Virus record (IMG/VR): IMGVR_UViG_3300027963_000035 | Location: 124,001 to 188,000 of that record | Strand: one strand, 5' to 3' | Length of the DNA stretch: 64,000 nt | In this document: piece by piece, positions 1 to 64,000 of the stretch | Layout: the number at the start of each line of letters is the position of its first letter | How positions within the stretch are numbered: position 1 is the stretch's first letter | Position numbers and translations under genes: made by a program | The notes under the pieces: generated by a model | The model's input: the letters and a program-made list of their open reading frames with translations, nothing else | What the model was told of the DNA's origin: nothing | Database searches by the model: none

Positions 1-536
1 AATCCCTCGCCCTCTCCTTTGTGATCGAGGTTATAATCACGGATTTGCTTATCTTTTAAATCATAAAAGAGGGCGTTAATGTTGAGATCTCTGCGTTTTG
101 CATCCAAACCCGGGCTGCTATATGAGACTTTATCGGGTCTTCTTCCATCTCCTTTTTCTGGATCGTAAAACTCGGTCCTGAATGTTGCTATTTCGAATTC
201 TTTTCCATTTATAATGGCGCTTATTACACCAAAACTTTCTCCTTTTGGAAAAACTTTTATTCCATTCTCTACTGCTTCTTTAGAACTCAGTATTTTGATC
301 ACCTGATCCGGTGTTTGATCCGTTGCCAGGTCAACATCTTTCGGATTATACGGAACATGCTTTTGATGAAATATGTGATACAAGTAATCTCTTATTGCGC
401 CACCAACTGCGTATAATTTTGCTCCAAATTTTTTAAATATATCACTTAAAATGTCTACTTCTGATGGCATTGGTATGGAAGCACTCATTGCATGGTACTG
501 TTCTTCCTCTTTTAGTAGCCAATTTTTGAATTTCAT
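1..536 (-). CDS. cca: CCA-adding enzyme / poly(A) polymerase family tRNA nucleotidyltransferase, 3' part beyond window edge
   Basis: Manual translation from ATG at 536: MKFKNWLLKEE...YAVGGAIRD...KDVDLAT...FEIATFRTE...DAKRRDLNINALFYD, the class II nucleotidyltransferase head motifs. Absent from the ORF track because it is truncated. Confidence 0.9.
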   Translation of the reverse strand, partial: MKFKNWLLKEEEQYHAMSASIPMPSEVDILSDIFKKFGAKLYAVGGAIRDYLYHIFHQKHVPYNPKDVDLATDQTPDQVIKILSSKEAVENGIKVFPKGESFGVISAIINGKEFEIATFRTEFYDPEKGDGRRPDKVSYSSPGLDAKRRDLNINALFYDLKDKQIRDYNLDHKGEGEG

Positions 537-687
537 GTTATTTTTGCTCAACATTTGATGGTTTCCAATATATACTATGGAAATAGTAATAAAATTGATC
601 AAAATCACTAAAATCAATTGAATATTAGCTTAAAATATACAAATATAAAAGTAAAATTGCTTTACATAGGCCAAAAAAGGATAAAAA

Positions 688-1317
688 ATGAAAATTTTCA
701 AGAGCTTAGTCTTAATTTTGTTGATTTCTTGTGCAATTTTGTGTTTTTTAAATGAAAATCACACCAAACAGAGCAATATCAAGCAATCTTTTGAGGTAAA
801 TAAGCCCTATCTTAGTGTTTTGAAGGATTTTTCAACAAAAAATTCACTAGAAAAAATAGTTGAGCAAAACAATGCTGTTCTACTGGACAAAAAATGGGAG
901 TATTTAAATCTTGAAGTGGTGAGAATCCGCAAACCAAGACAATGGAACGTTGATGGAAGATTAATTTTTACTATTGAGACCAAGGATAGCGACTTGGGCA
1001 AACAAAAATTAAAGTTTTATCAAGATATTAATCTAAAAAACAACGTTATGATCATAAAAACTAGTCTAGTTTCACCTGGCAAGAACATAATTGTATGTGA
1101 AAGAACTATAAAATTCTTTGAAGAAGACCAAAAAGATAAAACCTTAGTTGAAATCGAGAGTAAACTCTTGGTAAAGAAAATGGTTCCAAAGTTTTTTATT
1201 AAGAATATGGATAAAAAAGTTGATGAAAACAATATGAAAGAAGTCGAGAACTTAAAGAATAATATTTTAGAAGCAACTAAAGGCCAAAATGCCATAATTA
1301 GCATACCAATCAATTGA
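688..1317 (+). CDS. hypothetical protein with N-terminal signal/TM segment
   Basis: 209 aa ORF, hydrophobic N-terminus, AAGGA upstream. Confidence 0.7.
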   Translation: MKIFKSLVLILLISCAILCFLNENHTKQSNIKQSFEVNKPYLSVLKDFSTKNSLEKIVEQNNAVLLDKKWEYLNLEVVRIRKPRQWNVDGRLIFTIETKDSDLGKQKLKFYQDINLKNNVMIIKTSLVSPGKNIIVCERTIKFFEEDQKDKTLVEIESKLLVKKMVPKFFIKNMDKKVDENNMKEVENLKNNILEATKGQNAIISIPIN

Positions 1318-1384
1318 ATATTCTCTAAAATATTACTATATAAGATTAAGCATCTTATACAATCAAAGCAAAATGAGGATAAAA

Positions 1385-2197
1385 ATGTCTTTTTTTCAAA
1401 ATTTATTTAATTCGGAATTCAGGGGAAACTGGACCTTAGACGATAAGAAATATTCACTAACGTTCACATGTCCTGCAAATAAAAATAGCTCTAATTTTCA
1501 ATCAACTTATAATGTTGGTCCATGGGATTTAGACGGTAAAGAAATTTTGACATTAAATTACGCATATGACACCGAATTTAGAAATTACTCAGCTCTTTCA
1601 ATTGATGTGTCGGGAACAAATTCATCGGCTACGACACCAAAAGAAATTTGTGATGCATTGAACTCAAATGTAACATTCTCAAGTATGTTTTATGCCAATG
1701 TGAATGGATCCGCTGTAGTTATTACTGCTAAACAAAACAGAAATACAAGAGAAATAAAGTTATGGATAAGCAATACCGGGGCTGAACAATTGTTGGGCTT
1801 TAATAAAAAGGCTGGGGTTTCTGAATTACCCTCTTATTTTGCAAGACACACAATCGAAAACAGATTTAATTTTCCTGATTCGGCTGGACAACTCGTTCTT
1901 CTTGATGAAAATGATTCGGCAGATCAAGATATCATAGAGAGTGCCGGATTCTCGCCTTCCGATATGAAACAAGACTGGGAATTGATAGCAGGCAGAGCAT
2001 CTGGACTATTTACTTGCCAAAAATTGACTGTGGACGGCAGCGATAGAATAACACAAATAATAGAGTATCCCACCGGTGCTGTTGCCGGTGCCTTCGCCAG
2101 AAAGATAACCTACACATACTCTGGAACCAACGTCAATCCGAATACTGTAACAGAGATTCCATATGTGTTGGCCGATGCCGATTTGGTTACTCCGTAA
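1385..2197 (+). CDS. hypothetical protein, possibly virion-associated
   Basis: Long ORF. Start moved to MSFFQ after GAGGA. Gly/Thr/Asn-rich, beta-strand-like composition. Confidence 0.65.
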   Translation: MSFFQNLFNSEFRGNWTLDDKKYSLTFTCPANKNSSNFQSTYNVGPWDLDGKEILTLNYAYDTEFRNYSALSIDVSGTNSSATTPKEICDALNSNVTFSSMFYANVNGSAVVITAKQNRNTREIKLWISNTGAEQLLGFNKKAGVSELPSYFARHTIENRFNFPDSAGQLVLLDENDSADQDIIESAGFSPSDMKQDWELIAGRASGLFTCQKLTVDGSDRITQIIEYPTGAVAGAFARKITYTYSGTNVNPNTVTEIPYVLADADLVTP

Positions 2198-2233
2198 CGC
2201 CTCCTAAAAATCTTTTCATGGAGGTTTTAAAAT

Positions 2234-3178
2234 ATGTCAAAACAACCAAAATCCATCAGAGCCCTATCAGAATGTAACCATGGTAGCCTTGTATTTGGGG
2301 CCAGTGGTAAGTATATTTCTTATGCCGGTAGTAATGATTGGGCTTTGGGGACAGGGGATTTCTGCATCGAATGGTGGCAATATCAAACACAAGCTTCGCC
2401 CCCAATGTATAGCAGATTATTTCAAGTGGGCGAGTGGAGCACTCATTCAATAGCTGTAAGTATTGAAAGTGGCAATTTTTTACTTTGGGTAAATAACGGG
2501 AGTGCGTATGGTCCAGTAACTTTATCAAATTATTTAAATCAATGGGTCCACTTTGCAGTGGTAAGACAAAGCGGAGTCTCCTCTGTCTATAAAAATGGAA
2601 CTAGAATATTAAATGTCTCAACACCTAACAACGTAACAAATTCAAGTGATCAATTACAAATAGGATACGGTAGCGGAAATTACTGGAATGGTAAAATAAC
2701 CAATTTTAGATGGGTCAAGGGAAACTCGGTATACGACGGAACACAGAGCTCAATAACAGTTCCAACTTCTGAATTACCTGTTGTAACTGGCACCAAACTT
2801 TTATTGCTGACTAATAGTTCTGGGGCTTATCTAGATGATAGTAGCGGACTTGGAAAGATTGCCACTAACAACGGATCGGTTTCTTGGGAAGGTTCAAGTT
2901 TTTTATGTGAAGAGACTATAACAACCACAACCACAACAACCACCACAACTACGGCTTCTCCGTTATCTCAAACCAAAATTATTAGATCTCATGGTCATAA
3001 CAAGCTGACAAAGAACGTGAACCATAGATTTTGGAAAAGACCATTATATAGACTTCCAAAACAAATATTAAATTTAAGATTAAGCACAACACATGTTGGC
3101 AGCCCAGTAACAAGGATTTTGGCCGAGAATAGAGACGTAATCTCCGCCGAAGACGGATCCCCAATAGCAGCTGATTGA
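2234..3178 (+). CDS. LamG/concanavalin A-like lectin domain protein with Thr-rich linker
   Basis: GTGDFCIEWW, NQWVHFAVVR, YKNG, GKITNFR pattern; poly-Thr tract. Confidence 0.8.
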   Translation: MSKQPKSIRALSECNHGSLVFGASGKYISYAGSNDWALGTGDFCIEWWQYQTQASPPMYSRLFQVGEWSTHSIAVSIESGNFLLWVNNGSAYGPVTLSNYLNQWVHFAVVRQSGVSSVYKNGTRILNVSTPNNVTNSSDQLQIGYGSGNYWNGKITNFRWVKGNSVYDGTQSSITVPTSELPVVTGTKLLLLTNSSGAYLDDSSGLGKIATNNGSVSWEGSSFLCEETITTTTTTTTTTTASPLSQTKIIRSHGHNKLTKNVNHRFWKRPLYRLPKQILNLRLSTTHVGSPVTRILAENRDVISAEDGSPIAAD

Positions 3179-3214
3179 ATAGATTGATTGATTGCCGGTG
3201 AGTCACAACTGATT

Positions 3215-3682
3215 CTAAGTAGGTTGGACAGGGATAGCTTCAATTAAAATAGCTCTCCAAAAAATATTTTCAATATTTTCTACTTTACGACCATCTACCA
3301 ATATATTTTCTCCTAAAAATTTTTCTATATTCTTATTAGAAGGTAAAAATTTAGCATCGGTTAAAAAATCATAGTCACTATACTTTATTTTTTTAGTATT
3401 ATAATCTTTAGCTAACTGCTCAGCCTCTGCTCTAGTTTTCCAAGACCCTATTACACGTGAACCTATTGCCCATAAATTGATTTTTTGATTTTGATTATAT
3501 TGTGCAATATATGTTTTAATTTTTATGTATACTTCTTTTGATTTTTCTTCAAAATCCTGAAAATTAAAAACTTCTTTTTTATTCTTTATTACTGGTATTT
3601 TAGATAAATTAAGTTTTTCCATCCAAAAAGGGCCGTAAATATCAAATAATTCTTTTTCGGTATAGTTTTTCCCTATTTCCAT
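3215..3682 (-). CDS. putative minimal nucleotidyltransferase (Pol-beta fold)
   Basis: WAIGSRVIG ... SDYD motif. Confidence 0.55.
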   Translation of the reverse strand: MEIGKNYTEKELFDIYGPFWMEKLNLSKIPVIKNKKEVFNFQDFEEKSKEVYIKIKTYIAQYNQNQKINLWAIGSRVIGSWKTRAEAEQLAKDYNTKKIKYSDYDFLTDAKFLPSNKNIEKFLGENILVDGRKVENIENIFWRAILIEAIPVQPT

Positions 3683-3722
3683 AAATAATCAATACCGTCT
3701 CCGTTCTCTGCTACAGAGAGAC

Positions 3723-6700
3723 TCAAATTCCAGGTTCTTCAGTTGTTGTTGTGGTTGTTGTTCCTGGATATGGCATGGTTATTGTCACCGTTGCCGCCGG
3801 TCCACAATTATATATATCATTATTACATGCCGATACGGTAAAAGTGACTTCTGCCCCAGGTACACAGCAGTTGAAAATAGCATCAGCATCCGCCAGATCA
3901 CTATACGATAATGTTCTACTTGATCCGCCGCCCGGCTGGAGCCCAATTCCCTCGTCCACCAGGCCCCCTCCAAGTACACCTATAGCATATGATGATAATT
4001 CGAAATCTCCTGAATCCAAGGGAGCATCCCAACTAAAATATACGCTACTGCTTTCAAAAGATGGAACTGCGTTGAAGTTTTGTGGGGCGCTTGGTTTAAC
4101 ATAAGAATTGGTTATATCAAGCGAATCTTCTGCAAATTCTCCACATAAATAATATGTATCTTCGGTTGAGCCGTGGCAAGCACTCAATTGAGCGGTAATT
4201 AATCCAGAGATTGGCCCTAAATCATTGGCAGGATTAATATTATATGTGTTGCCCGTAATATCTTCGTCTCCATAAATTAACTCCCCAGAATTATAAATTT
4301 CAAATCTGTATGAGTCTACACTTTGCCCTCCATCTGATGACGGCGGATCCCAAGACAAAGATATTAATCCATCTTCTGGATTTGTTATCGAGAAGTTTGT
4401 TGGGCTTCCAGGTGCTTGTGTCGTGGTTGGCTCCTCTGTTGTTGTAGTTGTGGTGGTGGTTGTAGTTGGGGCTACTGTTGTGGTAGTTGGGGCTACTGTT
4501 GTGGTAGTTGGGGCTACTGTTGTGGTAGTTGGGGCTACTGTTGTGGTAGTTGGGGCTACTGTTGTGGTAGTTGGGGCTACTGTTGTCGAAGATACAACTT
4601 TAGAAGGATATGAATACAATACTTGTGAGCATACCGTTACTGCTGGGATCCACGCTCCTCTTCGGGATGACCCAGATGATAGGGATCCTTTTAACTTTGT
4701 GCCCGGATCTACATATTTCCATGTAGAGCATCCACACGAGTTTAAAGTTGAACCTATTTTCAAATCTTTATTATGTTTTAAACATCTTATATTTGTATCA
4801 CAATTTGTGCTTCCACAAGATTTTGGCTCAACTTCATCGTAGATAACATCTAAGAATTTTTTGGCCACTATGGTAGCATTTTCTGTTGTAAGCTCAGTAT
4901 TATTTCCAAGGCTTACTATTAAATAGTAAATATCCTTCCTATCAGATAAACCCTGTAGACAATGGTCATCAAATTCTGACGTTTCGTCGTATAGTTGAGT
5001 TATTCCATCCGGACTTCCCGGAACTATAATTATATGGCTCAACGAAGGATCATCAAGAGGATTTGATGTGGGCGCATCAAAAGAGCATTTTAGGTAACAT
5101 GAGTAACCCTTCCCCCTAGAACTTACCTCAAACACATCAGCAGATATTGTTCTTTCTCCATTGCCCGCAGCACCAGTTATTGAAAATTCTCCCATGTTTA
5201 TATTTCTTGCAACCAAAACAAATAATCCTGGATACATATTGGTGAAATAACTGCTTCCTTCTCCAAAATAATCTGTTCCACTTTTGACTTCTCCGTCGAA
5301 TACTGTTGGTTTATAACCGTAATAATAAATATTATCAAAATCATAATTAGATTGATAGGCTGCTTGTGTGTGAGTGGAGGGCGTGGCGTAAAAAGTGACC
5401 CCAGGCTCATAGGAATCTTGTCCAAATATTCCTCCCTCTTTTAATTCGCTGTATGGGGGCACAACTTCTTCGTTACCATCGATGACATATAGATGGACGT
5501 CCGTGTTAATGAAATTTCCCCAATCATATAAATCATTTCCCCCATCTTTAATTCCAAGAGTGTTGACTTCTATTGGCAATCCAAAGCTGCCGGGAACACC
5601 TAAATGATTTAATTTTACAATATTTCTTCTGGGTTTAGAGAACAGTCCGGCAGCCCATATGCTATTGTCTCCCAAATATTTTATTTGAGTTACTCCGAAA
5701 TCAAAAGAAGTTGAAGTTGCAAACGAACTATCTAATGTGCCATCTGTGTTTAATCTGCATATATTTCTGCTGGGAATTAATTCCTGGCCGTATAGGAGAT
5801 TATTAAAAAATCCGCCCACTAATATCTTGCCATCGTCTTGGGTGTCTATCGCATATACACCACGAGGCAGCCAGTCAATACCGTCTCCAATTTCAAAACC
5901 GGGCGCAAAATCCATGTCAAATCCTTGGAATCCACCGTTCCCATCAGATTTTAAACGCATTAGATCATAGCGTGAATCGCCGTCTTCTGCATTTAATAAA
6001 TTAAAATATCCTCCGATCAAAACGTCTCCGCTAGATTCTTCGTGAAAACAAAAAATCCCAGGAAAAGGACCATCTGCATTAATAGAAATATCAATTTCAA
6101 CTGCATCGCTTGCGTCCGAGTTCATTAAAATCAAAATTGTCTTTGACAATAATTCTGAGTATGTTGGAACTAGTATTTTCCCGTTACTTAGAACCTTTGC
6201 TATTTCTGTATTATTTTCATTAAATTGATAATTTGAACCTGAGTCATATAAATCCAAAAAGTTACTATTAAAGGTGATATCTAGTTCGCCCGGAACATCT
6301 GCATTTGCATCGCTGAGTATTTTGCAAACAGAGGCAACTGGAGTACTGACAGAATTATTTTCATAATTATTTGTATGCGTATTAAAAGTGTCTGCCCAAC
6401 TATTTACAATTATAGAATCATCCTCTGTTACATTTAATTGATGTATTGAGTAATCAAAAGAAACTGAAAATGTTGGGTCTATAGATCCATCCGTGTTTAA
6501 TCTGACTATATTACGATGCTCAACGTCACCAGATGCAGCGATGAATTCAAAATTGCCTCCTACGAGTATCTTACCATCAGATTGTATCGCTGTTGACAGG
6601 CTTTGTCCCCCGCCACCTCCGCCATTGGATCCTTCTCCAAAGTTGAACCAATCTCCAAATTGCGGAGCTTGAAAAGTTTCATCGACAGTGCCATCTTGGT

Positions 6701-6947
6701 TGATTCTAATAACTCCATACCCATGCTCAAAGAAAAAAGTAGTCCCCCACGCTCCTCTTATATCTTCTCCAAAAACTCCTGCTAAAATTAGTTTGCCATC
6801 AGATTGGACAGATATCGATGAAACATTTGTCGATCCCAAATCACTGACTGCTGGGTCGTCACTGAAATAGAATAAGTTGTCTATACTATTCGTTATTTCG
6901 TGATATTTTGAGTTTAAATTGGATAAATTTTTATTTATACTTGTCAT
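3723..6947 (-). CDS. large delta-60 repeat (DUF5122-like) beta-propeller protein with Thr-rich repeat and two FN3-like domains
   Basis: Repeated (V/I)QSDGKILVGG...RLNxDGsxD units; (VAPTTTT)6; PGSPTNF..LSWDPPSSDGG and PSAPQNF..FSWDAP FN3 patterns. Confidence 0.8.
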   Translation of the reverse strand: MTSINKNLSNLNSKYHEITNSIDNLFYFSDDPAVSDLGSTNVSSISVQSDGKLILAGVFGEDIRGAWGTTFFFEHGYGVIRINQDGTVDETFQAPQFGDWFNFGEGSNGGGGGGQSLSTAIQSDGKILVGGNFEFIAASGDVEHRNIVRLNTDGSIDPTFSVSFDYSIHQLNVTEDDSIIVNSWADTFNTHTNNYENNSVSTPVASVCKILSDANADVPGELDITFNSNFLDLYDSGSNYQFNENNTEIAKVLSNGKILVPTYSELLSKTILILMNSDASDAVEIDISINADGPFPGIFCFHEESSGDVLIGGYFNLLNAEDGDSRYDLMRLKSDGNGGFQGFDMDFAPGFEIGDGIDWLPRGVYAIDTQDDGKILVGGFFNNLLYGQELIPSRNICRLNTDGTLDSSFATSTSFDFGVTQIKYLGDNSIWAAGLFSKPRRNIVKLNHLGVPGSFGLPIEVNTLGIKDGGNDLYDWGNFINTDVHLYVIDGNEEVVPPYSELKEGGIFGQDSYEPGVTFYATPSTHTQAAYQSNYDFDNIYYYGYKPTVFDGEVKSGTDYFGEGSSYFTNMYPGLFVLVARNINMGEFSITGAAGNGERTISADVFEVSSRGKGYSCYLKCSFDAPTSNPLDDPSLSHIIIVPGSPDGITQLYDETSEFDDHCLQGLSDRKDIYYLIVSLGNNTELTTENATIVAKKFLDVIYDEVEPKSCGSTNCDTNIRCLKHNKDLKIGSTLNSCGCSTWKYVDPGTKLKGSLSSGSSRRGAWIPAVTVCSQVLYSYPSKVVSSTTVAPTTTTVAPTTTTVAPTTTTVAPTTTTVAPTTTTVAPTTTTTTTTTTEEPTTTQAPGSPTNFSITNPEDGLISLSWDPPSSDGGQSVDSYRFEIYNSGELIYGDEDITGNTYNINPANDLGPISGLITAQLSACHGSTEDTYYLCGEFAEDSLDITNSYVKPSAPQNFNAVPSFESSSVYFSWDAPLDSGDFELSSYAIGVLGGGLVDEGIGLQPGGGSSRTLSYSDLADADAIFNCCVPGAEVTFTVSACNNDIYNCGPAATVTITMPYPGTTTTTTTEEPGI
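4462..4586. repeat. 21-bp tandem repeat x6 encoding VAPTTTT
   Basis: gtagttggggctactgttgtg units at 4462, 4483, 4504, 4525, 4546, 4567. Confidence 0.95.
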
Positions 6948-6956
6948 ATTTCCTCT

Positions 6957-7499
6957 TTATTTCTTGAATTTGGCGTTTAAAGCTTTTCTCTTATTCAAAA
7001 GCGATGTTTTCTTTCGGCAAAGCCAGAGATTCTCCATTAACTTGCTGCGGGATCTCATTGGACCTATATTCAGTATTTTGTCTATCACTTCTTGTCTAGA
7101 CTCAACTGTTTGATGCCTTATATTAAAACCATTTATTACTGATTCTTGATATGCTCTCTTATTCTCTAAGACAAATATGTCTATTGGCATTTTCTTATAT
7201 GAACCAATATATATTTTGACTTCAGGATGAAGATCAAATTTAACTAATTTTATATGTAAATCTTGATAACTTATCTCGGATGCAAAGTTTCCCTCTTCGT
7301 AGGGTATTCCGCACTTAGACAACAATAATTGATAATCTTGCTTATCTATTTCTAAATCAATATCTTTAAATACACCGAAAAATGAGCCGGCACCAGACAA
7401 ATGTATTCTATCGACCAGACTACCAGCAACCACGCTATTGGGTATAAAATTTATTATTTCTGAGACTATCTCCCAATTTTTAGGTAAAATTAATTTCAT
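6957..7499 (-). CDS. putative nucleotidyltransferase-fold protein
   Basis: VVAGS ... KDIDLEI ... IDIF motif spacing. Confidence 0.5.
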   Translation of the reverse strand: MKLILPKNWEIVSEIINFIPNSVVAGSLVDRIHLSGAGSFFGVFKDIDLEIDKQDYQLLLSKCGIPYEEGNFASEISYQDLHIKLVKFDLHPEVKIYIGSYKKMPIDIFVLENKRAYQESVINGFNIRHQTVESRQEVIDKILNIGPMRSRSKLMENLWLCRKKTSLLNKRKALNAKFKK

Positions 7500-7529
7500 T
7501 TTTTCTCCTGTTATCTACTCAGTTATTTA

Positions 7530-8009
7530 GTGCGCAGTAATAAAAAAATAAATAAAAATTATTGGTCTGTTTCTTTGCCTCATCCATTATCGCCCTCAGA
7601 TGGTGACGTGAAAATATATAGAAGTCATTTGATCCCTGGAAAAATTCTACTTCTCGGCTGCACACATAGACTCATAGAGTTTAGTGATCATCAAATGGAT
7701 ATTGATCCTTGGTATAATTCATCTACTGTAATAGTCGGTAATTGGATTAATAATAAGAAAAAATACAGCAATATTATTGGTGATGGTGTATTAAATTTTA
7801 CAAAAGAACTTTGCGACAATGTTTTAAATATGTGTAGTAAATTTTCTGATGTATTTATAACAAGAAGTTTTAACTATAAGTTGAAACCAATGAAGATAGC
7901 CAATCACTTCCCAAGCGAAAATGATTTTCTTATAAAGCCTAGTGAATATATTAAATTTGACGAATACTCTTTTTATATTTGGAGATTCTGTGAACAAAAC
8001 AATTTATGA
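7530..8009 (+). CDS. hypothetical protein, possible degenerate SAM-methyltransferase fold
   Basis: ILLLGCT ... MDID ... IIGDGVLNF. Confidence 0.45.
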   Translation: MRSNKKINKNYWSVSLPHPLSPSDGDVKIYRSHLIPGKILLLGCTHRLIEFSDHQMDIDPWYNSSTVIVGNWINNKKKYSNIIGDGVLNFTKELCDNVLNMCSKFSDVFITRSFNYKLKPMKIANHFPSENDFLIKPSEYIKFDEYSFYIWRFCEQNNL

Positions 8010-9021
8010 TAATGTGAAAAAATTACTTGATATTTTCGAAGAATCTCAATGGAACCACAAAGTTAATTATGAATATTTAAAAAATTTTAAAGTTATGACC
8101 AGAGAAGATCTAAGAAAAGTGGAGATGAGAAAAGACTTGTCTCGAACAAGAACATCTGGTTCGACCGGCGAGCCTGTTACTATTGCAAAAACTTCATTGG
8201 ATTTTATTTGGTATTTAGCAACCAACATAAGAGAAATTAAATGGAGAAAATGGGATGTGTCAAAGAACATAGCCATTATCAGGCCGGGCTCTAAAACTCT
8301 TGATATGAATTCATGGGGCATACCAAGGAACATAGAAAATACTCAGGGTAAAACTTTTAAAATAGGCTATTCCTCTGTCTCGGAACTACAGAAATGGTTA
8401 GAGGAAAAAAATCCTCATTACTTGCATTGTGCTCCATCCATTGTCGCCCAGTTAGACTTATCAAAAATTTCAAATTTAATCGATTATAAAGGAACAAGTG
8501 AAATGGGAGGGTCCATGTACTCCAGCGAGGAGTGCGGAACAATAAGCATCCAGTGCCCAGACAACCCCTCTGTTCAGCATGTGATGGAGAATCAAATTGT
8601 AGAGGTTGACGAAGATGGTGGAATAATAATAACTACTACCACCAATCCTTACATAAAAAGATATAAGCATGGAGACCATATAGAACTTGGAGAATGCACA
8701 TGCGGCAGAAAACTCCAAACAATCAAAAAAATCCACGGTAGAGTAAGAAATATGTTTGTTCTTCCAAATGGAGACAAAAAATGGCCACTTATAGGAAGCA
8801 GAGACTATTATGAGAAGTTTGGAATTAAAAGGTTTAAGATAATACAAACCACCCTGGGGGATCTTGAAATACAAATAATCTCTGAAAACCTTGGAAACAA
8901 AGAGAGTGAACTCAAAGATTTCATAAAAAGTTGGATTGAATCCCCAATAAATGTGCATGTTAAGTATGTGGACGAATTTCCCAACTATAAATTCGAAGAA
9001 TTTGTATCACTGGTTTCATAA
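7990..9021 (+). CDS. phenylacetate-CoA ligase (PaaK)-like ANL adenylating enzyme
   Basis: TSGSTGEP P-loop, YSSEECG, RYKHGD, C.CGR, HGR. GTG start after GGAG. Confidence 0.85.
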   Translation: MNKTIYDNVKKLLDIFEESQWNHKVNYEYLKNFKVMTREDLRKVEMRKDLSRTRTSGSTGEPVTIAKTSLDFIWYLATNIREIKWRKWDVSKNIAIIRPGSKTLDMNSWGIPRNIENTQGKTFKIGYSSVSELQKWLEEKNPHYLHCAPSIVAQLDLSKISNLIDYKGTSEMGGSMYSSEECGTISIQCPDNPSVQHVMENQIVEVDEDGGIIITTTTNPYIKRYKHGDHIELGECTCGRKLQTIKKIHGRVRNMFVLPNGDKKWPLIGSRDYYEKFGIKRFKIIQTTLGDLEIQIISENLGNKESELKDFIKSWIESPINVHVKYVDEFPNYKFEEFVSLVS

Positions 9022-9029
9022 ATAGTATT

Positions 9030-10313
9030 ATGAGTTTTAAAGTTTGGCTTGAAAGAAGCGAAGTATCCTCACCAGCATTATTTGAAAAAGTTAAACAGTT
9101 AAAAGGACTGTACTCTGGGGTTCATTTTTCAAAAACAGACTTCTTGAGTTTAAATCCAAATCCGAGCCACTTCGACCCAATAGGAGTTTATGTTTTCCCA
9201 AAAGATTATGTCTTGGGTCATGGTTTGTTTAAAAATAATATGTTTGCAAGTTACCCTTATGCGTTTTTAATCGAGCCATCAGAAAGTGCAAGAGTTTTAA
9301 ATCTCGATATGGACAGGATTACCGCCGAGAAGCTTTTAAGTGATATGGGAATAGATAAAAGCCTTTTAGATAGCGATGAGGTTTATCACAAGTCAAACAT
9401 GGATTCTCCTGGTCATCTTTTTTGGGGAGTTCTGGAACGAATAAGAAATCAAAAAGGACTACCCAGAAACTCTTCCTGGAACAGTTTCTTTAAAAAGACT
9501 GGGTATAACGTTTTATATGATCCTGGGTTGGGTGTAATTCATAGCAATGAACCCAATCAAGTTGTTTATTTAGATCCCAAGTCGTATAGAGTTGTAGATT
9601 TAATAACTAATGATGGTAATTATAAAATATTATATTCTATAGCTAAAAACTTTCCTGATTACCAATTATTTAAGAAAAAATCAAGGGGGTGGCAAAGTGA
9701 AGGTAGAACAGAAATAACACTTAGAGATAAAGATAGATATTCAACAATAGAATTATCCAACTCCAAAGAACATCCTAATAATGTTTGGGTTTCAATATAT
9801 GGATATAAAGATGAATTTAAAAAACAATTTGTTATAGAAAATAATGATGACTTAGTTGAAGTTATTGAGGAAATTAAAAGTTTCCTCAAGACAGAAAAAA
9901 ATGAAAGAAAGCCTGTATTATCAAATAATTACAGCAAGATGGAAGCTATATCCAATACTTATGGTCTTAAATACGACAAAGAATATCCTGGGATAATAGA
10001 AAAGAATTATAAAAATAATACAAAGTTCATAATCAATTATTATCCAAGTACTAAAAAAATAGAATTTAAAGTCAAAAAAGGATACGCTCCTGGTTCTTAT
10101 TACACGTTTTTTTATTACGTTGATATGGTGTCTTCTGATCCTAATGACCCAGTAGAAGACATTAAAGATTTGATACAAAAAATTAAAGAAAAGATAAAAG
10201 ATGATATAAAGGTTTTTAGATCATCTTCGAATCCTAGTGCTCAATATCAAGCAGAAGACGCTTTAAAGTTTGTTGAATTTCTCGAGAATAGAGTTTTTAT
10301 TAAAAGAAAATAA
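9030..10313 (+). CDS. hypothetical protein with capsid-targeting-like N-terminus
   Basis: 427 aa, starts MSFKVWLERSE, TAAATA just upstream. Confidence 0.7.
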   Translation: MSFKVWLERSEVSSPALFEKVKQLKGLYSGVHFSKTDFLSLNPNPSHFDPIGVYVFPKDYVLGHGLFKNNMFASYPYAFLIEPSESARVLNLDMDRITAEKLLSDMGIDKSLLDSDEVYHKSNMDSPGHLFWGVLERIRNQKGLPRNSSWNSFFKKTGYNVLYDPGLGVIHSNEPNQVVYLDPKSYRVVDLITNDGNYKILYSIAKNFPDYQLFKKKSRGWQSEGRTEITLRDKDRYSTIELSNSKEHPNNVWVSIYGYKDEFKKQFVIENNDDLVEVIEEIKSFLKTEKNERKPVLSNNYSKMEAISNTYGLKYDKEYPGIIEKNYKNNTKFIINYYPSTKKIEFKVKKGYAPGSYYTFFYYVDMVSSDPNDPVEDIKDLIQKIKEKIKDDIKVFRSSSNPSAQYQAEDALKFVEFLENRVFIKRK

Positions 10314-10316
10314 TTA

Positions 10317-10646
10317 ATGAAAGAAAAATATATCATAAACGAGTTTGATGAGTTTGCAAAAGAAATAAGAGAGATAGTCGCACGCAATATGGGAGCAGAT
10401 GATACCGAGGATATTGATAGTTATATAACTATTAATCAAGTAAAAGGCTTAATAATAGAGCACTCATCGAGCGTAAAGAACAACAAACCAGTAATTGATG
10501 AAGAAGGATTGTTTGATGCATGTGAAGACATACAAGGAATGATAATGGACGCAGGATTATCTAAATTAGCAGCCAAGGGAATAATAGAGTGTTGCTGGAG
10601 TGATGAGGACAACGACTTTGTATTTTGGGTGTCAAAAAATAAATGA
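10317..10646 (+). CDS. hypothetical protein (paralog of 54279..54659)
   Basis: C-termini ECCWSDEDNDFVF vs DCSFDNDTNDFHF. Confidence 0.65.
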   Translation: MKEKYIINEFDEFAKEIREIVARNMGADDTEDIDSYITINQVKGLIIEHSSSVKNNKPVIDEEGLFDACEDIQGMIMDAGLSKLAAKGIIECCWSDEDNDFVFWVSKNK

Positions 10647-11233
10647 TTATTATATCTCTTTTATTCTTAACTCCTTTTTTAATATACATTATACTTTGTT
10701 TTTTTTCTGTATTGTTGCGTTATCCATTTTTTCTAAAGAATGTTAAAGGTAATATAAACCTATTTGTCGTTAAAGATAATATCCATTCAGATTTTGTCTT
10801 TGAATCTAAATATTGGAAAGGATTGTTTGATACCAATAGGAAATATGTAATCATCGGATGGGGAGATCGTAAAATATTTTTAGAAACAAGTTCTTGGGAT
10901 AAATTAAAACCAATTAACTTTATAAAAGCTTTTTTTGGACTTAACCCAAGTATCATTAGAATAGAGTATGTTGATGAATTACCAATAAATAAAAAAATTA
11001 AAAAGTATAAAATAAATAAAAGTCAATTATCAATATTGAGAAACTATGTTTTAGTTTCATTTAAGAGTTTTAAAAAAATTAAAAAACTTAAAACATATTA
11101 TCAAAAAGGAGATTTCTATTCTTCTTCATTAAGGTATAGTTGCATATACACCTGCAATAATTGGGTTAATATTGGTCTCAGAAAAATAGGATTGAGCAAT
11201 AAGGTTTGGTGCCCAATTAGCCTTTGGCTTTAA
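10643..11233 (+). CDS. DUF2459 / TIGR02117-like protein
   Basis: IHSDFV, IGWGDR.IFLET..W, Y....TCNNW motifs. Confidence 0.7.
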   Translation: MIIISLLFLTPFLIYIILCFFSVLLRYPFFLKNVKGNINLFVVKDNIHSDFVFESKYWKGLFDTNRKYVIIGWGDRKIFLETSSWDKLKPINFIKAFFGLNPSIIRIEYVDELPINKKIKKYKINKSQLSILRNYVLVSFKSFKKIKKLKTYYQKGDFYSSSLRYSCIYTCNNWVNIGLRKIGLSNKVWCPISLWL

Positions 11234-11250
11234 TTACTATAATATATTAT

Positions 11251-12435
11251 ATGGAAAAAAACATAGATTTACTTATTGAAAAATTAAAGATTAATTTCAC
11301 AGAAAATATAAACTTCGAGAAACCTGAATTTCGGGAATTATTTAATAAGCCAATAAATGAAATAGTAAGTTTAGACGAATACGAAGTTATAAAACTGCAT
11401 AAAAAATGGAAAGAGTCAAAAAAATGTTACACGCTAGATCAGACCAGATCAAATAAGTTTGACTATCCGTTCAGAAACAATGAAAGTTATTTATCTGTGA
11501 TTAAAAATGGAATATCTTGGAACGATCCATTTCATCCAGTTAATTATTTTAATGGTCAAGAAGGGTTATATGGTGTAACATCCGTAGTTTTAAATGAAAG
11601 AAAACAGATAGTAAAACAATTGTCATCTGGACAGATTAATTTGGCATCCGTGACCATACTGCCAGAACCAATTAAATTAAAGGGAAGAGTGGTCTCGCTT
11701 TGTTCTGAGTGGGGTCATAAAGTTTATTATCACTGGTTCTTTGATAGTATTTGTAGGCTACAACTTGTTAAGGATGCCGGAATAGATCTAAAAGATATTG
11801 ATTATTTTATTGTTCATAATTGTCTGTATGATTATTGCCAACAAACTTTTGAATTATTGAATATACCAAGGGATAAGATAATAATAGCAAACAACACCAA
11901 GATAATACAAGCAGATGAATTAATAGTCCCTTCGCACACACATGACTCAGGATGCAGTGTCGAACATTGGGCTTGCAAATTCATGAGAGAAAACTTCTTA
12001 AATAATAACGATGATGGTAATCATGGAGATAAAATATACATAAGTAGAGAAAATGCTTCTTGGAGAAAAGTTATTAATGAAAAAGAAGTATTAGAGTTTT
12101 TATCTAATTATGGATTTGTAAAAGTAAACTTAGAAAATTTTTTAATATCAGAACAAGCTAGGTGTTTTAACAAAGCTAAAGTTGTCGTGTCACCGCATGG
12201 GTCTGGTTTGACTAATTTAGTTTATTGTGATCCCGGGGCAAAAATATATGAGATATTTTCGAGCAACAACATTCATCATGTTCCTCACATGTATTGGAAA
12301 ATAAGTCAAATATCAGATTTAGAATATTACTATTCTATTCAACAAGATGGCTTGAGTGTACACGATTCTTTTAAAATCGATATGAATAAATTAAAAAAAA
12401 CATTAGAGCTTATTTTAAGTAATCAAATCGCATAG
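11251..12435 (+). CDS. glycosyltransferase family 61 (DUF563)
   Basis: YYHWFFD, KIYISR, R.VINE, SPHGSGLTN. Confidence 0.85.
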   Translation: MEKNIDLLIEKLKINFTENINFEKPEFRELFNKPINEIVSLDEYEVIKLHKKWKESKKCYTLDQTRSNKFDYPFRNNESYLSVIKNGISWNDPFHPVNYFNGQEGLYGVTSVVLNERKQIVKQLSSGQINLASVTILPEPIKLKGRVVSLCSEWGHKVYYHWFFDSICRLQLVKDAGIDLKDIDYFIVHNCLYDYCQQTFELLNIPRDKIIIANNTKIIQADELIVPSHTHDSGCSVEHWACKFMRENFLNNNDDGNHGDKIYISRENASWRKVINEKEVLEFLSNYGFVKVNLENFLISEQARCFNKAKVVVSPHGSGLTNLVYCDPGAKIYEIFSSNNIHHVPHMYWKISQISDLEYYYSIQQDGLSVHDSFKIDMNKLKKTLELILSNQIA

Positions 12436-15400
12436 AACTCGGTCACACTAAGACAGTTCCCAGTTGTGTCAACTATTCTTATATATCTTGCCTTAACATT
12501 GACATTATATGTTTGAATAGGTTGTTCAAAAGTCCCAGTATTGAATAAGAATGTATAATTAATACCATCTGTGGAGTATTCCACATTCTTATTCTCGGTG
12601 TATTCTTTACCCCAGTCGCCAATTAATCCGGGAACACTTGTGTCAAAGTGATCGCTATGATTAGGTCCGAACCAATCACATCCAATAACTACTCCCCTTA
12701 CACTATAGACTCCATTGAGATCTATTTGGATATACTCGAAGCCACCACAAACCGTGCCTGTTGCAAGACTCTCGGCGGCCGAACCATTTATCATGGTTTC
12801 CTTTGTTGCAACAACCATCAAAGGATTATACAAACTACTTTGTGTATAGTTGATAGATTGGCTAACTGGTTTTGGATTATTAAAGAAATTGGAACTAACA
12901 CTAAGAGAGCTTCCATCATCAGCAGAAACTACCTTTTTGTTTCCGCAATTATCAGTGAGTTCCAAGTAAGAGGTTCTCTGTATAGATCTACGTTTCCCAT
13001 TAACCGGATCGATTATTATGGCAGTGTCCATATTGCCTTCTCCATCGTAATTATAATTAGATAATAATTCTGGATGGTCCGGACTCAAATCTAGTTCATA
13101 TGTGGTCGTTATTGGATCGCAAACAGAGGTTAAGCCTATAACATCCAAAAATTTAGTTGCAACGTCTTTTGCCTCTGAGGGTGTCATTGCTACTGCATCT
13201 GCTTTACTCAAACAAAGAAAGAAGAGCTTTGTCTTGCCCTCAAGCCCGGTGATACAATGCTCGTCACCCCTAGAAGTTGGATCGTAAAACTGATCGATTC
13301 CATCTCCATTGCCATCAACGATTATGATGTGGTTTATGGAGGGATCATCTTCGCCATAATTAGTCTTAAAATACGCAGTGTAAGTCAATCCACCAACATT
13401 GATCGGATAGATGTCAACTGCATCAACACCATCACCGTCTGTCCCTATGTTTCCAACTATTGAGAACTGTGTGATATTGATGTTGTTTGCCACAAGGACG
13501 AACATTCCGGGAAACATGGCTGTGAAATAGCTGCTTCCGTCTCCGAAATATCCATCTCCAACCATAACATGGCTATCACAGACAGGAAGATATCGATATT
13601 GATCTAATGCTGGATCATAGAAGTCTTCTTCTGGGTCTTCATCCCATGCTTGAGTATGAGTGGAGGGGACACTCTTGCTAAATCTAGGTCCACAACAGTC
13701 CTCGCCACAGATGTGCGAAGGCGGACAAATACATCCTCCTAAGCCACCACTGATCTCGATATCCTCAGGATTATCGTTGGCATAGCACTTTATATCAAGA
13801 TAAGGTTGGGTGAGATTTGTATTTAAAAAATTTGCTCCGTCATACATATCGTTCGTGCCGTCATTTATACCCATTTGTTTGAATGCAAGTGGGACGCTCC
13901 ATTCCTGCAAAGCCCCGTTTGTATCCAACTTAGCATACTGGAATCTTGCAGCATGGTTGTAATCGGTGAAATTTCCTGCGACATATATGCTGCCCACTTG
14001 GCCTAATTTAATGTCATTTGTTTGTGGTGGCCAATTACGAACGGCAGGAGTGAATCCAAAACCGTTGCTGAAGCTTTCGTCCAAAGAACCATCAGTGTTC
14101 AATCGGACTATTTTGTTTAGACTGCCTCCCTCTAAAATGTCAAAGGCCCCGCCTACAAGCAACTTTCCATTTTCTTGTTGGGCAATGGCAACTACAAATC
14201 CAAAGCCCTCAGACTCGTAAAGGTCTGGGGCGTATGTGTTGTCCAAAGATCCGTCACTGTTCAATCTTACCAACCCACGGTTACAACTAGACCCGTCATA
14301 ATCTGTGCCAGAATGTCCAACCAATATCTTTCCGCTTGATAATGGAAGTATTGCAAAAACCCCATTCACCATCTGGCCGGTGAAGCCGTCCCCGGAATCA
14401 AACGAACTGTCCAGTGATCCATCGCCATTAAGCCTGATGATGCTTTTATCAAATCCGCCCCCAATTAGTATTTTCCCACTATCACCAACAGCAATTGCAG
14501 ACACAGAATCACTCAAACTTATGCCCAAGCCTAAAATATTGGCAGCAAAAACTCCATCTATAACTCCATCGCTATCTATTTTTGCCAAATAAGGGGATTC
14601 CACATCGTCATAATGAGTAAAATGCCCCCCGACCAGAACGCTGTCATCGTCCAGTAACTTTATGGTGTAAATAGATACAGGAATGCCACTTATAGCCCTG
14701 TCTTCAAAGCCAATATCTCCGCCATATCTCTTGCTTATTGATCCGTCCGGATTTAAGCAAACCATTCCCCCAATCATGACTGTATTGTCTAATATGATGT
14801 CGGGATCCCAGCTTGGTTGTGATATTGATGTGCCGTTGGATAGTCCATCAAATCTTTCAAAACTAGTAAAAAAACCGCCCACAACCAACCTTCCGTCACT
14901 CATCTGAACAACGCTACTTAATGGGCCATTGAAAACTGGCGGTGTGAACGATTCATCTTCTTTGCCGGAAACATCTATTCTTCTGATATTTTTTGAATAA
15001 TCATTAGTTCCAGAATATCCAGCGACTACAATTTTGCCATCGTCTTGGATGCATATTTCACTACCAAATCCCAATTCACTAAAATTGTAGTCTATTCCAT
15101 CTCCTGTTGGCGAGCCTTCTCCCATGTTAATGTCCACGTCGGCATCGTCTGAGAAACGGTATAGGTCTTCCACAAGATCTGTGACTTGGGCGTATTCTGT
15201 CTTGAGATTATTGAGTTGATTGTTCAACTCTGTGTCGTCCGATATCCCATTTGTTTCATAGACATTTATCGTGAGGTTCTTGAAATACGCAGGGGAATTG
15301 CCAGGGTCTCCTGGCTCTTCGCTGCCGTCACTATCGGCATCAAATCCAATTCGGTATGGGCCTCCATCCATCAATTTTTCATGCAACACTATGGTGTCAA

Positions 15401-15917
15401 CCACGGTTCCGGAGGTGTCTTCGCCTTCGTAAGTGACGGCAGTGACGGTTCTGGCGGCCGGGTTGTAGGTGACCTTGAATGTGTAGATGCCACTTTCTAG
15501 AACATCGGAGCCGTTTCCGCTGTCCGGATTCCAACCCCCATAATACTCGCCAGAATTGTTTACAAACTTGTTTGTGCCGTAAATATGTGGAACTGGACAA
15601 TTTATTTGAAACGCTATTCTTGAAGGATCTGGATCCCAATGCCAGTTGGGAGATTGCCCATCATTGTAAAAACATATGCCTTGATCTGAGCAAAAATTAG
15701 TGTGATCAGCGGTAAATATCACCTCGCAAGCCTGATGCCCAGATATGTTGAAATTGGTTCTTACGCTATAAGCTGGGATCTCATCCCCAGCATTTCCAGT
15801 AAAAAACATGCCATCGGAATTGAAACCAAAATTGAGACCTATGGTTTTCCCGGTTTGATTACCATATTCTGCGAGCCAAGATGGAATTGAGGTAAGATTG
15901 CTGGTGTATGTTTGCAT
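12423..15917 (-). CDS. large delta-60 repeat beta-propeller protein with C-terminal discoidin-like domain; paralog of 3723..6947
   Basis: QxDGK(I/L)(L/V)VGG / RLNxDGSLD repeats; shared GIxDGxNDxYD and PSTHTQA..YFTxMxPGxFVLVA block; YIQIDL..EYSTDG..ARYIRI. Confidence 0.8.
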   Translation of the reverse strand: MQTYTSNLTSIPSWLAEYGNQTGKTIGLNFGFNSDGMFFTGNAGDEIPAYSVRTNFNISGHQACEVIFTADHTNFCSDQGICFYNDGQSPNWHWDPDPSRIAFQINCPVPHIYGTNKFVNNSGEYYGGWNPDSGNGSDVLESGIYTFKVTYNPAARTVTAVTYEGEDTSGTVVDTIVLHEKLMDGGPYRIGFDADSDGSEEPGDPGNSPAYFKNLTINVYETNGISDDTELNNQLNNLKTEYAQVTDLVEDLYRFSDDADVDINMGEGSPTGDGIDYNFSELGFGSEICIQDDGKIVVAGYSGTNDYSKNIRRIDVSGKEDESFTPPVFNGPLSSVVQMSDGRLVVGGFFTSFERFDGLSNGTSISQPSWDPDIILDNTVMIGGMVCLNPDGSISKRYGGDIGFEDRAISGIPVSIYTIKLLDDDSVLVGGHFTHYDDVESPYLAKIDSDGVIDGVFAANILGLGISLSDSVSAIAVGDSGKILIGGGFDKSIIRLNGDGSLDSSFDSGDGFTGQMVNGVFAILPLSSGKILVGHSGTDYDGSSCNRGLVRLNSDGSLDNTYAPDLYESEGFGFVVAIAQQENGKLLVGGAFDILEGGSLNKIVRLNTDGSLDESFSNGFGFTPAVRNWPPQTNDIKLGQVGSIYVAGNFTDYNHAARFQYAKLDTNGALQEWSVPLAFKQMGINDGTNDMYDGANFLNTNLTQPYLDIKCYANDNPEDIEISGGLGGCICPPSHICGEDCCGPRFSKSVPSTHTQAWDEDPEEDFYDPALDQYRYLPVCDSHVMVGDGYFGDGSSYFTAMFPGMFVLVANNINITQFSIVGNIGTDGDGVDAVDIYPINVGGLTYTAYFKTNYGEDDPSINHIIIVDGNGDGIDQFYDPTSRGDEHCITGLEGKTKLFFLCLSKADAVAMTPSEAKDVATKFLDVIGLTSVCDPITTTYELDLSPDHPELLSNYNYDGEGNMDTAIIIDPVNGKRRSIQRTSYLELTDNCGNKKVVSADDGSSLSVSSNFFNNPKPVSQSINYTQSSLYNPLMVVATKETMINGSAAESLATGTVCGGFEYIQIDLNGVYSVRGVVIGCDWFGPNHSDHFDTSVPGLIGDWGKEYTENKNVEYSTDGINYTFLFNTGTFEQPIQTYNVNVKARYIRIVDTTGNCLSVTEFYAI

Positions 15918-15987
15918 TAATTTCTCCTAAATTATTTTAGTATAAAAATATATACTACACTAGGTCTCTTTTTACTAATATAATATT

Positions 15988-16413
15988 ATGCCCTGGTATA
16001 TCACAGCATTACTTACCGCCGTTTGTTGGGCTCTATCCTACAGTTCCACCGAAGTGGTGCTTAAAAGCATAGACCGAAAAATGTATTTAGCTTTAAGCGG
16101 CACCGCTAATTGTATTTTTTGGATGATCTGGTTATTGACCAGTAAAACTAAAATAGATTGCGACTTTACTCCCAGGTCGATATCTTGGATGATATTGGCC
16201 TTTGTCAGTGCTATAGCAGGTAACTATCTTTGCATAAACGCAATACAAAGTAAAAGCGCTACACACGCAAGTATAATTGAAATCTCTTATCCTTTATTTT
16301 GTATTTTATTTGCGTTTTTAGCAACAGGACAATTTCAATTATCTTTAATTTCAACTATTGGAACTTTACTAGTTGTAATTGGTATGGTAGTTTTTATATT
16401 AGGCTCAAACTGA
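15988..16413 (+). CDS. EamA/DMT-family small membrane transporter
   Basis: About 5 hydrophobic helices; W.I.ALL.AV.W start; IEISYPLF motif. Confidence 0.75.
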   Translation: MPWYITALLTAVCWALSYSSTEVVLKSIDRKMYLALSGTANCIFWMIWLLTSKTKIDCDFTPRSISWMILAFVSAIAGNYLCINAIQSKSATHASIIEISYPLFCILFAFLATGQFQLSLISTIGTLLVVIGMVVFILGSN

Positions 16414-16645
16414 AAGGTTAACTATGAATAAAGTAAAATCATATCCCTTGACAAACGGACCCAGAGTCAAAGAACCAGAAAAGAGAAAATTATAATGATT
16501 GTTTTAGTTATAATTCTATCATTATTTGTTTTGGGCGTTCTATCTTTGATTCTTGATTCTGTTTTCACGCCCAAGGAAACAAAGATTATTCGAAGAGATA
16601 TTCCAAAAAATAATTATTACAATAAATATGAGACAAATATTATTT

Positions 16646-17065
16646 TTACCGATGATGACCTTTAATAAGTTTATCTTTGATATTTCCTATTGTTATGTGA
16701 TAACAATTTCTTTTTACTCCGCCAAAGTAAGTATCATCACGATATTCGTTTAAACCAAGTTCTTTTCTTATGCTTCCTATCTCACTACAAACTGAGTCCA
16801 GCCAAAAATAAGTATTATCACTTTGAATAATTGGACTATAATTAAAAGTTAGAATCTCTCCAGAGTATTTCCCCCAAGATTCATAAGATTCTACTTTTTC
16901 TTTTCCTTTTCGCACTATTGTGATGTGCGCTTTTTTCATCTGAGGCTTAACATAAAAGCTTTTAGGTATCAGGCTTCTATAATAGTCGCTAATTCCCTGG
17001 TCTATATTTAGTACGCAATAATCCTCAAAGTATTCAACAATACCTGTAGAGGAGAAAGGGTACAC
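16646..17065 (-). CDS. 2H phosphoesterase superfamily protein
   Basis: Two HxT motifs (AHITIV, YHITIG) about 75 aa apart. Confidence 0.7.
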   Translation of the reverse strand: MYPFSSTGIVEYFEDYCVLNIDQGISDYYRSLIPKSFYVKPQMKKAHITIVRKGKEKVESYESWGKYSGEILTFNYSPIIQSDNTYFWLDSVCSEIGSIRKELGLNEYRDDTYFGGVKRNCYHITIGNIKDKLIKGHHR

Positions 17066-17432
17066 GATAGTTGGCCACTAGTTATCTTTGTCTTTTCCCA
17101 ACAAAACCATCATCATACCACAGGTGAGGCAAAAGCAACCCACACTGAAGACTGTTGTAAAAGAAACTATCAGTACTGTTGCGCAAATTTGTATTATGTC
17201 CATAGCGAATCTCCTTCGCTATTAGATATTAATTATTTTATAATTTTTCTCTTAAATTCCATTGAATGTTATTTGCCCATATTGCAATAAAAACACTTGC
17301 TGCCATCCAAAATCCATCTAATAAGTATAAATTATAATATGCCCATAGTGCCATACCAAAACTAAAAACATACAAATATAGATTTAGATTTTTTTTATTG
17401 TTTTTCATAGTTAAATATTATATAATAAAAAC

Positions 17433-17642
17433 ATGAGTAAATCAAATACCATACACAGATTCTTTCTTGTATTGGCAAGAACAATAGATCATAGAGTGGG
17501 AAAAACAGATTCAGATACCCCAGATATTCCCATACTCACAATGCAAGAAGCACTAATCAGCTTCTTTATTAAGTTCTTTATAGTCCTTGTGAATTTTATA
17601 ACCTGTGCTTTTGTTATAGCAAACGTTATTCATCACTGGTGA
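17433..17642 (+). CDS. small membrane protein
   Basis: 69 aa, C-terminal hydrophobic helix. Confidence 0.55.
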   Translation: MSKSNTIHRFFLVLARTIDHRVGKTDSDTPDIPILTMQEALISFFIKFFIVLVNFITCAFVIANVIHHW

Positions 17643-17643
17643 A

Positions 17644-18009
17644 CTATCTAACGCCAATGTGGGCAAGTAATTTATCTAGTGTATGAGGTTGCATAACAAC
17701 GACCTCATTCTCACTACTTTGAGTGACTAAATGATTAAAGACTGATATGAATTCATTGTAGTAATTCATAGCCACGCTTTTGTTTGGACTCAGATAAGCT
17801 TTAGCCTCACCATGCTGATTTTTGATTAATAACCCAAAATCAGAACTTCTCTCTCCGTAGCTCGGACTATGTTCAAAATCAATTGGAACTAGACTAACAA
17901 CTGTCGAAGCAATTTGCTGAGTTGCTATGGGATGATTTTTAAAACTAAACCCATCAGCACTTTGATTTTCTTCTAACTTACCGGAGAGCCATTCATTAAA
18001 TGTTTTCAT
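17644..18009 (-). CDS. hypothetical protein with capsid-targeting-like N-terminus
   Basis: MKTFNEWLSGKLEE. Confidence 0.7.
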   Translation of the reverse strand: MKTFNEWLSGKLEENQSADGFSFKNHPIATQQIASTVVSLVPIDFEHSPSYGERSSDFGLLIKNQHGEAKAYLSPNKSVAMNYYNEFISVFNHLVTQSSENEVVVMQPHTLDKLLAHIGVR

Positions 18010-18025
18010 AGTAATTTATATATTA

Positions 18026-18232
18026 CTAGCTTTGTATATTTTCACTAATTTTTACCTCGGCTCCATCGAAAACAAAATTATAATCCCCCTCTTTCTCCGA
18101 GAACTCCCGGGCGACTTTAAACTTTATATTAAATATTCCGCTAAGACCTTGAGAGTGATATAAACCTTTAATAATTAAGTTTTCAACATCTTCTGCTGAT
18201 AAAACTATTTCTTTACTTGTTTTGATTTCCAT
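18026..18232 (-). CDS. hypothetical protein
   Basis: 68 aa ORF with GAGG upstream. Confidence 0.55.
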   Translation of the reverse strand: MEIKTSKEIVLSAEDVENLIIKGLYHSQGLSGIFNIKFKVAREFSEKEGDYNFVFDGAEVKISENIQS

Positions 18233-18358
18233 AAAATACCTCAGGTTAAGAAACCATAATAATAAAAAATAGAGAAAAAGTCAAGAAAAACAAAAACCGA
18301 AAACTTTTGTCTTTCGAATGGAAATTAAAATCTAACTATTTGATTCATATATAAAAAC

Positions 18359-18652
18359 ATGAAAACATTTAATGAATGGCTAGAAATTAAAGAAAATAAT
18401 AATGATGGTTGGGCCGAAGATGAAGCATACGGGGAAGCCATGTATGTATTGGAGCAAATTGAATGGTGCAAAGAAAATGACCCACAAGGATTAGAAGATC
18501 TAAAAAAAGATGTGAAGCAATTAGTTCCAAAGTGGAGAAAAATATTTAATAGTCATACCAATGGTGAACACGACGCAGAAGAAGACTTGAAGCTCTTTGT
18601 TAATAAATACAACAGCATGGTCAAAGACCCAGAATATCAAATAGAAATATAA
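18359..18652 (+). CDS. hypothetical protein with capsid-targeting-like N-terminus
   Basis: MKTFNEWLEIKE; CATATATA upstream. Confidence 0.7.
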   Translation: MKTFNEWLEIKENNNDGWAEDEAYGEAMYVLEQIEWCKENDPQGLEDLKKDVKQLVPKWRKIFNSHTNGEHDAEEDLKLFVNKYNSMVKDPEYQIEI

Positions 18653-18655
18653 AAC

Positions 18656-19222
18656 ATGAAAACATTTAAAGATTACTTAATCGATAATCACCCAGAGATA
18701 ATGGATGAAGGAATCTTAGACTCATTAGGAAAGAATAAACTATTAAGAAATGCATTGGTGGCAGGAAGTATTGCCGGAATGGGTTTGGGAATATCAAATA
18801 AAGCAAGTGCAGCTCCTCCCGTTAAAAAACCCGTAGCTTCCAAACTTACAGATGAAGAACAAGATATTGAAGATGAAAAAGCAGAAATGTTGGATATGGC
18901 TAAAAAAGTTCCCATGAAAACAAGTACGCAAAAAGTAAATGGAAAAGATGTGGTTGTTTCAAGGGGAAAAGCTCAAATAATAGGGGGCAAGGTAGTTGCC
19001 AATCCTTCTCAAATAAATAAAAGTGTCCAAAAAGCAACTAAAGCTCCCACTAATAAGTTTGATCCAACAAAAAGACAACTACCACAATTGCCATCAGGAG
19101 TAAAATCAAGTCCAGACTTTGGAAGAGCAGTGGAATCATTTAATAGTTGGTTAATCAACAATCACCCAGAGATCATGGAAGAAAGAATACGCCGAAAAGG
19201 TCTTTCTTTCGAACGGAAATAA
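18656..19222 (+). CDS. hypothetical protein with capsid-targeting-like N-terminus and hydrophobic segment
   Basis: MKTFKDYLIDNHPEIMDE, motif repeated near the C-terminus (SFNSWLINNHPEIMEE). Confidence 0.7.
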   Translation: MKTFKDYLIDNHPEIMDEGILDSLGKNKLLRNALVAGSIAGMGLGISNKASAAPPVKKPVASKLTDEEQDIEDEKAEMLDMAKKVPMKTSTQKVNGKDVVVSRGKAQIIGGKVVANPSQINKSVQKATKAPTNKFDPTKRQLPQLPSGVKSSPDFGRAVESFNSWLINNHPEIMEERIRRKGLSFERK

Positions 19223-19621
19223 AGAATCAACTATTTGAAAATTTTTGATTATCAAGACTCTTTAATATACCAAATACCTCCATTAACTCTTCGGTATTAA
19301 ATTCTTTTTCAAAAGGAAGAAACACCCACTCAGATTCATTCTTTCTAAATAAAAAGTATCCATAAAGGCTTTTGTAATGAAAGTCACTGATTTTTTCTAG
19401 GTTAAGCATAAATTGCCCTCATCGCCCTCCATGGCGAAAACGTTATTCTCTCGAACGGAAATTAAAAATGAAGATTTTAATTTCTCAATACAGATTACTC
19501 AACTAGCATCAGCCTCCGAGAACATATTATAGCAAAGATTAAAGATAAAAAAAGAGTGGGATTTTTAAATGGTAGAACAATATATAATCGTATAAGTTAT
19601 TCTACCATTTAGGATTCATTA

Positions 19622-20305
19622 ATGCAAAAGAAAAGAAAAAAAAGAAGTATTGTATGGTCTATCCCGTCAGAAGAATTTCAAGATTTAGTTAAAAATTCTT
19701 CAACTATAGGTCAAATTTTAAAGTATTTTGGATTAACAAACAAGGGAGGCAACAGCGATACAGTTAAACGTAGAATAAAATATGAAAATATTGATATGTC
19801 TCACATTACATTAGGCAAAGGATCTAATAAAGGAAAAAGATTTAATTATAAAAAATCTGATGATGAGTTCTTTTGTGAAAACTCCACAACTCAAAGAAAT
19901 CATATTAAAAAAAGAATCATCAGAAATAATTTAATCAAACATGAATGCTCTGAGTGCGGATTAGTCGATACATGGAATAATAAGAAAATTATTCTGCAAC
20001 TTGAACATAAAAACGGAATAAATAATGACAATCGTCTAGAAAATCTTACATTTTTATGTCCTAATTGTCATAGCCAAACAGATACTTTTTCTGGAAGAAA
20101 GAAGAACAAACCTGTAAAAATTAAAAAAGGTAGAGGTGGGCCTAAGTTGTGGTTGAGAAAAGTAGAAAGACCAACAAAAGAAAAATTAGATGAATTAATT
20201 AAAAAATATCCCATAACTCAGGTCGGAAAGATGCATGGTGTAAGCGACACAGCTGTTCACAAGTGGATTAAATATTATAATTCCGGGGCTACGACTCGAA
20301 CGTAG
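19622..20305 (+). CDS. HNH homing endonuclease with C-terminal HTH
   Basis: CSECG..LQLEHKNG.NNDNRLENL.FLCPNCH; C-terminal VGKMHGVSDTAVHKW. Confidence 0.9.
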   Translation: MQKKRKKRSIVWSIPSEEFQDLVKNSSTIGQILKYFGLTNKGGNSDTVKRRIKYENIDMSHITLGKGSNKGKRFNYKKSDDEFFCENSTTQRNHIKKRIIRNNLIKHECSECGLVDTWNNKKIILQLEHKNGINNDNRLENLTFLCPNCHSQTDTFSGRKKNKPVKIKKGRGGPKLWLRKVERPTKEKLDELIKKYPITQVGKMHGVSDTAVHKWIKYYNSGATTRT

Positions 20306-20554
20306 AAAAGCAGATCCACTTACCACTATAGTTTTCACTACCATTACTGTTTGTAGTCTGGACTTTATCTTCACCATAGCTTGGCTTTAGGTGTCGCCTG
20401 TTAAGTCTCTACACCTTCCTAAAAATAAATTCTAGGCTTGGCTCGGTATTAGCATTTTAAAGCTTTCACCGAATTTAAGCGATTCTACATTAAAGATTTC
20501 TCTTTAAGCACTCCAGTTTGAAGTCTGCTGTTATACCAATTTAACTACCTCGGA
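20281..20554 (-). tRNA. trnQ: tRNA-Gln(UUG) interrupted by a group I intron; CCA not encoded
   Basis: 5' exon 20554-20521 TCCGAGG..GCAGACTT plus 3' exon 20318-20281 TGGATCTGC..GTTCGAGTC..CCCCGGAA reconstitutes GCAGA CT TTG GA TCTGC. Confidence 0.9.
20319..20520 (-). ncRNA. group I self-splicing intron (IC3-like, 202 nt, no ORF)
   Basis: P1 with U.G at the 5' splice site; P AAATTCGGTGAAA, Q AATACCGAGCCAAG, R GGTGTAGAGACT, S AAGATAAAGTCC; terminal G. Confidence 0.9.
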
Positions 20555-20566
20555 CCATTAAATCTA

Positions 20567-20637
20567 AGCCCACATCTGGAATCGCACCAGAATTTGATGA
20601 TTACAAGTCAACTGTAATGCTTTTATACTATGCGGGC
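20567..20637 (-). tRNA. trnT: tRNA-Thr(UGU)
   Basis: GCCCGCA/TGTGGGC acceptor stem, CT TGT AA loop, T arm TCTGG TGCGATT CCAGA; no CCA. Confidence 0.8.
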
Positions 20638-20696
20638 CAATCATTCAAAAAAACCGAAAACTTTTGCCTCTCGAACGGAAATTAAAAGGGAAGGTT

Positions 20697-22001
20697 TTAA
20701 GTCAAATCTTTCATCAATCGGGCTGCTTTATCGAAAGCAGCCACATTATTTTTTCGAAGAGCTACGAGTTGTTCCATCAAGTTAAAAACAGTGTCACCGA
20801 AAACAACATTCTCAGAAAGATTACTTAAAGTCTTTGGTTCATTACTCAAATTTTTAGCAATCGAATCCTGAATATCACTTCTGCTCCCGGAAGGAGTCTT
20901 TTTTGTTGACTTTTTATTGGGATCAAACTTATTCTCAATGAACGTAACCATAGACTTCAATACATCCTCAGATTCCATTGATTTTTTTACCCAATCACGA
21001 ACCGTTGGTGATTGAAGTTCAATATACTTGATCGATGAATCTGAGCTATCCATTCGCTTGGATACTATCCCATATTTTTGTCTGTTCAAAAAAAATACTT
21101 TGTCATACTCTCGCAAAATACCGTCAGATATATGCCCTGCACCTTCATCGCTATAGATATAGTCTTTGACTAAACTAAATCTATCATCTCCTTCTTTATT
21201 TTCACAAGTATTCCCATGAATGGACAAGTATAAATTAAAAGTCTTGTCTCTGATAGATTTGATCAGAGCGTCATCACTCAAAGATTTTTCGGCCATTTCC
21301 TTGTCGTGCTGGTCTTCTTGTTGGCCATTAGAATCCTTCTTTTTATTTTCACGTTTGTTTTTTGTGCGCTTAATGTACTTAATCTTATCCAAATTCACAA
21401 AGTAAAGTATATACTCTGCAACACTTTTCTTATTCTTTAGAATCCATTGATCAGCAGAAAGTTCCTCTGTTTCTTTCGACATATTAACCTTTCCTTTATT
21501 GTTTAGATTTAAATTGTTTAATCTACCGTTCATTGCATTATAAATAATGTCTTTAATCTTGTCAACATCTTTCAATAAAGAAAATTCTTTAGAATGTTTG
21601 GTGTTTACCTGGCGAGCATAATAAGGCTCGCCAGGGCCATTTCTTTTTTCAATTTCATAGTTTTCAATCACGTCATGCGAATATATCAAAGATCTATTGC
21701 ATGGGTCATTTAACACAATCTCCAAGCAGTTTTTCCTTATGGTTCTTCTTCCATAAAAATCAACAGTCTCATAAGGGAATTTATTTTTCCACTTTTCTAT
21801 TTTTCTTCTTTCAACTTCTATAAGAATATCCTTCTCGGATTCTGGATCGCTTACAATGAAATCCACTTTATTTACTCCATGTGGATGCCTCACAACATTG
21901 AGATTCATTTCCTTGCATATTCGTTTCAAGAATTCATGAAATCTTCTTTCCCCCACATTACCATATGCTAATCTTTTTTTGTTTATTTTTTTATTTCTCA
22001 T
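20697..22001 (-). CDS. protein with N-terminal PD-(D/E)xK-like nuclease domain
   Basis: G..GE..F...L, KVDFIV ... LIEVERR. Confidence 0.55.
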   Translation of the reverse strand: MRNKKINKKRLAYGNVGERRFHEFLKRICKEMNLNVVRHPHGVNKVDFIVSDPESEKDILIEVERRKIEKWKNKFPYETVDFYGRRTIRKNCLEIVLNDPCNRSLIYSHDVIENYEIEKRNGPGEPYYARQVNTKHSKEFSLLKDVDKIKDIIYNAMNGRLNNLNLNNKGKVNMSKETEELSADQWILKNKKSVAEYILYFVNLDKIKYIKRTKNKRENKKKDSNGQQEDQHDKEMAEKSLSDDALIKSIRDKTFNLYLSIHGNTCENKEGDDRFSLVKDYIYSDEGAGHISDGILREYDKVFFLNRQKYGIVSKRMDSSDSSIKYIELQSPTVRDWVKKSMESEDVLKSMVTFIENKFDPNKKSTKKTPSGSRSDIQDSIAKNLSNEPKTLSNLSENVVFGDTVFNLMEQLVALRKNNVAAFDKAARLMKDLT

Positions 22002-22048
22002 AACATATGAGAGTAAATTATCATAGATATTAGATACTGGAGAAACAT

Positions 22049-22142
22049 ATGCTATACGTTAAAACAAAATTAAATGAAAGCTGGGGAAGAGTTAACATAT
22101 GACTATAATGTATTCCAGCCTTCTCCTGATGGGGAATTGTAA
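22049..22142 (+). pseudogene. internally deleted SET-domain gene remnant
   Basis: GGAGA RBS then MLYVKTKLNES, joined out of frame to KAGEELTYDYN (SET C-terminal signature). Confidence 0.55.
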
Positions 22143-22516
22143 AAAACCCTACAGTATCTCAAAAATTATACCCGCCGGATTTTTTTAGAAACCGTTTTTA
22201 GAAAATTATAGGTTTAGTGGGGCGGGTTTAAAGTTAACTCTCATATACTTTGAAAAAATATAGAAACCCCCTTTAAAGTTCATTAAAAAGTTCATGGGTT
22301 GGGAAAAAGAAATATAAAGGGAAAAGAAAAAGGGCGTAATGGCGTTGAACCGGTACCCGTACCAAACCCTACCCCCAGGGTTTTTCAGTTTTAGTTTTTC
22401 AGTTTTTAACTTTGTAAAAATATACCGTACCGAAAACTGTTTTCATTTTTCAAAGAACCGTACCGGATTCTTTCTCACATACCACGAATCCGTACCAGAA
22501 TCCTACCCGCCAGTAA

Positions 22517-22548
22517 TAAGGGGGGAGAGTTTAGCCCCTCCCCCCTTA
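22517..22548 (-). terminator. GC-rich hairpin after gene 22555..23028
   Basis: taaggggggag ... ctcccccctta inverted repeat. Confidence 0.6.
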
Positions 22549-22554
22549 GACAAC

Positions 22555-23028
22555 CTAGACTATCTGCCAATCGCAGACTACCTTGGTTGCCCCCTTGCAA
22601 CTTTGCTTGGGGAGTTGTTTCACCAACTCCCGCTTCACGTTCTCGACGCCCTCTTTGACTTCTGTGACACGATCAAGGATAGACCCTACCGCAGACTCCC
22701 CCTTGACCAACGCCGTTCTAATGCAATCTACGAGCACCCCAGTGGCAAGTGGGCCAGTCTTACGCATGGCAACCAGATCACTACGGGTGATAGTCTCTCC
22801 CTTATCCATGCGACTGATAAGGCTATCCCAAGCAGCACTAGCGGTTTCCTGCCACAGAGCCACCGATTCCAGCCAAGGGATGCTAGTGGTAGCGTCCCTT
22901 TCATAATCGTCGCCAACCTTGACCGTTCCACTGACCCGAACCGTGAAATCAACCGTATGATCCCCAACCGGAATGTTATCCCGGTCGAACTTCACTTTGC
23001 TCAGAGCCAGCATTTGAATGTCGTTCAT
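22555..23028 (-). CDS. hypothetical protein
   Basis: 157 aa, GGAG RBS, promoter motif at about 23070. Confidence 0.75.
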   Translation of the reverse strand: MNDIQMLALSKVKFDRDNIPVGDHTVDFTVRVSGTVKVGDDYERDATTSIPWLESVALWQETASAAWDSLISRMDKGETITRSDLVAMRKTGPLATGVLVDCIRTALVKGESAVGSILDRVTEVKEGVENVKRELVKQLPKQSCKGATKVVCDWQIV

Positions 23029-23085
23029 CTTCTAAACTCCAGAGGGTTGAAGGTTCCTTACACTCAGTAATCGTACCAGATACTA

Positions 23086-23271
23086 TCACCCTGCCATCTT
23101 GATTAGACACTTCAAGGACAGACCATAAAGAAACATCCCCGCACCCGATTCGGGATCAATACCACAAGAAACCATGCTGGCTTCTAATGCGTCTTGGATC
23201 ATTCTCTCTGAAGGATACTTTTTACCCTTCAAGAAGTCTTTGGCCTTAATGGCAATCTCAACAGGAGTCAT
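23086..23271 (-). CDS. hypothetical protein
   Basis: Start MTPVEIA after GGAGA; motif at 23307. Confidence 0.6.
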   Translation of the reverse strand: MTPVEIAIKAKDFLKGKKYPSERMIQDALEASMVSCGIDPESGAGMFLYGLSLKCLIKMAG

Positions 23272-23475
23272 CTGTTTTCTCCAGAGGTTGAAGTTCCTTA
23301 CACTCAACCGTACCAGATTAGAACTTTTCCCGGCGGGTTGCCTTGTTAGCGACCCGCTTGCCAAACTTGCGAAGATGCTTGCAATAACTCATTCCAACCG
23401 CCTTGCCAGCACAACGAGTCTTACGCATTTGAAACTTCCTTTTGGTTAAGGTTACAAACATTAACCGTACCAGAA

Positions 23476-23511
23476 GGAGAGGGGGGAGTTTTTTGTTTCT
23501 CCCCCCTCTCC
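23476..23511 (-). terminator. GC-rich hairpin after HTH paralog
   Basis: ggagaggggggag / ctcccccctctcc. Confidence 0.65.
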
Positions 23512-23516
23512 CCTTT

Positions 23517-23762
23517 TCACTTCCAACCCTTCATTTCCTTGTTGGCAGCGGCCACGATACTTGCCTTGTTCCGGCGAGACTTCAACTCTTTCTTAGTCTT
23601 GGGAACACAAGCACCGTTCTGACGGAGATACTTGAGACGGAGGCAAACCGCTGCCGGAGTGATTCCCAACTCCTTAGCAACACTGGTTTGGTTCCCACCA
23701 TTGTTGAGATGCCGCATGATGACATTGACGAACGTTTCAACGCTAACAGTCTGACGCTTCAT
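23517..23762 (-). CDS. small sigma-region-4-like HTH protein (paralog 1)
   Basis: VSVETFV..GGNQTSVAKELGITPAAVCLRLKYLR; motif at 23811. Confidence 0.75.
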   Translation of the reverse strand: MKRQTVSVETFVNVIMRHLNNGGNQTSVAKELGITPAAVCLRLKYLRQNGACVPKTKKELKSRRNKASIVAAANKEMKGWK

Positions 23763-23935
23763 GGTTTTGGTTCCTTATGGTTATGGTTATGGTTCAATCA
23801 ACGATAATCTACCGTACTAGTTTTCTTCTTCCGTTGGATCATAGTTACATTCATCCTCTGCATCTTCATTGTCATAACTTGGATCGTCAATCCAAGGCCA
23901 GAGGACTGTTTCTTGCATCATATCAAAGTCATCCA

Positions 23936-24124
23936 TTAGACTCTCCTTTGAGTGTTGGGTTCACAACCATCCACCGTACTGAATACTTCAACAGCGACCA
24001 GATGGGGAAGGTATCCTTTCAGAATCTCTTTGAACTCAACCTTGCCGAACTTTTCGACCGCCTCTTTATGAGTCAAGACTATTGTTTTACCCGTGTCACA
24101 ACAGGTTACTTCATACTTCTTCAT
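23936..24124 (-). CDS. hypothetical protein
   Basis: RBS and motif at 24157; reads through the motif at 23973. Confidence 0.6.
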   Translation of the reverse strand: MKKYEVTCCDTGKTIVLTHKEAVEKFGKVEFKEILKGYLPHLVAVEVFSTVDGCEPNTQRRV

Positions 24125-24171
24125 GATGAAACTCCCAGAGTTATCGGCAAGAGTTTACCGTACCGAAAGCC

Positions 24172-24384
24172 TCAGATGACCCCCTCCAAGTAGGATTCAA
24201 ACTGGACAAGCAGTTCAATCTTATTATTCTTAGGCTTGATTCCCTTTTCCTGAAGGATTCTTTTCACAATCTGGCTGACGTTGAACCTTGAGTGCTTGAG
24301 TCCCTTAGTCTCCAACTTCAATGCACTCTTGAGACTGAGCAGACGATACTTTTCAACATTCAGGCCAGTGATAACGGTAGTCAT
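24172..24384 (-). CDS. hypothetical protein
   Basis: Start MTTVITG after GAGGA; motif at 24418. Confidence 0.65.
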   Translation of the reverse strand: MTTVITGLNVEKYRLLSLKSALKLETKGLKHSRFNVSQIVKRILQEKGIKPKNNKIELLVQFESYLEGVI

Positions 24385-24434
24385 TTTTAGTCCTCTTTGT
24401 TGATGGAACAAGAGTTTACCGTACCTGATTCATT

Positions 24435-24656
24435 TCAACCAAGATAACGATACTTAGCGTCCTCAACCTTTTCATCAATATTGTAGACGGTCAAACCGAT
24501 GATGTTATGGTCGTTCCACAAAGTTTCAAAAAGATGACTAATCTTTTTGCGGTCAGTATTCTTGATATAACCCTTTTTACCGTCCTTGAACATGATCTCC
24601 AGAATATAACCACTGACCCAAGACAAACCATCGAACCACTTGATGTTCTTGAACAT
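24435..24656 (-). CDS. hypothetical protein
   Basis: Start MFKNIK after AAGGA; motif at 24694. Confidence 0.6.
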   Translation of the reverse strand: MFKNIKWFDGLSWVSGYILEIMFKDGKKGYIKNTDRKKISHLFETLWNDHNIIGLTVYNIDEKVEDAKYRYLG

Positions 24657-24691
24657 TGTTTTTTCCTTTGGGCTAGGGTTAAGACAAGAGT

Positions 24692-24901
24692 TTACCGTAC
24701 TGGATTCCAAAGATTATCTTCCCTGAGTTCCTTACGGAGCAGGGTTGCTTCCTCCAGCAACTTCCTCTGTTCAATGAGGAAGTTCTTTACTGCGGAGTCA
24801 TACTCCCCACTATTTTGGGTATCCAGAATATTCTTCTTAGTCTCCCAAATAAGAGTGCTAAGAGCCCGGTCGATGATGTTTTTTTGCTCTGGGGTCATCA
24901 C
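24692..24901 (-). CDS. hypothetical protein
   Basis: AGGAG RBS, motif at 24922; ends VR-stop inside the next motif. Confidence 0.6.
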   Translation of the reverse strand: MMTPEQKNIIDRALSTLIWETKKNILDTQNSGEYDSAVKNFLIEQRKLLEEATLLRKELREDNLWNPVR

Positions 24902-25219
24902 TTTTCTCCTTTTGGTTTTTTACCGTACCAAAAACATAAAGTTTAACCCTAGATTTAACTAGGGTTGTTGCTTTTAACACTAGCCAGTTCACCGTATAGG
25001 TTAACTGCAAGATACAGTGCTTCTCTCTTGTTAGCAGCCCATACATACCCGACAACGCCGACTCGCCAGTAAACTTCCCATTCAGTAAGCATGGTATTGG
25101 CTCCGTGGTTAATGGTTCACACCCAATCTACGTACCAAAAACTAAAAAGAAAAATCCCCCGATCATAATGAAAACTCTACGCTTAGCGTGGAATCACCAA
25201 TATGATCGGGGGAGAGTCT

Positions 25220-25624
25220 TTATTCTGCCCCTAGTGCCACTTTCACGGCATTGACCATTTGACCATAGAAACTACCGGCAAAGTTGCCCCCACACATTTC
25301 TGCTAGTTCCCGCTGAAATGCGGTTGGGGTCATTCCGCCCTTACGATTACCCTCTCTGTAGACCGTAGCCTTAGCCTTTACTTTCACAAAGTCCAGTTTG
25401 TGATTCTGACGCTCTACGGTGCGATCTGGAGCCGTAATACTAAAAGTGCCTCTTCCGGCCCGATTAGTATAAACAACCCGCCAGACTTGATCCTCGCTCG
25501 CCTTGGAGTGTCGGATGGTTCCCTTTACCATCAAGCCACCAACACGGCGAAACTCTGTGCCGTTTTCTGTCTCAAAAGGATAGAACTTGATTGGCTTGGG
25601 TTCATCAACGATTTGCCACGGCAT
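25220..25624 (-). CDS. hypothetical protein
   Basis: 134 aa, AAGGA RBS, motif at 25661, long hairpin downstream (25155-25213). Confidence 0.7.
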   Translation of the reverse strand: MPWQIVDEPKPIKFYPFETENGTEFRRVGGLMVKGTIRHSKASEDQVWRVVYTNRAGRGTFSITAPDRTVERQNHKLDFVKVKAKATVYREGNRKGGMTPTAFQRELAEMCGGNFAGSFYGQMVNAVKVALGAE

Positions 25625-25691
25625 TGTCTGATTCCTTAGTGGTGTTGGTTACAACTATAACCCGTACTAGATACTATCCCCGTAGGGATCA

Positions 25692-25907
25692 TCAACCCGT
25701 GATGACACTCAGCACTTCATCGTTGAGCGGGTTGATTACCGGATCGAACTCGACCGGAACTTCAACTTCACGCTGATTCTGGATGATGTTGACAATCGCA
25801 TTGACCAGAACCCGCTCGTTGACAGTGTAGTGACCCCGATTGTGAATCTCCTTTGAGGCTTCCATGTCCTTGAGCAACTTCAGGCGACGAGTCTTAGTAA
25901 CTTTCAT
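25692..25907 (-). CDS. hypothetical protein
   Basis: AGGAG RBS, motif at about 25943. Confidence 0.65.
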   Translation of the reverse strand: MKVTKTRRLKLLKDMEASKEIHNRGHYTVNERVLVNAIVNIIQNQREVEVPVEFDPVINPLNDEVLSVITG

Positions 25908-25955
25908 CTCTAACTCCTGAGAAGTGGAGGGAACAACACTAACCCGTACCGGATT

Positions 25956-26234
25956 CTAGTCATGCCTCTTGATTCGATAGTTCATGCCGCCCTCGACCAG
26001 CAGATTCCATCCGTAGGAATCCAATGAATCAATCAACTCCTCAAATACAAGACGATCCGGCAGGAGTGATAACATGATCTTCGGTCCATTGACCTTGCCG
26101 ATGAGCCAGTGTACCGCCCGTTCACGGTCGAATGCCGCCACCCTTTCGGGGTCGAACCGATGGATGAAGGTGCATGGGAACGGCTCTTCTCCGAACCGCT
26201 GAACCAGATCATCAATAGTGGTTTCTAACGCCAT
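25956..26234 (-). CDS. hypothetical protein
   Basis: AAGGA RBS, motif at 26266. Confidence 0.65.
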   Translation of the reverse strand: MALETTIDDLVQRFGEEPFPCTFIHRFDPERVAAFDRERAVHWLIGKVNGPKIMLSLLPDRLVFEELIDSLDSYGWNLLVEGGMNYRIKRHD

Positions 26235-26278
26235 GATTTCCTTTCGTTTCGGGTAACAACTCCCGACCGTACCGGATT

Positions 26279-26479
26279 CTAGTTGATTTCTAGAATATCT
26301 ACCCTCAAACCATCCTTATGGTAACTCTCACCCCTAGAATATCGGGGGAGGGTTGAATGAGTTACTGACGGGTCAAACTTAATAATCCAATCGTCCGCAC
26401 AACCCACTGCATCATAGTAGTTGTCGAAACTGGTAACACTCTCAGGAACACTGTCACGAATGACCATTGCAAGCCACAT
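26279..26479 (-). CDS. hypothetical protein
   Basis: AGGAG RBS, motif at 26502. Confidence 0.65.
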   Translation of the reverse strand: MWLAMVIRDSVPESVTSFDNYYDAVGCADDWIIKFDPSVTHSTLPRYSRGESYHKDGLRVDILEIN

Positions 26480-26515
26480 TTGGATTCTCCTTTGAAGTTT
26501 TACCGTACCAAATCT

Positions 26516-26722
26516 TTATGATTTGAACTGTCGGTCTTTGCTCATAATCCTGTTAACGGCAGCCCAACTCCACTGAAAACTCTTTGGGCCGTTCAACTGA
26601 GCCACAGTAGGAAACTTCTCAAGGAAGCCCACGATTTTAGCGGGCTCCCCATCAAGCCAGCAAGCATTGTCGTTCTTCCACTGTTCAACAGCAAACTCAT
26701 GATCCTCGATTGTGCTTCTCAT
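26516..26722 (-). CDS. hypothetical protein
   Basis: AGGA RBS, motif at 26769. Confidence 0.65.
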   Translation of the reverse strand: MRSTIEDHEFAVEQWKNDNACWLDGEPAKIVGFLEKFPTVAQLNGPKSFQWSWAAVNRIMSKDRQFKS

Positions 26723-26780
26723 TTTTAATCCTAGTTATTAAAAGTAAAAGTAAGGCTCACAAGTCTTTACCGTACCAAAA

Positions 26781-26827
26781 TCGACCGCTAGGATTGAACC
26801 TAGTGAATCCCCAAACGGGACGGTCGA
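26781..26827 (-). ncRNA. truncated tRNA-like element (acceptor stem, one hairpin, T arm)
   Basis: TCGACCG TCCC GTTTG GGGA TTCA CTAGG TTCAAT CCTAG CGGTCGA. Confidence 0.45.
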
Positions 26828-26990
26828 AGATTGTTTAGCGTGGGTTGTTATTATCAATGATAATAGAAATAATACCGCTACACAATCCAAGGAAGCACAT
26901 CATTTGAAGACTCTTCAGGTATTCACAACCAGTCAGATTCCCGGCTTCGACCAGGAACCAGAAACCGTACCCATGGGAAACCCCGTGGGC

Positions 26991-27026
26991 CTCACCCCCC
27001 GGCCTATTGTTTGGCCGGGGGGTGAG
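26991..27026 (-). terminator. 14-bp GC hairpin after HTH paralog
   Basis: ctcaccccccggcc / ggccggggggtgag. Confidence 0.65.
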
Positions 27027-27037
27027 TGTGACTAACT

Positions 27038-27298
27038 TCAGAGCATCTCGACGCCAAGGCTGGCGAGAATCTCCGTCGCACGCTCCTTGGTATTGCTGGT
27101 GCGACCACCACCCTCAAACTTCGGGATATTCAGCCCGTGCTTCTTCCGCAACTGGCTCAGACGCACCGACACCGAACCCGGAACGATGCCCAACTTGCTT
27201 GCAACGTCCTCGACGCTGCCACCAGCCCGCTGCACTTCGATAACCGTGGTGAGAAACGTCTCAAGATCAACACCCTTCTGACCAACTTGGCGACCCAT
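27038..27298 (-). CDS. small sigma-region-4-like HTH protein (paralog 2)
   Basis: MGRQVGQKG..GGSVEDVASKLGIVPGSVSVRLSQLRKK; AGGAG RBS; motif at 27377. Confidence 0.8.
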   Translation of the reverse strand: MGRQVGQKGVDLETFLTTVIEVQRAGGSVEDVASKLGIVPGSVSVRLSQLRKKHGLNIPKFEGGGRTSNTKERATEILASLGVEML

Positions 27299-27396
27299 AG
27301 TAATCATCTCCTGCTTATAGTTACCAACCCTTTGGTTCCCGCTTGCCTCATTGGCTTGCTGTCGGAACAAACCCTAACCGTACCGAATCTTATCCT

Positions 27397-27660
27397 TTAC
27401 CGATTATGACAACGGAAACCGTCTCTCCGTGTCATATTTGCTTCAATCTCCCTAAAAAGATCCCTCATAGCCAGATAGTTCTTAAACTCTGGCTCCTTTT
27501 CAAACTGTGTAGCGGCTTCGATAAGGCTTGAAACCGGCTTCACAGTCTCCCTTGCGTAATAATCTTCAAGGAAACCAAGAGTGTATCGGTCAAGACCACT
27601 ACTGGTTTTTGTATCGTCTGGCATTTTTTCTCTCCAGAAACCGTAAAAACTGTTTTCCAT
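27397..27660 (-). CDS. hypothetical protein (predicted leaderless)
   Basis: ATG 8 nt after TACGGA. Confidence 0.65.
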   Translation of the reverse strand: MENSFYGFWREKMPDDTKTSSGLDRYTLGFLEDYYARETVKPVSSLIEAATQFEKEPEFKNYLAMRDLFREIEANMTRRDGFRCHNR

Positions 27661-27871
27661 ATCTCTGCTCCGTACTAAAAACTAATCTTCGGGGTGAGGG
27701 CCGGGAACACCGTTGAAAAACGGGTTTGGCATCCAAACATCATAATCAGTTAAAATCCATTGACGTTCTGGATGTTCGGCCCCAACATGAAGTGCGTATT
27801 CCCGCATTGCATCAATAGGTTTTGCAAGTTCATCTGGCATCAATCGTCTCCTTTTTTATTGGAACGATAGT

Positions 27872-28078
27872 CTACCGTACCGAAAAGTCACTCTCACACC
27901 AGCCCATAGCCTCCGCCATGTCCTTCTTTATTCCCGGGATCGTCCAAACATTGGCTTCCTGCCTTGATGCTTGCCAACCCTTGAAGGGAACATATCGGAG
28001 TTGATACACAATATCTCCCTCTTTTGCTTCGTAATACGGCTTTGTATTATACCGATTCTTTTTCTTTTGCCAAAGCAT
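27872..28078 (-). CDS. hypothetical protein
   Basis: GAGGAG RBS; ends SVR-stop inside the motif. Confidence 0.6.
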   Translation of the reverse strand: MLWQKKKNRYNTKPYYEAKEGDIVYQLRYVPFKGWQASRQEANVWTIPGIKKDMAEAMGWCESDFSVR

Positions 28079-28123
28079 TGTTATTCTCCTCTGGTTGATA
28101 ACTGTACCTGATCTTACCTGATC

Positions 28124-28444
28124 TTACCTCTTGTAGAGATAACTACCATAGGGATCACAAACTTCGACCAACCTTTGAATATCGTTCACAACATTAAATC
28201 TTGCTCCATTTTTGGCCGGAGCCTTCCAACTTGCTGCCTTATAAATATCCCCATTTTCGTCTATAAAGGCATGGACACTTTTGTTAGCACCCCACAGCGG
28301 TTCCCCGTTACTATCCAGCCAACGCTCTTGACGAACCACTCTAGTATACTTTCGCCCCGGTTCAAGAATGTATTTAGTCTCAGCCCCAGTGGTGTTAGAC
28401 TTCTCAGTCAAAGCAGCGAGCCAAAGTTCGACTTGTTCTTGCAT
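28124..28444 (-). CDS. conserved phage protein
   Basis: GRKY..V...SVHAFID..GD.YKAASWKAPAK pattern common in large phages. Confidence 0.75.
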   Translation of the reverse strand: MQEQVELWLAALTEKSNTTGAETKYILEPGRKYTRVVRQERWLDSNGEPLWGANKSVHAFIDENGDIYKAASWKAPAKNGARFNVVNDIQRLVEVCDPYGSYLYKR

Positions 28445-28476
28445 TGTTATTTCTCCTCTGTTGCCTATTCACCGTA

Positions 28477-28785
28477 CTAAATCAGATTCCGGCCCTTCAG
28501 CCATTCATAGACAACACCGCTGGCGTTGTTGATCTTCATATTATCATTCTGGCAGTCGTTAATAAGGTTGATTAACAATACCCTATTGATATTAACGCCC
28601 TTAACGGGAAGATGCCACCAATCCCCAATATCACAAAACTCCAGTCTAAGGTATTCTAATACCTTGTCCCGATAGTTTTTCCTTGAGGCAAGATCGTGTT
28701 TATTGTATCCCTTGTGGGCGTCGTGACCCTTCACGTTCTTAGTCCCCCACCAATCTTCATAGAATCCATCGTAGAAGTCGTTCAT
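28477..28785 (-). CDS. hypothetical protein
   Basis: AGGAG RBS; TAG stop overlaps the motif at 28471. Confidence 0.65.
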   Translation of the reverse strand: MNDFYDGFYEDWWGTKNVKGHDAHKGYNKHDLASRKNYRDKVLEYLRLEFCDIGDWWHLPVKGVNINRVLLINLINDCQNDNMKINNASGVVYEWLKGRNLI

Positions 28786-28812
28786 TGTGTTTCTCCTTGA
28801 TGATTGATCGTA

Positions 28813-29025
28813 CTAGAAAAGTTCTCTATAGCCGGGGAACTCGTCAATATATCCCACCTGCCATTCAGTACCATCCTCAGCAATCATGGTTTTAATCTTA
28901 GAGGTTGGCTTGTAAAGTGCATTGACCAAAGTATCAATCGCCCAAAAGAAACTCGCTACGATCACAACCATACCAACAAGACTAGTCAGATACATACCGA
29001 TGATGAAAATGTCTGTTGTTGTCAT
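28813..29025 (-). CDS. small membrane protein
   Basis: N-terminal TM helix; motif at 29062. Confidence 0.6.
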   Translation of the reverse strand: MTTTDIFIIGMYLTSLVGMVVIVASFFWAIDTLVNALYKPTSKIKTMIAEDGTEWQVGYIDEFPGYRELF

Positions 29026-29059
29026 CTTTATTACTCTTTAGTGATGTTAGGACAAATCT

Positions 29060-29242
29060 TTACCGTACCAAAATCTGACGGAGTTCATCAGAGAGAGTTT
29101 TTTCTCGCTCCAGAGTTTCAACAATACTACCCAGCCTCATGCTAATGAAGTTGAGAGTATCAGGCTCAACCATACCCTGACTATTCAGGGGAGCAGTATC
29201 CACAAAAATCCTGAGCATCTTGAGAGTATCAATGGTATCCAT
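29060..29242 (-). CDS. hypothetical protein
   Basis: AAGGA RBS; ends LVR-stop in the motif. Confidence 0.55.
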   Translation of the reverse strand: MDTIDTLKMLRIFVDTAPLNSQGMVEPDTLNFISMRLGSIVETLEREKTLSDELRQILVR

Positions 29243-29575
29243 TAGTTCAATCCTTTAGCGACAGAAATAAAGAGGAATATAGATAAAAAGATAACTAGTC
29301 CAGAAAATCAAGAAAGCCAAAATGCCTAGACCACTAACCATACCAAACGTGTCAACATCATCTGGATGTTCACCAAACAGATTGTAGCAAATCCAGTTTT
29401 TCATTGTGAAAACTTTCCTGCGAGAAATCCAAGACAAAATACAATATTCAGAATCGGTAGAATGAACACAAAAAAGATAAAACAAGCACGATACATTTTC
29501 TTTTCCTTAGAAGTATCCATACTGGTCTAACGTCCAGTGGCGTTTTTGACTTCCACCGCTTATAGGATACCTGTA

Positions 29576-29749
29576 CTAGAAACTTTCAAATGCGTCCCAG
29601 AATCCCACCTTATTGCCGTTAGAGTCTTTGAGAACCCCATCATCCCCTGCTTTAATGTTAGAGGGGATTTGAGTTAGAATCTCACCCAGTTCGTTGGGGT
29701 TATCATTAAAACTAGCGTTGTCCATGTTCACTTCAATAATGATTTTCAT
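29576..29749 (-). CDS. hypothetical protein (predicted leaderless)
   Basis: MKIIIEVNMDNASF..DSNGNKVG, 57 aa, ATG 8 nt after TACGGT at 29758; below ORF-track cutoff. Confidence 0.6.
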   Translation of the reverse strand: MKIIIEVNMDNASFNDNPNELGEILTQIPSNIKAGDDGVLKDSNGNKVGFWDAFESF

Positions 29750-29763
29750 ATTTATTCACCGTA

Positions 29764-29988
29764 CTAAAAAGGATAATCTTCGGGCCACTCTTGACTCTGA
29801 CTATATATTTCCATTTCATCATAGTGGGCATTGAGTTCTGGATCATTAGTAAGTTCAACATAATGACCCCGTTCACAAACGATGTTACGCTTCTCCAGAA
29901 TCTTATAGATGATTCTTTCGGCGTTAGTAAGATCGGCAACGCTAATGCCGATGATAGCCCGTGCGATTTGTTCCAGTTCAGTGTTCAT
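29764..29988 (-). CDS. hypothetical protein
   Basis: AGGAG RBS, motif at 30013. Confidence 0.65.
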   Translation of the reverse strand: MNTELEQIARAIIGISVADLTNAERIIYKILEKRNIVCERGHYVELTNDPELNAHYDEMEIYSQSQEWPEDYPF

Positions 29989-30228
29989 CTTTTGCTCCTT
30001 GGGTAAGGTGGAACCGTACTAGATGTTATTGAACTCTGTGCTAAGATACTTCATATCTTCACCGCACTTTTCGCATACCGGGGTTCCGGCATCTTCATAC
30101 CACCACGGAGTAACATGAGTAACACAATCACAATCTGCACAACGCCAAACGTGACGGAGTTTAGTATCGTCGATAACAGTCCAGTTTTCCATTTTATTCT
30201 CCTTGAGTAAGTTGGAACCGTACCAGAA

Positions 30229-30531
30229 TCAACGAATCGTGTTGTTGGGCGTCTGACAAATCATAATCTGCTGCTGAGATTGTGAGGACTGATTTACCAC
30301 AGCAATCTCCATAGAGCCTTGCTGATTGACCCTGCACCAATATGTTCCGGTAGAATCACTCCAATACCGGTAGTTATTATCATAGCCCCTATAGACATTG
30401 TATTGGGGTTCAACACGATGATACTTCCTTGCCTCCACAATCGTATGAACAACAGGGGCGGCTTCCTTACCACACTGGAGACAAGCAACAAGTAATCCAA
30501 CAACTAAACTGGCAATCTGAAGGTAAAACAT
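30229..30531 (-). CDS. hypothetical protein with signal/TM segment
   Basis: Hydrophobic N-terminus, motif at 30574. Confidence 0.65.
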   Translation of the reverse strand: MFYLQIASLVVGLLVACLQCGKEAAPVVHTIVEARKYHRVEPQYNVYRGYDNNYRYWSDSTGTYWCRVNQQGSMEIAVVNQSSQSQQQIMICQTPNNTIR

Positions 30532-30595
30532 TTTCTAATCCTTTGAAGAATGTTTGTTTCGGAACAACCCACAACCGTACCAAAATCAACTATCT

Positions 30596-30898
30596 TTAAC
30601 AAGCCAAATCTTCATTTTTATCTGCGAGGTAGTTTTTGTTTTCTTCACAATCTTCTACCAAGCGAGAATACAAAAATCTTTGTTCAGGGGTATTTTTGTT
30701 TTTGTATACTAAGCCCTGCCCCCGATTCCAGTTGGGTGCAAGGAATATGGCAGAGGCTAAGAGGTCTAACTCCTCATGCAAGAAGTCAATCGTAAAACCA
30801 TTGTTCCTCAGATCATTCGCAGCATTTTCAATGTTTTGATAAACCTTGAAGTTAGTGTATGGATGAACTGGGTCAAAAACAACAAATACAGTTTTCAT
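30596..30898 (-). CDS. hypothetical protein
   Basis: AAGGA RBS, motif at 30927. Confidence 0.65.
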   Translation of the reverse strand: MKTVFVVFDPVHPYTNFKVYQNIENAANDLRNNGFTIDFLHEELDLLASAIFLAPNWNRGQGLVYKNKNTPEQRFLYSRLVEDCEENKNYLADKNEDLAC

Positions 30899-30938
30899 GT
30901 TATCTTCCTTTATTGTCTTTCACACAACCGTACCAAAA

Positions 30939-31142
30939 TCAACTATCCTTTAGACATTCCCTGATCATTTGGATTAGATTAGAAGCGTCACCCAAAGCCG
31001 CAGATTCAAAATCATTTTCAAGATTTTCAGCGACATTATCAAGGATTGTCTCGATATTTCGTAGTGCAATAGCAGTATCCTTTGACGATACAGGCCAGTC
31101 AATACCAAGAGCCTCTGCTATTTGTTTCTTGGTTATTCTCAT
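30939..31142 (-). CDS. hypothetical protein
   Basis: AAGGA RBS. Confidence 0.6.
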   Translation of the reverse strand: MRITKKQIAEALGIDWPVSSKDTAIALRNIETILDNVAENLENDFESAALGDASNLIQMIRECLKDS

Positions 31143-31187
31143 TATTTTCCTTTTGTATTGATATACCGGCTGAGAATGGATCGACTT

Positions 31188-31266
31188 ATGGAACGATGGG
31201 ATTTGAACCCATAACTCCTCTTGCTTTTAAAGCAAGTGGAACTCTATCCAGTTGAGTTACGCTCCA
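31188..31266 (-). tRNA. atypical tRNA-like RNA with elongated anticodon arm (loop UU UAA AA)
   Basis: TGGAGCG/CGTTCCA acceptor, ACTC/GAGT D stem, ATGGG TTCAAAT CCCAT T arm; anticodon arm 23 nt instead of 17. Confidence 0.7.
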
Positions 31267-31516
31267 CGATAGTTTCACAAATAGTGTCCGGTATCACGCA
31301 CTATTCAACCTTATTTAGGTTTCTATCCGACCCCTGACGCATTTATATTGAATCTGTGCCGGGAATCCAACCCGGATAGAGAGCAGCATAAGCCTCACCA
31401 TAGCCTAGTTCGGCAACCCCATACACCCATTAGATGCAGACGCTGTTTGCTGGGCTATCTCTCTACTGTCGGCAGACACACAGTTTGTATCTCGTTGACT
31501 CCACACCGTACCAAAA

Positions 31517-31795
31517 TCAATCGTTCTCGTATATGCCCTTAGTATATTCTTTTGGAATGATTGGACACCAACCTTTAGCCTTTTCATTATCATAAGGCAT
31601 CCAGAATGGAGCATCACAAGCGTCTACTACTCCGAACTTATTATTCACAAAGATATGAGGACAAAGTTTAGTCCCCTTTATTTCACGTTCTTCATAATGG
31701 TATTTGCCAATACCGATCCCAATATTAGGGCCGAAGTAATAAACTTCCTGATCCTTTTCTGGAGGGAAGTTATGACTGCTTTTCCATGTGTTCAT
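31517..31795 (-). CDS. hypothetical protein (predicted leaderless)
   Basis: ATG 8 nt after TACGGT at 31804. Confidence 0.65.
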   Translation of the reverse strand: MNTWKSSHNFPPEKDQEVYYFGPNIGIGIGKYHYEEREIKGTKLCPHIFVNNKFGVVDACDAPFWMPYDNEKAKGWCPIIPKEYTKGIYEND

Positions 31796-31801
31796 GTTTT
31801 T

Positions 31802-32011
31802 CTACCGTACCGAATACAGACTGGCGATTGTTTCACCGTCAAAGTTTTTGTTTAATTCTTTTATATACTTCTCGGCTGATTCTTTATTCTGCCATTTAAC
31901 TACAAATGGCTTTTGGTGAATATCACCTTTATCGGTAACTGGCTTGTGATCCTTATAAACCACAAACCAGCGGCCTTCTTCTTTCACAGAATAGTTATTT
32001 GATCGTTTCAT
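31802..32011 (-). CDS. hypothetical protein
   Basis: Follows tRNA-Glu; ends SVR-stop in the motif. Confidence 0.55.
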   Translation of the reverse strand: MKRSNNYSVKEEGRWFVVYKDHKPVTDKGDIHQKPFVVKWQNKESAEKYIKELNKNFDGETIASLYSVR

Positions 32012-32023
32012 GTTGTTTAAAAG

Positions 32024-32095
32024 TACCCCGTGCCGGTAACGCTCCGGCGTCCCTGAGATGAAAGCCCAGTATACTAACTTCTATACGAACGGGGC
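32024..32095 (-). tRNA. trnE: tRNA-Glu(UUC)
   Basis: GCCCCGT/ACGGGGT acceptor, CTGGG CT TTC AT CTCAG anticodon arm, T loop AGCGTTA; motif 10 nt upstream. Confidence 0.85.
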
Positions 32096-32136
32096 ATGGT
32101 TGTTTACCGTACCAAAAACAATATAGTCTATAACAA

Positions 32137-32174
32137 ATAAAAAATAAACCCCCTCCGTTTTACGGGAGGGGGTT
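32137..32174 (-). terminator. intrinsic terminator after HTH paralog
   Basis: aaccccctccg / cgggagggggtt hairpin with T-rich tail on the minus strand. Confidence 0.7.
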
Positions 32175-32206
32175 CGTATGGCCGATTATTATATCAGCCT
32201 TTAACT

Positions 32207-32461
32207 TCAACCAACCCCAAGGCTGGCGAGAATCTCAGCCGCCCGCTCTGCGGTGTTGCTGGTGCGGCCCGACCCCTCGAACCGGGGGACGTTCACACCG
32301 TGCTTCTTCCGCAGTTGCGAGAGACGCACCGACACCGAACCGGCCGTGATGCCCAGAGCATCGGCAACGTCCTGCACCGAACCGCCGGCCCGCTGCGTCT
32401 CGACCACCGTGGTCAGGAACTTCTCCAGAGCGACACCCTTCTGTCCAACTTGACGACCCAT
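32207..32461 (-). CDS. small sigma-region-4-like HTH protein (paralog 3)
   Basis: GGSVQDVADALGITAGSVSVRLSQLRKK; very GC-rich codons; motif at 32535. Confidence 0.8.
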   Translation of the reverse strand: MGRQVGQKGVALEKFLTTVVETQRAGGSVQDVADALGITAGSVSVRLSQLRKKHGVNVPRFEGSGRTSNTAERAAEILASLGVG

Positions 32462-32571
32462 AGTAGTAATCTCCTGCGTTATTCAACCCTTTGTTGCCGT
32501 TTGCCGAAGTGGCTCACCGTCGCAACGTCCATCAACCGTACCAAAAGACAAGTTTCTCTGTTTATTTCTTT

Positions 32572-32895
32572 TTATTTCTGGAATGAGTTCAGAGTTATAT
32601 TCGTTAACTCAGTTGAAACTTCTTCAAGTTCCTTCTGTATTTCCTTCTTCCTTCTCGCTAGTCTCTTAACCTTTTCGGCTTCTTTAATCTTCACACTATT
32701 GTCAAACTGTTTAATGCAATCAAGCATTAAAGTTTCAACATCATTGCCTGTACTAAAAGTTACTTCGCCATAATCGCCATCTCTAACCGTAACCCTAAAT
32801 CCACGGACATGATTACCGATTATAAAGTTTCTTCCGAAACCTTTTGATAAGAAAAGTTTTACTTTAGGGTGTAGCATACTCATATTATTCTGCAA
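32572..32895 (-). CDS. hypothetical protein
   Basis: 107 aa, C-terminal coiled coil. Confidence 0.6.
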   Translation of the reverse strand: MQNNMSMLHPKVKLFLSKGFGRNFIIGNHVRGFRVTVRDGDYGEVTFSTGNDVETLMLDCIKQFDNSVKIKEAEKVKRLARRKKEIQKELEEVSTELTNITLNSFQK

Positions 32896-33247
32896 ACCTT
32901 AGTGGACTATTGTTATTATTTTCGTCTACAGGGTTCGCAGAAGAAACAATTTCATTCACAGAAGGTTTGAAACTAACCGTCACAGAACTAGCATCACGGC
33001 GGGTCATGCCAGTCGCTAGGCAGAAACTAAGTTTAGCATCACTTTCTTCCTTCCTAAATTCCTCTAGGATTTGATCCTGAGTTACAGGTTCACCCATAAG
33101 GTTACTAACCGTACCTCCAAAGATTTCCATAACTTCACAGATTCCGCCGTACCACATAGTGGCATCACCGGGATCGCAGTTATAAATATTGAGCCTGTCC
33201 TCAATGTTGTTGAGTTTAACAGTGCAATAATAACGATAATGTTCCAT
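32885..33247 (-). CDS. hypothetical protein
   Basis: AAGGA RBS, motif at 33274. Confidence 0.65.
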   Translation of the reverse strand: MEHYRYYCTVKLNNIEDRLNIYNCDPGDATMWYGGICEVMEIFGGTVSNLMGEPVTQDQILEEFRKEESDAKLSFCLATGMTRRDASSVTVSFKPSVNEIVSSANPVDENNNNSPLRFAE

Positions 33248-33441
33248 TTTTTCTATCCTTTCGTTACTACTCTACCGTACCAAAAACTATCGGGCCGTTT
33301 CTTCCTTAACTGTTTCCATGACAATTAAATTTTCATCATAAGGAAGATTATCCAAAAAATTATGTAATTTTTCTGGATTTTCATATGGGTCGTATTTGAT
33401 TTGCCCTTGTTCATAGTAAATGTGAACGTAAAACATTACTA

Positions 33442-33654
33442 TTATTTAGCAGACCTGTATTCAACCTGAATAGTAGAATTTCTACTAACCATCTTCACAA
33501 AATTTGAAACACTTTCCCAATCAGGACTAGAGTCAATATACAACTCTTTTTCAGACCCGGGGAAGGCACTCAGTAAATATATTTCAAAACCACCGGAAGG
33601 ATACTCACCATCAACATATGGTTTATTTGTATTGATTACAATGTATTGTTTCAT
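33442..33654 (-). CDS. hypothetical protein
   Basis: ATGA overlap with the upstream gene. Confidence 0.6.
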   Translation of the reverse strand: MKQYIVINTNKPYVDGEYPSGGFEIYLLSAFPGSEKELYIDSSPDWESVSNFVKMVSRNSTIQVEYRSAK

Positions 33655-34004
33655 TCAAAACTTTTCAACAGTACCACATTTGGAAAGTAGTTCCAAACAT
33701 TACTGGGGTATTCTGAACTATTGTTTAATATGGGCTCGCCACTAATATACCAGTTGAAATCTTTCTGGTAAATATTTCTACCTTCACAAAATTTACGAAG
33801 GATACAATTAAGCCGGCTCTTGGTAACATATGTAGTGTATCCCTGATTATTAATCCCTACAGTCTTGTTGGTAATTTTAGCAATCAGGTTATTAAACAAA
33901 AAGACAAGAATCACATCATCGGCAACTTCAACCCTAGTGTTGCCACAAGAATGATTCTTCTTGTTCAAGATGCTATCAATCATCTCTTGTTCAATCTTAC
34001 GCAT
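33651..34004 (-). CDS. conserved phage protein
   Basis: MRKIEQEM...GNT.V...G..T..TKSRLN pattern; motif at 34038. Confidence 0.7.
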   Translation of the reverse strand: MRKIEQEMIDSILNKKNHSCGNTRVEVADDVILVFLFNNLIAKITNKTVGINNQGYTTYVTKSRLNCILRKFCEGRNIYQKDFNWYISGEPILNNSSEYPSNVWNYFPNVVLLKSFE

Positions 34005-34127
34005 CTTCTTCCTCAAGAGGGAGGTCGGGAAACTCCAACCGTACCAGAAACTATGTGGTTGAGAGAATGATTTAATGCGTTGATTGGTATATATAATACA
34101 TATAACCAAAAATCAAAAGGAGTATAT

Positions 34128-34595
34128 ATGAATAGCTGTAAATATTGCAATAGAACTATAAACAATAAAGGCTCTCTTGCATCTCATGAATTATGTTGTC
34201 AAAATAATCCCAAAAGAGTCAAAAGAATAAAATCACCAAAAGCAGGTGTTCAAAAAGGTTGCATACCTTGGAACAAAGGCAAAAAATTTGATGAAATAAC
34301 CTCCGCCAGTTTAAAAGAAAAAATAGAAAGTGGACAATATAAAACGTTTTGTGAATATCATGCTCGTAAATTAATAAAAAAATACTTAATACAAACACAT
34401 GGACATAAGTGTATAATGTGCGGATTATCGGAATGGCTAGGAGTCAGAATTCCCTTAGTTTGTGATCATATAGATGGTAATGCTGAAAATCATGATTTAT
34501 CTAACATGAGAATTATATGTAATAATTGCGATTCAATAACTGCAACTTTTAAAGGAAGAAACAGAGGCAAAGGAAGGAAAAATAGATATAAATAA
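34128..34595 (+). CDS. HNH endonuclease
   Basis: CIMCG..W....PL..DHIDGN..N....N.R.ICNNCD. Confidence 0.85.
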   Translation: MNSCKYCNRTINNKGSLASHELCCQNNPKRVKRIKSPKAGVQKGCIPWNKGKKFDEITSASLKEKIESGQYKTFCEYHARKLIKKYLIQTHGHKCIMCGLSEWLGVRIPLVCDHIDGNAENHDLSNMRIICNNCDSITATFKGRNRGKGRKNRYK

Positions 34596-34664
34596 AGTTT
34601 AGAATAGTATATACCTATAGATTAACAATGACGTTAATCATGTTTTTTTAAAAGGAGTTTTATT

Positions 34665-35120
34665 ATGAGTGCAACAACATCACAAGGCACAGGTTTAGGA
34701 ATGGCCCCTAACCAAGTTTGTTTAACAGCCGCTGGCCCTCACATTGTCGCTGCTGGCATTGCCAGAACAGGAACTGTAGGATCAGACGGACAAACTAACA
34801 ATTGGTGGATCACAGTTGATTTAGAAGAAGTATTACCTTTAAATCCAGATATGTATAGTGTTATACTAACACAATGCGACGAAGAAGGTGCTTTACAAGG
34901 CGAGAATGGTCAAAGACCAAACCACGGCCCTCACGTTGAAAAATACGTTAAGGTCAATGGAACTCGTTATAACAAGTATGGTATTGACGATGAGTTCGAT
35001 AACTATGATAACTGGAAGAACAATGGTTTAGCTGGTTTCGTTATTCACTCAGGTGACGGCGATCCACACACCATGCAATACGTTGTAGTAAGAAATGGTT
35101 TCTTAAGACTAAGTAACTAA
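34665..35120 (+). CDS. hypothetical protein, possibly structural
   Basis: AAGGAG RBS, followed by a terminator. Confidence 0.7.
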   Translation: MSATTSQGTGLGMAPNQVCLTAAGPHIVAAGIARTGTVGSDGQTNNWWITVDLEEVLPLNPDMYSVILTQCDEEGALQGENGQRPNHGPHVEKYVKVNGTRYNKYGIDDEFDNYDNWKNNGLAGFVIHSGDGDPHTMQYVVVRNGFLRLSN

Positions 35121-35148
35121 TAATTTAACTAAAAACACATTCGGTGTT

Positions 35149-35178
35149 AACCCCAAGACTAACCTCTTGGGGTTTTTT
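35149..35178 (+). terminator. intrinsic terminator between convergent genes
   Basis: aaccccaag / cttggggtt followed by a T run. Confidence 0.75.
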
Positions 35179-35407
35179 ATTGTACCAAACCCTTTTGTAT
35201 CTGCCAATTCTTATGCTCCATAACAACGTCGATATTATTACGAAGTAGATTATCAGGAGCAGTATCACAATACAAACTAATCATCTCGAGAATATCGTCT
35301 AAACTATTCTTGAGAATATTATCTTGAGTTAAACTCTTTGAATAAGAAAGTTTACTGGCGATCTTGCAAAAGAGTATGGCCTGTTCCTTATCCATAAGAT
35401 TCACCAT
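35177..35407 (-). CDS. hypothetical protein
   Basis: 76 aa, coupled to HTH paralog 4. Confidence 0.55.
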   Translation of the reverse strand: MVNLMDKEQAILFCKIASKLSYSKSLTQDNILKNSLDDILEMISLYCDTAPDNLLRNNIDVVMEHKNWQIQKGLVQ

Positions 35408-35631
35408 TGTGGCACAGGGGCTCCCTTAGCCCGGAGTTTATGACAACGCTGCCTTACTGCTTGAGGAGAGATCCCCAATTCATTTGCAACACTAATACTG
35501 TTTCCGCCATTCTTAACGGCTTCTACAATACTCTTGAGGAAAACGTCAAGGGGGATTCTCTTATTCTTCTTCTGAGTGGCTTCAGTTTCACCACCAAGAA
35601 TGAAATCACTAAAGTCAATATCGTCTAGCAT
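35401..35631 (-). CDS. small sigma-region-4-like HTH protein (paralog 4)
   Basis: IPLDVFL..GGNSISVANELGISPQAVRQRCHKLR; motif at 35659. Confidence 0.75.
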   Translation of the reverse strand: MLDDIDFSDFILGGETEATQKKNKRIPLDVFLKSIVEAVKNGGNSISVANELGISPQAVRQRCHKLRAKGAPVPQW

Positions 35632-35847
35632 CTAGAGTTCTCCGTGTGACACCCTCACACCGTACCAGATTCTACCGTTCTCTCTACCCAGATTTCACAA
35701 CCAAACTTCATTCTGGCGAATCTATTTGCGTCCCATTCGCTATAAGCAGATACATACCCTGCTATTCGGTTGTTCTTCCAAACAATCCAAGTATATTTTT
35801 CCATAATACCTCTATTATAATCTAATAGAGGATATTGGTCAATACAT

Positions 35848-36201
35848 TTAAACACCACTCTTAAGAGCCCGATTAGTAGCAATCTTCACACCCAGTTTAC
35901 GATTAAACATTCCGCCTGCTGGAACATTAAACTTACCCCTCAGATCACGACCATCAGGAGTAGTAATCTCCACAATAGTAAAGCCGCCCTTGCAACTGAG
36001 TTCCCAGTTCACACTTTGAACTAAGTTGTTAAATTGTTCATATTCACGCTTGCTCATATATTCGTGAATAATTTCTGGAGAGTTAGCATGATCCGGAGTA
36101 ACACAACGGAGATAAACCCGTCCGTGATAAACACGAACCTTATAACCAGTCTTACGAAGAACTTCTACGTTTGGCATTTCAATTTTAGTCAAGGTAGTCA
36201 T
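35848..36201 (-). CDS. hypothetical protein
   Basis: 117 aa, AAGGA RBS. Confidence 0.65.
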   Translation of the reverse strand: MTTLTKIEMPNVEVLRKTGYKVRVYHGRVYLRCVTPDHANSPEIIHEYMSKREYEQFNNLVQSVNWELSCKGGFTIVEITTPDGRDLRGKFNVPAGGMFNRKLGVKIATNRALKSGV

Positions 36202-36216
36202 AATTAAATTTCCTTT

Positions 36217-36441
36217 TTACCAGGGGCGGGCAGGGTCACGACGAAGAATTTTTTTCTTCTTCTTATAAAAAGCCTTAGTCTCTGATTCAACTTGTTCTTT
36301 GAACTCTTTGATTCTAGATCGTAAATCTGCGACTTTTTCACTAAATGTAAGTGTCGAAGTTTCAAAGTCCTTGCTAATCTTGTTAAGTGGAGGCATACCA
36401 CTAACAAATTTGTGCCACCAATTAGAATGTTGATCACTCAT
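36217..36441 (-). CDS. hypothetical protein
   Basis: TAATG overlap with the upstream gene. Confidence 0.55.
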   Translation of the reverse strand: MSDQHSNWWHKFVSGMPPLNKISKDFETSTLTFSEKVADLRSRIKEFKEQVESETKAFYKKKKKILRRDPARPW

Positions 36442-36761
36442 TAAAGATCCCTCTTTCTTTTAACATCCTCAACAGTATGATTATACTCTATTCCACTTTC
36501 TCGGCAATATCTGCTGATGGGATAGTATCCACTAAAACGTCCATAACCATTATCAACAAGCCACTTACCGGCATTGTATGACCATTGATCCCCATACCCA
36601 TAAGTGAAAGGAATCTTATGAACCAAATGGTCATTTACCCAAATTTCAACGGTATGGTAGGTATTACCATAAGAGCGTTGAAACCATCGACGAGCATGAA
36701 GATAAATTTTCTTAACTTCAACAAAACTGGTGAGGAGTTTTTCTTTTTGGATTGTTTCCAT
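36441..36761 (-). CDS. conserved phage protein (predicted leaderless)
   Basis: RWF....GNTYH.V....YGYG; ATG 8 nt after TACGGT at 36770. Confidence 0.7.
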   Translation of the reverse strand: METIQKEKLLTSFVEVKKIYLHARRWFQRSYGNTYHTVEIWVNDHLVHKIPFTYGYGDQWSYNAGKWLVDNGYGRFSGYYPISRYCRESGIEYNHTVEDVKRKRDL

Positions 36762-36809
36762 GCTCACTCACCGTACCAGAGGGAAAGAAAATTTTTACTA
36801 TTTTAGGAT

Positions 36810-37421
36810 ATGGATCCTGCTTCAAAATACCCAAATCAATATGATTTATGTTCCTGTGGTAAACACAAAACAATCTTGTCTAAACATTGTATCAAATGCT
36901 GCAATAATGGTCAAATAAAATATCTAACAATCAAAGATGCGATGGTATCAGCACTGCATGGACAAAGTGCAAAATTTAATGTTGTCAGAAACAGAGCCAG
37001 GGTTCAATATAGGAATATAAAGTGTCAATTTTGCGGATACGATAAACACGTTGAAGTTTGTCACATTAAACCAATCCACTCATTCCCAGAAGAAACTTTA
37101 ATATCTGAGGTGAATGACCAGTCTAATATTTTAATTCTTTGTCCCAATTGTCATTGGGAGTTTGACAAAAAGAATCAAAAACCTAGAAAAGAAAAAATAA
37201 AAAAACAAAGACCAAGGAAGGTTGAATGGCCCACAAAAGAATTACTAAAAAAACTTGTATGGGAAATGCCAACCATTCAAATTGCTAAACAATATGGAGT
37301 ATCTGATAAAGCTGTTGGTAAATGGGTAAAGAAATATAATCTAACCAAACCACCAAGAGGATATTGGAGAAAAAACAAAGAGTGCGACCCCTGGGAATCG
37401 AACCCAGAACCCCAAAATTAA
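36810..37421 (+). CDS. HNH endonuclease with C-terminal HTH
   Basis: CQFCGY...VEVCHIKPI...N...LCPNCHWEFD; IAKQYGVSDKAVGKW. Confidence 0.9.
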   Translation: MDPASKYPNQYDLCSCGKHKTILSKHCIKCCNNGQIKYLTIKDAMVSALHGQSAKFNVVRNRARVQYRNIKCQFCGYDKHVEVCHIKPIHSFPEETLISEVNDQSNILILCPNCHWEFDKKNQKPRKEKIKKQRPRKVEWPTKELLKKLVWEMPTIQIAKQYGVSDKAVGKWVKKYNLTKPPRGYWRKNKECDPWESNPEPQN

Positions 37422-37455
37422 AAGTTTCGTGCTCTGCCAATTGAGCTAGGGTCGC
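37383..37455 (-). tRNA. trnK: tRNA-Lys(UUU)
   Basis: GCGACCC/GGGTCGC acceptor, GCTC/GAGC D stem, CT TTT AA loop, CTGGG TTCGATT CCCAG. Confidence 0.92.
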
Positions 37456-37511
37456 CCGACTTAATCAACAACAAAACACTACCGTACCAGAAACAAACTT
37501 TTCGTCAACCC

Positions 37512-37543
37512 CTCCCCTCCCCCACATTAAAGGGGGAGGGGAG
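37512..37543 (-). terminator. GC hairpin after HTH paralog
   Basis: ctcccctccccc / gggggaggggag. Confidence 0.65.
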
Positions 37544-37556
37544 AAGATTAAATCCT

Positions 37557-37811
37557 TCACTCAACCCCAAGCGAGGCAAGGATAGCCGCTGCCCGTTCAG
37601 CGGTGTTGCTAGTCCGACCACCACCCTCAAAGCGGGGGATATTCAGACCATGCTTCTTCCGCAACTGCGAAAGACGCACCGAAACCGAACCGGCCACAAT
37701 GCCCAGTTCGTTCGCAACATCTTCAACACTACCGCCAGCCCGCTGCGTCTCGATGACACAGGTGAGGAAACGCTCCAGCGACACACCAGCCTGACCCTTA
37801 GCACGACCCAT
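37557..37811 (-). CDS. small sigma-region-4-like HTH protein (paralog 5)
   Basis: MGRAKGQAG..GGSVEDVANELGIVAGSVSVRLSQLRKK; motif at 37877. Confidence 0.8.
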   Translation of the reverse strand: MGRAKGQAGVSLERFLTCVIETQRAGGSVEDVANELGIVAGSVSVRLSQLRKKHGLNIPRFEGGGRTSNTAERAAAILASLGVE

Positions 37812-37894
37812 AGTATTAAACTCCCTCTTTAACAACCCTTTCTTCCAGACTCACGTTGAATCGGGAACAACCACCAACCGTACCAAAAGGAAAC

Positions 37895-38380
37895 TTACTT
37901 CTTTCTTAAACTACCTAAAAACCTGTCTTTGACACTATAAAGAACTTTTTCGTAATCTTTAATGAAAACTTCAATTTGATCGTGTTCACCTGGTGCTGAT
38001 ACATCCATACTCACATAATCCTCGCCCTGCATACCCTGTTCACTATAGTCTACTGCGTTGAGTCCCTTTTTACTGAAACCTAAATCAATAAGACTTTTCT
38101 TAAAGGTAGTCAGCCAAAGTTTATCGGTATAAATCAAACCATGCTTTTCAACATTCCAAGTTTTCTTGGAAAAATACGCCCTTAATTCAAAACAATCATC
38201 GTGTCCTTCGTAAGTGTTCAAATCAAGTTCGATTATCTTCACAAAGTCTTTAACTACACCACTCCAATAACCGCTACCTTCAGTAGAGGTGACTAGACTC
38301 ACTTTACGAATATAATGATAACAATCTGGACGCACTTTAAGGCCAGTTTCAATCCAGTCAGGACGAGGATTAATCTTCAT
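37895..38380 (-). CDS. conserved phage protein
   Basis: G.GYWS...EL..YF...W....HGLIYTD...DYSEQGMQG..YVS. Confidence 0.7.
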   Translation of the reverse strand: MKINPRPDWIETGLKVRPDCYHYIRKVSLVTSTEGSGYWSGVVKDFVKIIELDLNTYEGHDDCFELRAYFSKKTWNVEKHGLIYTDKLWLTTFKKSLIDLGFSKKGLNAVDYSEQGMQGEDYVSMDVSAPGEHDQIEVFIKDYEKVLYSVKDRFLGSLRKK

Positions 38381-38585
38381 CGTAATCATTCTCCGGTGGA
38401 AACAAGTTGTCGAAACAGGTTCCACAAGTCTGACTAATCATCAATTCCCGATCATCTGCACTAAGATGGGGAAACAAGTCTTGAATAAAACCTTGTCCCA
38501 TACTCCACTTCACATATGTGGAGGGATCAACACTAATAAGTTTCTTCACACCGCAGAGTCGGCAGGAGATACTAATGTTTTGCAT
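38370..38585 (-). CDS. small zinc-ribbon protein (predicted leaderless)
   Basis: CxxC ... IQD.FP.LS...RE..IS..CxxC; ATG 8 nt after TACGCT. Confidence 0.7.
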   Translation of the reverse strand: MQNISISCRLCGVKKLISVDPSTYVKWSMGQGFIQDLFPHLSADDRELMISQTCGTCFDNLFPPENDYDED

Positions 38586-38612
38586 GGTCAAAAAGCGTAC
38601 CAGAGGGAAACT

Positions 38613-38903
38613 CTAGACTTTAAAAGGAGGAGTTGAACAAGAGGGATTACCAGTGTGTGAAAAACTAGTCTTAAAACACCCCTCATTAAAATGCTTCTGG
38701 TATTCCTCGTTAAACAGGATCTGGTAAGCCAAACCACCAAACTCTGCAATTTCTTTCAGACGCTTGAGGTTCTGTTCACCATTACGCCAGACCCTATTAT
38801 CGTCGCTCCAACTGTAATACCAGTCGTGATTCTCTAGGAGAGTCTTGTATTCAGCGAGTTTCTGGTCGAAACTGGCAAGCATACTGTTTTTACTAGTTTC
38901 CAT
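38613..38903 (-). CDS. hypothetical protein (predicted leaderless)
   Basis: HDWYY..SDD..VW..G pattern; ATG 8 nt after TACGGT at 38912. Confidence 0.7.
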   Translation of the reverse strand: METSKNSMLASFDQKLAEYKTLLENHDWYYSWSDDNRVWRNGEQNLKRLKEIAEFGGLAYQILFNEEYQKHFNEGCFKTSFSHTGNPSCSTPPFKV

Positions 38904-38939
38904 GACAAGAGACCGTACCAAAAAGAAAAGAAGAAACCT

Positions 38940-39230
38940 TCAAAACTTGACTCCAAGATTAGCTAGTTCTGTCAAATAATTGTCTAATAGTTTCACAATT
39001 TGATCATTATTATAAAATCCGCTCAATGCTTCACTTCCTATTAAAACATCATTCAGAATTGAATTCTTCATTTTTGAAAGATAGTCTTGAACTTTTTTTT
39101 CATCTGGTTTGAAACTGTATCTGTCAAAGTTCTTTGGATGATATTCACCATGAGGTATTTTGTTATGACTAAGGAATCCTGATCTGCTCATCACATCTTC
39201 ACTAATTTTCCATTCTTTATATGTTTTCAT
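38940..39230 (-). CDS. hypothetical protein with capsid-targeting-like N-terminus
   Basis: MKTYKEWKISE after GAGGA. Confidence 0.65.
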   Translation of the reverse strand: MKTYKEWKISEDVMSRSGFLSHNKIPHGEYHPKNFDRYSFKPDEKKVQDYLSKMKNSILNDVLIGSEALSGFYNNDQIVKLLDNYLTELANLGVKF

Positions 39231-39338
39231 ATTATTCCTCACTTTCGTCAGGCATGTCAACAAAGTCTATAAATGTTATATAATACATCATAAGTTTATA
39301 TAGAACGTGCAAAACATTTTTTCAAGCAGAAACCAAGA

Positions 39339-39430
39339 AATTCTCCTAAATGCTTGTGAAATAAGGACTTAGGGAAAATAGGAAAAAGCCAATTCTCCTA
39401 AGTCCTTGTGAACAAAAGACTTAGGGAAAA
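39339..39430. repeat. two 40-bp direct repeats, each an imperfect palindrome
   Basis: aattctcctaaatgcttgtgaaataaggacttagggaaaa (39339-39378) and aattctcctaagtccttgtgaacaaaagacttagggaaaa (39391-39430). Confidence 0.9.
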
Positions 39431-39631
39431 ATTCAAAAAACTATGAACACTATAGTCATCATCATGTCCGGCAAAGTTGAGACTTGCAGGTATGAAACAT
39501 TTATAAATTATATTTTTAATACAAAAAAAATAAAATAACTCAAATGTGGTACCTTGACTAGGGGGTTTGGACAGCATAGAGTGTTTATGCGGAGGATGGT
39601 TTCACAAGGAAGTGAGAAGAGGAACTAAAGA

Positions 39632-40021
39632 ATGAAAACTCAAGGTGAAGCAGAAGAACTGATGTGTAAGGATTTTTCAAGGTTCTACATTGTGTTCTTA
39701 GGCAGAGGACCCAAAGACATTAAAGTCCATTCAGTTGATAACAATATACTAGTGGTCACACAGAATAATTTTACAAATTGTGAAAAACTTCTCCTAAGCA
39801 CAGAAAGAGGTAATATAATCGCAAAAGAGATGCGAAAGAGCTTAATTGAATCTGGTGAGTGTGAACTATTGAAAATAGTAACTAAAGCCACAAATGAGAA
39901 AGTAAACAATTTCCACCATGACTTTTCAACAAAGAATGGTGAAGAAGCACTCCTATTCAGTTTATGTGGTGTTCCGGGATATCGTTTGAAAAATAATAAA
40001 TATACTAAGTTAGGAGCATGA
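39632..40021 (+). CDS. DUF2294 (MpsC-like) protein
   Basis: MKTQGE.E...SRF....LGRGPKDI....HHD.ST..GEE pattern. Confidence 0.75.
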   Translation: MKTQGEAEELMCKDFSRFYIVFLGRGPKDIKVHSVDNNILVVTQNNFTNCEKLLLSTERGNIIAKEMRKSLIESGECELLKIVTKATNEKVNNFHHDFSTKNGEEALLFSLCGVPGYRLKNNKYTKLGA

Positions 40022-40746
40022 GTCTCAAGTTCAACCAGAGTTCAAGAATTAATTATATAAATTTAAAAGAAAGCAAGGATCGCTTTCTGTTTATGGAGAA
40101 TCAATTCAAAGAATATAATATCACAAATTATAAAAGATTCTCTACAGAAAGATTTGAAGAATACAAGGAACTGGTCAAAATAACTGGCCCTTATATTGAA
40201 AGTGTCAATCATCATGGCACAAACATAACGTTTTTAAGGTGCATTAAGAATTGGCTAGATGAAACAAGTGAGGAATACGGAATATTCCTAGAAGATGATA
40301 CCAGTTTCATTACTAGTCATTATTGGAATTTTACTTGGAATGAATTCCTCTATAGTTTACCAAAAGATTGGGAAGTTGTTCAATTAATCAGAATTAATAG
40401 TATTAACGCAAATAAGCCAGAATTAAACATTCGTACCCGAGATAGTTATGATTGGGGTGCAAGTTGTATGATGAAGAGGACCTATGCAGAAAAACTATTA
40501 AAGAGTTATATGGTGAATCACAATGAATTTTTGTTTGATATCAAGGGTACAGATCTTATGCCCATAGTTGAAAATCTTTTATTCACTAGTGGAGTTTGTT
40601 TAAACGTACCTTTATTCATTGAAACATGTCTCCCTAGCACATACAACAGGGGATATGATCCAATACATGAATATAGCAGATTAAAGTATATGGAACTCTG
40701 GGAAAAACAGGGATTAAGCAAGAGTATAAAAGAGTTTCTTGTTTAA
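40018..40746 (+). CDS. glycosyltransferase family 25-like protein
   Basis: YINL....DR...M..QF, IFLEDD, LP.DWE.VQL. Confidence 0.75.
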   Translation: MSLKFNQSSRINYINLKESKDRFLFMENQFKEYNITNYKRFSTERFEEYKELVKITGPYIESVNHHGTNITFLRCIKNWLDETSEEYGIFLEDDTSFITSHYWNFTWNEFLYSLPKDWEVVQLIRINSINANKPELNIRTRDSYDWGASCMMKRTYAEKLLKSYMVNHNEFLFDIKGTDLMPIVENLLFTSGVCLNVPLFIETCLPSTYNRGYDPIHEYSRLKYMELWEKQGLSKSIKEFLV

Positions 40747-41328
40747 AGCCTATTAGAGGCTGTTTAAAGCCTTATTAAAAATCAGGCTATGGGATGATTA
40801 AAAAAGATTAAAAAGCCGTCAAAAGCTAAAAATGGAGATAATAGAGGGAATAAAGAGCGGCTATAAAGCGGAGGGGCCACGCCAACCCTTTTTCATCTTT
40901 TTATTTTCTTTTTATTTTCTTTCTATATGCCCATAAAAAAAGGCACTTTAAACAAACATGAAAAAATCTTTTTTTTGATTTTGGGCCTATAACCCACAAA
41001 GTTATTCATTATATTTCTGACTTTGGGTCTATAACCCACAAAGAAGTCTTTTGTTAAAGTCTATCACGCTTCACAGTTTAGTTTTTATGAAAGAAAAAGA
41101 CAAAATTCTGGAGATAATTAAACTCTGTGAGAGTGCAATAAACAAACAAACTGAGAAGAATAAAAAAGGTGGCTATGGTTTGGATGATTATACAGACGGC
41201 CGAATGATAGGAAGTGCTAGTCTAGCCAGAAATATACTGAGGATTATTAAAAAATCAGTTTGAGAAATAGTGAAGGGTCAAGCCTTTTAAAACTTGACCC
41301 TTCATGTTCTTTAATCCATCTTCCAATT

Positions 41329-42210
41329 CTACTGATTTTTTAATTTTTCTAATTCTTCTTTTAGTTTTAGATTTTCTTTTAAAAGAAAATCTAATTCTTT
41401 TTGCTTTTTTTGTTCTTCTATTTGTTTCCTAAGATCTTCGTTTTCTTTTTCTATTTTTATTTTGATATTTTCTTTATCTGATGTAACATGCACAGGATAA
41501 GATCCATTGATACGCTTTGTTCCTTGTAAAAATAATTTTAAAGTAACAAAATCAGATTCTAAATCAATTGAGACTTCATAAAAATTTTGCTGCGTTGGTT
41601 TGCCTTCAACTGTAGCCCCGTCCTTGATATCGCTATTAAGAATTAGATCATGGGTTGGATATGAATTTTGGATTCCAGAGTGATCTGAATTATTATTTCT
41701 GTGTAGGGATCGAGGAGCGTGTTTATTGTATGTGTGTGAATCACAAGTAGCATTCCAACTACATGGGGTAGTTGATGACATCCAATAGGTATTTGAGGTA
41801 TTTGGCCACTTATTGTTATTCCAAATTGAAGGATTGTATGTATAAGTAACAGGAAGTTGCTTTTCTAAATAAAAAACAGATTCAATCAAACCTTTTACTT
41901 TATCATCATTATTTCCGTTTTTTCCAAAATCTATTGCTTCTTCACTGTCTAAAGAAACAAACTTGAATGCACAATCTTTATGGGCATATCTTTTTATGTC
42001 TATAAAACTGTTGGCGTTTATAACATAACCATCAGCACTTGCATTTTCACCGTCTATTTTAAATTTAACGACTGCTCTGCGGTCGTTTTTATTTCTAAAC
42101 CTGATTGTGTATTCACTTCCAAAGGGTATGATGACGGTTCCATTTGCTAATTCTTTTTGAATTTTACCGTCAATAATAATACACATTACAAACTTGTTTG
42201 AATAAACCAT
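41329..42210 (-). CDS. hypothetical protein
   Basis: 293 aa, GGAGG RBS, hairpin at 41271-41305 downstream. Confidence 0.75.
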   Translation of the reverse strand: MVYSNKFVMCIIIDGKIQKELANGTVIIPFGSEYTIRFRNKNDRRAVVKFKIDGENASADGYVINANSFIDIKRYAHKDCAFKFVSLDSEEAIDFGKNGNNDDKVKGLIESVFYLEKQLPVTYTYNPSIWNNNKWPNTSNTYWMSSTTPCSWNATCDSHTYNKHAPRSLHRNNNSDHSGIQNSYPTHDLILNSDIKDGATVEGKPTQQNFYEVSIDLESDFVTLKLFLQGTKRINGSYPVHVTSDKENIKIKIEKENEDLRKQIEEQKKQKELDFLLKENLKLKEELEKLKNQ

Positions 42211-42248
42211 ACGAACCTCCTTTAAACCTAAAAATTATACTCAATTCC

Positions 42249-42525
42249 TCATCTTGAGCGATGGTTCTTTGTTCGCATAAAGAACCTAGACAATAGGTCA
42301 TTTGTCGAGGATATGTTATTTATAGTTAAATTATAGATTTTTTCAATAGGTCTTTGACAAAATTCAAATATTCTGCAATAATAGACTCTATGAAAAACAG
42401 GTTTGATTTTACCAGCGGCTCCTAATCCTGCCATTCCTATTAGTCCAGCCGTTATTAAGTTTTTGCCCCATCCTTCTTCAATAGTTTCTGGATGATTCTC
42501 TTCTAAATTGTTGGAATGTTTTCAT
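42249..42525 (-). pseudogene. frameshifted paralog of 18656..19222
   Basis: MKTFQQ, frameshift, then LEENHPETIEEGWGKNLITAGLIGMAGLG; 3' part overlaps a duplicated promoter. Confidence 0.6.
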
Positions 42526-43040
42526 CTGATTGCAACCCTTACTATAGGACTTTTCTGTAGAGCTTCCTGCATTTTACTTATTTTTTGTTTTATTATTTCG
42601 TTTACTAGTTCTTGTGCAAAGCCAGGAACTATCGTATTATTGTTAACAGCTTGAATTATTGAGTTTATAACTCCCTGTTTTTCTTCTGCGGTTAAACAAG
42701 CTTGAGATTCAGGGGTTGAGCCAGTTCTAGATTCTATTTCAGCTTCAAGATGTCCTGGTCTGAGTGCTTTATTGCCTGCTTTACCACTACGAATATCTTG
42801 TTCTATATTTTGTCTTATTGTTTGTTTTGCTTTATTTAAAGCGTTGCTGTTCTGCATATTTTGAGATACTACATCTTTTCCACCCCAAACAGCTGTTATT
42901 ATAGACTTGGCTAAACCACCATATGGAACGGCGTTTGCCACAATTTCCGTTCCTATTTCCTTGGCGGCAGATTTAACTATATCGCCAACTGGTTTTTGAT
43001 CTAGCATATTATCTTCTAAATATTGTTGAAATGTTTTCAT
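42522..43040 (-). CDS. hypothetical protein with capsid-targeting-like N-terminus
   Basis: MKTFQQYLEDN. Confidence 0.7.
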   Translation of the reverse strand: MKTFQQYLEDNMLDQKPVGDIVKSAAKEIGTEIVANAVPYGGLAKSIITAVWGGKDVVSQNMQNSNALNKAKQTIRQNIEQDIRSGKAGNKALRPGHLEAEIESRTGSTPESQACLTAEEKQGVINSIIQAVNNNTIVPGFAQELVNEIIKQKISKMQEALQKSPIVRVAIR

Positions 43041-43272
43041 AAAAATATATAAGCATGAAAAGTATTTTCTATATTAATATGTGCTAGAACTACATATTAA
43101 AAGTATTAGTCTACTGGGATCAGGAATATCCTGATAAAAGAATAGGTGATAATCTATTTGAAGTCTATGAAAATAAAGCCCTCAGAAAATCAATAGAAGA
43201 ATGCTGTGACTTTGGATTAAATGTCCAGAATTGCTGTGGGGAGATAAACAGAACGTTTTTTTAAATATGAAT

Positions 43273-43301
43273 TGACAAAAGTATAGAGTTCTGCAATAAT
43301 A
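43273..43301 (+). promoter_or_regulatory. sigma70-like promoter, duplicated at 42355-42383
   Basis: TTGACA-17 nt-AATAAT, 6 nt before ATG 43308. Confidence 0.55.
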
Positions 43302-43307
43302 GACTCT

Positions 43308-43535
43308 ATGAAAAACAATAACGCACATTTAATTCTAATATTAATATCCTATCTTGCTATAGGATCTATTCTTGCTAGTAACAGTGTTCATGATAAGACC
43401 TTAAAATTAACTCAAGACTCTATTGAAACTCTATTAAAGATAGAAATCATAACAGAAAAGCAGTTTAATAATCTTCAAAATAGAGTTGAACATCTAGAGA
43501 GAGGGGAGAGAATAATTGCTAGAGTTAACTATTAG
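43308..43535 (+). CDS. small membrane-anchored protein
   Basis: TM helix plus coiled coil. Confidence 0.6.
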   Translation: MKNNNAHLILILISYLAIGSILASNSVHDKTLKLTQDSIETLLKIEIITEKQFNNLQNRVEHLERGERIIARVNY

Positions 43536-43566
43536 GTAATTTTTTTGAATTTACTATAATAGTGTA

Positions 43567-44388
43567 ATGAAAAAACCATCTATTGCTCCTGATAAATCAT
43601 TACCAACTCCTTGGGAAGGATCAGTTATTAAAAAGCCCTGGGAATATAAGGTCACAGCGGTCATACCTTGTATCAATGCTATGGATAGTTTACCATTAGT
43701 GATTGAAACTCTCAGACTACAAACTGAAAGACCTTATATTGTGATCGTTGATACTGGGAGCGAGGATACTAGTAGTATTGAAGATTTAAGGGATGAGGAT
43801 GTTGAGATTCATTTTATTCGTTCCAATAGTTGGCGGCATCCAAGTGAACCAGTAACAGCAGCAATGGATTTAAGTTTATCATTCGTTCACACTAGGTTCT
43901 TGTTTTGCACCCATTCAGACTGTTTTCTTAAAAGAAAAGAATTATTAGCTGAAATGGTTGAACTGTGCGAATTGCATAAAGCAGTTGGCTATCAACTTAG
44001 TCCTAGGCCACATCCAGATTGGGAATGGATGCTAGGACATACTTGCACTATGTTTGATGTAATGACACTAGACAAAATTGATGCAACTTGGGGTCTCCGA
44101 AGATTATGTAATAATCGTGGAGTAGAACTCAAACCAGCAGTATGTGGTCCAAATTGGCCTGATACAGAACTATTAATTAACTATCAACTTAAACAAAACG
44201 GTATAAATTCTCTACTAATAGGTTCAGAGCAGAACTATGAGAGAACAAATGATAATAACATTGATCATTGTCGCTCACTTCCTAGTTCTATGATTTATTT
44301 TGAACAATACGCTCAAAATGCTAAATTATGGATGAATGATGCTATAGAACAAGCAAAGAAAAGAATTGAAGAGTGGTCAGAGAAATGA
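43567..44388 (+). CDS. glycosyltransferase family 2
   Basis: TAVIP, IVIVDTGS, THSD. Confidence 0.8.
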   Translation: MKKPSIAPDKSLPTPWEGSVIKKPWEYKVTAVIPCINAMDSLPLVIETLRLQTERPYIVIVDTGSEDTSSIEDLRDEDVEIHFIRSNSWRHPSEPVTAAMDLSLSFVHTRFLFCTHSDCFLKRKELLAEMVELCELHKAVGYQLSPRPHPDWEWMLGHTCTMFDVMTLDKIDATWGLRRLCNNRGVELKPAVCGPNWPDTELLINYQLKQNGINSLLIGSEQNYERTNDNNIDHCRSLPSSMIYFEQYAQNAKLWMNDAIEQAKKRIEEWSEK

Positions 44389-45509
44389 GTAGATTTTCAA
44401 AAGACGAAGAAGTATATTTTTACAATAAAGAAACCAACGAAATACTAGCGGGCAAAATATTCGACATTAAAGATAAAAATGAATATCAAATAATTTGTTA
44501 TATTGATATGAAATCTAGAGTGACGCCCTATACGCCAATAGTATCAGAATCAGAAATCAGTCACAATAAAGATGAACTTGAGTATTTAGTAAAAAACACT
44601 CAAATATACAAACGCTATAAACTATTACTTAGAAACATATCAAAAACAGATAAAGGATTGGAAATTGGACCTTTTTATCATCCAATTGCACCAAAAAAAG
44701 ACGGATGGCAAACAACAATAGTCGATATATGTTCTAAAGAAGATTTAATCAAAAAACTATCGCCAGAAATCATGTCGCATGGATTGTCTAAAAATATAGA
44801 AGATATAGACATTTTGTGGGATTGGAAAAATGAGTCTTTAGAGGAAGCGGTAAAAAATAAAGTTGGTAACAATTTAGATTATATAATAAGTAGTCATTCA
44901 ATAGAACATGTGGTTGATATTCTTGATTTTTTAAAATCTTGCTCTAACCTGCTTAAAGAGAGTGGAGTATTTAACTTGGCAGTCCCAGATTTAAGATATA
45001 ACTTTGATTTTTTTAGAAATCCTTCCTCTCTTGGTCAAGTATTATCGGTATATAACAATAAAACCAAAAGACATTCTTCTGAAGTCTACTTAGATTCCAT
45101 AAATCATCAATCTTGGGCTGACAAACAAAGTGCTTGGAGGCCACATTCTTCTCAAGAAGTTGTTCTTTATCCTCAAAAACTTGAAGTTTCATGGAAGTTA
45201 TACCAAGATAATTTGATTTCTGAAAATCATACTGATTGTCACAATTGGGCTTTCACACCCAGCAGTTTCAAGCTTTTATTTTTTGAGTTGTTGGTTTTAG
45301 GTTTTATTGATCTAATGGTAAATAAAATAGTTCAAGATGACTCCGAAAATGGTTCAGAGTTTATTGTTCAACTCATAAAAATAGACAAAACAAGCATAGA
45401 AATGAAATCTGAAGAAATACATGAACATCGTTTAAAATTATTGTCTAATATCGTAATTGAACTTGCACAAAGAGTAGAAATAGGAAAGTTAAAATACCAT
45501 TATCTTTAA
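44385..45509 (+). CDS. class I SAM-dependent methyltransferase
   Basis: GLEIGP, DYIISSHSIEH, LK..G....AVPD. Confidence 0.8.
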   Translation: MSRFSKDEEVYFYNKETNEILAGKIFDIKDKNEYQIICYIDMKSRVTPYTPIVSESEISHNKDELEYLVKNTQIYKRYKLLLRNISKTDKGLEIGPFYHPIAPKKDGWQTTIVDICSKEDLIKKLSPEIMSHGLSKNIEDIDILWDWKNESLEEAVKNKVGNNLDYIISSHSIEHVVDILDFLKSCSNLLKESGVFNLAVPDLRYNFDFFRNPSSLGQVLSVYNNKTKRHSSEVYLDSINHQSWADKQSAWRPHSSQEVVLYPQKLEVSWKLYQDNLISENHTDCHNWAFTPSSFKLLFFELLVLGFIDLMVNKIVQDDSENGSEFIVQLIKIDKTSIEMKSEEIHEHRLKLLSNIVIELAQRVEIGKLKYHYL

Positions 45510-45862
45510 TATCCACAATATAATATTCTATTAGCGTCAAAATATATAGAATAAACTGTTGGGGGGTGAATTCACAATTTCCATTAATACTATTTATAAG
45601 CTCTTTTTCTGTTATACAACCAATTAGTATGGGTGTAAACTTGGTTTAATAGGGACATCAAAAGGTCTTTTTGCAATCCTCAATGGTTTTCTTACGGAGC
45701 AACTCACAATCCTCTCAGGACAGCAGTTATTATCCCCGCATCCATGATTTTCAAGATCAGAATATATTAAATTTAAATCATTATAATCTTTGGCAATTAC
45801 AGCATATTCTCTTTGGCCGATTTGTTCGTTGGTGGTCATATACCTATATAGGATTATCTAAT

Positions 45863-46534
45863 TTATTTTACAAGTTCCATTAGGTAATCAACACTATCTC
45901 TGAATTCTTTTTCTGGTATATAACCAATTGTTTCAGTGTAATAATTAATTGGGATCTTATTTTTAATTTTTAAATCAATTGATTTTTCTGGGTCTGCATC
46001 GAGTATCTTTTTGGCCCTAGAGTGTTCAAACATTCTATTCTCAAGCAGTTCATCGCTTAATGACTCTAGTATCATATACCAGGCATCAACTTCTTTGCTT
46101 TTATCTTCAATTACTTTTGGGGTTTTGTAGATGTCTGAGTATGTATCATTGACTAGTTTTCGGTATTTAAATTTTTCTCTTTTATGTTCTACTGAAAATA
46201 TCTCAAAACTAATAGAATTTACAAGACTTTCGAATACAGAATATATTGCACTGTCACTCCATTGATGAGGATGAAGAATTTCTTCGTCTGTTAATAGTGC
46301 CTTAGAAACTTTGGCAACACTGTATAGTTTTTCTTTGGTATTTATATCATTAAAAGGTCTATGATATATCGGACACTTATTAAGATAAAATGTGTCCCTC
46401 TCTTTTATTATTTCTTTTAAATATTCTTCACTATAATCTAAAAAGAAATATTCAAAGTTCTCATACACCCCTATTATATAAAGATTTTTGAGTTTACCCT
46501 CTAATTTAATATCTTGATGATCATGACTCCACAT
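45863..46534 (-). CDS. hypothetical protein
   Basis: 223 aa, AGGAGG RBS. Confidence 0.7.
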   Translation of the reverse strand: MWSHDHQDIKLEGKLKNLYIIGVYENFEYFFLDYSEEYLKEIIKERDTFYLNKCPIYHRPFNDINTKEKLYSVAKVSKALLTDEEILHPHQWSDSAIYSVFESLVNSISFEIFSVEHKREKFKYRKLVNDTYSDIYKTPKVIEDKSKEVDAWYMILESLSDELLENRMFEHSRAKKILDADPEKSIDLKIKNKIPINYYTETIGYIPEKEFRDSVDYLMELVK

Positions 46535-46550
46535 TATCCTCCTAGTGTAT

Positions 46551-46578
46551 AAAAAAACCCTGCCTTTTGGGCAGGGTT
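46551..46578 (-). terminator. intrinsic terminator
   Basis: aaccctgcc / ggcagggtt hairpin with an A7 run on the plus strand. Confidence 0.75.
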
Positions 46579-46584
46579 AGTAAT

Positions 46585-46800
46585 TTACTTTTTTGTGTTG
46601 TCGTGGTTTTTCCACTTCATTTCACCATGATCTACTTCATCATCATCTAATTTCGGCCCCATTTTCTGAATAGCGTCAGCGGCAACTGGGGTGAAATAAC
46701 TTGCGGGGTAATGCGAGCGAATATAACTATCGGGATATGCCCAGTGCATAGTCCCTGCTCTTGTTGTTTTTTCGCTTAATAGCCATTCCTTAAAATTCAT
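46585..46800 (-). CDS. hypothetical protein with capsid-targeting-like N-terminus
   Basis: MNFKEWLLSE; CATATATA upstream. Confidence 0.65.
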   Translation of the reverse strand: MNFKEWLLSEKTTRAGTMHWAYPDSYIRSHYPASYFTPVAADAIQKMGPKLDDDEVDHGEMKWKNHDNTKK

Positions 46801-46827
46801 ACATTATATATGAACCAAACTCTTTTT

Positions 46828-47499
46828 TTATGGCATTAAAGTATCTTTTGTATGATGATCAAAAGATACATTTTTCATATCTCTAAACTTCTTTTTAACT
46901 TCAGCCAGAGATATTGGATATGGGCAATTCTCTACACCAACATCAATAATTTTGGCTTTATAGAGAATCTTGCCAATTTCGCTTTTGTATAGATTTGCGT
47001 GACAATGACTGTGGATCATAAATGAACCTTTGCTTTGGCGGTTCCAACTTGCCAAAGGATAATGGCTCATTACAATTTCTTGTCCACCTATGGTTGCTTC
47101 AAGATAATTAGGAACAAAGATCACCTTTTTATCTTCTTCTGGAAGATAAACATTTTCTTCAATGCTTTCAAAGATCTGCTTATATCCGCCCTGATGATTT
47201 CCAGGCATAACATAGAGTTTCTTAAAACTTATGTCTTTTAGAAACTTAATGAATTTTTCTTCGGCATTATGTCCGAAGATACTATCGCCAAGAAGAAATC
47301 CGATAGTATTATGGTTTGCCTTATTGTTCCAGTTGTTGACTAGGCCAAGATTATATTCTTCAATGCTATTATAGCCTCTGTGCTTCCAAATTGGAATTGT
47401 CCAATGTTCTGATAGATGGTCAAGATGAACACATCCCCAAAAAAGAACATTATTTTCTTTTTCGTTTTCTTTTATTGCTTTGTAGAAATAATCTTTCAT
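46828..47499 (-). CDS. calcineurin-like metallophosphoesterase
   Basis: (G)CVHLDH, LLGD, PGNH, MSHYP, HSHCH, DVGV. Confidence 0.85.
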   Translation of the reverse strand: MKDYFYKAIKENEKENNVLFWGCVHLDHLSEHWTIPIWKHRGYNSIEEYNLGLVNNWNNKANHNTIGFLLGDSIFGHNAEEKFIKFLKDISFKKLYVMPGNHQGGYKQIFESIEENVYLPEEDKKVIFVPNYLEATIGGQEIVMSHYPLASWNRQSKGSFMIHSHCHANLYKSEIGKILYKAKIIDVGVENCPYPISLAEVKKKFRDMKNVSFDHHTKDTLMP

Positions 47500-47667
47500 G
47501 ACAGTGATGAATAATCCTAGTTTAGATCTATTCCTTAATAGTTTCCTCTAGTAGACCAATAGCCGTTTCCAAAAATATCGGCCAATCCCATAAATCTACT
47601 TCGTAATCTATAGTATTATTCCAACTAGAGATAAAGTCCTTAATTCTATTCTTGAGTTCATTAGTCA

Positions 47668-47928
47668 TTATTTTTCTCCCTTTTCGGCAGTTAGTGTGAA
47701 ACAAGGACAATCAGGATGATGAATAATATCATGCCCATCTCTTATAAAAAGATGGTTGTCGTGCTTCACAGTAACAAAGTTATACATCCGACCATCTGGC
47801 GTAGACTTCTCACCATTCTCTATGCGTTTATTGTTGATAGATTGAATTGCCGGGACTAATAGTCCAATAAGAGTTAAAACAATAAACAAACAAACCAAAG
47901 CCTCTACAAGTGTAAATCCTTTTTTCAT
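47668..47928 (-). CDS. prepilin-type N-terminal cleavage/methylation domain protein
   Basis: MKKGFTLVEALVCLFIVLTLIGLLVPAIQ. Confidence 0.8.
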   Translation of the reverse strand: MKKGFTLVEALVCLFIVLTLIGLLVPAIQSINNKRIENGEKSTPDGRMYNFVTVKHDNHLFIRDGHDIIHHPDCPCFTLTAEKGEK

Positions 47929-47954
47929 TTTAATATAAGAGTAATTATCTCCCA

Positions 47955-48191
47955 TTAGTTATTCTCCAAATAGTTATCATGTTTAATAGCCTTTAAAGGA
48001 TAAGGAACAAATACTATTTCTGTTAGAAGTTTTCCCTCTATAGTTCGAGGTGGTTTACCAGACCCATCTAATACATATCTTTCTATTTGACCAGTTTCCG
48101 TATCCGCCCTAACAACATAGTCTAATCTGTTACCATTTGCATCAAATAGTTCATAATTATAATGGTCAAAGATATTAACGTCTAGTATCAT
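47955..48191 (-). CDS. hypothetical protein
   Basis: GGAGA RBS, part of a coupled small-gene run. Confidence 0.6.
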   Translation of the reverse strand: MILDVNIFDHYNYELFDANGNRLDYVVRADTETGQIERYVLDGSGKPPRTIEGKLLTEIVFVPYPLKAIKHDNYLENN

Positions 48192-48410
48192 TATTTTTCT
48201 CCAAAGTATTATTCACTTCAATTACCTCGTTAGTATATTGATAGTGAATATTTGTCCAAAACTCGCCCTGTTCAATAATTAGTTCATAATTATGAAACTT
48301 ACCTTCGTGAAACATAGGAACAACAGAGGGTATTCTACCATCTTTAGCAGTTAAACTATTTCCACACGATGGGCCACCGACTAAGGAGATTATTGTGTTG
48401 TACTCTTTAT

Positions 48411-49690
48411 CCATAAGTTTTATCAATATAATGTTTTGATTCATTTTTGACAATCATTATTTATTCTCCAATAAATTCACTATTAATCCAATGATTGTAC
48501 CTACCACAATACAAGCGTTGTTTTACGGTTACCATAGTTAACCATCTTGTTTCACGAATATCTTCTTCTATGATACTAACTGGAAACCATGCAAAAAACG
48601 TATGTATCCTAGTATCACCATCACGATAATTGGGGCTGATCCATCTCATCATTTATTCTCCATACCTAAGTTTCCACTCTGATAAATCAACATCAATACC
48701 AGCGGCCTCTTTAATTTTATTTACTATGTCTAGCCCACTATTTACAATCACATTCATTCTATCTCGACCTATTTGGGGAGATAACCCTAGTTCTAACATG
48801 GCAATATCATTTACAATATGCCGAATAATAGATTCCCACTGGTCTTTAGTAAGAGATAATGTTGCTGTAATCATATTTTGTTCGTTAGTCATTATTTTTC
48901 TCCTCAGTATCATACCACAAAATTACTTTGGTTCCATAGTCTGTACTAATCATTATTTTTCTAGGATTATATTCAACTCCTAGTTCTTCACAATAATCTT
49001 CTGCTTCTCTCGTCAAGTCCTTGAGAGAAACGGGTGCGGACAATTCTATAAGATTATCTTCGTTCATTTCTTTTCTCCAATATAATAATAACTTTAATCT
49101 ACGATACAACTTTCAATAGTCATATCTTCATAACCACCTTTATAGTAAGAAGTATCTCCATATCGCTCTTTTTTAGGTTTGGCTAATTTGGCATTTTCAA
49201 CAAAGTTTTTGGCTTTATTTTCGTCAGAGAATATTTTTACAATTTCTTTGTCTGGATGGGGTTCAAATGGCCCCCCAATAGTATCTTGATAAACATTTTG
49301 TTTTGTTCCAACAACAACATGAACATTCATTAGTTTTTTCTCCAAATTTTGCAAAATAAAAACAGCAACACTCAAAAGATAACTACATTGACCATGACTC
49401 ATTGGTCTAATAATAGGAAGTTCATTAGCCATTTCATAAGTGGTCAAAAAAGTTTGTATAGTTTCTTTAAGTTCGTTAGTCATTATTATTCTCCAATGGT
49501 CTTATAAAGAAAATCGGCCAACCTCTTGATTCCCTCATTGTCTACGCTAAATGACACGTTAGATTCTTTCTTGTCATTGTATAAGGAAACATGGTGAAGA
49601 TCATCATTAGAAAAAATTTCCATATAAATTCCATAAGTTTTATCAATATAATGTTTTGATTCATTTTTGACAATCATTAGTTATTCTCCA
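48411..49690. repeat. 60-bp direct duplication (48411-48470 and 49631-49690, one mismatch)
   Basis: ccataagttttatcaatataatgttttgattcatttttgacaatcatta(t/g)ttattctcca. Confidence 0.9.
49094..49483 (-). CDS. hypothetical protein
   Basis: 129 aa, GGAGA RBS. Confidence 0.6.
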   Translation of the reverse strand: MTNELKETIQTFLTTYEMANELPIIRPMSHGQCSYLLSVAVFILQNLEKKLMNVHVVVGTKQNVYQDTIGGPFEPHPDKEIVKIFSDENKAKNFVENAKLAKPKKERYGDTSYYKGGYEDMTIESCIVD

Positions 49691-49951
49691 TATTGGAATT
49701 AGTTTACTTTATAATCATCTACAAGTAAAGATACATCCCTGACATAATCATGGCTACAACGCACAACATCAACAAAATGGTTTGCACTTGACGCCCGAGT
49801 AATAAATCTGCCGTTACCGCAACGGATTAAGACCATATGATCGGGTAAAAAATCAGATAATCGCTCAATATCGCCAGAGGTTAAAAACCCATGCTGTTCT
49901 TCTATTTTACTAGCAAGGTGATGATCATATTTTTTGATTTTGTTTATCTGG

Positions 49952-50455
49952 CTAGTCATAATACATGAATCCTTGTTCAAATCCCCAATCTACAGTCACA
50001 TTTCTATCTTCTACTTGAACTGTAAAGAACTGATTCTTTTGGTGAAGTTTTTCAAATACTTTAAATGTATTTGAAAAACACACCAATAGATTTGACATGT
50101 GATTACGGTCATGTAAGTCAAAGTCTGATTCATCCCAACTAAAATCAAATACGAATCCATCATTATCAATAACTATTTCTTTCGCTACAGAAATCAAATC
50201 TCTTGCAATACCGGGAAATTGTCCTGTAGTATCAACATTGTTTACTTCGATAATATCGGTTATATCTGGGTTGGCCTTAACGAATTTATTGTATATCTTA
50301 TAAAAATCATTTGATAGTTTTTCACTATCTTTTTTCTTTTGGAGAATATACTTTAGATCTTTTTTAGCAGCATCTTCTAACTGAATTTCTAATGGAAGAA
50401 AACTATTGAGAAGTTTGGATTTAGACATGGCAATAAGTGCAATTTGGATCTTCAC
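49952..50455 (-). CDS. hypothetical protein
   Basis: 167 aa ORF. Confidence 0.6.
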   Translation of the reverse strand: MKIQIALIAMSKSKLLNSFLPLEIQLEDAAKKDLKYILQKKKDSEKLSNDFYKIYNKFVKANPDITDIIEVNNVDTTGQFPGIARDLISVAKEIVIDNDGFVFDFSWDESDFDLHDRNHMSNLLVCFSNTFKVFEKLHQKNQFFTVQVEDRNVTVDWGFEQGFMYYD

Positions 50456-50656
50456 AAGGAAGAATTCCAGTCCCTATTTGATCTTTAAGAATCTTATATG
50501 TCTTTTCAACATCTTCATACAATGGAGCATCTGCCAAATGAAGATAACTAGCATCAAATACATTTCCGATTGGCGGATATGCTACTATAGATTTTTTGCC
50601 TTTATAGATTGATATTCCAAATATCTCAGAAAGTTTTTCTACACTCTCTTGATATG

Positions 50657-51043
50657 TCATTTGATATGGATAGGTGGGTTAATTTGGATAGGTGGGCTTG
50701 GACGACCGATTGGCCTATCAGGAAACTTTATTTCAATAAAAAGCGGGAAAGGCCGAGTAGGCGTAGGTGGAATATAATTTATAATCTGACCAGACTTGGT
50801 GATTATTATTTGTGACTGATTTGGATTTTTAATATTATAATTATTTTGAAAGTAATTGCCATGCTCTTTCCACAAGCAATTATGCAATTGAGAAGAAAAT
50901 TTCGTTTCCTTTATATGTTTTTGCTGTAAGTGATAAACTTCTTGCTTTTCTGGCCGACTATGAGTAGAGGCGGAAACAGAAAGATTAATAGAACTCAGAG
51001 TAATCTTATTTTCAAGTTTTTCAAAAGAAAGTTTAGTTTTCAT
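50657..51043 (-). CDS. protein with planctomycete LEPR-XLL-like N-terminal signal and Pro-rich tail
   Basis: MKTKLSFEKLENKITLS. Confidence 0.55.
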   Translation of the reverse strand: MKTKLSFEKLENKITLSSINLSVSASTHSRPEKQEVYHLQQKHIKETKFSSQLHNCLWKEHGNYFQNNYNIKNPNQSQIIITKSGQIINYIPPTPTRPFPLFIEIKFPDRPIGRPSPPIQINPPIHIK

Positions 51044-51267
51044 GTTACTTTGTGAGGCGTTTGAGGTCTTTTGCGAAAAGTTCTGCATCTTCCCTGTTGA
51101 GGAATTTTACGGTGACGCAGTTGTTGTTGTCAACTGATATTTGTCGGCATCTGGCCCTAGCGATCATATTTTCTACATCATCTGTATTATTATCGAAATT
51201 AACCACACCCATCGTCCAAAGATAAAAAGTGAAAAGTAGATACAACATAGCAGACTCCTTTGAGGAA

Positions 51268-51285
51268 ACCGTACCGGAAGGAAAC
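51268..51285 (-). promoter_or_regulatory. outlying promoter motif with GTTTCC extension
   Basis: Minus strand GTTTCCTTCCGGTACGGT. Confidence 0.75.
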
Positions 51286-51984
51286 AACATCACTTTAGTT
51301 TCTGTTCTTCTTGATAATCAATAAATTTGTTATCCGTTATTTTATTGAAAATCTTGCGAGCCATTTCATTCAAGTCATCATCGGTGTTCTTTTCATCTGT
51401 GCCTTCTTTATTCCATTCATAGCCAACACCCTTTACAGTTTTGACTATGTAGCCATTCTTCTTCGCCCAGGATTTAATTTCGCTGACTAACATTTGGATT
51501 TCTCAGGGAAGAATATCATCAATATTTTCTCCGGATAGAATCCGGTCAAAATAAAATCTAACATACCAATCTTTGGCATTAATCATACCGTGTAATGTCA
51601 TTGCATCGTGCAAATCTTTTGGCAATTTGCCTTTTGATTTTTGAAACGAGTATTTGCACAAAAGATACGGGGAATCTTTGATTTGTTCGATTGTATAAGA
51701 TTCCATTGAATTGGTTTCAACCATAGGGAATCTAGGTGCTAGTATCTCGCTCATAGATAATATCCCACCAAGCAGGCCAGTAAGAAACCAAGTATAGCAC
51801 CTAATGATAGAGAGGCAATACCAGAGGCAATGCCACTATTTTTTTCAACTATCTCCCAAGATTCATTTCTTTTCAACAAAATATAGAGATTCCATTCCCA
51901 CATATTCCTCCTTAAATTTTAAATATTAGATTTTGCTCTCCATAAAGTTATTTATTCATCACGCTGTGATATATGTTATTATAT

Positions 51985-52515
51985 TTAAAATAACCAACGA
52001 GACTTGATAAACTTAAGCCGGTCTATAAATAAATTTACTGCTATCATGGTATCAATTGGTGTTGCAATTATTATTCTTTTTCCCAAAATAACTTGCTCAA
52101 CAGCCCAACAAGGATATTCTCGAAAAGCATATCTGTATTCGTGTTCTTGGATTATTGGATATATTCTGATGAATTCATTGCCAATTTCGGCTTTATTATA
52201 GTCGATATTAATTTTGTTGATTGGGTCACTTAGATTAATCACAAGAATCTTAAAATCTTTTTTAAATTCTTCTAGTTTAGGTTTATTTCCATTGTCATCA
52301 ACCATCAAAGGTTCAAAAACTTTCACCAAATCTTTGTTTACTGCTAGTTCTTTTCCATCTATTTCAACTAGGATAGTTTTATTATCTGAAAAACTACCCA
52401 GCATTTCAAATTTTTTGGGAGTTTCTAATTTTTTACCAACTAGCCACTCTCCATTTATGTTGGCTTTTACTGGTGTGCCAGCCGCCAAGTATGGGTAATG
52501 CAAGTATGTGCTCAT
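51985..52515 (-). CDS. hypothetical protein
   Basis: 176 aa ORF. Confidence 0.65.
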   Translation of the reverse strand: MSTYLHYPYLAAGTPVKANINGEWLVGKKLETPKKFEMLGSFSDNKTILVEIDGKELAVNKDLVKVFEPLMVDDNGNKPKLEEFKKDFKILVINLSDPINKINIDYNKAEIGNEFIRIYPIIQEHEYRYAFREYPCWAVEQVILGKRIIIATPIDTMIAVNLFIDRLKFIKSRWLF

Positions 52516-52952
52516 TATATTGGCAAATCTAGCATTTCGTTGCCATTTTTGTCTGGATAACCGTATGTCATATTCTCTACAATTTCGTGAACACGATCAC
52601 GATATTCATTGTCATCAACATTCTCAAGCCAAGAATCCAAAAGTGATTCTGCTATTTCTTTGTGAATCCAGTTCTTAAATGGTTCGGGCCAATCACTAAT
52701 GGGACTTGCGTATATTTGCCTTAATTCATATGCACTATATTTATCGAAGATATTCATGGTCATACGTCAATAAGATTGAATTCTCTAACAATAAGATAAT
52801 CTTCAAGAACTTCAACGAGTTCTGGATCAACCCCGCAGTAAACCACCTTGCCGCTTGGGCCGCAAAGATCATAGCCATTTCCACAGGCGACAATGCTAAG
52901 TTTATGCTCATTCCTATCGTCAAAAATCCTCATGAAATTATTAGAATCCATT

Positions 52953-53156
52953 TCAGCCTCTCCCTATTTCCTTTGAAGATAAAATGCTAATAATGGCGTT
53001 AATTGTGTCTTTATTCCAATCGTAAAGTCTAGCGTCCAACTCCAAATTAGATTGAGCCTCACTACTAAGACTTTCATAGCCCATAGTAAAGTTCTCTACG
53101 GCGATTCTTTTCGCTTTCGGGAAACGAACGAGGGCTTTTTCAATCAAGTCGTTCAT
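52953..53156 (-). CDS. hypothetical protein
   Basis: Start MNDLIEK after GAGGA; motif at 53199. Confidence 0.65.
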   Translation of the reverse strand: MNDLIEKALVRFPKAKRIAVENFTMGYESLSSEAQSNLELDARLYDWNKDTINAIISILSSKEIGRG

Positions 53157-53198
53157 ATTAAATAGTTTCCTCTGGGGCTTCTCTCTCAACACCCCTAG

Positions 53199-53216
53199 AC
53201 CGTACCGGAGGGAAAC
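53199..53216 (-). promoter_or_regulatory. outlying promoter motif
   Basis: Minus strand GTTTCCCTCCGGTACGGT. Confidence 0.75.
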
Positions 53217-53358
53217 TATTTGTCAAGATATTCTTCTATATAAATTTCTGCTAATTTATTATTAATTTCTTCCAATTCATAACAATACATTATTTCCGAC
53301 ATTGCAACGTATTCGCTATACAGATCTTGTTCTTCAATGTGAATCTCGTCTTTCATTT

Positions 53359-54282
53359 TTACTCCTTTAAATGCTGTTTGAATAGAGAGGTGAATCTTGA
53401 ATTTTGCAAAAATTGTGGTGCTAACGCATGAATTTCATTCTTATCATCTTTGTCTATGAATTTATTTACGATATCTTCTGTTGTTTTTTCTAAGTCAAAA
53501 TCTATAATTTTATCAAAAGTGTTTGCGAATTCTTGATGTGCAAAACATTTTACTTTTGTGTTATTATCTGAGTGACAAGACATAGATGATACATGCCAAC
53601 CAATTGGTGAGTAAATAATGCTAATGTCTTGGATAGGGGCCCTGTATGAATTATACACCATGTGATTTTGATCTTGATCATCGAATCTAAAATCTGCCGG
53701 GGTGATATGACTTAAGTAAAAATAATCATCATGCTTATTTATATTCCTGTAGTCGTGTATATTGATTTTTTGTAAATTTTCAAAAGAAGTTACAAAGCCT
53801 TTGTGCCATGAATTCGATAACGGATCATCTAAAATAGTGAATCTAAAATCATAGTATGATAAATAATTTATGCAATTTAGATTGTCGATTTTGTTTAAAG
53901 AATCTATATTTTGAATCTCATCAATATCCTGGGTGCAAATTAAATCTCCTTCTTTGGCAATCTGCAGTATTGCATTTTGTAAATAGTTTCTATGGTAAAA
54001 TTCAACTATCCAACGATTTTCTTTTGCCTTGAAATTATTATGTCCTAAAAAATTACCCTTGTATGGTTTTGGTAAATTTTCGAGTTTAACATATAAGATC
54101 CTATCTTCATATTTTTTAAATATGTCTTTATATTTTTCATAGAAAAAGGGCTTACTTAAACCGCTAAAAGTAGAATTTGCTTCGGCTAAAATTATAAAAT
54201 CAAAGTATTTTAAGTCATACTCCAGTCTAGCCTCCAGGAGCCAGACCTCATTATTCATTATTAAGCAATTATATTTTTTCAT
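53359..54282 (-). CDS. glycosyltransferase family 17-like
   Basis: NE..LLE.RL, AEAN.TFSG..KP, E..HRN, DIDEI, GWH.S. Confidence 0.8.
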   Translation of the reverse strand: MKKYNCLIMNNEVWLLEARLEYDLKYFDFIILAEANSTFSGLSKPFFYEKYKDIFKKYEDRILYVKLENLPKPYKGNFLGHNNFKAKENRWIVEFYHRNYLQNAILQIAKEGDLICTQDIDEIQNIDSLNKIDNLNCINYLSYYDFRFTILDDPLSNSWHKGFVTSFENLQKINIHDYRNINKHDDYFYLSHITPADFRFDDQDQNHMVYNSYRAPIQDISIIYSPIGWHVSSMSCHSDNNTKVKCFAHQEFANTFDKIIDFDLEKTTEDIVNKFIDKDDKNEIHALAPQFLQNSRFTSLFKQHLKE

Positions 54283-54659
54283 TGTTTCATATTGAAATGA
54301 AAATCATTAGTATCATTGTCGAAACTGCAGTCTAACACATCTTCTCTTGCCATAATATTCAATATATTATTTACACCTCTTTGGAAAAGATCATTAGCTA
54401 TTTTCTCTGCTGTTTTTTCATCATCGCTTATGATTAGTAGATCATTTTTCTTTTTGCAGAAGGCTCTCATAATTAGAACAGTTTCTTCAAGCATTAAAAA
54501 CGAGTCTAATTTGCTTTTTTCAAGATATTCTTGAACCTTTCCAACTAAATCCTTAGCCTTTCTTCCTGATTTTATTTGTTTTATCATATTTCTATGAATA
54601 TTTTTTCTTATTTTATTTGCCGCTAGCACTAAATCATCTTCTGTCATTTCTATTTTCAT
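54279..54659 (-). CDS. hypothetical protein (paralog of 10317..10646)
   Basis: Shared C-terminal motif. Confidence 0.65.
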   Translation of the reverse strand: MKIEMTEDDLVLAANKIRKNIHRNMIKQIKSGRKAKDLVGKVQEYLEKSKLDSFLMLEETVLIMRAFCKKKNDLLIISDDEKTAEKIANDLFQRGVNNILNIMAREDVLDCSFDNDTNDFHFNMKQ

Positions 54660-54755
54660 GATTCTTGGTTATATCATGGATCATAAAAAAAGAAAACACC
54701 CACAGGATTTTACTCCCATGGGTGCATTTATAATCTAAATTATAAATTAAAAATA

Positions 54756-54968
54756 TCAGTCAGCGATAAAACCTGGGGTAACTGTTAGTGCATCATTTGT
54801 TGAAAAACCGGCTCCGTCCTTAACAACAACAACGATTTCTTCTTGTGTTGAAATCATGTTGAGTGTTCTTTGTAGACTAACGCCTCCATAAACACTGGAA
54901 TCTAAGCAACCTTCGGTTGTGTATCCGTCATTTGGAGTAACATAGAGCTTAGCAATGTAATCGTTCAT
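54756..54968 (-). CDS. hypothetical protein
   Basis: AGGAGG RBS, downstream hairpin. Confidence 0.65.
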   Translation of the reverse strand: MNDYIAKLYVTPNDGYTTEGCLDSSVYGGVSLQRTLNMISTQEEIVVVVKDGAGFSTNDALTVTPGFIAD

Positions 54969-55068
54969 AAATAAACCTCCTTGTAATTGGATGGATTATT
55001 CCATCCAATATTATATATGCTTGCTATAAATGATTTTTATTCCTTACTAGTTGAAACTATATTATTTC

Positions 55069-55761
55069 ATGTCAAATCTGGCATTTCATCATATTTACGC
55101 ACCGTCAGAGAGAAGTCTAGGGGTGATAAAGCCTATACTAGAAAGAACTGTTAATTCTGGGATTTTAGATAGACTTGATTATTTTAATATAATCATAACT
55201 GGCGTTTCTAGAGAGTTTGTAGCAAACAATATCAGAGGAATTTCTCCCAAGTTCACTATAAACCTAACAGATGAAAACCTAGCAGAAAGAACCACCCTTC
55301 ATAAACTATATTTGACGGCTAAGCCCGAGGATAAAGTATTATACTTTCACTCAAAAGGAACAAGTAAGATCAACAATCCCTTTTTAAAGTCATGGACTGA
55401 CAAACTGATATATTTCGTTATAGATAAACACCAAGAATGCCTAGATTTTTTAAATGAATACGACTTAGTTGGCCCAAATTATTGGGGAGAGTTCACTCCG
55501 GATAGTTGTAGAATAAGTTGTGATTTAGACGATAATCCACCGCCCCATTATTCTGGAAATTTCTGGTGGGCTAAAGGATCCCATATTAAGAGATTAGATA
55601 TACCAATAGGACCAGATTATAACGACCCAGAGTTTTGGGTTTTTACAAAGAGGCCTTTAAAGGCAGTTGCCATGAGCGTTATAGTAACTAATCCCTATAC
55701 CGATAGGCATGATTTTGAAAGTTATAAGGATGAGAAACCTAGATTTTCTTTGTTAAATTAA
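55069..55761 (+). CDS. putative glycan-modifying protein (GT-A-like)
   Basis: E..TL, LYFHSKG, HYSGNFWWA motifs. Confidence 0.6.
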   Translation: MSNLAFHHIYAPSERSLGVIKPILERTVNSGILDRLDYFNIIITGVSREFVANNIRGISPKFTINLTDENLAERTTLHKLYLTAKPEDKVLYFHSKGTSKINNPFLKSWTDKLIYFVIDKHQECLDFLNEYDLVGPNYWGEFTPDSCRISCDLDDNPPPHYSGNFWWAKGSHIKRLDIPIGPDYNDPEFWVFTKRPLKAVAMSVIVTNPYTDRHDFESYKDEKPRFSLLN

Positions 55762-55764
55762 CAA

Positions 55765-56352
55765 TTAAAATGGATGCTTGTCATACCAATTTCTTCCAAC
55801 ATATTTAAATTCTTTTTTCTCGCAACATTCAATATACTTTTTAAGACCATATTTATCTCCAGATTCTTCAAAACTTGAAAGGATAAGCATTCTGTGAATA
55901 CTATCTGGGAATTTGTCCCCGATTATCTCGCAAGCATAGCGATATGCAAAGTCGTAATTTTTGAGGAAAACGCCTTCATGTTCTTCTGGTATTCTGGACT
56001 TTAGAACACTACGAGCATAGCAGTATGATAGGCGGGGATCATTGTAGATCTTCTTATCAAGTCTTTTCTGCAACTTTTCGTCTTGAACTTTATGATTTCC
56101 GGTGTGCTGAAAATAAGAAAAAAGATAATGAATGTTTTTGCTCAGAACCTTCTCAATCTCAGGAGAGGCTTTATCCCCTTTTTCAAGAAACACTTTTAGA
56201 TACTTATAGGCAAGTGCTGGACTGGTGCAGAAATAATCATCAAGTTCTTTGGTTCTGTCGATATTATCTTTAAAATACCAAAGAACATTCCTTACCAAAT
56301 GATTGCGAAGGTGCTTATTATCCGTCAAATCAAGATCAAATTTAAGTTTCAT
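55765..56352 (-). CDS. helical repeat protein
   Basis: About 24-aa P..(A/S)Y.YA..(V/I)...R/K.P..E repeats. Confidence 0.7.
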   Translation of the reverse strand: MKLKFDLDLTDNKHLRNHLVRNVLWYFKDNIDRTKELDDYFCTSPALAYKYLKVFLEKGDKASPEIEKVLSKNIHYLFSYFQHTGNHKVQDEKLQKRLDKKIYNDPRLSYCYARSVLKSRIPEEHEGVFLKNYDFAYRYACEIIGDKFPDSIHRMLILSSFEESGDKYGLKKYIECCEKKEFKYVGRNWYDKHPF

Positions 56353-56355
56353 TTT

Positions 56356-56946
56356 TTATTCAACAAAAGAAAGAACTGGGATTTGAAGTTTAATCATTTC
56401 TTGGGCATATTTTCTTGAAAGTTCACCGTATTCTACCAACTTACTCTCTGCCTCATGCCAGCGGCCCTTAATAACTTCACTGGCATAAGGAAGAATGAGT
56501 GTTGGAACCTGCATTATAAAGGGCTCTGCTTCTTCCCACCTGCCCCCAATTATAGATGCGGCATAAAGAGCGGCCAGTTTAACATCTTTTCCTCTACGAG
56601 CAGAATCTAAGATTGCTTGCTCTCCCATTTTAAATCGACCACCAATAATGTCTAGAGCATACTCATAAGAACTTTTGGCATCTTTTGAAATTACAGGTTC
56701 GCCAAGTTTAAAACGGCCCTCTAATACTTTTTTAGCATAGTTCAAAGAGCAAACAGGGTCTTTGGAAATACTTTCCTCTCCTTCTTTAAAACTATCGCCT
56801 TGCGAGGCTTTAAGATGGATGGCATAAGACACACTCGATTCTGGTGAAATCGCTATCAGTTTTTCAAGTTCGGGATGCCTTCCCTTCTTAATTGCAATAT
56901 CATATGCTTCAAAGGCAAATACCCTATCAATTTGATCGCACATCAC
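56356..56946 (-). CDS. helical repeat protein
   Basis: YA..(V/I)(L/I).GR(F/W)..(G/A)E..I repeats. Confidence 0.75.
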   Translation of the reverse strand: MMCDQIDRVFAFEAYDIAIKKGRHPELEKLIAISPESSVSYAIHLKASQGDSFKEGEESISKDPVCSLNYAKKVLEGRFKLGEPVISKDAKSSYEYALDIIGGRFKMGEQAILDSARRGKDVKLAALYAASIIGGRWEEAEPFIMQVPTLILPYASEVIKGRWHEAESKLVEYGELSRKYAQEMIKLQIPVLSFVE

Positions 56947-57404
56947 TTGTTCCTTTCATACTGACGCTTGCTATCGTGCCAATCATATATTTGCTTTTCA
57001 CTAACCTCCATCCCATAGGCCATAAGTAAGCCCTTCAACTTCTTGCTGATACTGTTCTTTTTATTGATCATTTGATAATAATTGGCTTCCCCATCGCAAC
57101 TCAAATTTTCGGGACTAAGTTCTCCATAGCAACAAAGAACAGCCTCAAGAATCAAATTATCAACATGGGTGAATGGATTATATTTAATTTCCTTCTCAAC
57201 AACCGTCCCATTATCATCGACCATTTGGAGCAGAGGATAAGGAACAGTCCAAATCGTACCTGCATCATGCTTATATCCACGACTTTCGGTTGTTCTAACC
57301 TTGGCTTTAGTTGGATTTACTTTAACTACTACTCCACGAGTTTTCTCGCCATTGCCACTACCGAAAATAACATTCATACCAACACGACATTCTTCACGAT
57401 TCAT
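56943..57404 (-). CDS. conserved phage protein, SH3-like N-terminal domain
   Basis: G.VVKVN.TKAKV...W.VP; LSPENLSCDGE. Confidence 0.7.
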   Translation of the reverse strand: MNREECRVGMNVIFGSGNGEKTRGVVVKVNPTKAKVRTTESRGYKHDAGTIWTVPYPLLQMVDDNGTVVEKEIKYNPFTHVDNLILEAVLCCYGELSPENLSCDGEANYYQMINKKNSISKKLKGLLMAYGMEVSEKQIYDWHDSKRQYERNK

Positions 57405-57636
57405 TTTATATCCCCTTATAGTGTATAATCAGATCGAAAACTATTATGAAAATAAAACGCAGCATTAGGGATCGGAGTATTATTAGTCCAAAGATGCAAG
57501 AAGCATTTTTTCATAGGCTCTGTCATCTCTGTGTATTCTGTCATATATTCCATTCGGATATAAGACAAGAGATTAGAATAATAATCTTCCAACATATAAG
57601 ACGGAATCTTATCTTCCATGATATATCTCCCTATTA

Positions 57637-57969
57637 TTACTGGTTGATGCCGAGTTTAGCGAGAATAGCAGCCGCCTCAACAGCAGTATCGCTAGAACGG
57701 TTATCAATCTTAGGAAGCGTTGGGACTGTTTCCCTCAACTTATTGACCCTGCTATAGACGGCACTATTGGTGACGCCAAGTTCCTTGGCAACATCAGAAT
57801 AGTCGCCGCCGTTACCAAAAACTGCATTGATGGTATGAATAAACTGATTCAGACTAACCTTGTAATTACGGCCGCTGGTCTTAGCCTTGGGGCTATAGAA
57901 GTTAGATTCAGGCTTAAAATCAACGTCACGACAGCCAGTAGAAAGATTCAGACCATACTGGATTTCCAT
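57637..57969 (-). CDS. small sigma-region-4-like HTH protein (paralog 6)
   Basis: VSLNQFI..GGDYSDVAKELGVTNSAVYSRVNKLR..EAAAILAKLG; motif at 58036. Confidence 0.75.
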   Translation of the reverse strand: MEIQYGLNLSTGCRDVDFKPESNFYSPKAKTSGRNYKVSLNQFIHTINAVFGNGGDYSDVAKELGVTNSAVYSRVNKLRETVPTLPKIDNRSSDTAVEAAAILAKLGINQ

Positions 57970-58035
57970 TTCGATTCCTCCGGTAGAGATTTGTGTTGCG
58001 GCAACCTAAACGATTGCTAATCGCAACACCAGAGA

Positions 58036-58053
58036 ACCGTACCGGAGGGAAAC
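58036..58053 (-). promoter_or_regulatory. outlying promoter motif
   Basis: Minus strand GTTTCCCTCCGGTACGGT. Confidence 0.75.
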
Positions 58054-58371
58054 GGAGTGTCTACATTTCCTTTTCTCTATTTTGTCTCTTCTTTATCTTG
58101 ACTACGTTTCTCTCGCAGTCATTGCAAAAAGTATTCATGCGTCTTTCAATCCCAATATCATCTAATGGGAAGTTTACCACGTGAGTTCGGTCGCAAAAAC
58201 CACAGTGTTTTTTAACTCTGGCTATGCCGTTATTTACTGCCAATAATTTGTGATAAGGGCCTGGCTTTTTATTTTTCATTTACCCTCCCAGTTGATAAAA
58301 AGTTATTATATCAACTAGAAGAGATTTGGCAATAGATGTTTTATATATCTTTTATTTTATAATTCAAGATT

Positions 58372-58863
58372 CTAGGAACTCTTTTTTCCTTTTCTAATAT
58401 CATCTACTGTTAATCCTGGTTGAAATTTACCAATCATTCTTTCAACAACTTCTCTTGGAAGAGCTTTGTTTATATTTTTTCTACTTTCTTGACGTTTCAT
58501 TAATTCATCAATATCCGGAATTGGAAGTTCTTCTATTCTAACCGAATAACCGTACTTATCGGCAAGCCTGACATACTCTGAACCTTCCCATGCTTGAGTC
58601 ATAGTATTATCAACAACTATTGGAGATAAACCATTCTTCATGGCCTCTTCAGTTCTTTCTTGATTTAGTTTATGATAATGACCTATTTTAGTCACATCAA
58701 AATTATATTTTCCATCCTGCATAAAGAAATCATCGGTGGAAAATATCTTGCCATTTCCAACTAATTTTTTAGCAACCGTACTTTTTCCGGAACCTGATAT
58801 TCCCCTCATAAGTATTAGTTGTTTATTTTCTTTATTTTCTAGCCAATTTGTGAATTTTTTCAT
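58372..58863 (-). CDS. P-loop kinase (AAA_33 / N4BP2-like, polynucleotide kinase family) with capsid-targeting-like N-terminus
   Basis: MKKFTNWLENKE; MRGISGSGKST, STDDFF, VVDNT. Confidence 0.85.
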   Translation of the reverse strand: MKKFTNWLENKENKQLILMRGISGSGKSTVAKKLVGNGKIFSTDDFFMQDGKYNFDVTKIGHYHKLNQERTEEAMKNGLSPIVVDNTMTQAWEGSEYVRLADKYGYSVRIEELPIPDIDELMKRQESRKNINKALPREVVERMIGKFQPGLTVDDIRKGKKSS

Positions 58864-58893
58864 AGTAAAAATATGTAGAATTGAGCGATTGAA

Positions 58894-59763
58894 TTATTGT
58901 TTAAGTTTTTCTATGTTTTCTAGCAACTCTTTGTCATCTGCAATAGTTGCTTCTTTTATAAAATCACCTAGATTTAATACTTTTTGACTTAATGAGAACA
59001 CATTTGCTTTTCTTTTATTTTGATTCTCGGTATCTTTGATATCTATAAAAACTTCTGGGTCTTCCCCTAAAAATTTCATAATATCTTTATAAAAAACAAC
59101 ATGATCATCGCCAATTAAATTTTCATAGGCCACACGATGATATTCTATATTGTTTAATAAACAAAAACAAACCGCATCAGCTTCTTCTTTTAATAAATTT
59201 ATTTTATATTTAGTGTATTTATCATACGATACATTTACGCTAACTATGTTATTTTTATCGCTGTTGATCTTATTACCCCACGAACAAGAACTAACTCTTG
59301 TGACTTGACTTGTCAACCATGAAATATATTTTAATAAAATATTATCACGAGTCAAATGTATTATTTTTATATTATTTTTTTTTATATATTTTAAAAAATC
59401 ATCAAGTTTGATAGAATCCTCTGGCGGTAGCCAATAATTCTTAAGATGATATTCAAAAAATGCTTTAAATCCAAAGTATTTTGACGGAACAACATCTTCC
59501 CATAGTTTTAAGTATTCTTCAAAATTTCTATTTCTATTGATTACGAATTTAGATGGATCGTTTCCAAGTATATTGGCCAATTTTTTTTGAATCTCTATAT
59601 TATTAAATAGTTCTGCTTTTTTTTGTAGTGATGTGTATTTTATCTCTTTATCCGGCTGTAACAACTCATATTCGCATATTATATTTTTTTGATTTGTTAA
59701 AAACTCACATAACATTTGCGATCCACTTCGATGTGTCGTGATAATTATAAATTTTTTTGCCAT
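58894..59763 (-). CDS. sulfotransferase (Stf0-like)
   Basis: HRSGS PAPS-binding loop, GFK, IIHLTR.N.L..Y.S, V.YE.L. Confidence 0.8.
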   Translation of the reverse strand: MAKKFIIITTHRSGSQMLCEFLTNQKNIICEYELLQPDKEIKYTSLQKKAELFNNIEIQKKLANILGNDPSKFVINRNRNFEEYLKLWEDVVPSKYFGFKAFFEYHLKNYWLPPEDSIKLDDFLKYIKKNNIKIIHLTRDNILLKYISWLTSQVTRVSSCSWGNKINSDKNNIVSVNVSYDKYTKYKINLLKEEADAVCFCLLNNIEYHRVAYENLIGDDHVVFYKDIMKFLGEDPEVFIDIKDTENQNKRKANVFSLSQKVLNLGDFIKEATIADDKELLENIEKLKQ

Positions 59764-59806
59764 AATTTTAAATCTATTAATAAAAATTAGCAAATATATA
59801 TATCAT

Positions 59807-60388
59807 ATGATCAAAACAAAAAATAGAGATGAATTTTTAGAAACAATTTCACATCACATGCCCAAAAATCCTCAATGTATAGAATTGGGTGTTTATAAGG
59901 GAGAGTTCTCAAGAAAGATTTTAAATATACTCAAGCCAAGTAAACTTTATTTGGTTGATCCATGGTTATCCGGAAGTGATAAAAATGGAAAAAATGAAAC
60001 ATATGGGTCTGCTTTAGGCAATATGAACACAGCATATTCGGGTGAAGGAGAATATCAACAAGTAATTCAAGGCTTCTCCGATGAAATAAAGTCAGAACAA
60101 GTTATCATAGATAGAAATTTTTCATATGATGCGGTTAAAAATTTCCCAGATAATTTTTTTGATTTAATTTACATAGACTCTTGTCATTTATATGATTGCG
60201 TAAAATCTGATCTGAATGATTATCTTTGTAAACTAAAAAAAGAAGGAATAATGGCTGGGCACGACTATTCAAGGTTTGATGATTTTGGAGTCATAGAGGC
60301 TGTAGATGAATTTGTGATCAAAAATAATTTCAATTTTTTTGTATTAAACGAAGAAGATCATGATTGGGCATTAAAAAGATTGACTTGA
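59807..60388 (+). CDS. class I SAM-dependent methyltransferase (Methyltransf_24-like)
   Basis: IELGVYKG, LVDPW, DLIYID..H.Y, GHDY. Confidence 0.85.
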   Translation: MIKTKNRDEFLETISHHMPKNPQCIELGVYKGEFSRKILNILKPSKLYLVDPWLSGSDKNGKNETYGSALGNMNTAYSGEGEYQQVIQGFSDEIKSEQVIIDRNFSYDAVKNFPDNFFDLIYIDSCHLYDCVKSDLNDYLCKLKKEGIMAGHDYSRFDDFGVIEAVDEFVIKNNFNFFVLNEEDHDWALKRLT

Positions 60389-60391
60389 TTT

Positions 60392-61084
60392 ATGATATCT
60401 GTTTTAACTTTAACTTATCAAAGAAAAAATCTATTAGAAGAAGCAATCTCCTCCTACTTACAGCAGGATTATAAACAAGAATCTGAGATGGTTGTGGTCA
60501 ACGATAGCCCTGATGTTGAATATGAATATGATCACCCAAGAATAAGAATAATCAACTCTAAAGAGAGATTTGGTTCAATAGGAAATAAACTAAAGTATTC
60601 GTACCAAAAATGCAGGGGAGATTACATCTTTCGATTAGATGATGATGATTTGATGATGAACTTTGCGTTATCGAACACTATGGAAACAATAAACAAAAAT
60701 CCTGATTATGAGTTATACAGACCAATTTATAATTATCTGTTTTTTAACAATGAGTTTGAAAAAATTAACTCAGGAACCAATACAGGTAATGTTTATAGTA
60801 AGAAATACTTAGACAGAATAGTATTTCCAGATAAGATGGTCGGTGAAGATATTGATATCACGTTTGGTAACAACGTAAAATCTTTCAAGATGGAAAAGAT
60901 ACATCTAATATACAGATGGTTTAAAAGAGAGAATAAAAACTATTATCATGCTTCAAGAGAAAACAATCAGGAGGAAATTGATAAGAGATTGGTTTTTGAA
61001 AAAGGCAAGATATTCTTAAATCCACACTTTGAAAAAGACTATCAAAATAGTCTTTTGATTAGCTCAGAGGATTCTCCCCAATAA
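60392..61084 (+). CDS. glycosyltransferase family 2
   Basis: ISVLT.TY.R, VVVND, RLDDDD, GED. Confidence 0.85.
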   Translation: MISVLTLTYQRKNLLEEAISSYLQQDYKQESEMVVVNDSPDVEYEYDHPRIRIINSKERFGSIGNKLKYSYQKCRGDYIFRLDDDDLMMNFALSNTMETINKNPDYELYRPIYNYLFFNNEFEKINSGTNTGNVYSKKYLDRIVFPDKMVGEDIDITFGNNVKSFKMEKIHLIYRWFKRENKNYYHASRENNQEEIDKRLVFEKGKIFLNPHFEKDYQNSLLISSEDSPQ

Positions 61085-61878
61085 GCGTCCACATCGTATG
61101 TGTCTCTGCTGTATATGCTAAAATGTGACGTGAAGTGCTTTCCGTGGTTCACATGAATGGCCGGGTTACGGCAAACCCATTTCTGTCTGTTTCTTCCTGG
61201 TTCAAGTAGAACTCCACCGTTTCTGATTGCTTCTTTAAATAAGCTTTCAAAGTGGTCTACTGCTTGACTAAATATCATGGTCATTTGATGAAGTGGCTCA
61301 TGATCGGCTGTCTTTTTTTGAAAACCTCTATCGCATATCCCCATATAGTTCATATTTGTGGTTACACCATTGTCGAAATCTGGGTAATCAAAATAACCAT
61401 CTGGGTATAGGACATCATGCTCCAAAAAACTTACATATTTATAATTTCCTGTTTGCTTGGCAACATAAAGAAGTTGTAGAATTTGGATTATGATATTCAA
61501 ATGACTGCTGCTTTTTGTTAAAGCCTGAGTCTCATAAAATTTGTTGCCCATTATTGGCTGCCAAACACAAGTTAATATGTCAACATTTTCAAATTTTTCC
61601 AGGGATTTTAAACTTTGACTTACAACTTTGTTTACATTATTATTTGTGTAAAAAATACCTAATTTTTCATTATTGGTATCAGGTAAAGATAGGTAAGCAT
61701 TTTCGGGAATTTTTCTAGATCCATGGCTAGACTCTACTTCTAAATGTTTGAACACACCAGGTCTTGGATCTCCAAATAAATCATTACTAACCTTTACTTT
61801 CAAAGTTCCATTGGCTATCTTTGAATCAAGTATTGATTTTACGTCTTTTCCGCCATAAGTGGCCTTGTATATTATCAT
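61042..61878 (-). CDS. putative glycosyltransferase with N-terminal lectin-like domain
   Basis: KATYG..VSNDLFGDP.PG..K.L; FLEHDVLYP. Confidence 0.65.
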   Translation of the reverse strand: MIIYKATYGGKDVKSILDSKIANGTLKVKVSNDLFGDPRPGVFKHLEVESSHGSRKIPENAYLSLPDTNNEKLGIFYTNNNVNKVVSQSLKSLEKFENVDILTCVWQPIMGNKFYETQALTKSSSHLNIIIQILQLLYVAKQTGNYKYVSFLEHDVLYPDGYFDYPDFDNGVTTNMNYMGICDRGFQKKTADHEPLHQMTMIFSQAVDHFESLFKEAIRNGGVLLEPGRNRQKWVCRNPAIHVNHGKHFTSHFSIYSRDTYDVDAYWGESSELIKRLF

Positions 61879-61913
61879 TCAAATATATAGTAGTATAAAA
61901 CTAAATATAAATT

Positions 61914-62165
61914 ATGATATCATTAGCTGTTTTAGCGTGTGCCGTATTACTTTTCACACTATTGTGCGGACCTGTTGTTTATCTTATTTCCAAAATTGAA
62001 TTTATTCCTCAAGTAATTAGAAATATACTGGGGTTTGTTTGTCTTTTATTTTCTGGTTATTTATTGGTGACTGTACCGATACCGATAATCCAACTTTTTT
62101 GTTTTATTTCAATTATTTTTTCATACGCATCTATAAAAATAAAAAAACCCACTAGGCTCAATTAA
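61914..62165 (+). CDS. small membrane protein
   Basis: Three hydrophobic segments. Confidence 0.6.
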   Translation: MISLAVLACAVLLFTLLCGPVVYLISKIEFIPQVIRNILGFVCLLFSGYLLVTVPIPIIQLFCFISIIFSYASIKIKKPTRLN

Positions 62166-62180
62166 GAACCTAGTGGGTTT
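62141..62180 (-). terminator. intrinsic (probably bidirectional) terminator
   Basis: aaacccactagg / cctagtgggttt with an A run. Confidence 0.75.
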
Positions 62181-62205
62181 GAAATGAGGATACTAGTTCC
62201 GTTTT

Positions 62206-62898
62206 TTAACGGAAGATGCCACTCTTGTTCACAATATCGCAAATTGCGAACTTGCTTGCGGTGGGATCATCGCCAAGGCTAGGGTTGGCAATAGCAATCG
62301 TGCTAACCTTCTCCAAATAACGATTAACAACAACCGGATCACTCACCTTGCGGAAAAGATCATCAAGGGTTCGCTCACCGGCCGTATACTTAACCGTACG
62401 ATCAAGAAGATCACCAACATTGAATCCACCATGCTCTTGAAGAACTTCAATAATATTCTGGACTGTTTCCTCATTATCAAGAACGCTTTTCTTGAAACTA
62501 ACAGTCTCCTTGCACTCAACATCAATGCCCATTGATTCAAGATCACTAACCGTGCCTTGATCCAAAGTGCTAACGCTACGGCGGCAATCACATCGTGCAG
62601 TAGCAATATCACCATGACCCTCAATACTTTCAGGCTTGGCTCCATCACGAATACCAATCTCGGCAAACTTGGCCCGAATCTGCTCCTTGAGTTCATCCTC
62701 AAAAATCTTGAGTTCATTTTCAAGCATGGCCTTAGCCTGCTTCAAAGCACTGACCTTATCGAAAAGATTTACACCATCAACACTACTGGTAGTATTGAAA
62801 TCAATCTTTTCGTAATCCTTCTTCTTACTAGCGGCACTGGTCGCCTTAGTATCAACAACGCCACCGAAACCACTACCGGAAGTCTTAGCCTTAGCCAT
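62206..62898 (-). CDS. hypothetical protein
   Basis: 230 aa, motif at 62954, own terminator. Confidence 0.75.
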   Translation of the reverse strand: MAKAKTSGSGFGGVVDTKATSAASKKKDYEKIDFNTTSSVDGVNLFDKVSALKQAKAMLENELKIFEDELKEQIRAKFAEIGIRDGAKPESIEGHGDIATARCDCRRSVSTLDQGTVSDLESMGIDVECKETVSFKKSVLDNEETVQNIIEVLQEHGGFNVGDLLDRTVKYTAGERTLDDLFRKVSDPVVVNRYLEKVSTIAIANPSLGDDPTASKFAICDIVNKSGIFR

Positions 62899-62953
62899 TG
62901 TATTTTTATCCCTATATGATTTATCTTGCTACACGGAACACCCGCATAGCACC

Positions 62954-62971
62954 ACCGTACCAGAAAGAAAC
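62954..62971 (-). promoter_or_regulatory. outlying promoter motif
   Basis: Minus strand GTTTCTTTCTGGTACGGT. Confidence 0.75.
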
Positions 62972-63243
62972 TACTTCGAGTTAATAGTCAAACTACCAAT
63001 AAAAGGCTTCAGTTTAAGTTTAGCCAATTTTGTAGTAGAACCAAGTTTAATATCAGAATCTTCTGAATGAACCACAATACCAACATTTTTCTTATCTGTA
63101 ATCATCCACAATACTTGTTTAGGATGATCTTCCCATTCAACAATCTTAGATTGTTCCAATAGCAATTGAACTTTAGCTTCTTTGCTTAATTCGATCACAG
63201 ATGGAATATCTGGTTGAACATCTGGATTATGAGGATCAGTCAT
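62971..63243 (-). CDS. hypothetical protein
   Basis: AAGGA RBS. Confidence 0.6.
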   Translation of the reverse strand: MTDPHNPDVQPDIPSVIELSKEAKVQLLLEQSKIVEWEDHPKQVLWMITDKKNVGIVVHSEDSDIKLGSTTKLAKLKLKPFIGSLTINSK

Positions 63244-63252
63244 TTTGTTTCC

Positions 63253-64000
63253 TTACTGTAAGTCATTGTATCGAATAACATCACCAAAAGGAGGCTTAAC
63301 ATCACTGGTCAATACCCACAATGTATTGAACTTTTTAGGATCTTCTCCAAATTCCCCATAACCATCTGTGAAAAATACACAATAATCAGGGCGAATCTTT
63401 TTGTCAACAAGATGCTTGAACACCGGAACGAAATCAGTCCCGCCACCACCCTGCAAACAAGGCAGGGGTTGATTGCTATTAATCCAACGACCAGTGTAAA
63501 CATCTGCATCGCAGTCCATAAAGTAAATATTAGCATTCAATTGCTTTCGGATACCATCAAGTTCCGAAATAGCATTTTTGAGATCTTCTTCACTCATGCT
63601 GCCACTTGTATCAATGGCGTATGCAATCTTAGGCTGATTAGGCCCGTGATAACTCGGGAACACGAAATCACGATCAAGGAATCGCTTGTTAGGCATACTC
63701 CAATTAGTATCGGCCTTGGCAAGACGGTCAGTTCCAAACCTGAGTTTCTCACGCAACTTACTAAGCCAATCAATCTTGGGACGAAGATGACTGACAATCA
63801 TACGCTCCATACCAGCAGGAAGCAAACCCTGACTCTTACTGATGTTGAAGGCGTCCGAAACTGCTCGACGTACATAGTCTTTCATTTCACGACTAATTTG
63901 TTCCTTATTCTTACCGTTCTTCTTAGGAAGAGGAACTCGTCGCTCACGAATATCTACATACTTCTTGCCATCACCATCACCATCTTGATTATCTTCGCCT
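63253..64000 (-). CDS. DUF2201-type VWA-domain protein (putative metallopeptidase), 5' part beyond window edge
   Basis: IDW...LR, AIDTSGSM MIDAS motif, GGGGTDF, FTDGYG; frame stays open to the window end. Confidence 0.85.
   Translation of the reverse strand, partial: GEDNQDGDGDGKKYVDIRERRVPLPKKNGKNKEQISREMKDYVRRAVSDAFNISKSQGLLPAGMERMIVSHLRPKIDWLSKLREKLRFGTDRLAKADTNWSMPNKRFLDRDFVFPSYHGPNQPKIAYAIDTSGSMSEEDLKNAISELDGIRKQLNANIYFMDCDADVYTGRWINSNQPLPCLQGGGGTDFVPVFKHLVDKKIRPDYCVFFTDGYGEFGEDPKKFNTLWVLTSDVKPPFGDVIRYNDLQ

What the first reader, a model, noticed from the sequence alone, without database searches (positions are those of the whole stretch)
31188..31266. tRNA-like RNA with intact acceptor, D and T arms but an anticodon arm 6 nt too long
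Seen: the anticodon arm is CC A CTTGC TTTAAAA GCAAG A GG (23 nt). The loop reads UAA (Leu), or UUA (ochre) in a shifted register, but the short variable loop is not Leu-like and the D loop (AACTGGATA) looks Arg-like. The extension is base-paired, which argues against random decay. Inference: a decoy for anticodon nucleases or synthetases, a recoding tRNA, or a non-translational RNA.
Basis: partly seen in the sequence, partly recalled or inferred. Interest (0 to 1): 0.6.

Follow-up and report, generated by a model that had tools for sequence, protein, structure and literature searches.

The report
Phage tRNA relic with over-long anticodon arm
A freshwater giant phage carries a tRNA-shaped gene whose anticodon arm is three base-pair layers too long to work on a ribosome; it sits in a small, dispensable, shuffled cassette and is most likely a non-decoding tRNA relic, perhaps still cut by tRNA-processing enzymes.

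Summary
A 79-nt tRNA-like gene lies on the minus strand at 31188-31266 (Infernal tRNA model 46.7 bits, cut-off 29). Acceptor, D and T arms are intact. Three extra nucleotides flank each side of a normal 5-bp/7-nt anticodon hairpin (loop UUUAAAA, anticodon UAA).

Its upper body is Arg(UCU)-type. It has no Leu-type long variable arm, and its discriminator is U. The phage also has a genuine class II tRNA-Leu(UAA).

The gene belongs to a 193-nt module bounded by TCAATA repeats. The module lies in a region rich in a repeated promoter-like motif, and has no such motif of its own. The nearest relative (93-97% identical DNA) lacks the whole 874-bp cassette. Another population has the flanking genes without the module. 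A second haplotype has a 1-nt deletion inside the anticodon stem, and a third shows a 2-nt insertion at the same site. No relative with a normal 17-nt arm was found. The extension never varies, so nothing shows covariation. Its pairing alone is weak evidence (chance about 0.05-0.15).

Best reading: a non-decoding tRNA relic, read through from an upstream promoter. It is possibly still a substrate for RNase P, RNase Z and CCA addition. No data support a decoy or recoding role. Expression could not be tested.

The parts
31188..31266 (-). tRNA-like gene, 79 nt. Acceptor UGGAGCG/CGUUCCA, D arm ACUC-AACUGGAUA-GAGU, T arm AUGGG-UUCAAAU-CCCAU, discriminator U, no encoded CCA.
   Evidence: Infernal RF00005 46.7 bits; ARAGORN; RNAfold cloverleaf, z -4.1.
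31216..31240 (-). Extended anticodon arm: U-A, C-G, C-G, A.A mismatch, 5-bp stem CUUGC/GCAAG, loop UUUAAAA (U33, anticodon UAA, A37). At DNA level it is a near-perfect 25-nt palindrome.
   Evidence: Sequence; insertions cca/gga in the Infernal alignment; pair probabilities; indel hot spot at 31232 in relatives.
31159..31351 (-). 193-nt module: 85-nt leader, tRNA-like gene and 29-nt trailer, bounded by TCAATA direct repeats. Absent as a unit from a near-identical population where the 67-aa ORF directly follows CACAGAT.
   Evidence: Joint 31158->31352 in run X6; sequences of L141-L143.
31354..31483 (-). Upstream conserved tRNA-shaped RNA, about 130 nt: acceptor-like stem, small D-like hairpin, very long central arm, T-arm-like hairpin CCGGG-UUGGAUU-CCCGG. 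Probably co-transcribed with the tRNA-like gene.
   Evidence: Homologues upstream of the 67-aa ORF family in other phage contigs. RNAalifold: 31 pairs, 11 with compensatory changes. No Rfam family matches.
31505..31520 (-). Promoter-like motif TTGATTTTGGTACGGT. It is the nearest one upstream of the tRNA-like gene, about 240 nt away.
   Evidence: 12 copies on the minus strand within 24.9-38.9 kb, 0.07 expected. Copies sit about 10-45 nt upstream of tRNA-Glu, tRNA-Lys and small-ORF starts.
30939..31142 (-). 67-aa ORF, 46 nt downstream of the tRNA-like gene. A conserved family in freshwater phage contigs. Replaced by an unrelated 66-aa ORF in haplotype B.
   Evidence: No Pfam or PHROG family.
30590..31463 (-). 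874-bp cassette: upstream RNA, tRNA-like module, 67-aa ORF, motif and 100-aa ORF. It is missing from the closest relative, G001. Its left edge abuts the motif copy at 30574-30589.
   Evidence: Synteny blocks and pairwise alignment. Loci L091 and L094-L096 also lack it.

Best explanation
This is a tRNA-derived gene that no longer decodes. Its upper half is a well-formed Arg(UCU)-type tRNA body: acceptor stem, D arm with G18 G19 A20, T arm UUCAAAU, and U8/A14 and A15/U48 in place. Three extra helical layers between position 26 and the anticodon stem would push the anticodon about 8 A further out and rotate it by about 100 degrees, so it should not fit the ribosomal tRNA sites.

It lies in a 193-nt module without its own promoter motif. 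It is therefore most likely transcribed by read-through from the phage promoter-like motif 240 nt upstream. The transcript would be one precursor: tRNA-shaped RNA, leader, tRNA-like gene, small-ORF mRNA. Enzymes that read only the acceptor/T-arm minihelix and elbow should still recognise it. These are RNase P, RNase Z and the CCA-adding enzymes, of which the phage encodes two paralogues. If they cut there, the element acts as a punctuation mark that separates the upstream RNA from the downstream mRNA. The anticodon arm would then be free to drift.

Shown: the structure, the context, dispensability, indel polymorphism, redundancy with a real tRNA-Leu(UAA), and incoherent identity elements.
Inferred: non-decoding status, co-transcription, and processing by tRNA end-maturation enzymes. 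Whether that processing is selected for or merely tolerated cannot be told from these data.
For: Structure:
- Infernal and ARAGORN calls, and the fold, with 3+3 inserted nucleotides.
- A unique D-to-T span among about 320 tRNAs of related loci.

Identity:
- The 5' 25 nt equal a cyanobacterial tRNA-Arg(UCU), but the anticodon is UAA and the discriminator is U.
- The same genome has a class II tRNA-Leu(UAA) with A73, interrupted by a group I intron at U34|A35.
- UUA is the commonest Leu codon, and TAA, TGA and TAG all serve as stops.

Dispensability and variation:
- G001 (93-97% nt identity) lacks window 30590-31463.
- Four further contigs lack it.
- L141-L143 have the upstream RNA and the 67-aa ORF but not the module.
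- Haplotype B (L089, L093, L137, L138, and run X13) has a 1-nt deletion in the inner stem. This gives a 6- or 8-nt loop and lowers the Infernal score to 37.4 bits. It also has C66U, which keeps a G.U pair.
- A contig in run X6 has +CA at the same site.

Transcription and processing context:
- Twelve promoter-like motifs precede the true tRNAs and ORFs. None lies next to this gene.
- The phage encodes two PolyA_pol/CCA-adding paralogues.
- Precedent: the T4 tRNA cluster is one precursor for eight tRNAs, the species I and II RNAs and segB mRNA (PMC2330249).
Against: - No expression data at all. No listed holder of the stretch is an RNA run.
- The relatives I could read are nearly identical, so the intact upper half may only reflect recent origin rather than selection.
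- The more diverged copies (X6 at about 83% identity, one X13 contig at about 86%) were seen only as difference tables, not as sequences.
- A punctuation role is not needed to explain anything observed. A neutral relic fits equally well.
- The clean symmetry of the extension, and its identity in both haplotypes, could still mean that the long arm itself is the functional part.
Confidence: 0.5

Rival explanations
1. A dead pseudogene with no effect. A tRNA gene, probably Arg(UCU)-type, had its anticodon arm damaged by insertion or recombination. It now hitch-hikes in a shuffled cassette until it is deleted.
For: Presence/absence polymorphism. Indels of -1 and +2 in the arm. No promoter motif of its own. 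Redundant with a real tRNA-Leu(UAA). The score falls from 46.7 to 37.4 bits in haplotype B.
Against: All upper-body and tertiary-pair positions are intact. The one substitution seen in a stem (C66U) keeps pairing. Both haplotypes persist in several independent samples. An intact acceptor/T-arm would be cut by RNase P and RNase Z regardless, so 'no effect' on the transcript is unlikely if it is transcribed.
Confidence: 0.22
2. A decoy or sponge for a host tRNA-targeting factor, such as an anticodon nuclease or a synthetase. It would present a tRNA body and a U/A-rich anticodon loop on a longer stalk, and would soak up the factor without entering translation.
For: The intact tRNA body with a canonical U33-UAA-A37 loop in haplotype A. 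This phage lineage keeps several other tRNA-shaped RNAs with remodelled anticodon arms that are conserved with covariation. So tRNA mimics appear to be used here.
Against: Loop size is not conserved: haplotype B has a 6- or 8-nt loop. The gene is absent from near-identical phages. It has no strong promoter of its own, whereas a stoichiometric decoy needs high abundance. No tRNA-repair genes (RtcB, Rnl1) were found in the 251-kb fragment, though the Rnl1 search rang in no control genome and the record is only about 50% complete.
Confidence: 0.12
3. A working decoder: an unusual tRNA reading UUA/UUG, or UAA in a shifted register, despite the long arm.
For: Canonical 7-nt loop with U33 and A37. 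UUA is the most used Leu codon in this AT-rich phage.
Against: Three extra helical layers are far beyond the +1 tolerated in tRNA-Sec and tRNA-Pyl (established tRNA geometry). There is no Leu identity (U73, no class II arm), and no Arg identity (A35 instead of C35). A true tRNA-Leu(UAA) is present. TAA is the main stop codon. Haplotype B has a non-7-nt loop.
Confidence: 0.05
4. The signal is at DNA level. The 25-nt near-palindrome TCCACTTGCTTT-A-AAAGCAAGAGGA would be a protein operator or recombination site, for example for the adjacent small helix-turn-helix-like ORF, that happens to lie in a tRNA relic.
For: A near-perfect inverted repeat. The small ORF starts 46 nt downstream, and its N-terminus looks helix-turn-helix-like by eye only.
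Against: Any anticodon arm with a UUUAAAA loop is palindromic by construction. Haplotype B breaks the symmetry and is linked to a different ORF. No Pfam support for DNA binding in the 67-aa protein.
Confidence: 0.04
5. An intron-bearing tRNA. The outer helix (CCACU/AGAGG) would be the true anticodon stem, and part of the 13-nt interior would be spliced out.
For: For haplotype B, Infernal aligns the outer helix as the anticodon stem with a 14-nt insert. This phage has several intron-bearing tRNAs.
Against: Removing any contiguous 6 nt (5 nt in haplotype B) from the interior never gives a 7-nt loop with U33. This was enumerated by hand. Six nucleotides cannot hold a group I core. Rfam finds no intron here.
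Confidence: 0.03

Closest known systems
Class I elongator tRNA (Rfam RF00005), specifically bacterial tRNA-Arg(UCU)
   Same: Cloverleaf with a 7-bp acceptor stem, 4-bp D stem, 5-bp T stem and UUCAAAU T loop. G18 G19 A20 are present. The 5' 25 nt are identical to Microcoleus tRNA-Arg(UCU).
   Different: Three extra nucleotides on each side of the anticodon stem. Anticodon UAA instead of UCU (no C35). Discriminator U. Dispensable and indel-polymorphic among close relatives.
tRNAs with naturally lengthened anticodon stems: tRNA-Sec, tRNA-Pyl, mammalian mt-tRNA-Ser(UCN) (own knowledge; tRNA-Pyl's 'extended anticodon stem' is mentioned in PMC11441406)
   Same: Position 26-44 is drawn into the anticodon helix, leaving a short (3-nt) variable loop.
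   Different: Those have 6 bp (+1) with compensating changes elsewhere, and they decode UGA, UAG or UCN. Here the helix has 9 layers (+3 beyond the 26-44 pair), no compensation, and a different anticodon.
T4 tRNA-cluster precursor with species I and II RNAs and segB mRNA (PMC2330249)
   Same: In a T4-like phage, tRNAs, non-tRNA stable RNAs and a small-ORF mRNA are made from one transcript and separated by tRNA processing.
   Different: No sequence similarity. Here the tRNA-shaped unit is itself non-canonical, and processing has not been shown.
PeSL mobile regulatory cassettes of T4-type phages (PMC2839356; PMC4122927)
   Same: A repeated promoter-bearing motif fills a hyperplastic region of small ORFs. 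Insertions, deletions and replacements between near-identical phages have their edges at or near the repeats.
   Different: The motif sequence is different (TTGATTTTGGTACGGT). A linked terminator stem-loop was not established. The tRNA-like module itself is bounded by a 6-nt TCAATA repeat rather than by the motif.
tRNA-like processing signals: mitochondrial tRNA punctuation and MALAT1 mascRNA (own knowledge)
   Same: A tRNA-shaped fold serves only as an RNase P/RNase Z cutting site. The anticodon region is not used for decoding and is free to vary.
   Different: Those are eukaryotic or organellar systems with experimental proof. Here the role is an inference.

Membership tests
Functional elongator tRNA (RF00005) | Cloverleaf with acceptor, D and T arms scoring above the family threshold | tested here: met
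   46.7 bits against a gathering score of 29. Haplotype B scores 37.4 bits.
Functional elongator tRNA (RF00005) | A 17-nt anticodon arm (5 bp + 7 nt) stacked directly on position 26; D-to-T span of 22-26 nt in class I | tested here: not met
   3-nt insertions on both sides. The span of 27-28 nt is unique among about 320 tRNAs of related loci.
Functional elongator tRNA (RF00005) | A 7-nt anticodon loop with U33 and a purine at 37, conserved in relatives | tested here: not met
   Met in haplotype A only. Haplotype B has a 1-nt deletion giving a 6- or 8-nt loop. Run X6 has +2 nt at the same site.
Functional elongator tRNA (RF00005) | Identity elements consistent with the anticodon | tested here: not met
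   UAA anticodon, but U73 and no long variable arm. The body is Arg-type but lacks C35. The genuine tRNA-Leu(UAA) of the genome is class II with A73. The identity rules are taken from E. coli literature (own knowledge).
tRNA pseudogene or relic | Recognisably tRNA-derived, with a change incompatible with decoding | tested here: met
   The incompatibility with the ribosome is inferred from tRNA geometry, not measured.
tRNA pseudogene or relic | Dispensable: absent from close relatives without replacement | tested here: met
   G001 and four other contigs lack the cassette. L141-L143 lack only the module.
tRNA pseudogene or relic | Not expressed or not processed | not testable with these tools
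   No RNA run among the 20 listed holders of the stretch.
Group I intron-containing tRNA | A catalytic intron core inside the anticodon loop | tested here: not met
   Only 6 extra nt, and no Intron_gpI match here. Other tRNAs of the genome do carry one.
tRNA-Sec / tRNA-Pyl type (extended anticodon stem) | A 6-bp anticodon stem with a UCA or CUA anticodon and compensating architecture | tested here: not met
   A 9-layer helix, anticodon UAA, and a standard 7/5 acceptor/T arm and D arm.
PeSL-like shuffled cassette (context, not the RNA itself) | A repeated promoter motif in a hyperplastic region, with indel edges at the repeats | tested here: inconclusive
   12 motif copies against 0.07 expected. 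The left edge of the 874-bp indel abuts a copy. The right edge lies about 40 nt inside the next unit. The module's own edges are TCAATA repeats. Promoter and terminator activity were not tested.
Anticodon-nuclease or synthetase decoy | Binds or is cleaved by a host factor; abundant during infection | not testable with these tools
   No expression or host data. The loop is not conserved between haplotypes.

The most novel reading that the evidence does not exclude
The element is the smallest member of a set of phage tRNA mimics. This freshwater T4-like lineage keeps several tRNA-shaped RNAs whose anticodon arms are remodelled. The changes range from +3 bp here, through 27-30-nt branched inserts, to an arm of about 95 nt in the RNA just upstream. 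Some of these are conserved with compensatory changes, and the upstream one has a promoter-like motif about 20 nt ahead of it. They would be matured by the phage's own CCA-adding enzymes and would act off the ribosome, for example as sponges for tRNA-targeting defences or as carriers for non-ribosomal aminoacyl transfer.
Probability: 0.15. Interest if true: 0.7.

Novelty: new variant of a known kind. Interest (0 to 1): 0.35.

Why it matters
Taken alone, the element is a curiosity: a phage tRNA gene caught with a cleanly lengthened anticodon helix. It shows how tRNA genes in the hyperplastic regions of huge phages are gained, remodelled and lost within populations that are more than 93% identical.

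It matters more as a pointer. The same lineage holds conserved tRNA-shaped RNAs with non-tRNA anticodon arms, tRNA genes interrupted by group I introns, and its own CCA-adding enzymes. If any of these mimics is functional off the ribosome, this would be a new layer of phage RNA biology. The focal gene would then be a simple construct for testing which tRNA-handling enzymes tolerate a longer anticodon arm.

Tried and rejected
Searches for homologues:
- Exact or degenerate pattern scans of IMG/VR for the arm, the 5' half, the 3' half, T arm plus D arm with a variable gap, and a flanking ORF start seen in run X6. These gave nothing, or chance or unrelated hits.
- blastn of 701 bases around the gene against GenBank phages: no match.
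- BLAST of the gene against 12 related records. The best match was only 79% over 43 nt, to a tRNA-Pro(UGG) of LR756511.1.
- The single metagenome scan found one independent contig, which is haplotype B.
- Look-ups by exact neighbouring proteins returned only haplotype A, haplotype B or module-less arrangements.
- The more diverged copies in runs X6 and X13 were visible only as difference tables. Their sequences could not be retrieved, so no covariation test of the arm was possible.

Alternative readings tested:
- Alternative genetic code. Code 11 gives normal coding density, and all three stops terminate long ORFs.
- Mini-intron. No contiguous deletion restores a U33 loop.
- A coding explanation for the stretch. 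Only an antisense 57-aa TTG ORF overlaps it, which I judged spurious.
- Sigma-70 promoter scan. No more sites than in shuffles, and none in the leader.

Other:
- Pfam and PHROGs on the cassette ORFs were uninformative.
- Literature searches for extended anticodon stems or tRNA-like decoys in phages found no precedent.
- One paper search failed on a term that was too short.

Full report
**What is there**

The window is bases 124001-188000 of a 251-kb IMG/VR record. The record carries a T4-type portal that contains an intein. Its nearest named relative is the 595-kb uncultured huge phage LR756511.1, at 51% portal identity. The runs that hold the DNA are freshwater and lake metagenomes. Code 11 fits: coding density is normal, and TAA, TGA and TAG end 72, 36 and 10 of the 118 ORFs of 200 aa or more.

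On the minus strand at 31188-31266, Infernal's tRNA model scores 46.7 bits against a threshold of 29. It aligns the whole model, with a 3-nt insertion on each side of the anticodon stem. ARAGORN calls tRNA-Leu(taa). The minimum-energy fold is the cloverleaf with the long arm, z -4.1.

In RNA sense the gene reads as follows:
- acceptor UGGAGCG/CGUUCCA
- U8 A9
- D arm ACUC-AACUGGAUA-GAGU
- the arm U-CC-A-CUUGC-UUUAAAA-GCAAG-A-GG-A
- a 3-nt connector GUU
- T arm AUGGG-UUCAAAU-CCCAU
- discriminator U, with no encoded CCA

The excess is 3+3 nt, and with U27-A51 the arm is a 9-layer helix with one A.A mismatch. The extension is moderately stable, with pair probabilities of 0.44-0.59. Its pairing alone would arise by chance with p about 0.05-0.15. 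Among about 320 distinct tRNAs that ARAGORN finds in 916 kb of related loci, this is the only one whose D-to-T distance falls between class I and class II.

**Identity**

The 5' 25 nt are identical to Microcoleus tRNA-Arg(UCU), and the T arm and 3' acceptor strand are similar to it. However, position 35 is A, not the C that ArgRS requires, and the discriminator is U, not the A that LeuRS requires. These are E. coli identity rules, taken from my own knowledge. There is no long variable arm.

The same genome holds a genuine class II tRNA-Leu(UAA) with A73. It is interrupted by a group I intron after U34 (G000 213430-213716). UUA is the commonest Leu codon, but that need is already covered. An ochre-suppressor reading conflicts with the loop register and with TAA being the main stop codon.

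**Context**

The motif TTGATTTTGGTACGGT occurs 12 times on the minus strand between 24.9 and 38.9 kb, against 0.07 expected. Copies lie about 10-45 nt upstream of tRNA-Glu, tRNA-Lys and the starts of small ORFs. It behaves like a phage promoter. The tRNA-like gene has none of its own; the nearest copy is at 31505-31520.

Between that motif and the gene lie two elements:
- A tRNA-shaped RNA of about 130 nt (31354-31483). It has homologues upstream of the same 67-aa ORF family in other freshwater phage contigs, and 11 of its 31 predicted pairs show compensatory changes.
- An 85-nt leader.

A 67-aa ORF starts 46 nt downstream of the gene. The likely transcript is therefore motif, structured RNA, leader, tRNA-like gene, ORF. 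This is an inference. T4's tRNA cluster is a precedent, because it is one precursor for tRNAs, the species I and II RNAs and segB mRNA (PMC2330249). The phage encodes two CCA-adding-type nucleotidyltransferases. Neither tRNA-Glu nor tRNA-Lys of the window is followed by an encoded CCA.

**Relatives**

| Source | What it shows |
|---|---|
| G001 (323-kb contig, 93-97% nt identity, 99% portal identity) | Collinear, but window 30590-31463 is replaced by about 40 nt |
| L091, L094, L096 | Also lack the cassette |
| L092, L097, L098 | Carry the identical gene |
| Haplotype B: Ga0114963_10000622, a Logan contig, run X13 | Loses one C from the inner stem, giving a 6- or 8-nt loop; scores 37.4 bits, with Infernal now pairing the outer helix. 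Carries C66U, which keeps a G.U pair. Linked to a different downstream ORF |
| Run X6, one contig | About 83% identical, with +CA at the same site |
| The same population (L141-L143) | Has the upstream RNA and the 67-aa ORF but lacks the 193-nt module. The junctions show that the module is bounded by TCAATA repeats |

No relative with a normal 17-nt arm was found, and no homologue exists in IMG/VR. The pattern resembles the modular shuffling described for hyperplastic regions of T4-type phages (PMC2839356).

**Interpretation**

Five findings argue that the RNA does not decode:
- the extra helical layers
- the incoherent identity set
- redundancy with a real tRNA-Leu(UAA)
- dispensability
- indels of -1 and +2 at one site in the arm

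Its upper half is intact, so if it is transcribed it should still be cut by RNase P and RNase Z and receive CCA. In practice it would then punctuate the transcript. I cannot tell whether that is selected or merely tolerated. I put 0.5 on the processed, non-decoding relic and 0.22 on a wholly inert pseudogene.

A decoy role (0.12) gains some plausibility because this lineage keeps other tRNA-shaped RNAs with remodelled arms. The non-conserved loop, the absence from near-identical phages and the lack of its own promoter count against it. Decoding (0.05), a DNA-level palindrome (0.04) and a mini-intron (0.03) are poorly supported.

**Limits**

- There are no RNA data.
- The only readable variants are near-identical.
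- The diverged copies could not be retrieved.
- The geometric argument against decoding is inferred, not measured.

Noticed in passing
window 20281-20554 (-); also G000 208765-209029, 213430-213716, 227768-228046: Three or four tRNA genes of this phage are interrupted by group I introns in the anticodon loop. Rfam Intron_gpI scores 68.6, 59.2 and 50.8 bits; the intron in tRNA-Leu(UAA) did not reach the gathering score. They are a tRNA with anticodon UCA (opal-suppressor-like or Trp-UCA-like), tRNA-Met(CAU), class II tRNA-Leu(UAA) with the intron at the cyanobacterial U34|A35 site, and tRNA-Arg(UCU). TGA still ends 36 of 118 long ORFs, so the role of the UCA tRNA is open.
   Followed up: partly
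window 31354-31483 (-): A conserved tRNA-shaped RNA of about 130 nt: acceptor-like stem, small D-like hairpin, a central arm of about 95 nt, and a T-arm-like hairpin. It lies just downstream of a promoter-like motif. Homologues sit upstream of the same 67-aa ORF family in phages of about 150 kb. 11 of 31 pairs are compensatory. No Rfam family matches.
   Followed up: partly
G000 220664-220763 (outside the window); G001 106394-106492; L075 1191-1289; L129: A 99-nt Gly(UCC)-like tRNA-shaped RNA with a 27-30-nt branched insert in the anticodon arm, conserved across distant phage contigs. One inserted hairpin covaries (CUGC/GCAG versus CACUG/CAGUG), while the 'anticodon loop' length is not conserved.
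   Followed up: partly
G000 227562-227703; G001 90877-91016; G002 105790-105926: tRNA-Asn(GUU) genes carry a conserved insert of about 66 nt inside the anticodon loop. The insert is too small for a group I intron and contains its own T-arm-like hairpin. The flanking anticodon stems covary (UUCGA/UCGAA, UUUGA/UCAAA, AGCGG/CCGCU), so this looks like a spliced intron of unknown type.
   Followed up: partly
window 24922-38927, minus strand: The motif TTGATTTTGGTACGGT occurs 12 times (0.07 expected), about 10-45 nt upstream of tRNAs and small ORFs. It is a likely phage-specific promoter and a likely substrate for cassette shuffling.
   Followed up: partly
window 32023-32095 (-): tRNA-Glu(UUC) has a non-canonical T loop (AGCGUUA) and scores 41.6 bits. 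The 93-97% identical relative G001 has a different, canonical tRNA-Glu (59.1 bits) at the same place. G001 also has an 87-nt class II tRNA with loop UUACUAA where this window has other sequence.
   Followed up: no
window 1-554 (-) with G000 123304-124554; G000 96704-97909: Two PolyA_pol-family (CCA-adding type) nucleotidyltransferase genes in one phage, possibly a split CC-adding and A-adding pair.
   Followed up: no
L007 11459-13969 (G000, outside the window): A T4-type portal protein interrupted by an intein. The intein is shared with LR756511.1 and with IMG/VR relatives down to about 50% identity.
   Followed up: no
window 3723-6947 (-), 12423-15917 (-), 11224-12435 (+), 53359-54282 (-): Very large DUF5122 beta-propeller proteins, and eukaryote-type glycosyltransferases (GT61, GT17) in a tailed phage.
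   Followed up: no
related loci (phages of about 150 kb): Near-identical 78-nt 'Leu' tRNAs with anticodons CAA, CAG or UAG on one body. They have a 6-bp anticodon stem and a U-rich 6-nt variable loop instead of a class II arm.
   Followed up: no

What the first reader, a model, noticed from the sequence alone, without database searches (positions are those of the whole stretch)
47668..47928. Phage-encoded mini prepilin with a planctomycete DUF1559-style leader
Seen: KKG|FTLVEALVCLFIVLTLIGLLVPAIQ followed by a short unrelated tail ending HHPDCPC. Established: G|FTLVELLVVIAIIGxLxALLLPAVQ is the hallmark N-terminus of the expanded planctomycete DUF1559 family. Inference: a host marker and a possible pilus/secretion-jamming or superinfection-exclusion factor.
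Basis: partly seen in the sequence, partly recalled or inferred. Interest (0 to 1): 0.6.

Follow-up and report, generated by a model that had tools for sequence, protein, structure and literature searches.

The report
Phage mini-prepilin carrying a new His/Cys domain
A freshwater jumbo phage encodes a small, real, conserved protein whose front end copies the export signal of planctomycete DUF1559 proteins, and whose supposedly unrelated tail is the defining domain of a large, undescribed family of membrane-tethered phage proteins.

Summary
Window 47668-47955 (-) encodes an 86/95-aa protein with a prepilin-type leader (Pfam N_methyl 25.7 bits, cut-off 21.2). P-A-I-Q sits at +22..+25, the register typical of planctomycete DUF1559 leaders. 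The contig is a tailed jumbo phage of at least 251 kb from lake metagenomes.

A Planctomycetota host is supported indirectly:
- The leader matches 115 and 40 DUF1559-type frames in two Planctomycetia genomes, against 1-3 in three others.
- A second prepilin-leader gene lies in the same phage.
- A related phage carries a true DUF1559 gene 1.4 kb from its copy.

The "unrelated tail" reading is wrong. The tail (T-V-K-H-D-N-H ... H-H-P-D-C-P-C) is the most conserved part. A profile of it finds 336 clusters of 60-130-aa proteins. Their N-termini are interchangeable: prepilin-type (about a quarter), lipoprotein signal, or a plain membrane helix. No Pfam, PHROG, NCBIfam, PDB or literature match covers the domain, and no convincing copy turned up in about 1,200 cellular genomes.

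Best reading: a periplasm-facing, membrane-tethered, probably metal-binding mini-domain acting at the host envelope. The prepilin leader is a host-adapted delivery and anchoring device. Superinfection exclusion is plausible but untested.

The parts
47668..47955 (-). Gene for the mini-prepilin: 95 aa from the ATG at 47953-47955, stop codon at 47668-47670. The 86-aa form starts at the internal ATG at 47926-47928.
   Evidence: ORF list and sequence. 25 homologue clusters at 67-98% identity, one distant member at 46%.
47964..47967 (-). GGAG Shine-Dalgarno-like site, 8 nt upstream of the first ATG. That ATG overlaps the stop of the upstream ORF (TAATG).
   Evidence: Read directly from the sequence.
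47917..47955 (-). Leader peptide MGDNYSYIKMKKG (or MKKG). The predicted prepilin-peptidase cut lies after Gly13.
   Evidence: Pfam N_methyl match. Gly at -1 is at least 90% conserved in the close family. Cleavage itself is inferred, not shown.
47842..47916 (-). Hydrophobic N-terminal helix F14-Q38 with Glu at +5 and P-A-I-Q at +22..+25 (DUF1559-style register).
   Evidence: The AlphaFold2 model has a helix at residues 7-37 of the 86-aa form, with block-mean pLDDT 76-93 over residues 1-30.
47683..47787 (-). Conserved C-terminal mini-domain, residues 57-91: a three-stranded beta-meander plus a short helix.
   Evidence: Profile search finds 336 clusters. Alignment A4. AlphaFold2 mean pLDDT 76.4, block means 84-90 over domain residues 11-40.
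47752..47763 (-). H-D-N-H motif (H65 D66 N67 H68).
   Evidence: Invariant in the close family. H, D and H are at least 90% conserved in the broad family.
47701..47721 (-). H-H-P-D-C-P-C motif (residues 79-85).
   Evidence: Invariant in the close family. In the broad family H, P and the first C are invariant, and the second H and second C are at least 90% conserved.
47955..48191 (-). Upstream 78-aa ORF, translationally coupled to the mini-prepilin gene. No family match, and not conserved next to the gene in relatives.
47528..47668 (-). Downstream small ORF (46 aa from the ATG at 47666-47668), also joined by a TAATG overlap.
   Evidence: No family match.
46828..47499 (-). Neighbouring metallophosphoesterase gene on the same strand.
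   Evidence: phrog_547, 107 bits. Weak Pfam Metallophos match.

Best explanation
The gene encodes a small accessory protein of a freshwater jumbo phage that most likely infects a member of the Planctomycetota.

Its N-terminus is a host-type class III (prepilin) signal. A short basic leader ends in Gly, followed by Phe+1, Glu+5, a hydrophobic helix of about 21 residues, and the DUF1559-style P-A-I-Q.

Inferred steps: the protein inserts into the cytoplasmic membrane. The host prepilin peptidase probably cuts it, since the contig encodes none. The helix stays in the membrane or in a pilin-like assembly.

The helix displays on the periplasmic side a domain of about 35 residues: three beta strands plus a short helix, with an invariant cluster of four His, two Cys and two Asp. 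This cluster most likely holds a metal ion (Zn or Cu) or is redox-active.

That domain is the functional unit. Other phages display the same domain from a lipoprotein anchor or a plain N-in/C-out membrane helix. The prepilin leader is therefore a host-adapted delivery and anchoring device, not evidence that the protein is a structural pilin.

The gene sits among small co-directional accessory genes, not in a lysis or virion module. I take its most likely job to be acting on an envelope target of the infected cell, for example excluding superinfecting phages or blocking an uptake or entry structure.

Shown: sequence features, family distribution, anchor swapping, phage origin. Inferred: topology, cleavage, metal binding, envelope function.
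For: - Prepilin leader.
- DUF1559-style register and match counts in Planctomycetia genomes.
- Phage identity.
- Conserved family with an invariant His/Cys tail.
- Broad family: 336 clusters of mostly 60-130 aa, with the domain at the C-terminus.
- Swapped anchors among the 142 small proteins of the 148 newly listed best matches (six longer proteins set aside). A crude regex gives 21 prepilin-type, 31 lipobox, 79 membrane helix and 11 none. Pfam N_methyl hits 23 of 143. A looser count gives about 35 prepilin-like members, with Gly or Ala at -1 and Glu at +5 in 31. Viral examples of each anchor type.
- Domain model: AlphaFold2 mean pLDDT 76.4, three strands and a short helix.
- No prepilin peptidase in the phage contig.
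- Neighbours are small accessory genes or replication-type genes, with no lysis cassette.
- Host link: a second leader-bearing gene whose nearest Atlas cluster is mostly Planctomycetota. A true DUF1559 gene in related phage contig L005 is 42-46% identical over its full length to 82 paralogues of one Planctomycetia genome.
- Literature: DUF1559 is reported as restricted to PVC/Planctomycetes (PMC4807772, PMC10632474). Lake phages predicted to infect Planctomycetes, including fragments over 300 kb, are reported in PMC9040852.
Against: - No experiment, RNA data or structure exists. No RNA run holds the locus.
- Metal binding is inferred only from conserved His/Cys. Two Cys in a periplasmic C-P-C could instead form a disulfide.
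- Glu+5 and Gly/Ala-1 are kept across divergent prepilin-type members. This suggests real class III processing and perhaps fibre assembly, not just anchoring.
- The host link is indirect. The phage has 36% GC, against 47-57% in the matching Planctomycetota loci.
- This contig has no DUF1559 gene. No CRISPR or prophage evidence was obtained.
- No conserved neighbour points to a function.
Confidence: 0.5

Rival explanations
1. It is a true minor pilin or pseudopilin. The host peptidase cuts it and it enters host type IV pilus, type II secretion or DUF1559-based fibres. There it caps or poisons them, blocking piliation, uptake or adsorption of pilus-dependent phages.
For: - The class III signal is complete and scores over the Pfam cut-off.
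- Glu+5, which established knowledge links to fibre assembly rather than to cleavage, is kept in 31 of about 35 divergent prepilin-type members. Gly or Ala stands at -1.
- The leader is close to those of the expanded host family.
- Very short pilins exist (my own knowledge: Geobacter PilA-N, ComGE).
Against: - The same C-terminal domain occurs behind lipoprotein signals and ordinary membrane helices in other phages. Those cannot enter a pilus, so the shared function cannot depend on fibre insertion.
- A few close relatives have Arg or Glu at -1, which should prevent cleavage.
- No pilin-type globular head is present: the model shows a three-stranded meander.
- Competence-pilin NCBIfam models match only the N-terminal 40 residues and fall below their cut-offs.
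Confidence: 0.2
2. It is a lysis-related membrane protein, such as a holin, antiholin or spanin-like component.
For: It is small and membrane-anchored with a periplasmic tail. Two of 143 family members give weak holin Pfam matches, E 0.002-0.005.
Against: - No endolysin or other lysis gene sits next to it in any of about 21 independent viral loci.
- The weak holin matches are to membrane segments only.
- Both lipoprotein and helix anchors carry the same domain, which fits neither spanin component.
Confidence: 0.08
3. The leader resemblance to DUF1559 is convergent or inherited from an older host. The phage infects a low-GC host outside the Planctomycetota, and the protein says nothing about the present host.
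For: - The phage has 36% GC, while the matching Planctomycetota loci have 47-57%.
- No DUF1559 gene lies in this contig.
- The best NCBIfam matches by name are Firmicute competence pilins.
- The domain was not found in 401 Planctomycetota genomes.
Against: - P-[AS]-[VI]-Q in register occurs in 18 of 27 Planctomycetota leaders against 0 of 164 elsewhere.
- Match counts are 115 and 40 in Planctomycetia genomes against 1-3 in others.
- The second leader gene's nearest cluster is mostly Planctomycetota.
- The related phage has a full-length DUF1559 gene.
- The competence-pilin matches are below their cut-offs and cover only the N-terminus.
Confidence: 0.15

Closest known systems
Planctomycete DUF1559 proteins (Pfam PF07596 SBP_bac_10, with a PF07963 leader)
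   Same: The leader is the same: basic residues, G|FTLVE, a hydrophobic helix, and P-A-[VI]-Q at +22..+25. Identity over residues 1-32 is 52-63%.
   Different: It lacks the DUF1559 body of about 270 residues and its C-terminal motif. It has 86-95 aa instead of 300-400. Its own His/Cys domain has no relation to DUF1559.
Small phage proteins with pilin-like N-termini (phrog_3433 'pilin', phrog_11263, phrog_13280, phrog_27437)
   Same: Short phage-encoded proteins with a prepilin-like N-terminus. Several family members match these PHROGs over residues 1-44.
   Different: The matches cover only the leader and helix. None covers the H-D-x-H ... H-H-P-D-C-P-C domain, and the window protein itself matches no PHROG. 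These PHROGs have no known function.
Small envelope-located superinfection-exclusion proteins of phages (lipoproteins Llp of T5, Cor, Ltp of TP-J34; periplasmic Sp of T4)
   Same: By analogy only: small size, extracytoplasmic and membrane-tethered, encoded among accessory genes, with lipoprotein-anchored versions in the family. Reviewed in PMC11436027 and PMC3952083 (listed).
   Different: No sequence or fold similarity was found. One of 143 members gave a weak Cor PHROG match, E 1.2e-4; which part of the protein matched was not examined. No exclusion phenotype is known.
Competence minor pilins ComGE/ComGF/ComGC (NCBIfam NF041013, NF041002, NF040999)
   Same: Best-scoring named NCBIfam models. 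Similar length to ComGE.
   Different: All scores are below the cut-offs (33.8 against 49, 29.3 against 80, 24.5 against 75). The matches stop at about residue 40-50, and the host phylum differs.

Membership tests
Prepilin-type (class III signal peptide) proteins, Pfam PF07963 / TIGR02532 | Match to the N-terminal cleavage/methylation motif model above its curated cut-off | tested here: met
   PF07963 scores 25.7 bits against a cut-off of 21.2, and 27.1 bits in the six-frame search. TIGR02532 scores 15.7-16.0 against 16.3, marginally under.
Prepilin-type (class III signal peptide) proteins, Pfam PF07963 / TIGR02532 | Short basic leader ending in Gly, Phe at +1, Glu at +5, then about 20 hydrophobic residues | tested here: met
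   KMKKG|FTLVEALVCLFIVLTLIGLLVP, read from the sequence. Gly-1 and Glu+5 are at least 90% conserved in the close family.
Prepilin-type (class III signal peptide) proteins, Pfam PF07963 / TIGR02532 | Cleavage and N-methylation by a prepilin peptidase | not testable with these tools
   No peptidase A24 gene lies in the phage contig. Host enzyme use is inferred.
Type IV pilins / pseudopilins (structural fibre subunits) | Globular alpha-beta pilin head packed on the C-terminal half of the long helix | tested here: inconclusive
   The full-length model has mean pLDDT 61. The domain model shows a three-stranded meander plus a short helix. There is no significant PDB match: best Foldseek E 1.1, best VIA Z 2.6.
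Type IV pilins / pseudopilins (structural fibre subunits) | Incorporation into a fibre by a pilus or secretion machine | not testable with these tools
   Indirect evidence against this being required: the same domain is carried on lipoprotein and plain-helix anchors.
DUF1559 (Pfam PF07596 SBP_bac_10) | Match to the PF07596 body of about 268 positions | tested here: not met
   No PF07596 match in the protein or anywhere in the 251-kb contig. The model itself works: L005:6651-7556 scores 141 bits.
DUF1559 (Pfam PF07596 SBP_bac_10) | Leader with L-L-x-P-A-[VI]-Q in register | tested here: met
   P-A-I-Q at +22..+25. The motif occurs in 18 of 27 Planctomycetota leaders against 0 of 164 others.
Competence pilins ComGE/ComGF/ComGC | NCBIfam equivalog score above the cut-off over the full length | tested here: not met
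   33.8 against 49, 29.3 against 80, 24.5 against 75. Only the N-terminal 35-42 residues match.
New family defined here: small membrane-tethered phage proteins with a C-terminal H-D-x-H ... H-H-P-D-C-P-C domain | C-terminal domain matching the A3/A4 profile, in a protein of 60-130 aa with an N-terminal membrane anchor | tested here: met
   The own gene scores 59.6 bits, E 6e-17, against A4. 336 clusters match at E<=1e-3. Caveat: the window protein is the first row of both A3 and A4, so this score is partly circular.
New family defined here: small membrane-tethered phage proteins with a C-terminal H-D-x-H ... H-H-P-D-C-P-C domain | Restricted to viruses | tested here: inconclusive
   Found on IMG/VR contigs. 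No match in 401 Planctomycetota genomes. Two other phylum samples of 401 genomes each gave only weak partial matches of 26 bits or less, judged spurious on inspection. These are samples, and many family members come from unclassified metagenome contigs.

The most novel reading that the evidence does not exclude
The H-D-x-H ... H-H-P-D-C-P-C module is a phage-specific periplasmic metal or redox effector. Phages deliver it by whichever export and anchoring route suits the host: prepilin, lipoprotein or signal-anchor.

In phages of Planctomycetota it has been grafted onto the DUF1559 leader. It would then be processed like, and mix with, the hundred-fold expanded DUF1559 pseudopilin-like proteins, poisoning or re-tuning the envelope structure they build. 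This would give the first functional handle on DUF1559 biology and on phage entry or exclusion in planctomycetes.
Probability: 0.15. Interest if true: 0.8.

Novelty: new variant of a known kind. Interest (0 to 1): 0.55.

Why it matters
1. It gives a simple sequence marker for linking uncultured lake jumbo phages to Planctomycetota, a phylum with very few known phages: a DUF1559-style leader with P-A-[VI]-Q in register.

2. It uncovers a large unannotated family of tiny phage envelope proteins, at least 336 clusters at 50% identity. They share an invariant His/Cys motif and carry three interchangeable anchors. This is a natural anchor-swap experiment, and it says the domain works on the outer face of the cytoplasmic membrane.

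3. DUF1559 proteins are the largest paralogue family of planctomycetes and have no known function. Phages copying their leader, and in a relative a whole DUF1559 gene, suggests this system matters during infection.

Tried and rejected
- **Cultured phages.** tblastn of the protein and of three family members against 50,697 deposited phage genomes gave no match or one marginal match, E 6e-3. No cultured-phage anchor exists.
- **PHROGs.** There was no match for the window protein. Family members match PHROGs only through the leader.
- **PDB by sequence.** The profile search found nothing significant. The best hit, E 0.16, is a TRIM71 NHL blade hairpin, taken as chance.
- **PDB by fold.** Foldseek and VIA-align gave no meaningful match. 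The full-length model was too poor to search.
- **Conserved neighbours.** None was found across about 21 independent viral loci. A metallophosphoesterase lies nearby in three locus groups, which I did not consider informative.
- **Own contig.** It has no DUF1559, no prepilin peptidase and no ribosomal protein S21.
- **Cellular genomes.** The weak hits to the domain profile were inspected and rejected as partial motifs or non-coding frames. One is an unrelated Y-H-x-P-D-C metal-binding-type motif.
- **Literature.** No paper contains the motif HHPDCPC, and none combines DUF1559 with phage.
- **Failed call.** One search was a malformed request (a locus given as centre) and was corrected.

Full report
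**1. What is there**

On the minus strand, window 47668-47955 holds an ORF of 95 aa, or 86 aa from the internal MKKG at 47928. The first ATG overlaps the stop of the upstream 78-aa ORF (TAATG) and has GGAG 8 nt upstream. The gene's own stop overlaps the ATG of a small downstream ORF in the same way. The three genes therefore form a translationally coupled chain on the minus strand.

The N-terminus reads: basic leader, G|FTLVEALVCLFIVLTLIGLLVPAIQ. Pfam N_methyl matches at 25.7 bits against a cut-off of 21.2. TIGR02532 falls just short at 15.7-16.0 against 16.3. The best-named NCBIfam models are competence pilins, but they match only the first 40 or so residues and all score below their cut-offs.

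**2. The genome**

The window is bases 124001-188000 of a 251,265-bp IMG/VR virus record. The record is linear, CheckV estimates it about 50% complete, and its GC content is 35.7%. It encodes:
- a portal protein (phrog_213, 257 bits);
- a large terminase (phrog_2, 146 bits);
- baseplate wedge proteins, a tape-measure-like protein and a helicase.

It is a tailed jumbo phage. Its DNA is held in freshwater and lake metagenomes; the runs listed come from 16 studies. No RNA run holds it.

**3. The gene is real and conserved**

A word-based search found 25 clusters of 86-125 aa. 24 of them are 67-98% identical to the query and one distant member is 46% identical. They lie on contigs of up to 323 and 383 kb.

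In their alignment the most conserved part is not the leader but the tail. T-V-K-H-D-N-H-L-F-I and I-H-H-P-D-C-P-C are invariant. The flanking small genes are mostly not conserved between these relatives. The gene is therefore kept in a variable accessory region.

**4. The tail defines a large family with swapped anchors**

A profile of the C-terminal 51 residues (A3) was run against 1.84 billion cluster representatives. It found 336 clusters at E<=1e-3. Almost all are 60-130 aa with the match at the C-terminus.

The broad consensus is T-V-x-H-D-G-H-L-F-x ... H-H-P-D-C-P-C. H, P and the first C are invariant. T, H, D, H, the second H and the second C are at least 90% conserved.

The N-termini differ in kind. 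Among the 142 small proteins of the 148 newly listed best matches (six longer proteins set aside), a crude classification gave:

| Anchor type | Count |
|---|---|
| Prepilin-type | 21 |
| Lipobox (lipoprotein signal) | 31 |
| Plain hydrophobic helix | 79 |
| None or truncated | 11 |

. Pfam N_methyl hits 23 of 143 members. A looser count gives about 35 prepilin-like members, with Gly (23) or Ala (12) at -1 and Glu at +5 in 31.

A scan of IMG/VR found 35 loci, including clear examples of each anchor type. Examples are prepilin-type in L085, L086 and L095, lipoprotein in L102, L107 and L118, and helix in L103 and L111. Their GC content ranges from 32% to 63%.

All three anchors put the C-terminal domain outside the cytoplasm:
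- lipoproteins by definition;
- helices with basic N-termini by the positive-inside rule (an inference);
- prepilins by established pilin topology.

**5. The domain is undescribed**

- No Pfam model covers it.
- PHROG matches of family members cover only residues 1-44.
- A profile search of PDB sequences gives nothing better than E 0.16.
- AlphaFold2 on a 141-sequence alignment gives mean pLDDT 76.4, with block means of 84-90 over domain residues 11-40. The model has three beta strands and a short helix over the C-P-C.
- Foldseek (best E 1.1) and VIA-align (best Z 2.6) find no meaningful match.
- No paper in the library contains the motif.

The invariant four His, two Cys and two Asp in about 25 residues suggest a metal site or a redox-active C-P-C. 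This is inference only.

**6. Is it viral only?**

The genome-collection scan with the family alignment used two peptide patterns, MKKGFT[LF]V and TVKHDNHL. Every relative it returned matched through the leader only.

The domain profile A4 matches the phage's own gene at 59.6 bits, E 6e-17. This is a partial positive control, because that protein is the first row of A4. The same profile matches nothing in 401 Planctomycetota genomes.

Two further phylum-level samples of 401 genomes each gave only 3 and 7 weak partial hits of 26 bits or less. On inspection these were fragments or non-coding frames. "Not found in those searched" is the correct wording.

**7. Leader style and host**

In the genome-collection scan the best leader matches (63-69% identity over residues 1-29) are almost all Planctomycetota MAGs: Planctomycetia, Planctomycetaceae, Pirellula and Thermoguttaceae.

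The candidate loci were chosen by the pattern MKKGFT[LF]V, which does not include positions +22..+25. Counting all prepilin leaders found in those loci gives an unbiased comparison:

| Source of leaders | Leaders with P-[AS]-[VI]-Q at +22..+25 |
|---|---|
| Planctomycetota loci | 18 of 27 |
| Other phyla | 0 of 128 |
| Other PVC phyla | 0 of 36 |

. The phage protein has P-A-I-Q in exactly that register.

Searched against five whole genomes, the protein hits 115 and 40 places in two Planctomycetia genomes. These are mostly frames of 300-400 aa, which I take to be DUF1559 paralogues. It hits 3, 1 and 1 places in a low-GC Planctomycetota MAG, a Verrucomicrobiota MAG and an Erysipelotrichaceae MAG. 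These five genomes were picked from the hit list, so the contrast is illustrative, not a survey.

Three further lines support the host link:
- **A second leader-bearing gene in the same phage** (G000 202203-203054, outside the window). It encodes 283 aa with the leader RG|TTLVELLVSITIIAVLSGLVLSAVQATRKSA and a weak DUF4886 match. Its leader hits 127, 51, 0, 0 and 0 places in the same five genomes. Its nearest Atlas cluster (score 0.95) is mostly Planctomycetota.
- **A true DUF1559 gene in a related phage.** The 79.7-kb contig L005 carries, 1.4 kb downstream of its mini-prepilin, a gene scoring PF07596 141 bits plus N_methyl. It is 42-46% identical over its full length to 82 paralogues of one Planctomycetia genome.
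- **Literature.** DUF1559 is reported as exclusive to the PVC superphylum or to Planctomycetes, with 68 paralogues in Planctopirus limnophila (PMC4807772, PMC10632474). Lake phages predicted to infect Planctomycetes, including fragments over 300 kb, have been reported (PMC9040852).

Caveats:
- The phage has 36% GC, against 47-57% in the matching loci.
- This contig has no DUF1559 gene of its own.
- No CRISPR or prophage link was obtained.

**8. Mechanism**

The anchor swapping is the strongest clue. The shared function must be carried out by the His/Cys domain on the periplasmic face of a membrane, and it cannot depend on entry into a pilus.

The prepilin-type members all look planctomycete-like (L-L-x-P-A-x-x-x-A-R). 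I read the leader as a host-adapted export and anchoring device. However, Glu+5 and Gly/Ala-1 are retained in divergent members. True class III processing, and possibly co-assembly with host pseudopilins, therefore remains open.

The phage contig has no prepilin peptidase, so any cleavage must use the host enzyme.

The genomic setting is a run of small co-directional ORFs next to a phosphoesterase. In high-GC relatives the neighbours are MazG-like, DNA methyltransferase, helicase and integrase genes. This fits an accessory or early gene rather than a lysis or virion gene.

By analogy with small envelope-anchored phage proteins (Llp, Cor, Ltp, Sp), superinfection exclusion or blocking of an envelope structure is the most likely role. 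Nothing here tests it.

**9. Verdict**

| Claim | Verdict |
|---|---|
| Observation | Confirmed |
| Leader interpretation | Supported |
| Host-marker idea | Supported indirectly |
| "Unrelated tail" | Wrong |
| Pilus jamming | Weakened by the anchor swapping |

The finding is best described as a new variant of small phage envelope proteins. It has an undescribed conserved domain, here fused to a DUF1559-type prepilin leader.

No alternative genetic code was needed.

Noticed in passing
window 20290-20638 (-): Rfam group I intron at 20338-20530 (68.6 bits), 35 nt downstream of tRNA-Thr. Removing it in silico makes ARAGORN call a second tRNA starting near 20554. A phage tRNA gene therefore seems to be interrupted by a group I intron in or near its anticodon loop. 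The exact junction and anticodon (His, Ser, Leu or Val depending on the junction) are unresolved.
   Followed up: partly
G000:C1:202203-203054 (-) = L001:730-1581 (outside the window): A second prepilin-leader gene in the same phage: 283 aa, leader RG|TTLVELLV...SAVQATRKSA, with a weak DUF4886 (SGNH-like) C-terminal match. Its leader hits 127 and 51 DUF1559-type frames in two Planctomycetia genomes. Its nearest Atlas cluster is mostly Planctomycetota.
   Followed up: partly
L005:6651-7556 (+), related 79.7-kb phage contig: A full DUF1559 gene (PF07596 141 bits, with N_methyl) in a phage, 1.4 kb from its mini-prepilin. A CarboxypepD_reg-domain protein lies upstream at L005:3475-4008. The DUF1559 gene is 42-46% identical to 82 paralogues of one Planctomycetia MAG.
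   Followed up: partly
window 3723-6947 (-) and 12423-15917 (-): Two very large proteins (1074 and 1164 aa) with DUF5122 beta-propeller repeats plus FN3 or F5/8 type C domains. They are possibly host-recognition or adhesion proteins. Glycosyltransferase GT61 (11224-12435) lies between them.
   Followed up: no
window 24000-32000: This region has raised GC (0.41-0.46 against 0.31-0.41 across the rest of the window), only small ORFs mostly on the minus strand, and tRNA-Leu and tRNA-Glu at its end. The cause is unknown.
   Followed up: no
window 44373-45509 (+), 53359-54282 (-), 58894-59793 (-): Methyltransferase, GT17-like glycosyltransferase and a weak sulfotransferase-like gene. Together they form a set of glycan- or surface-modifying genes in the accessory region.
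   Followed up: no
window 47528-47668, 48653-48913, 49094-49483 (-): Several small neighbouring ORFs share an N-terminal M-T-N-E-(L/Q)-K start, suggesting a local paralogous family of tiny proteins around the mini-prepilin.
   Followed up: no
P0058, P0162 (metagenome proteins of the family): Unusual architectures in the family. P0058 has two tandem copies of the His/Cys domain. P0162 has an N-terminal extension of about 135 residues ahead of the prepilin-like helix, and one family member matched DUF551. These may be gene-calling run-ons or real fusions.
   Followed up: no
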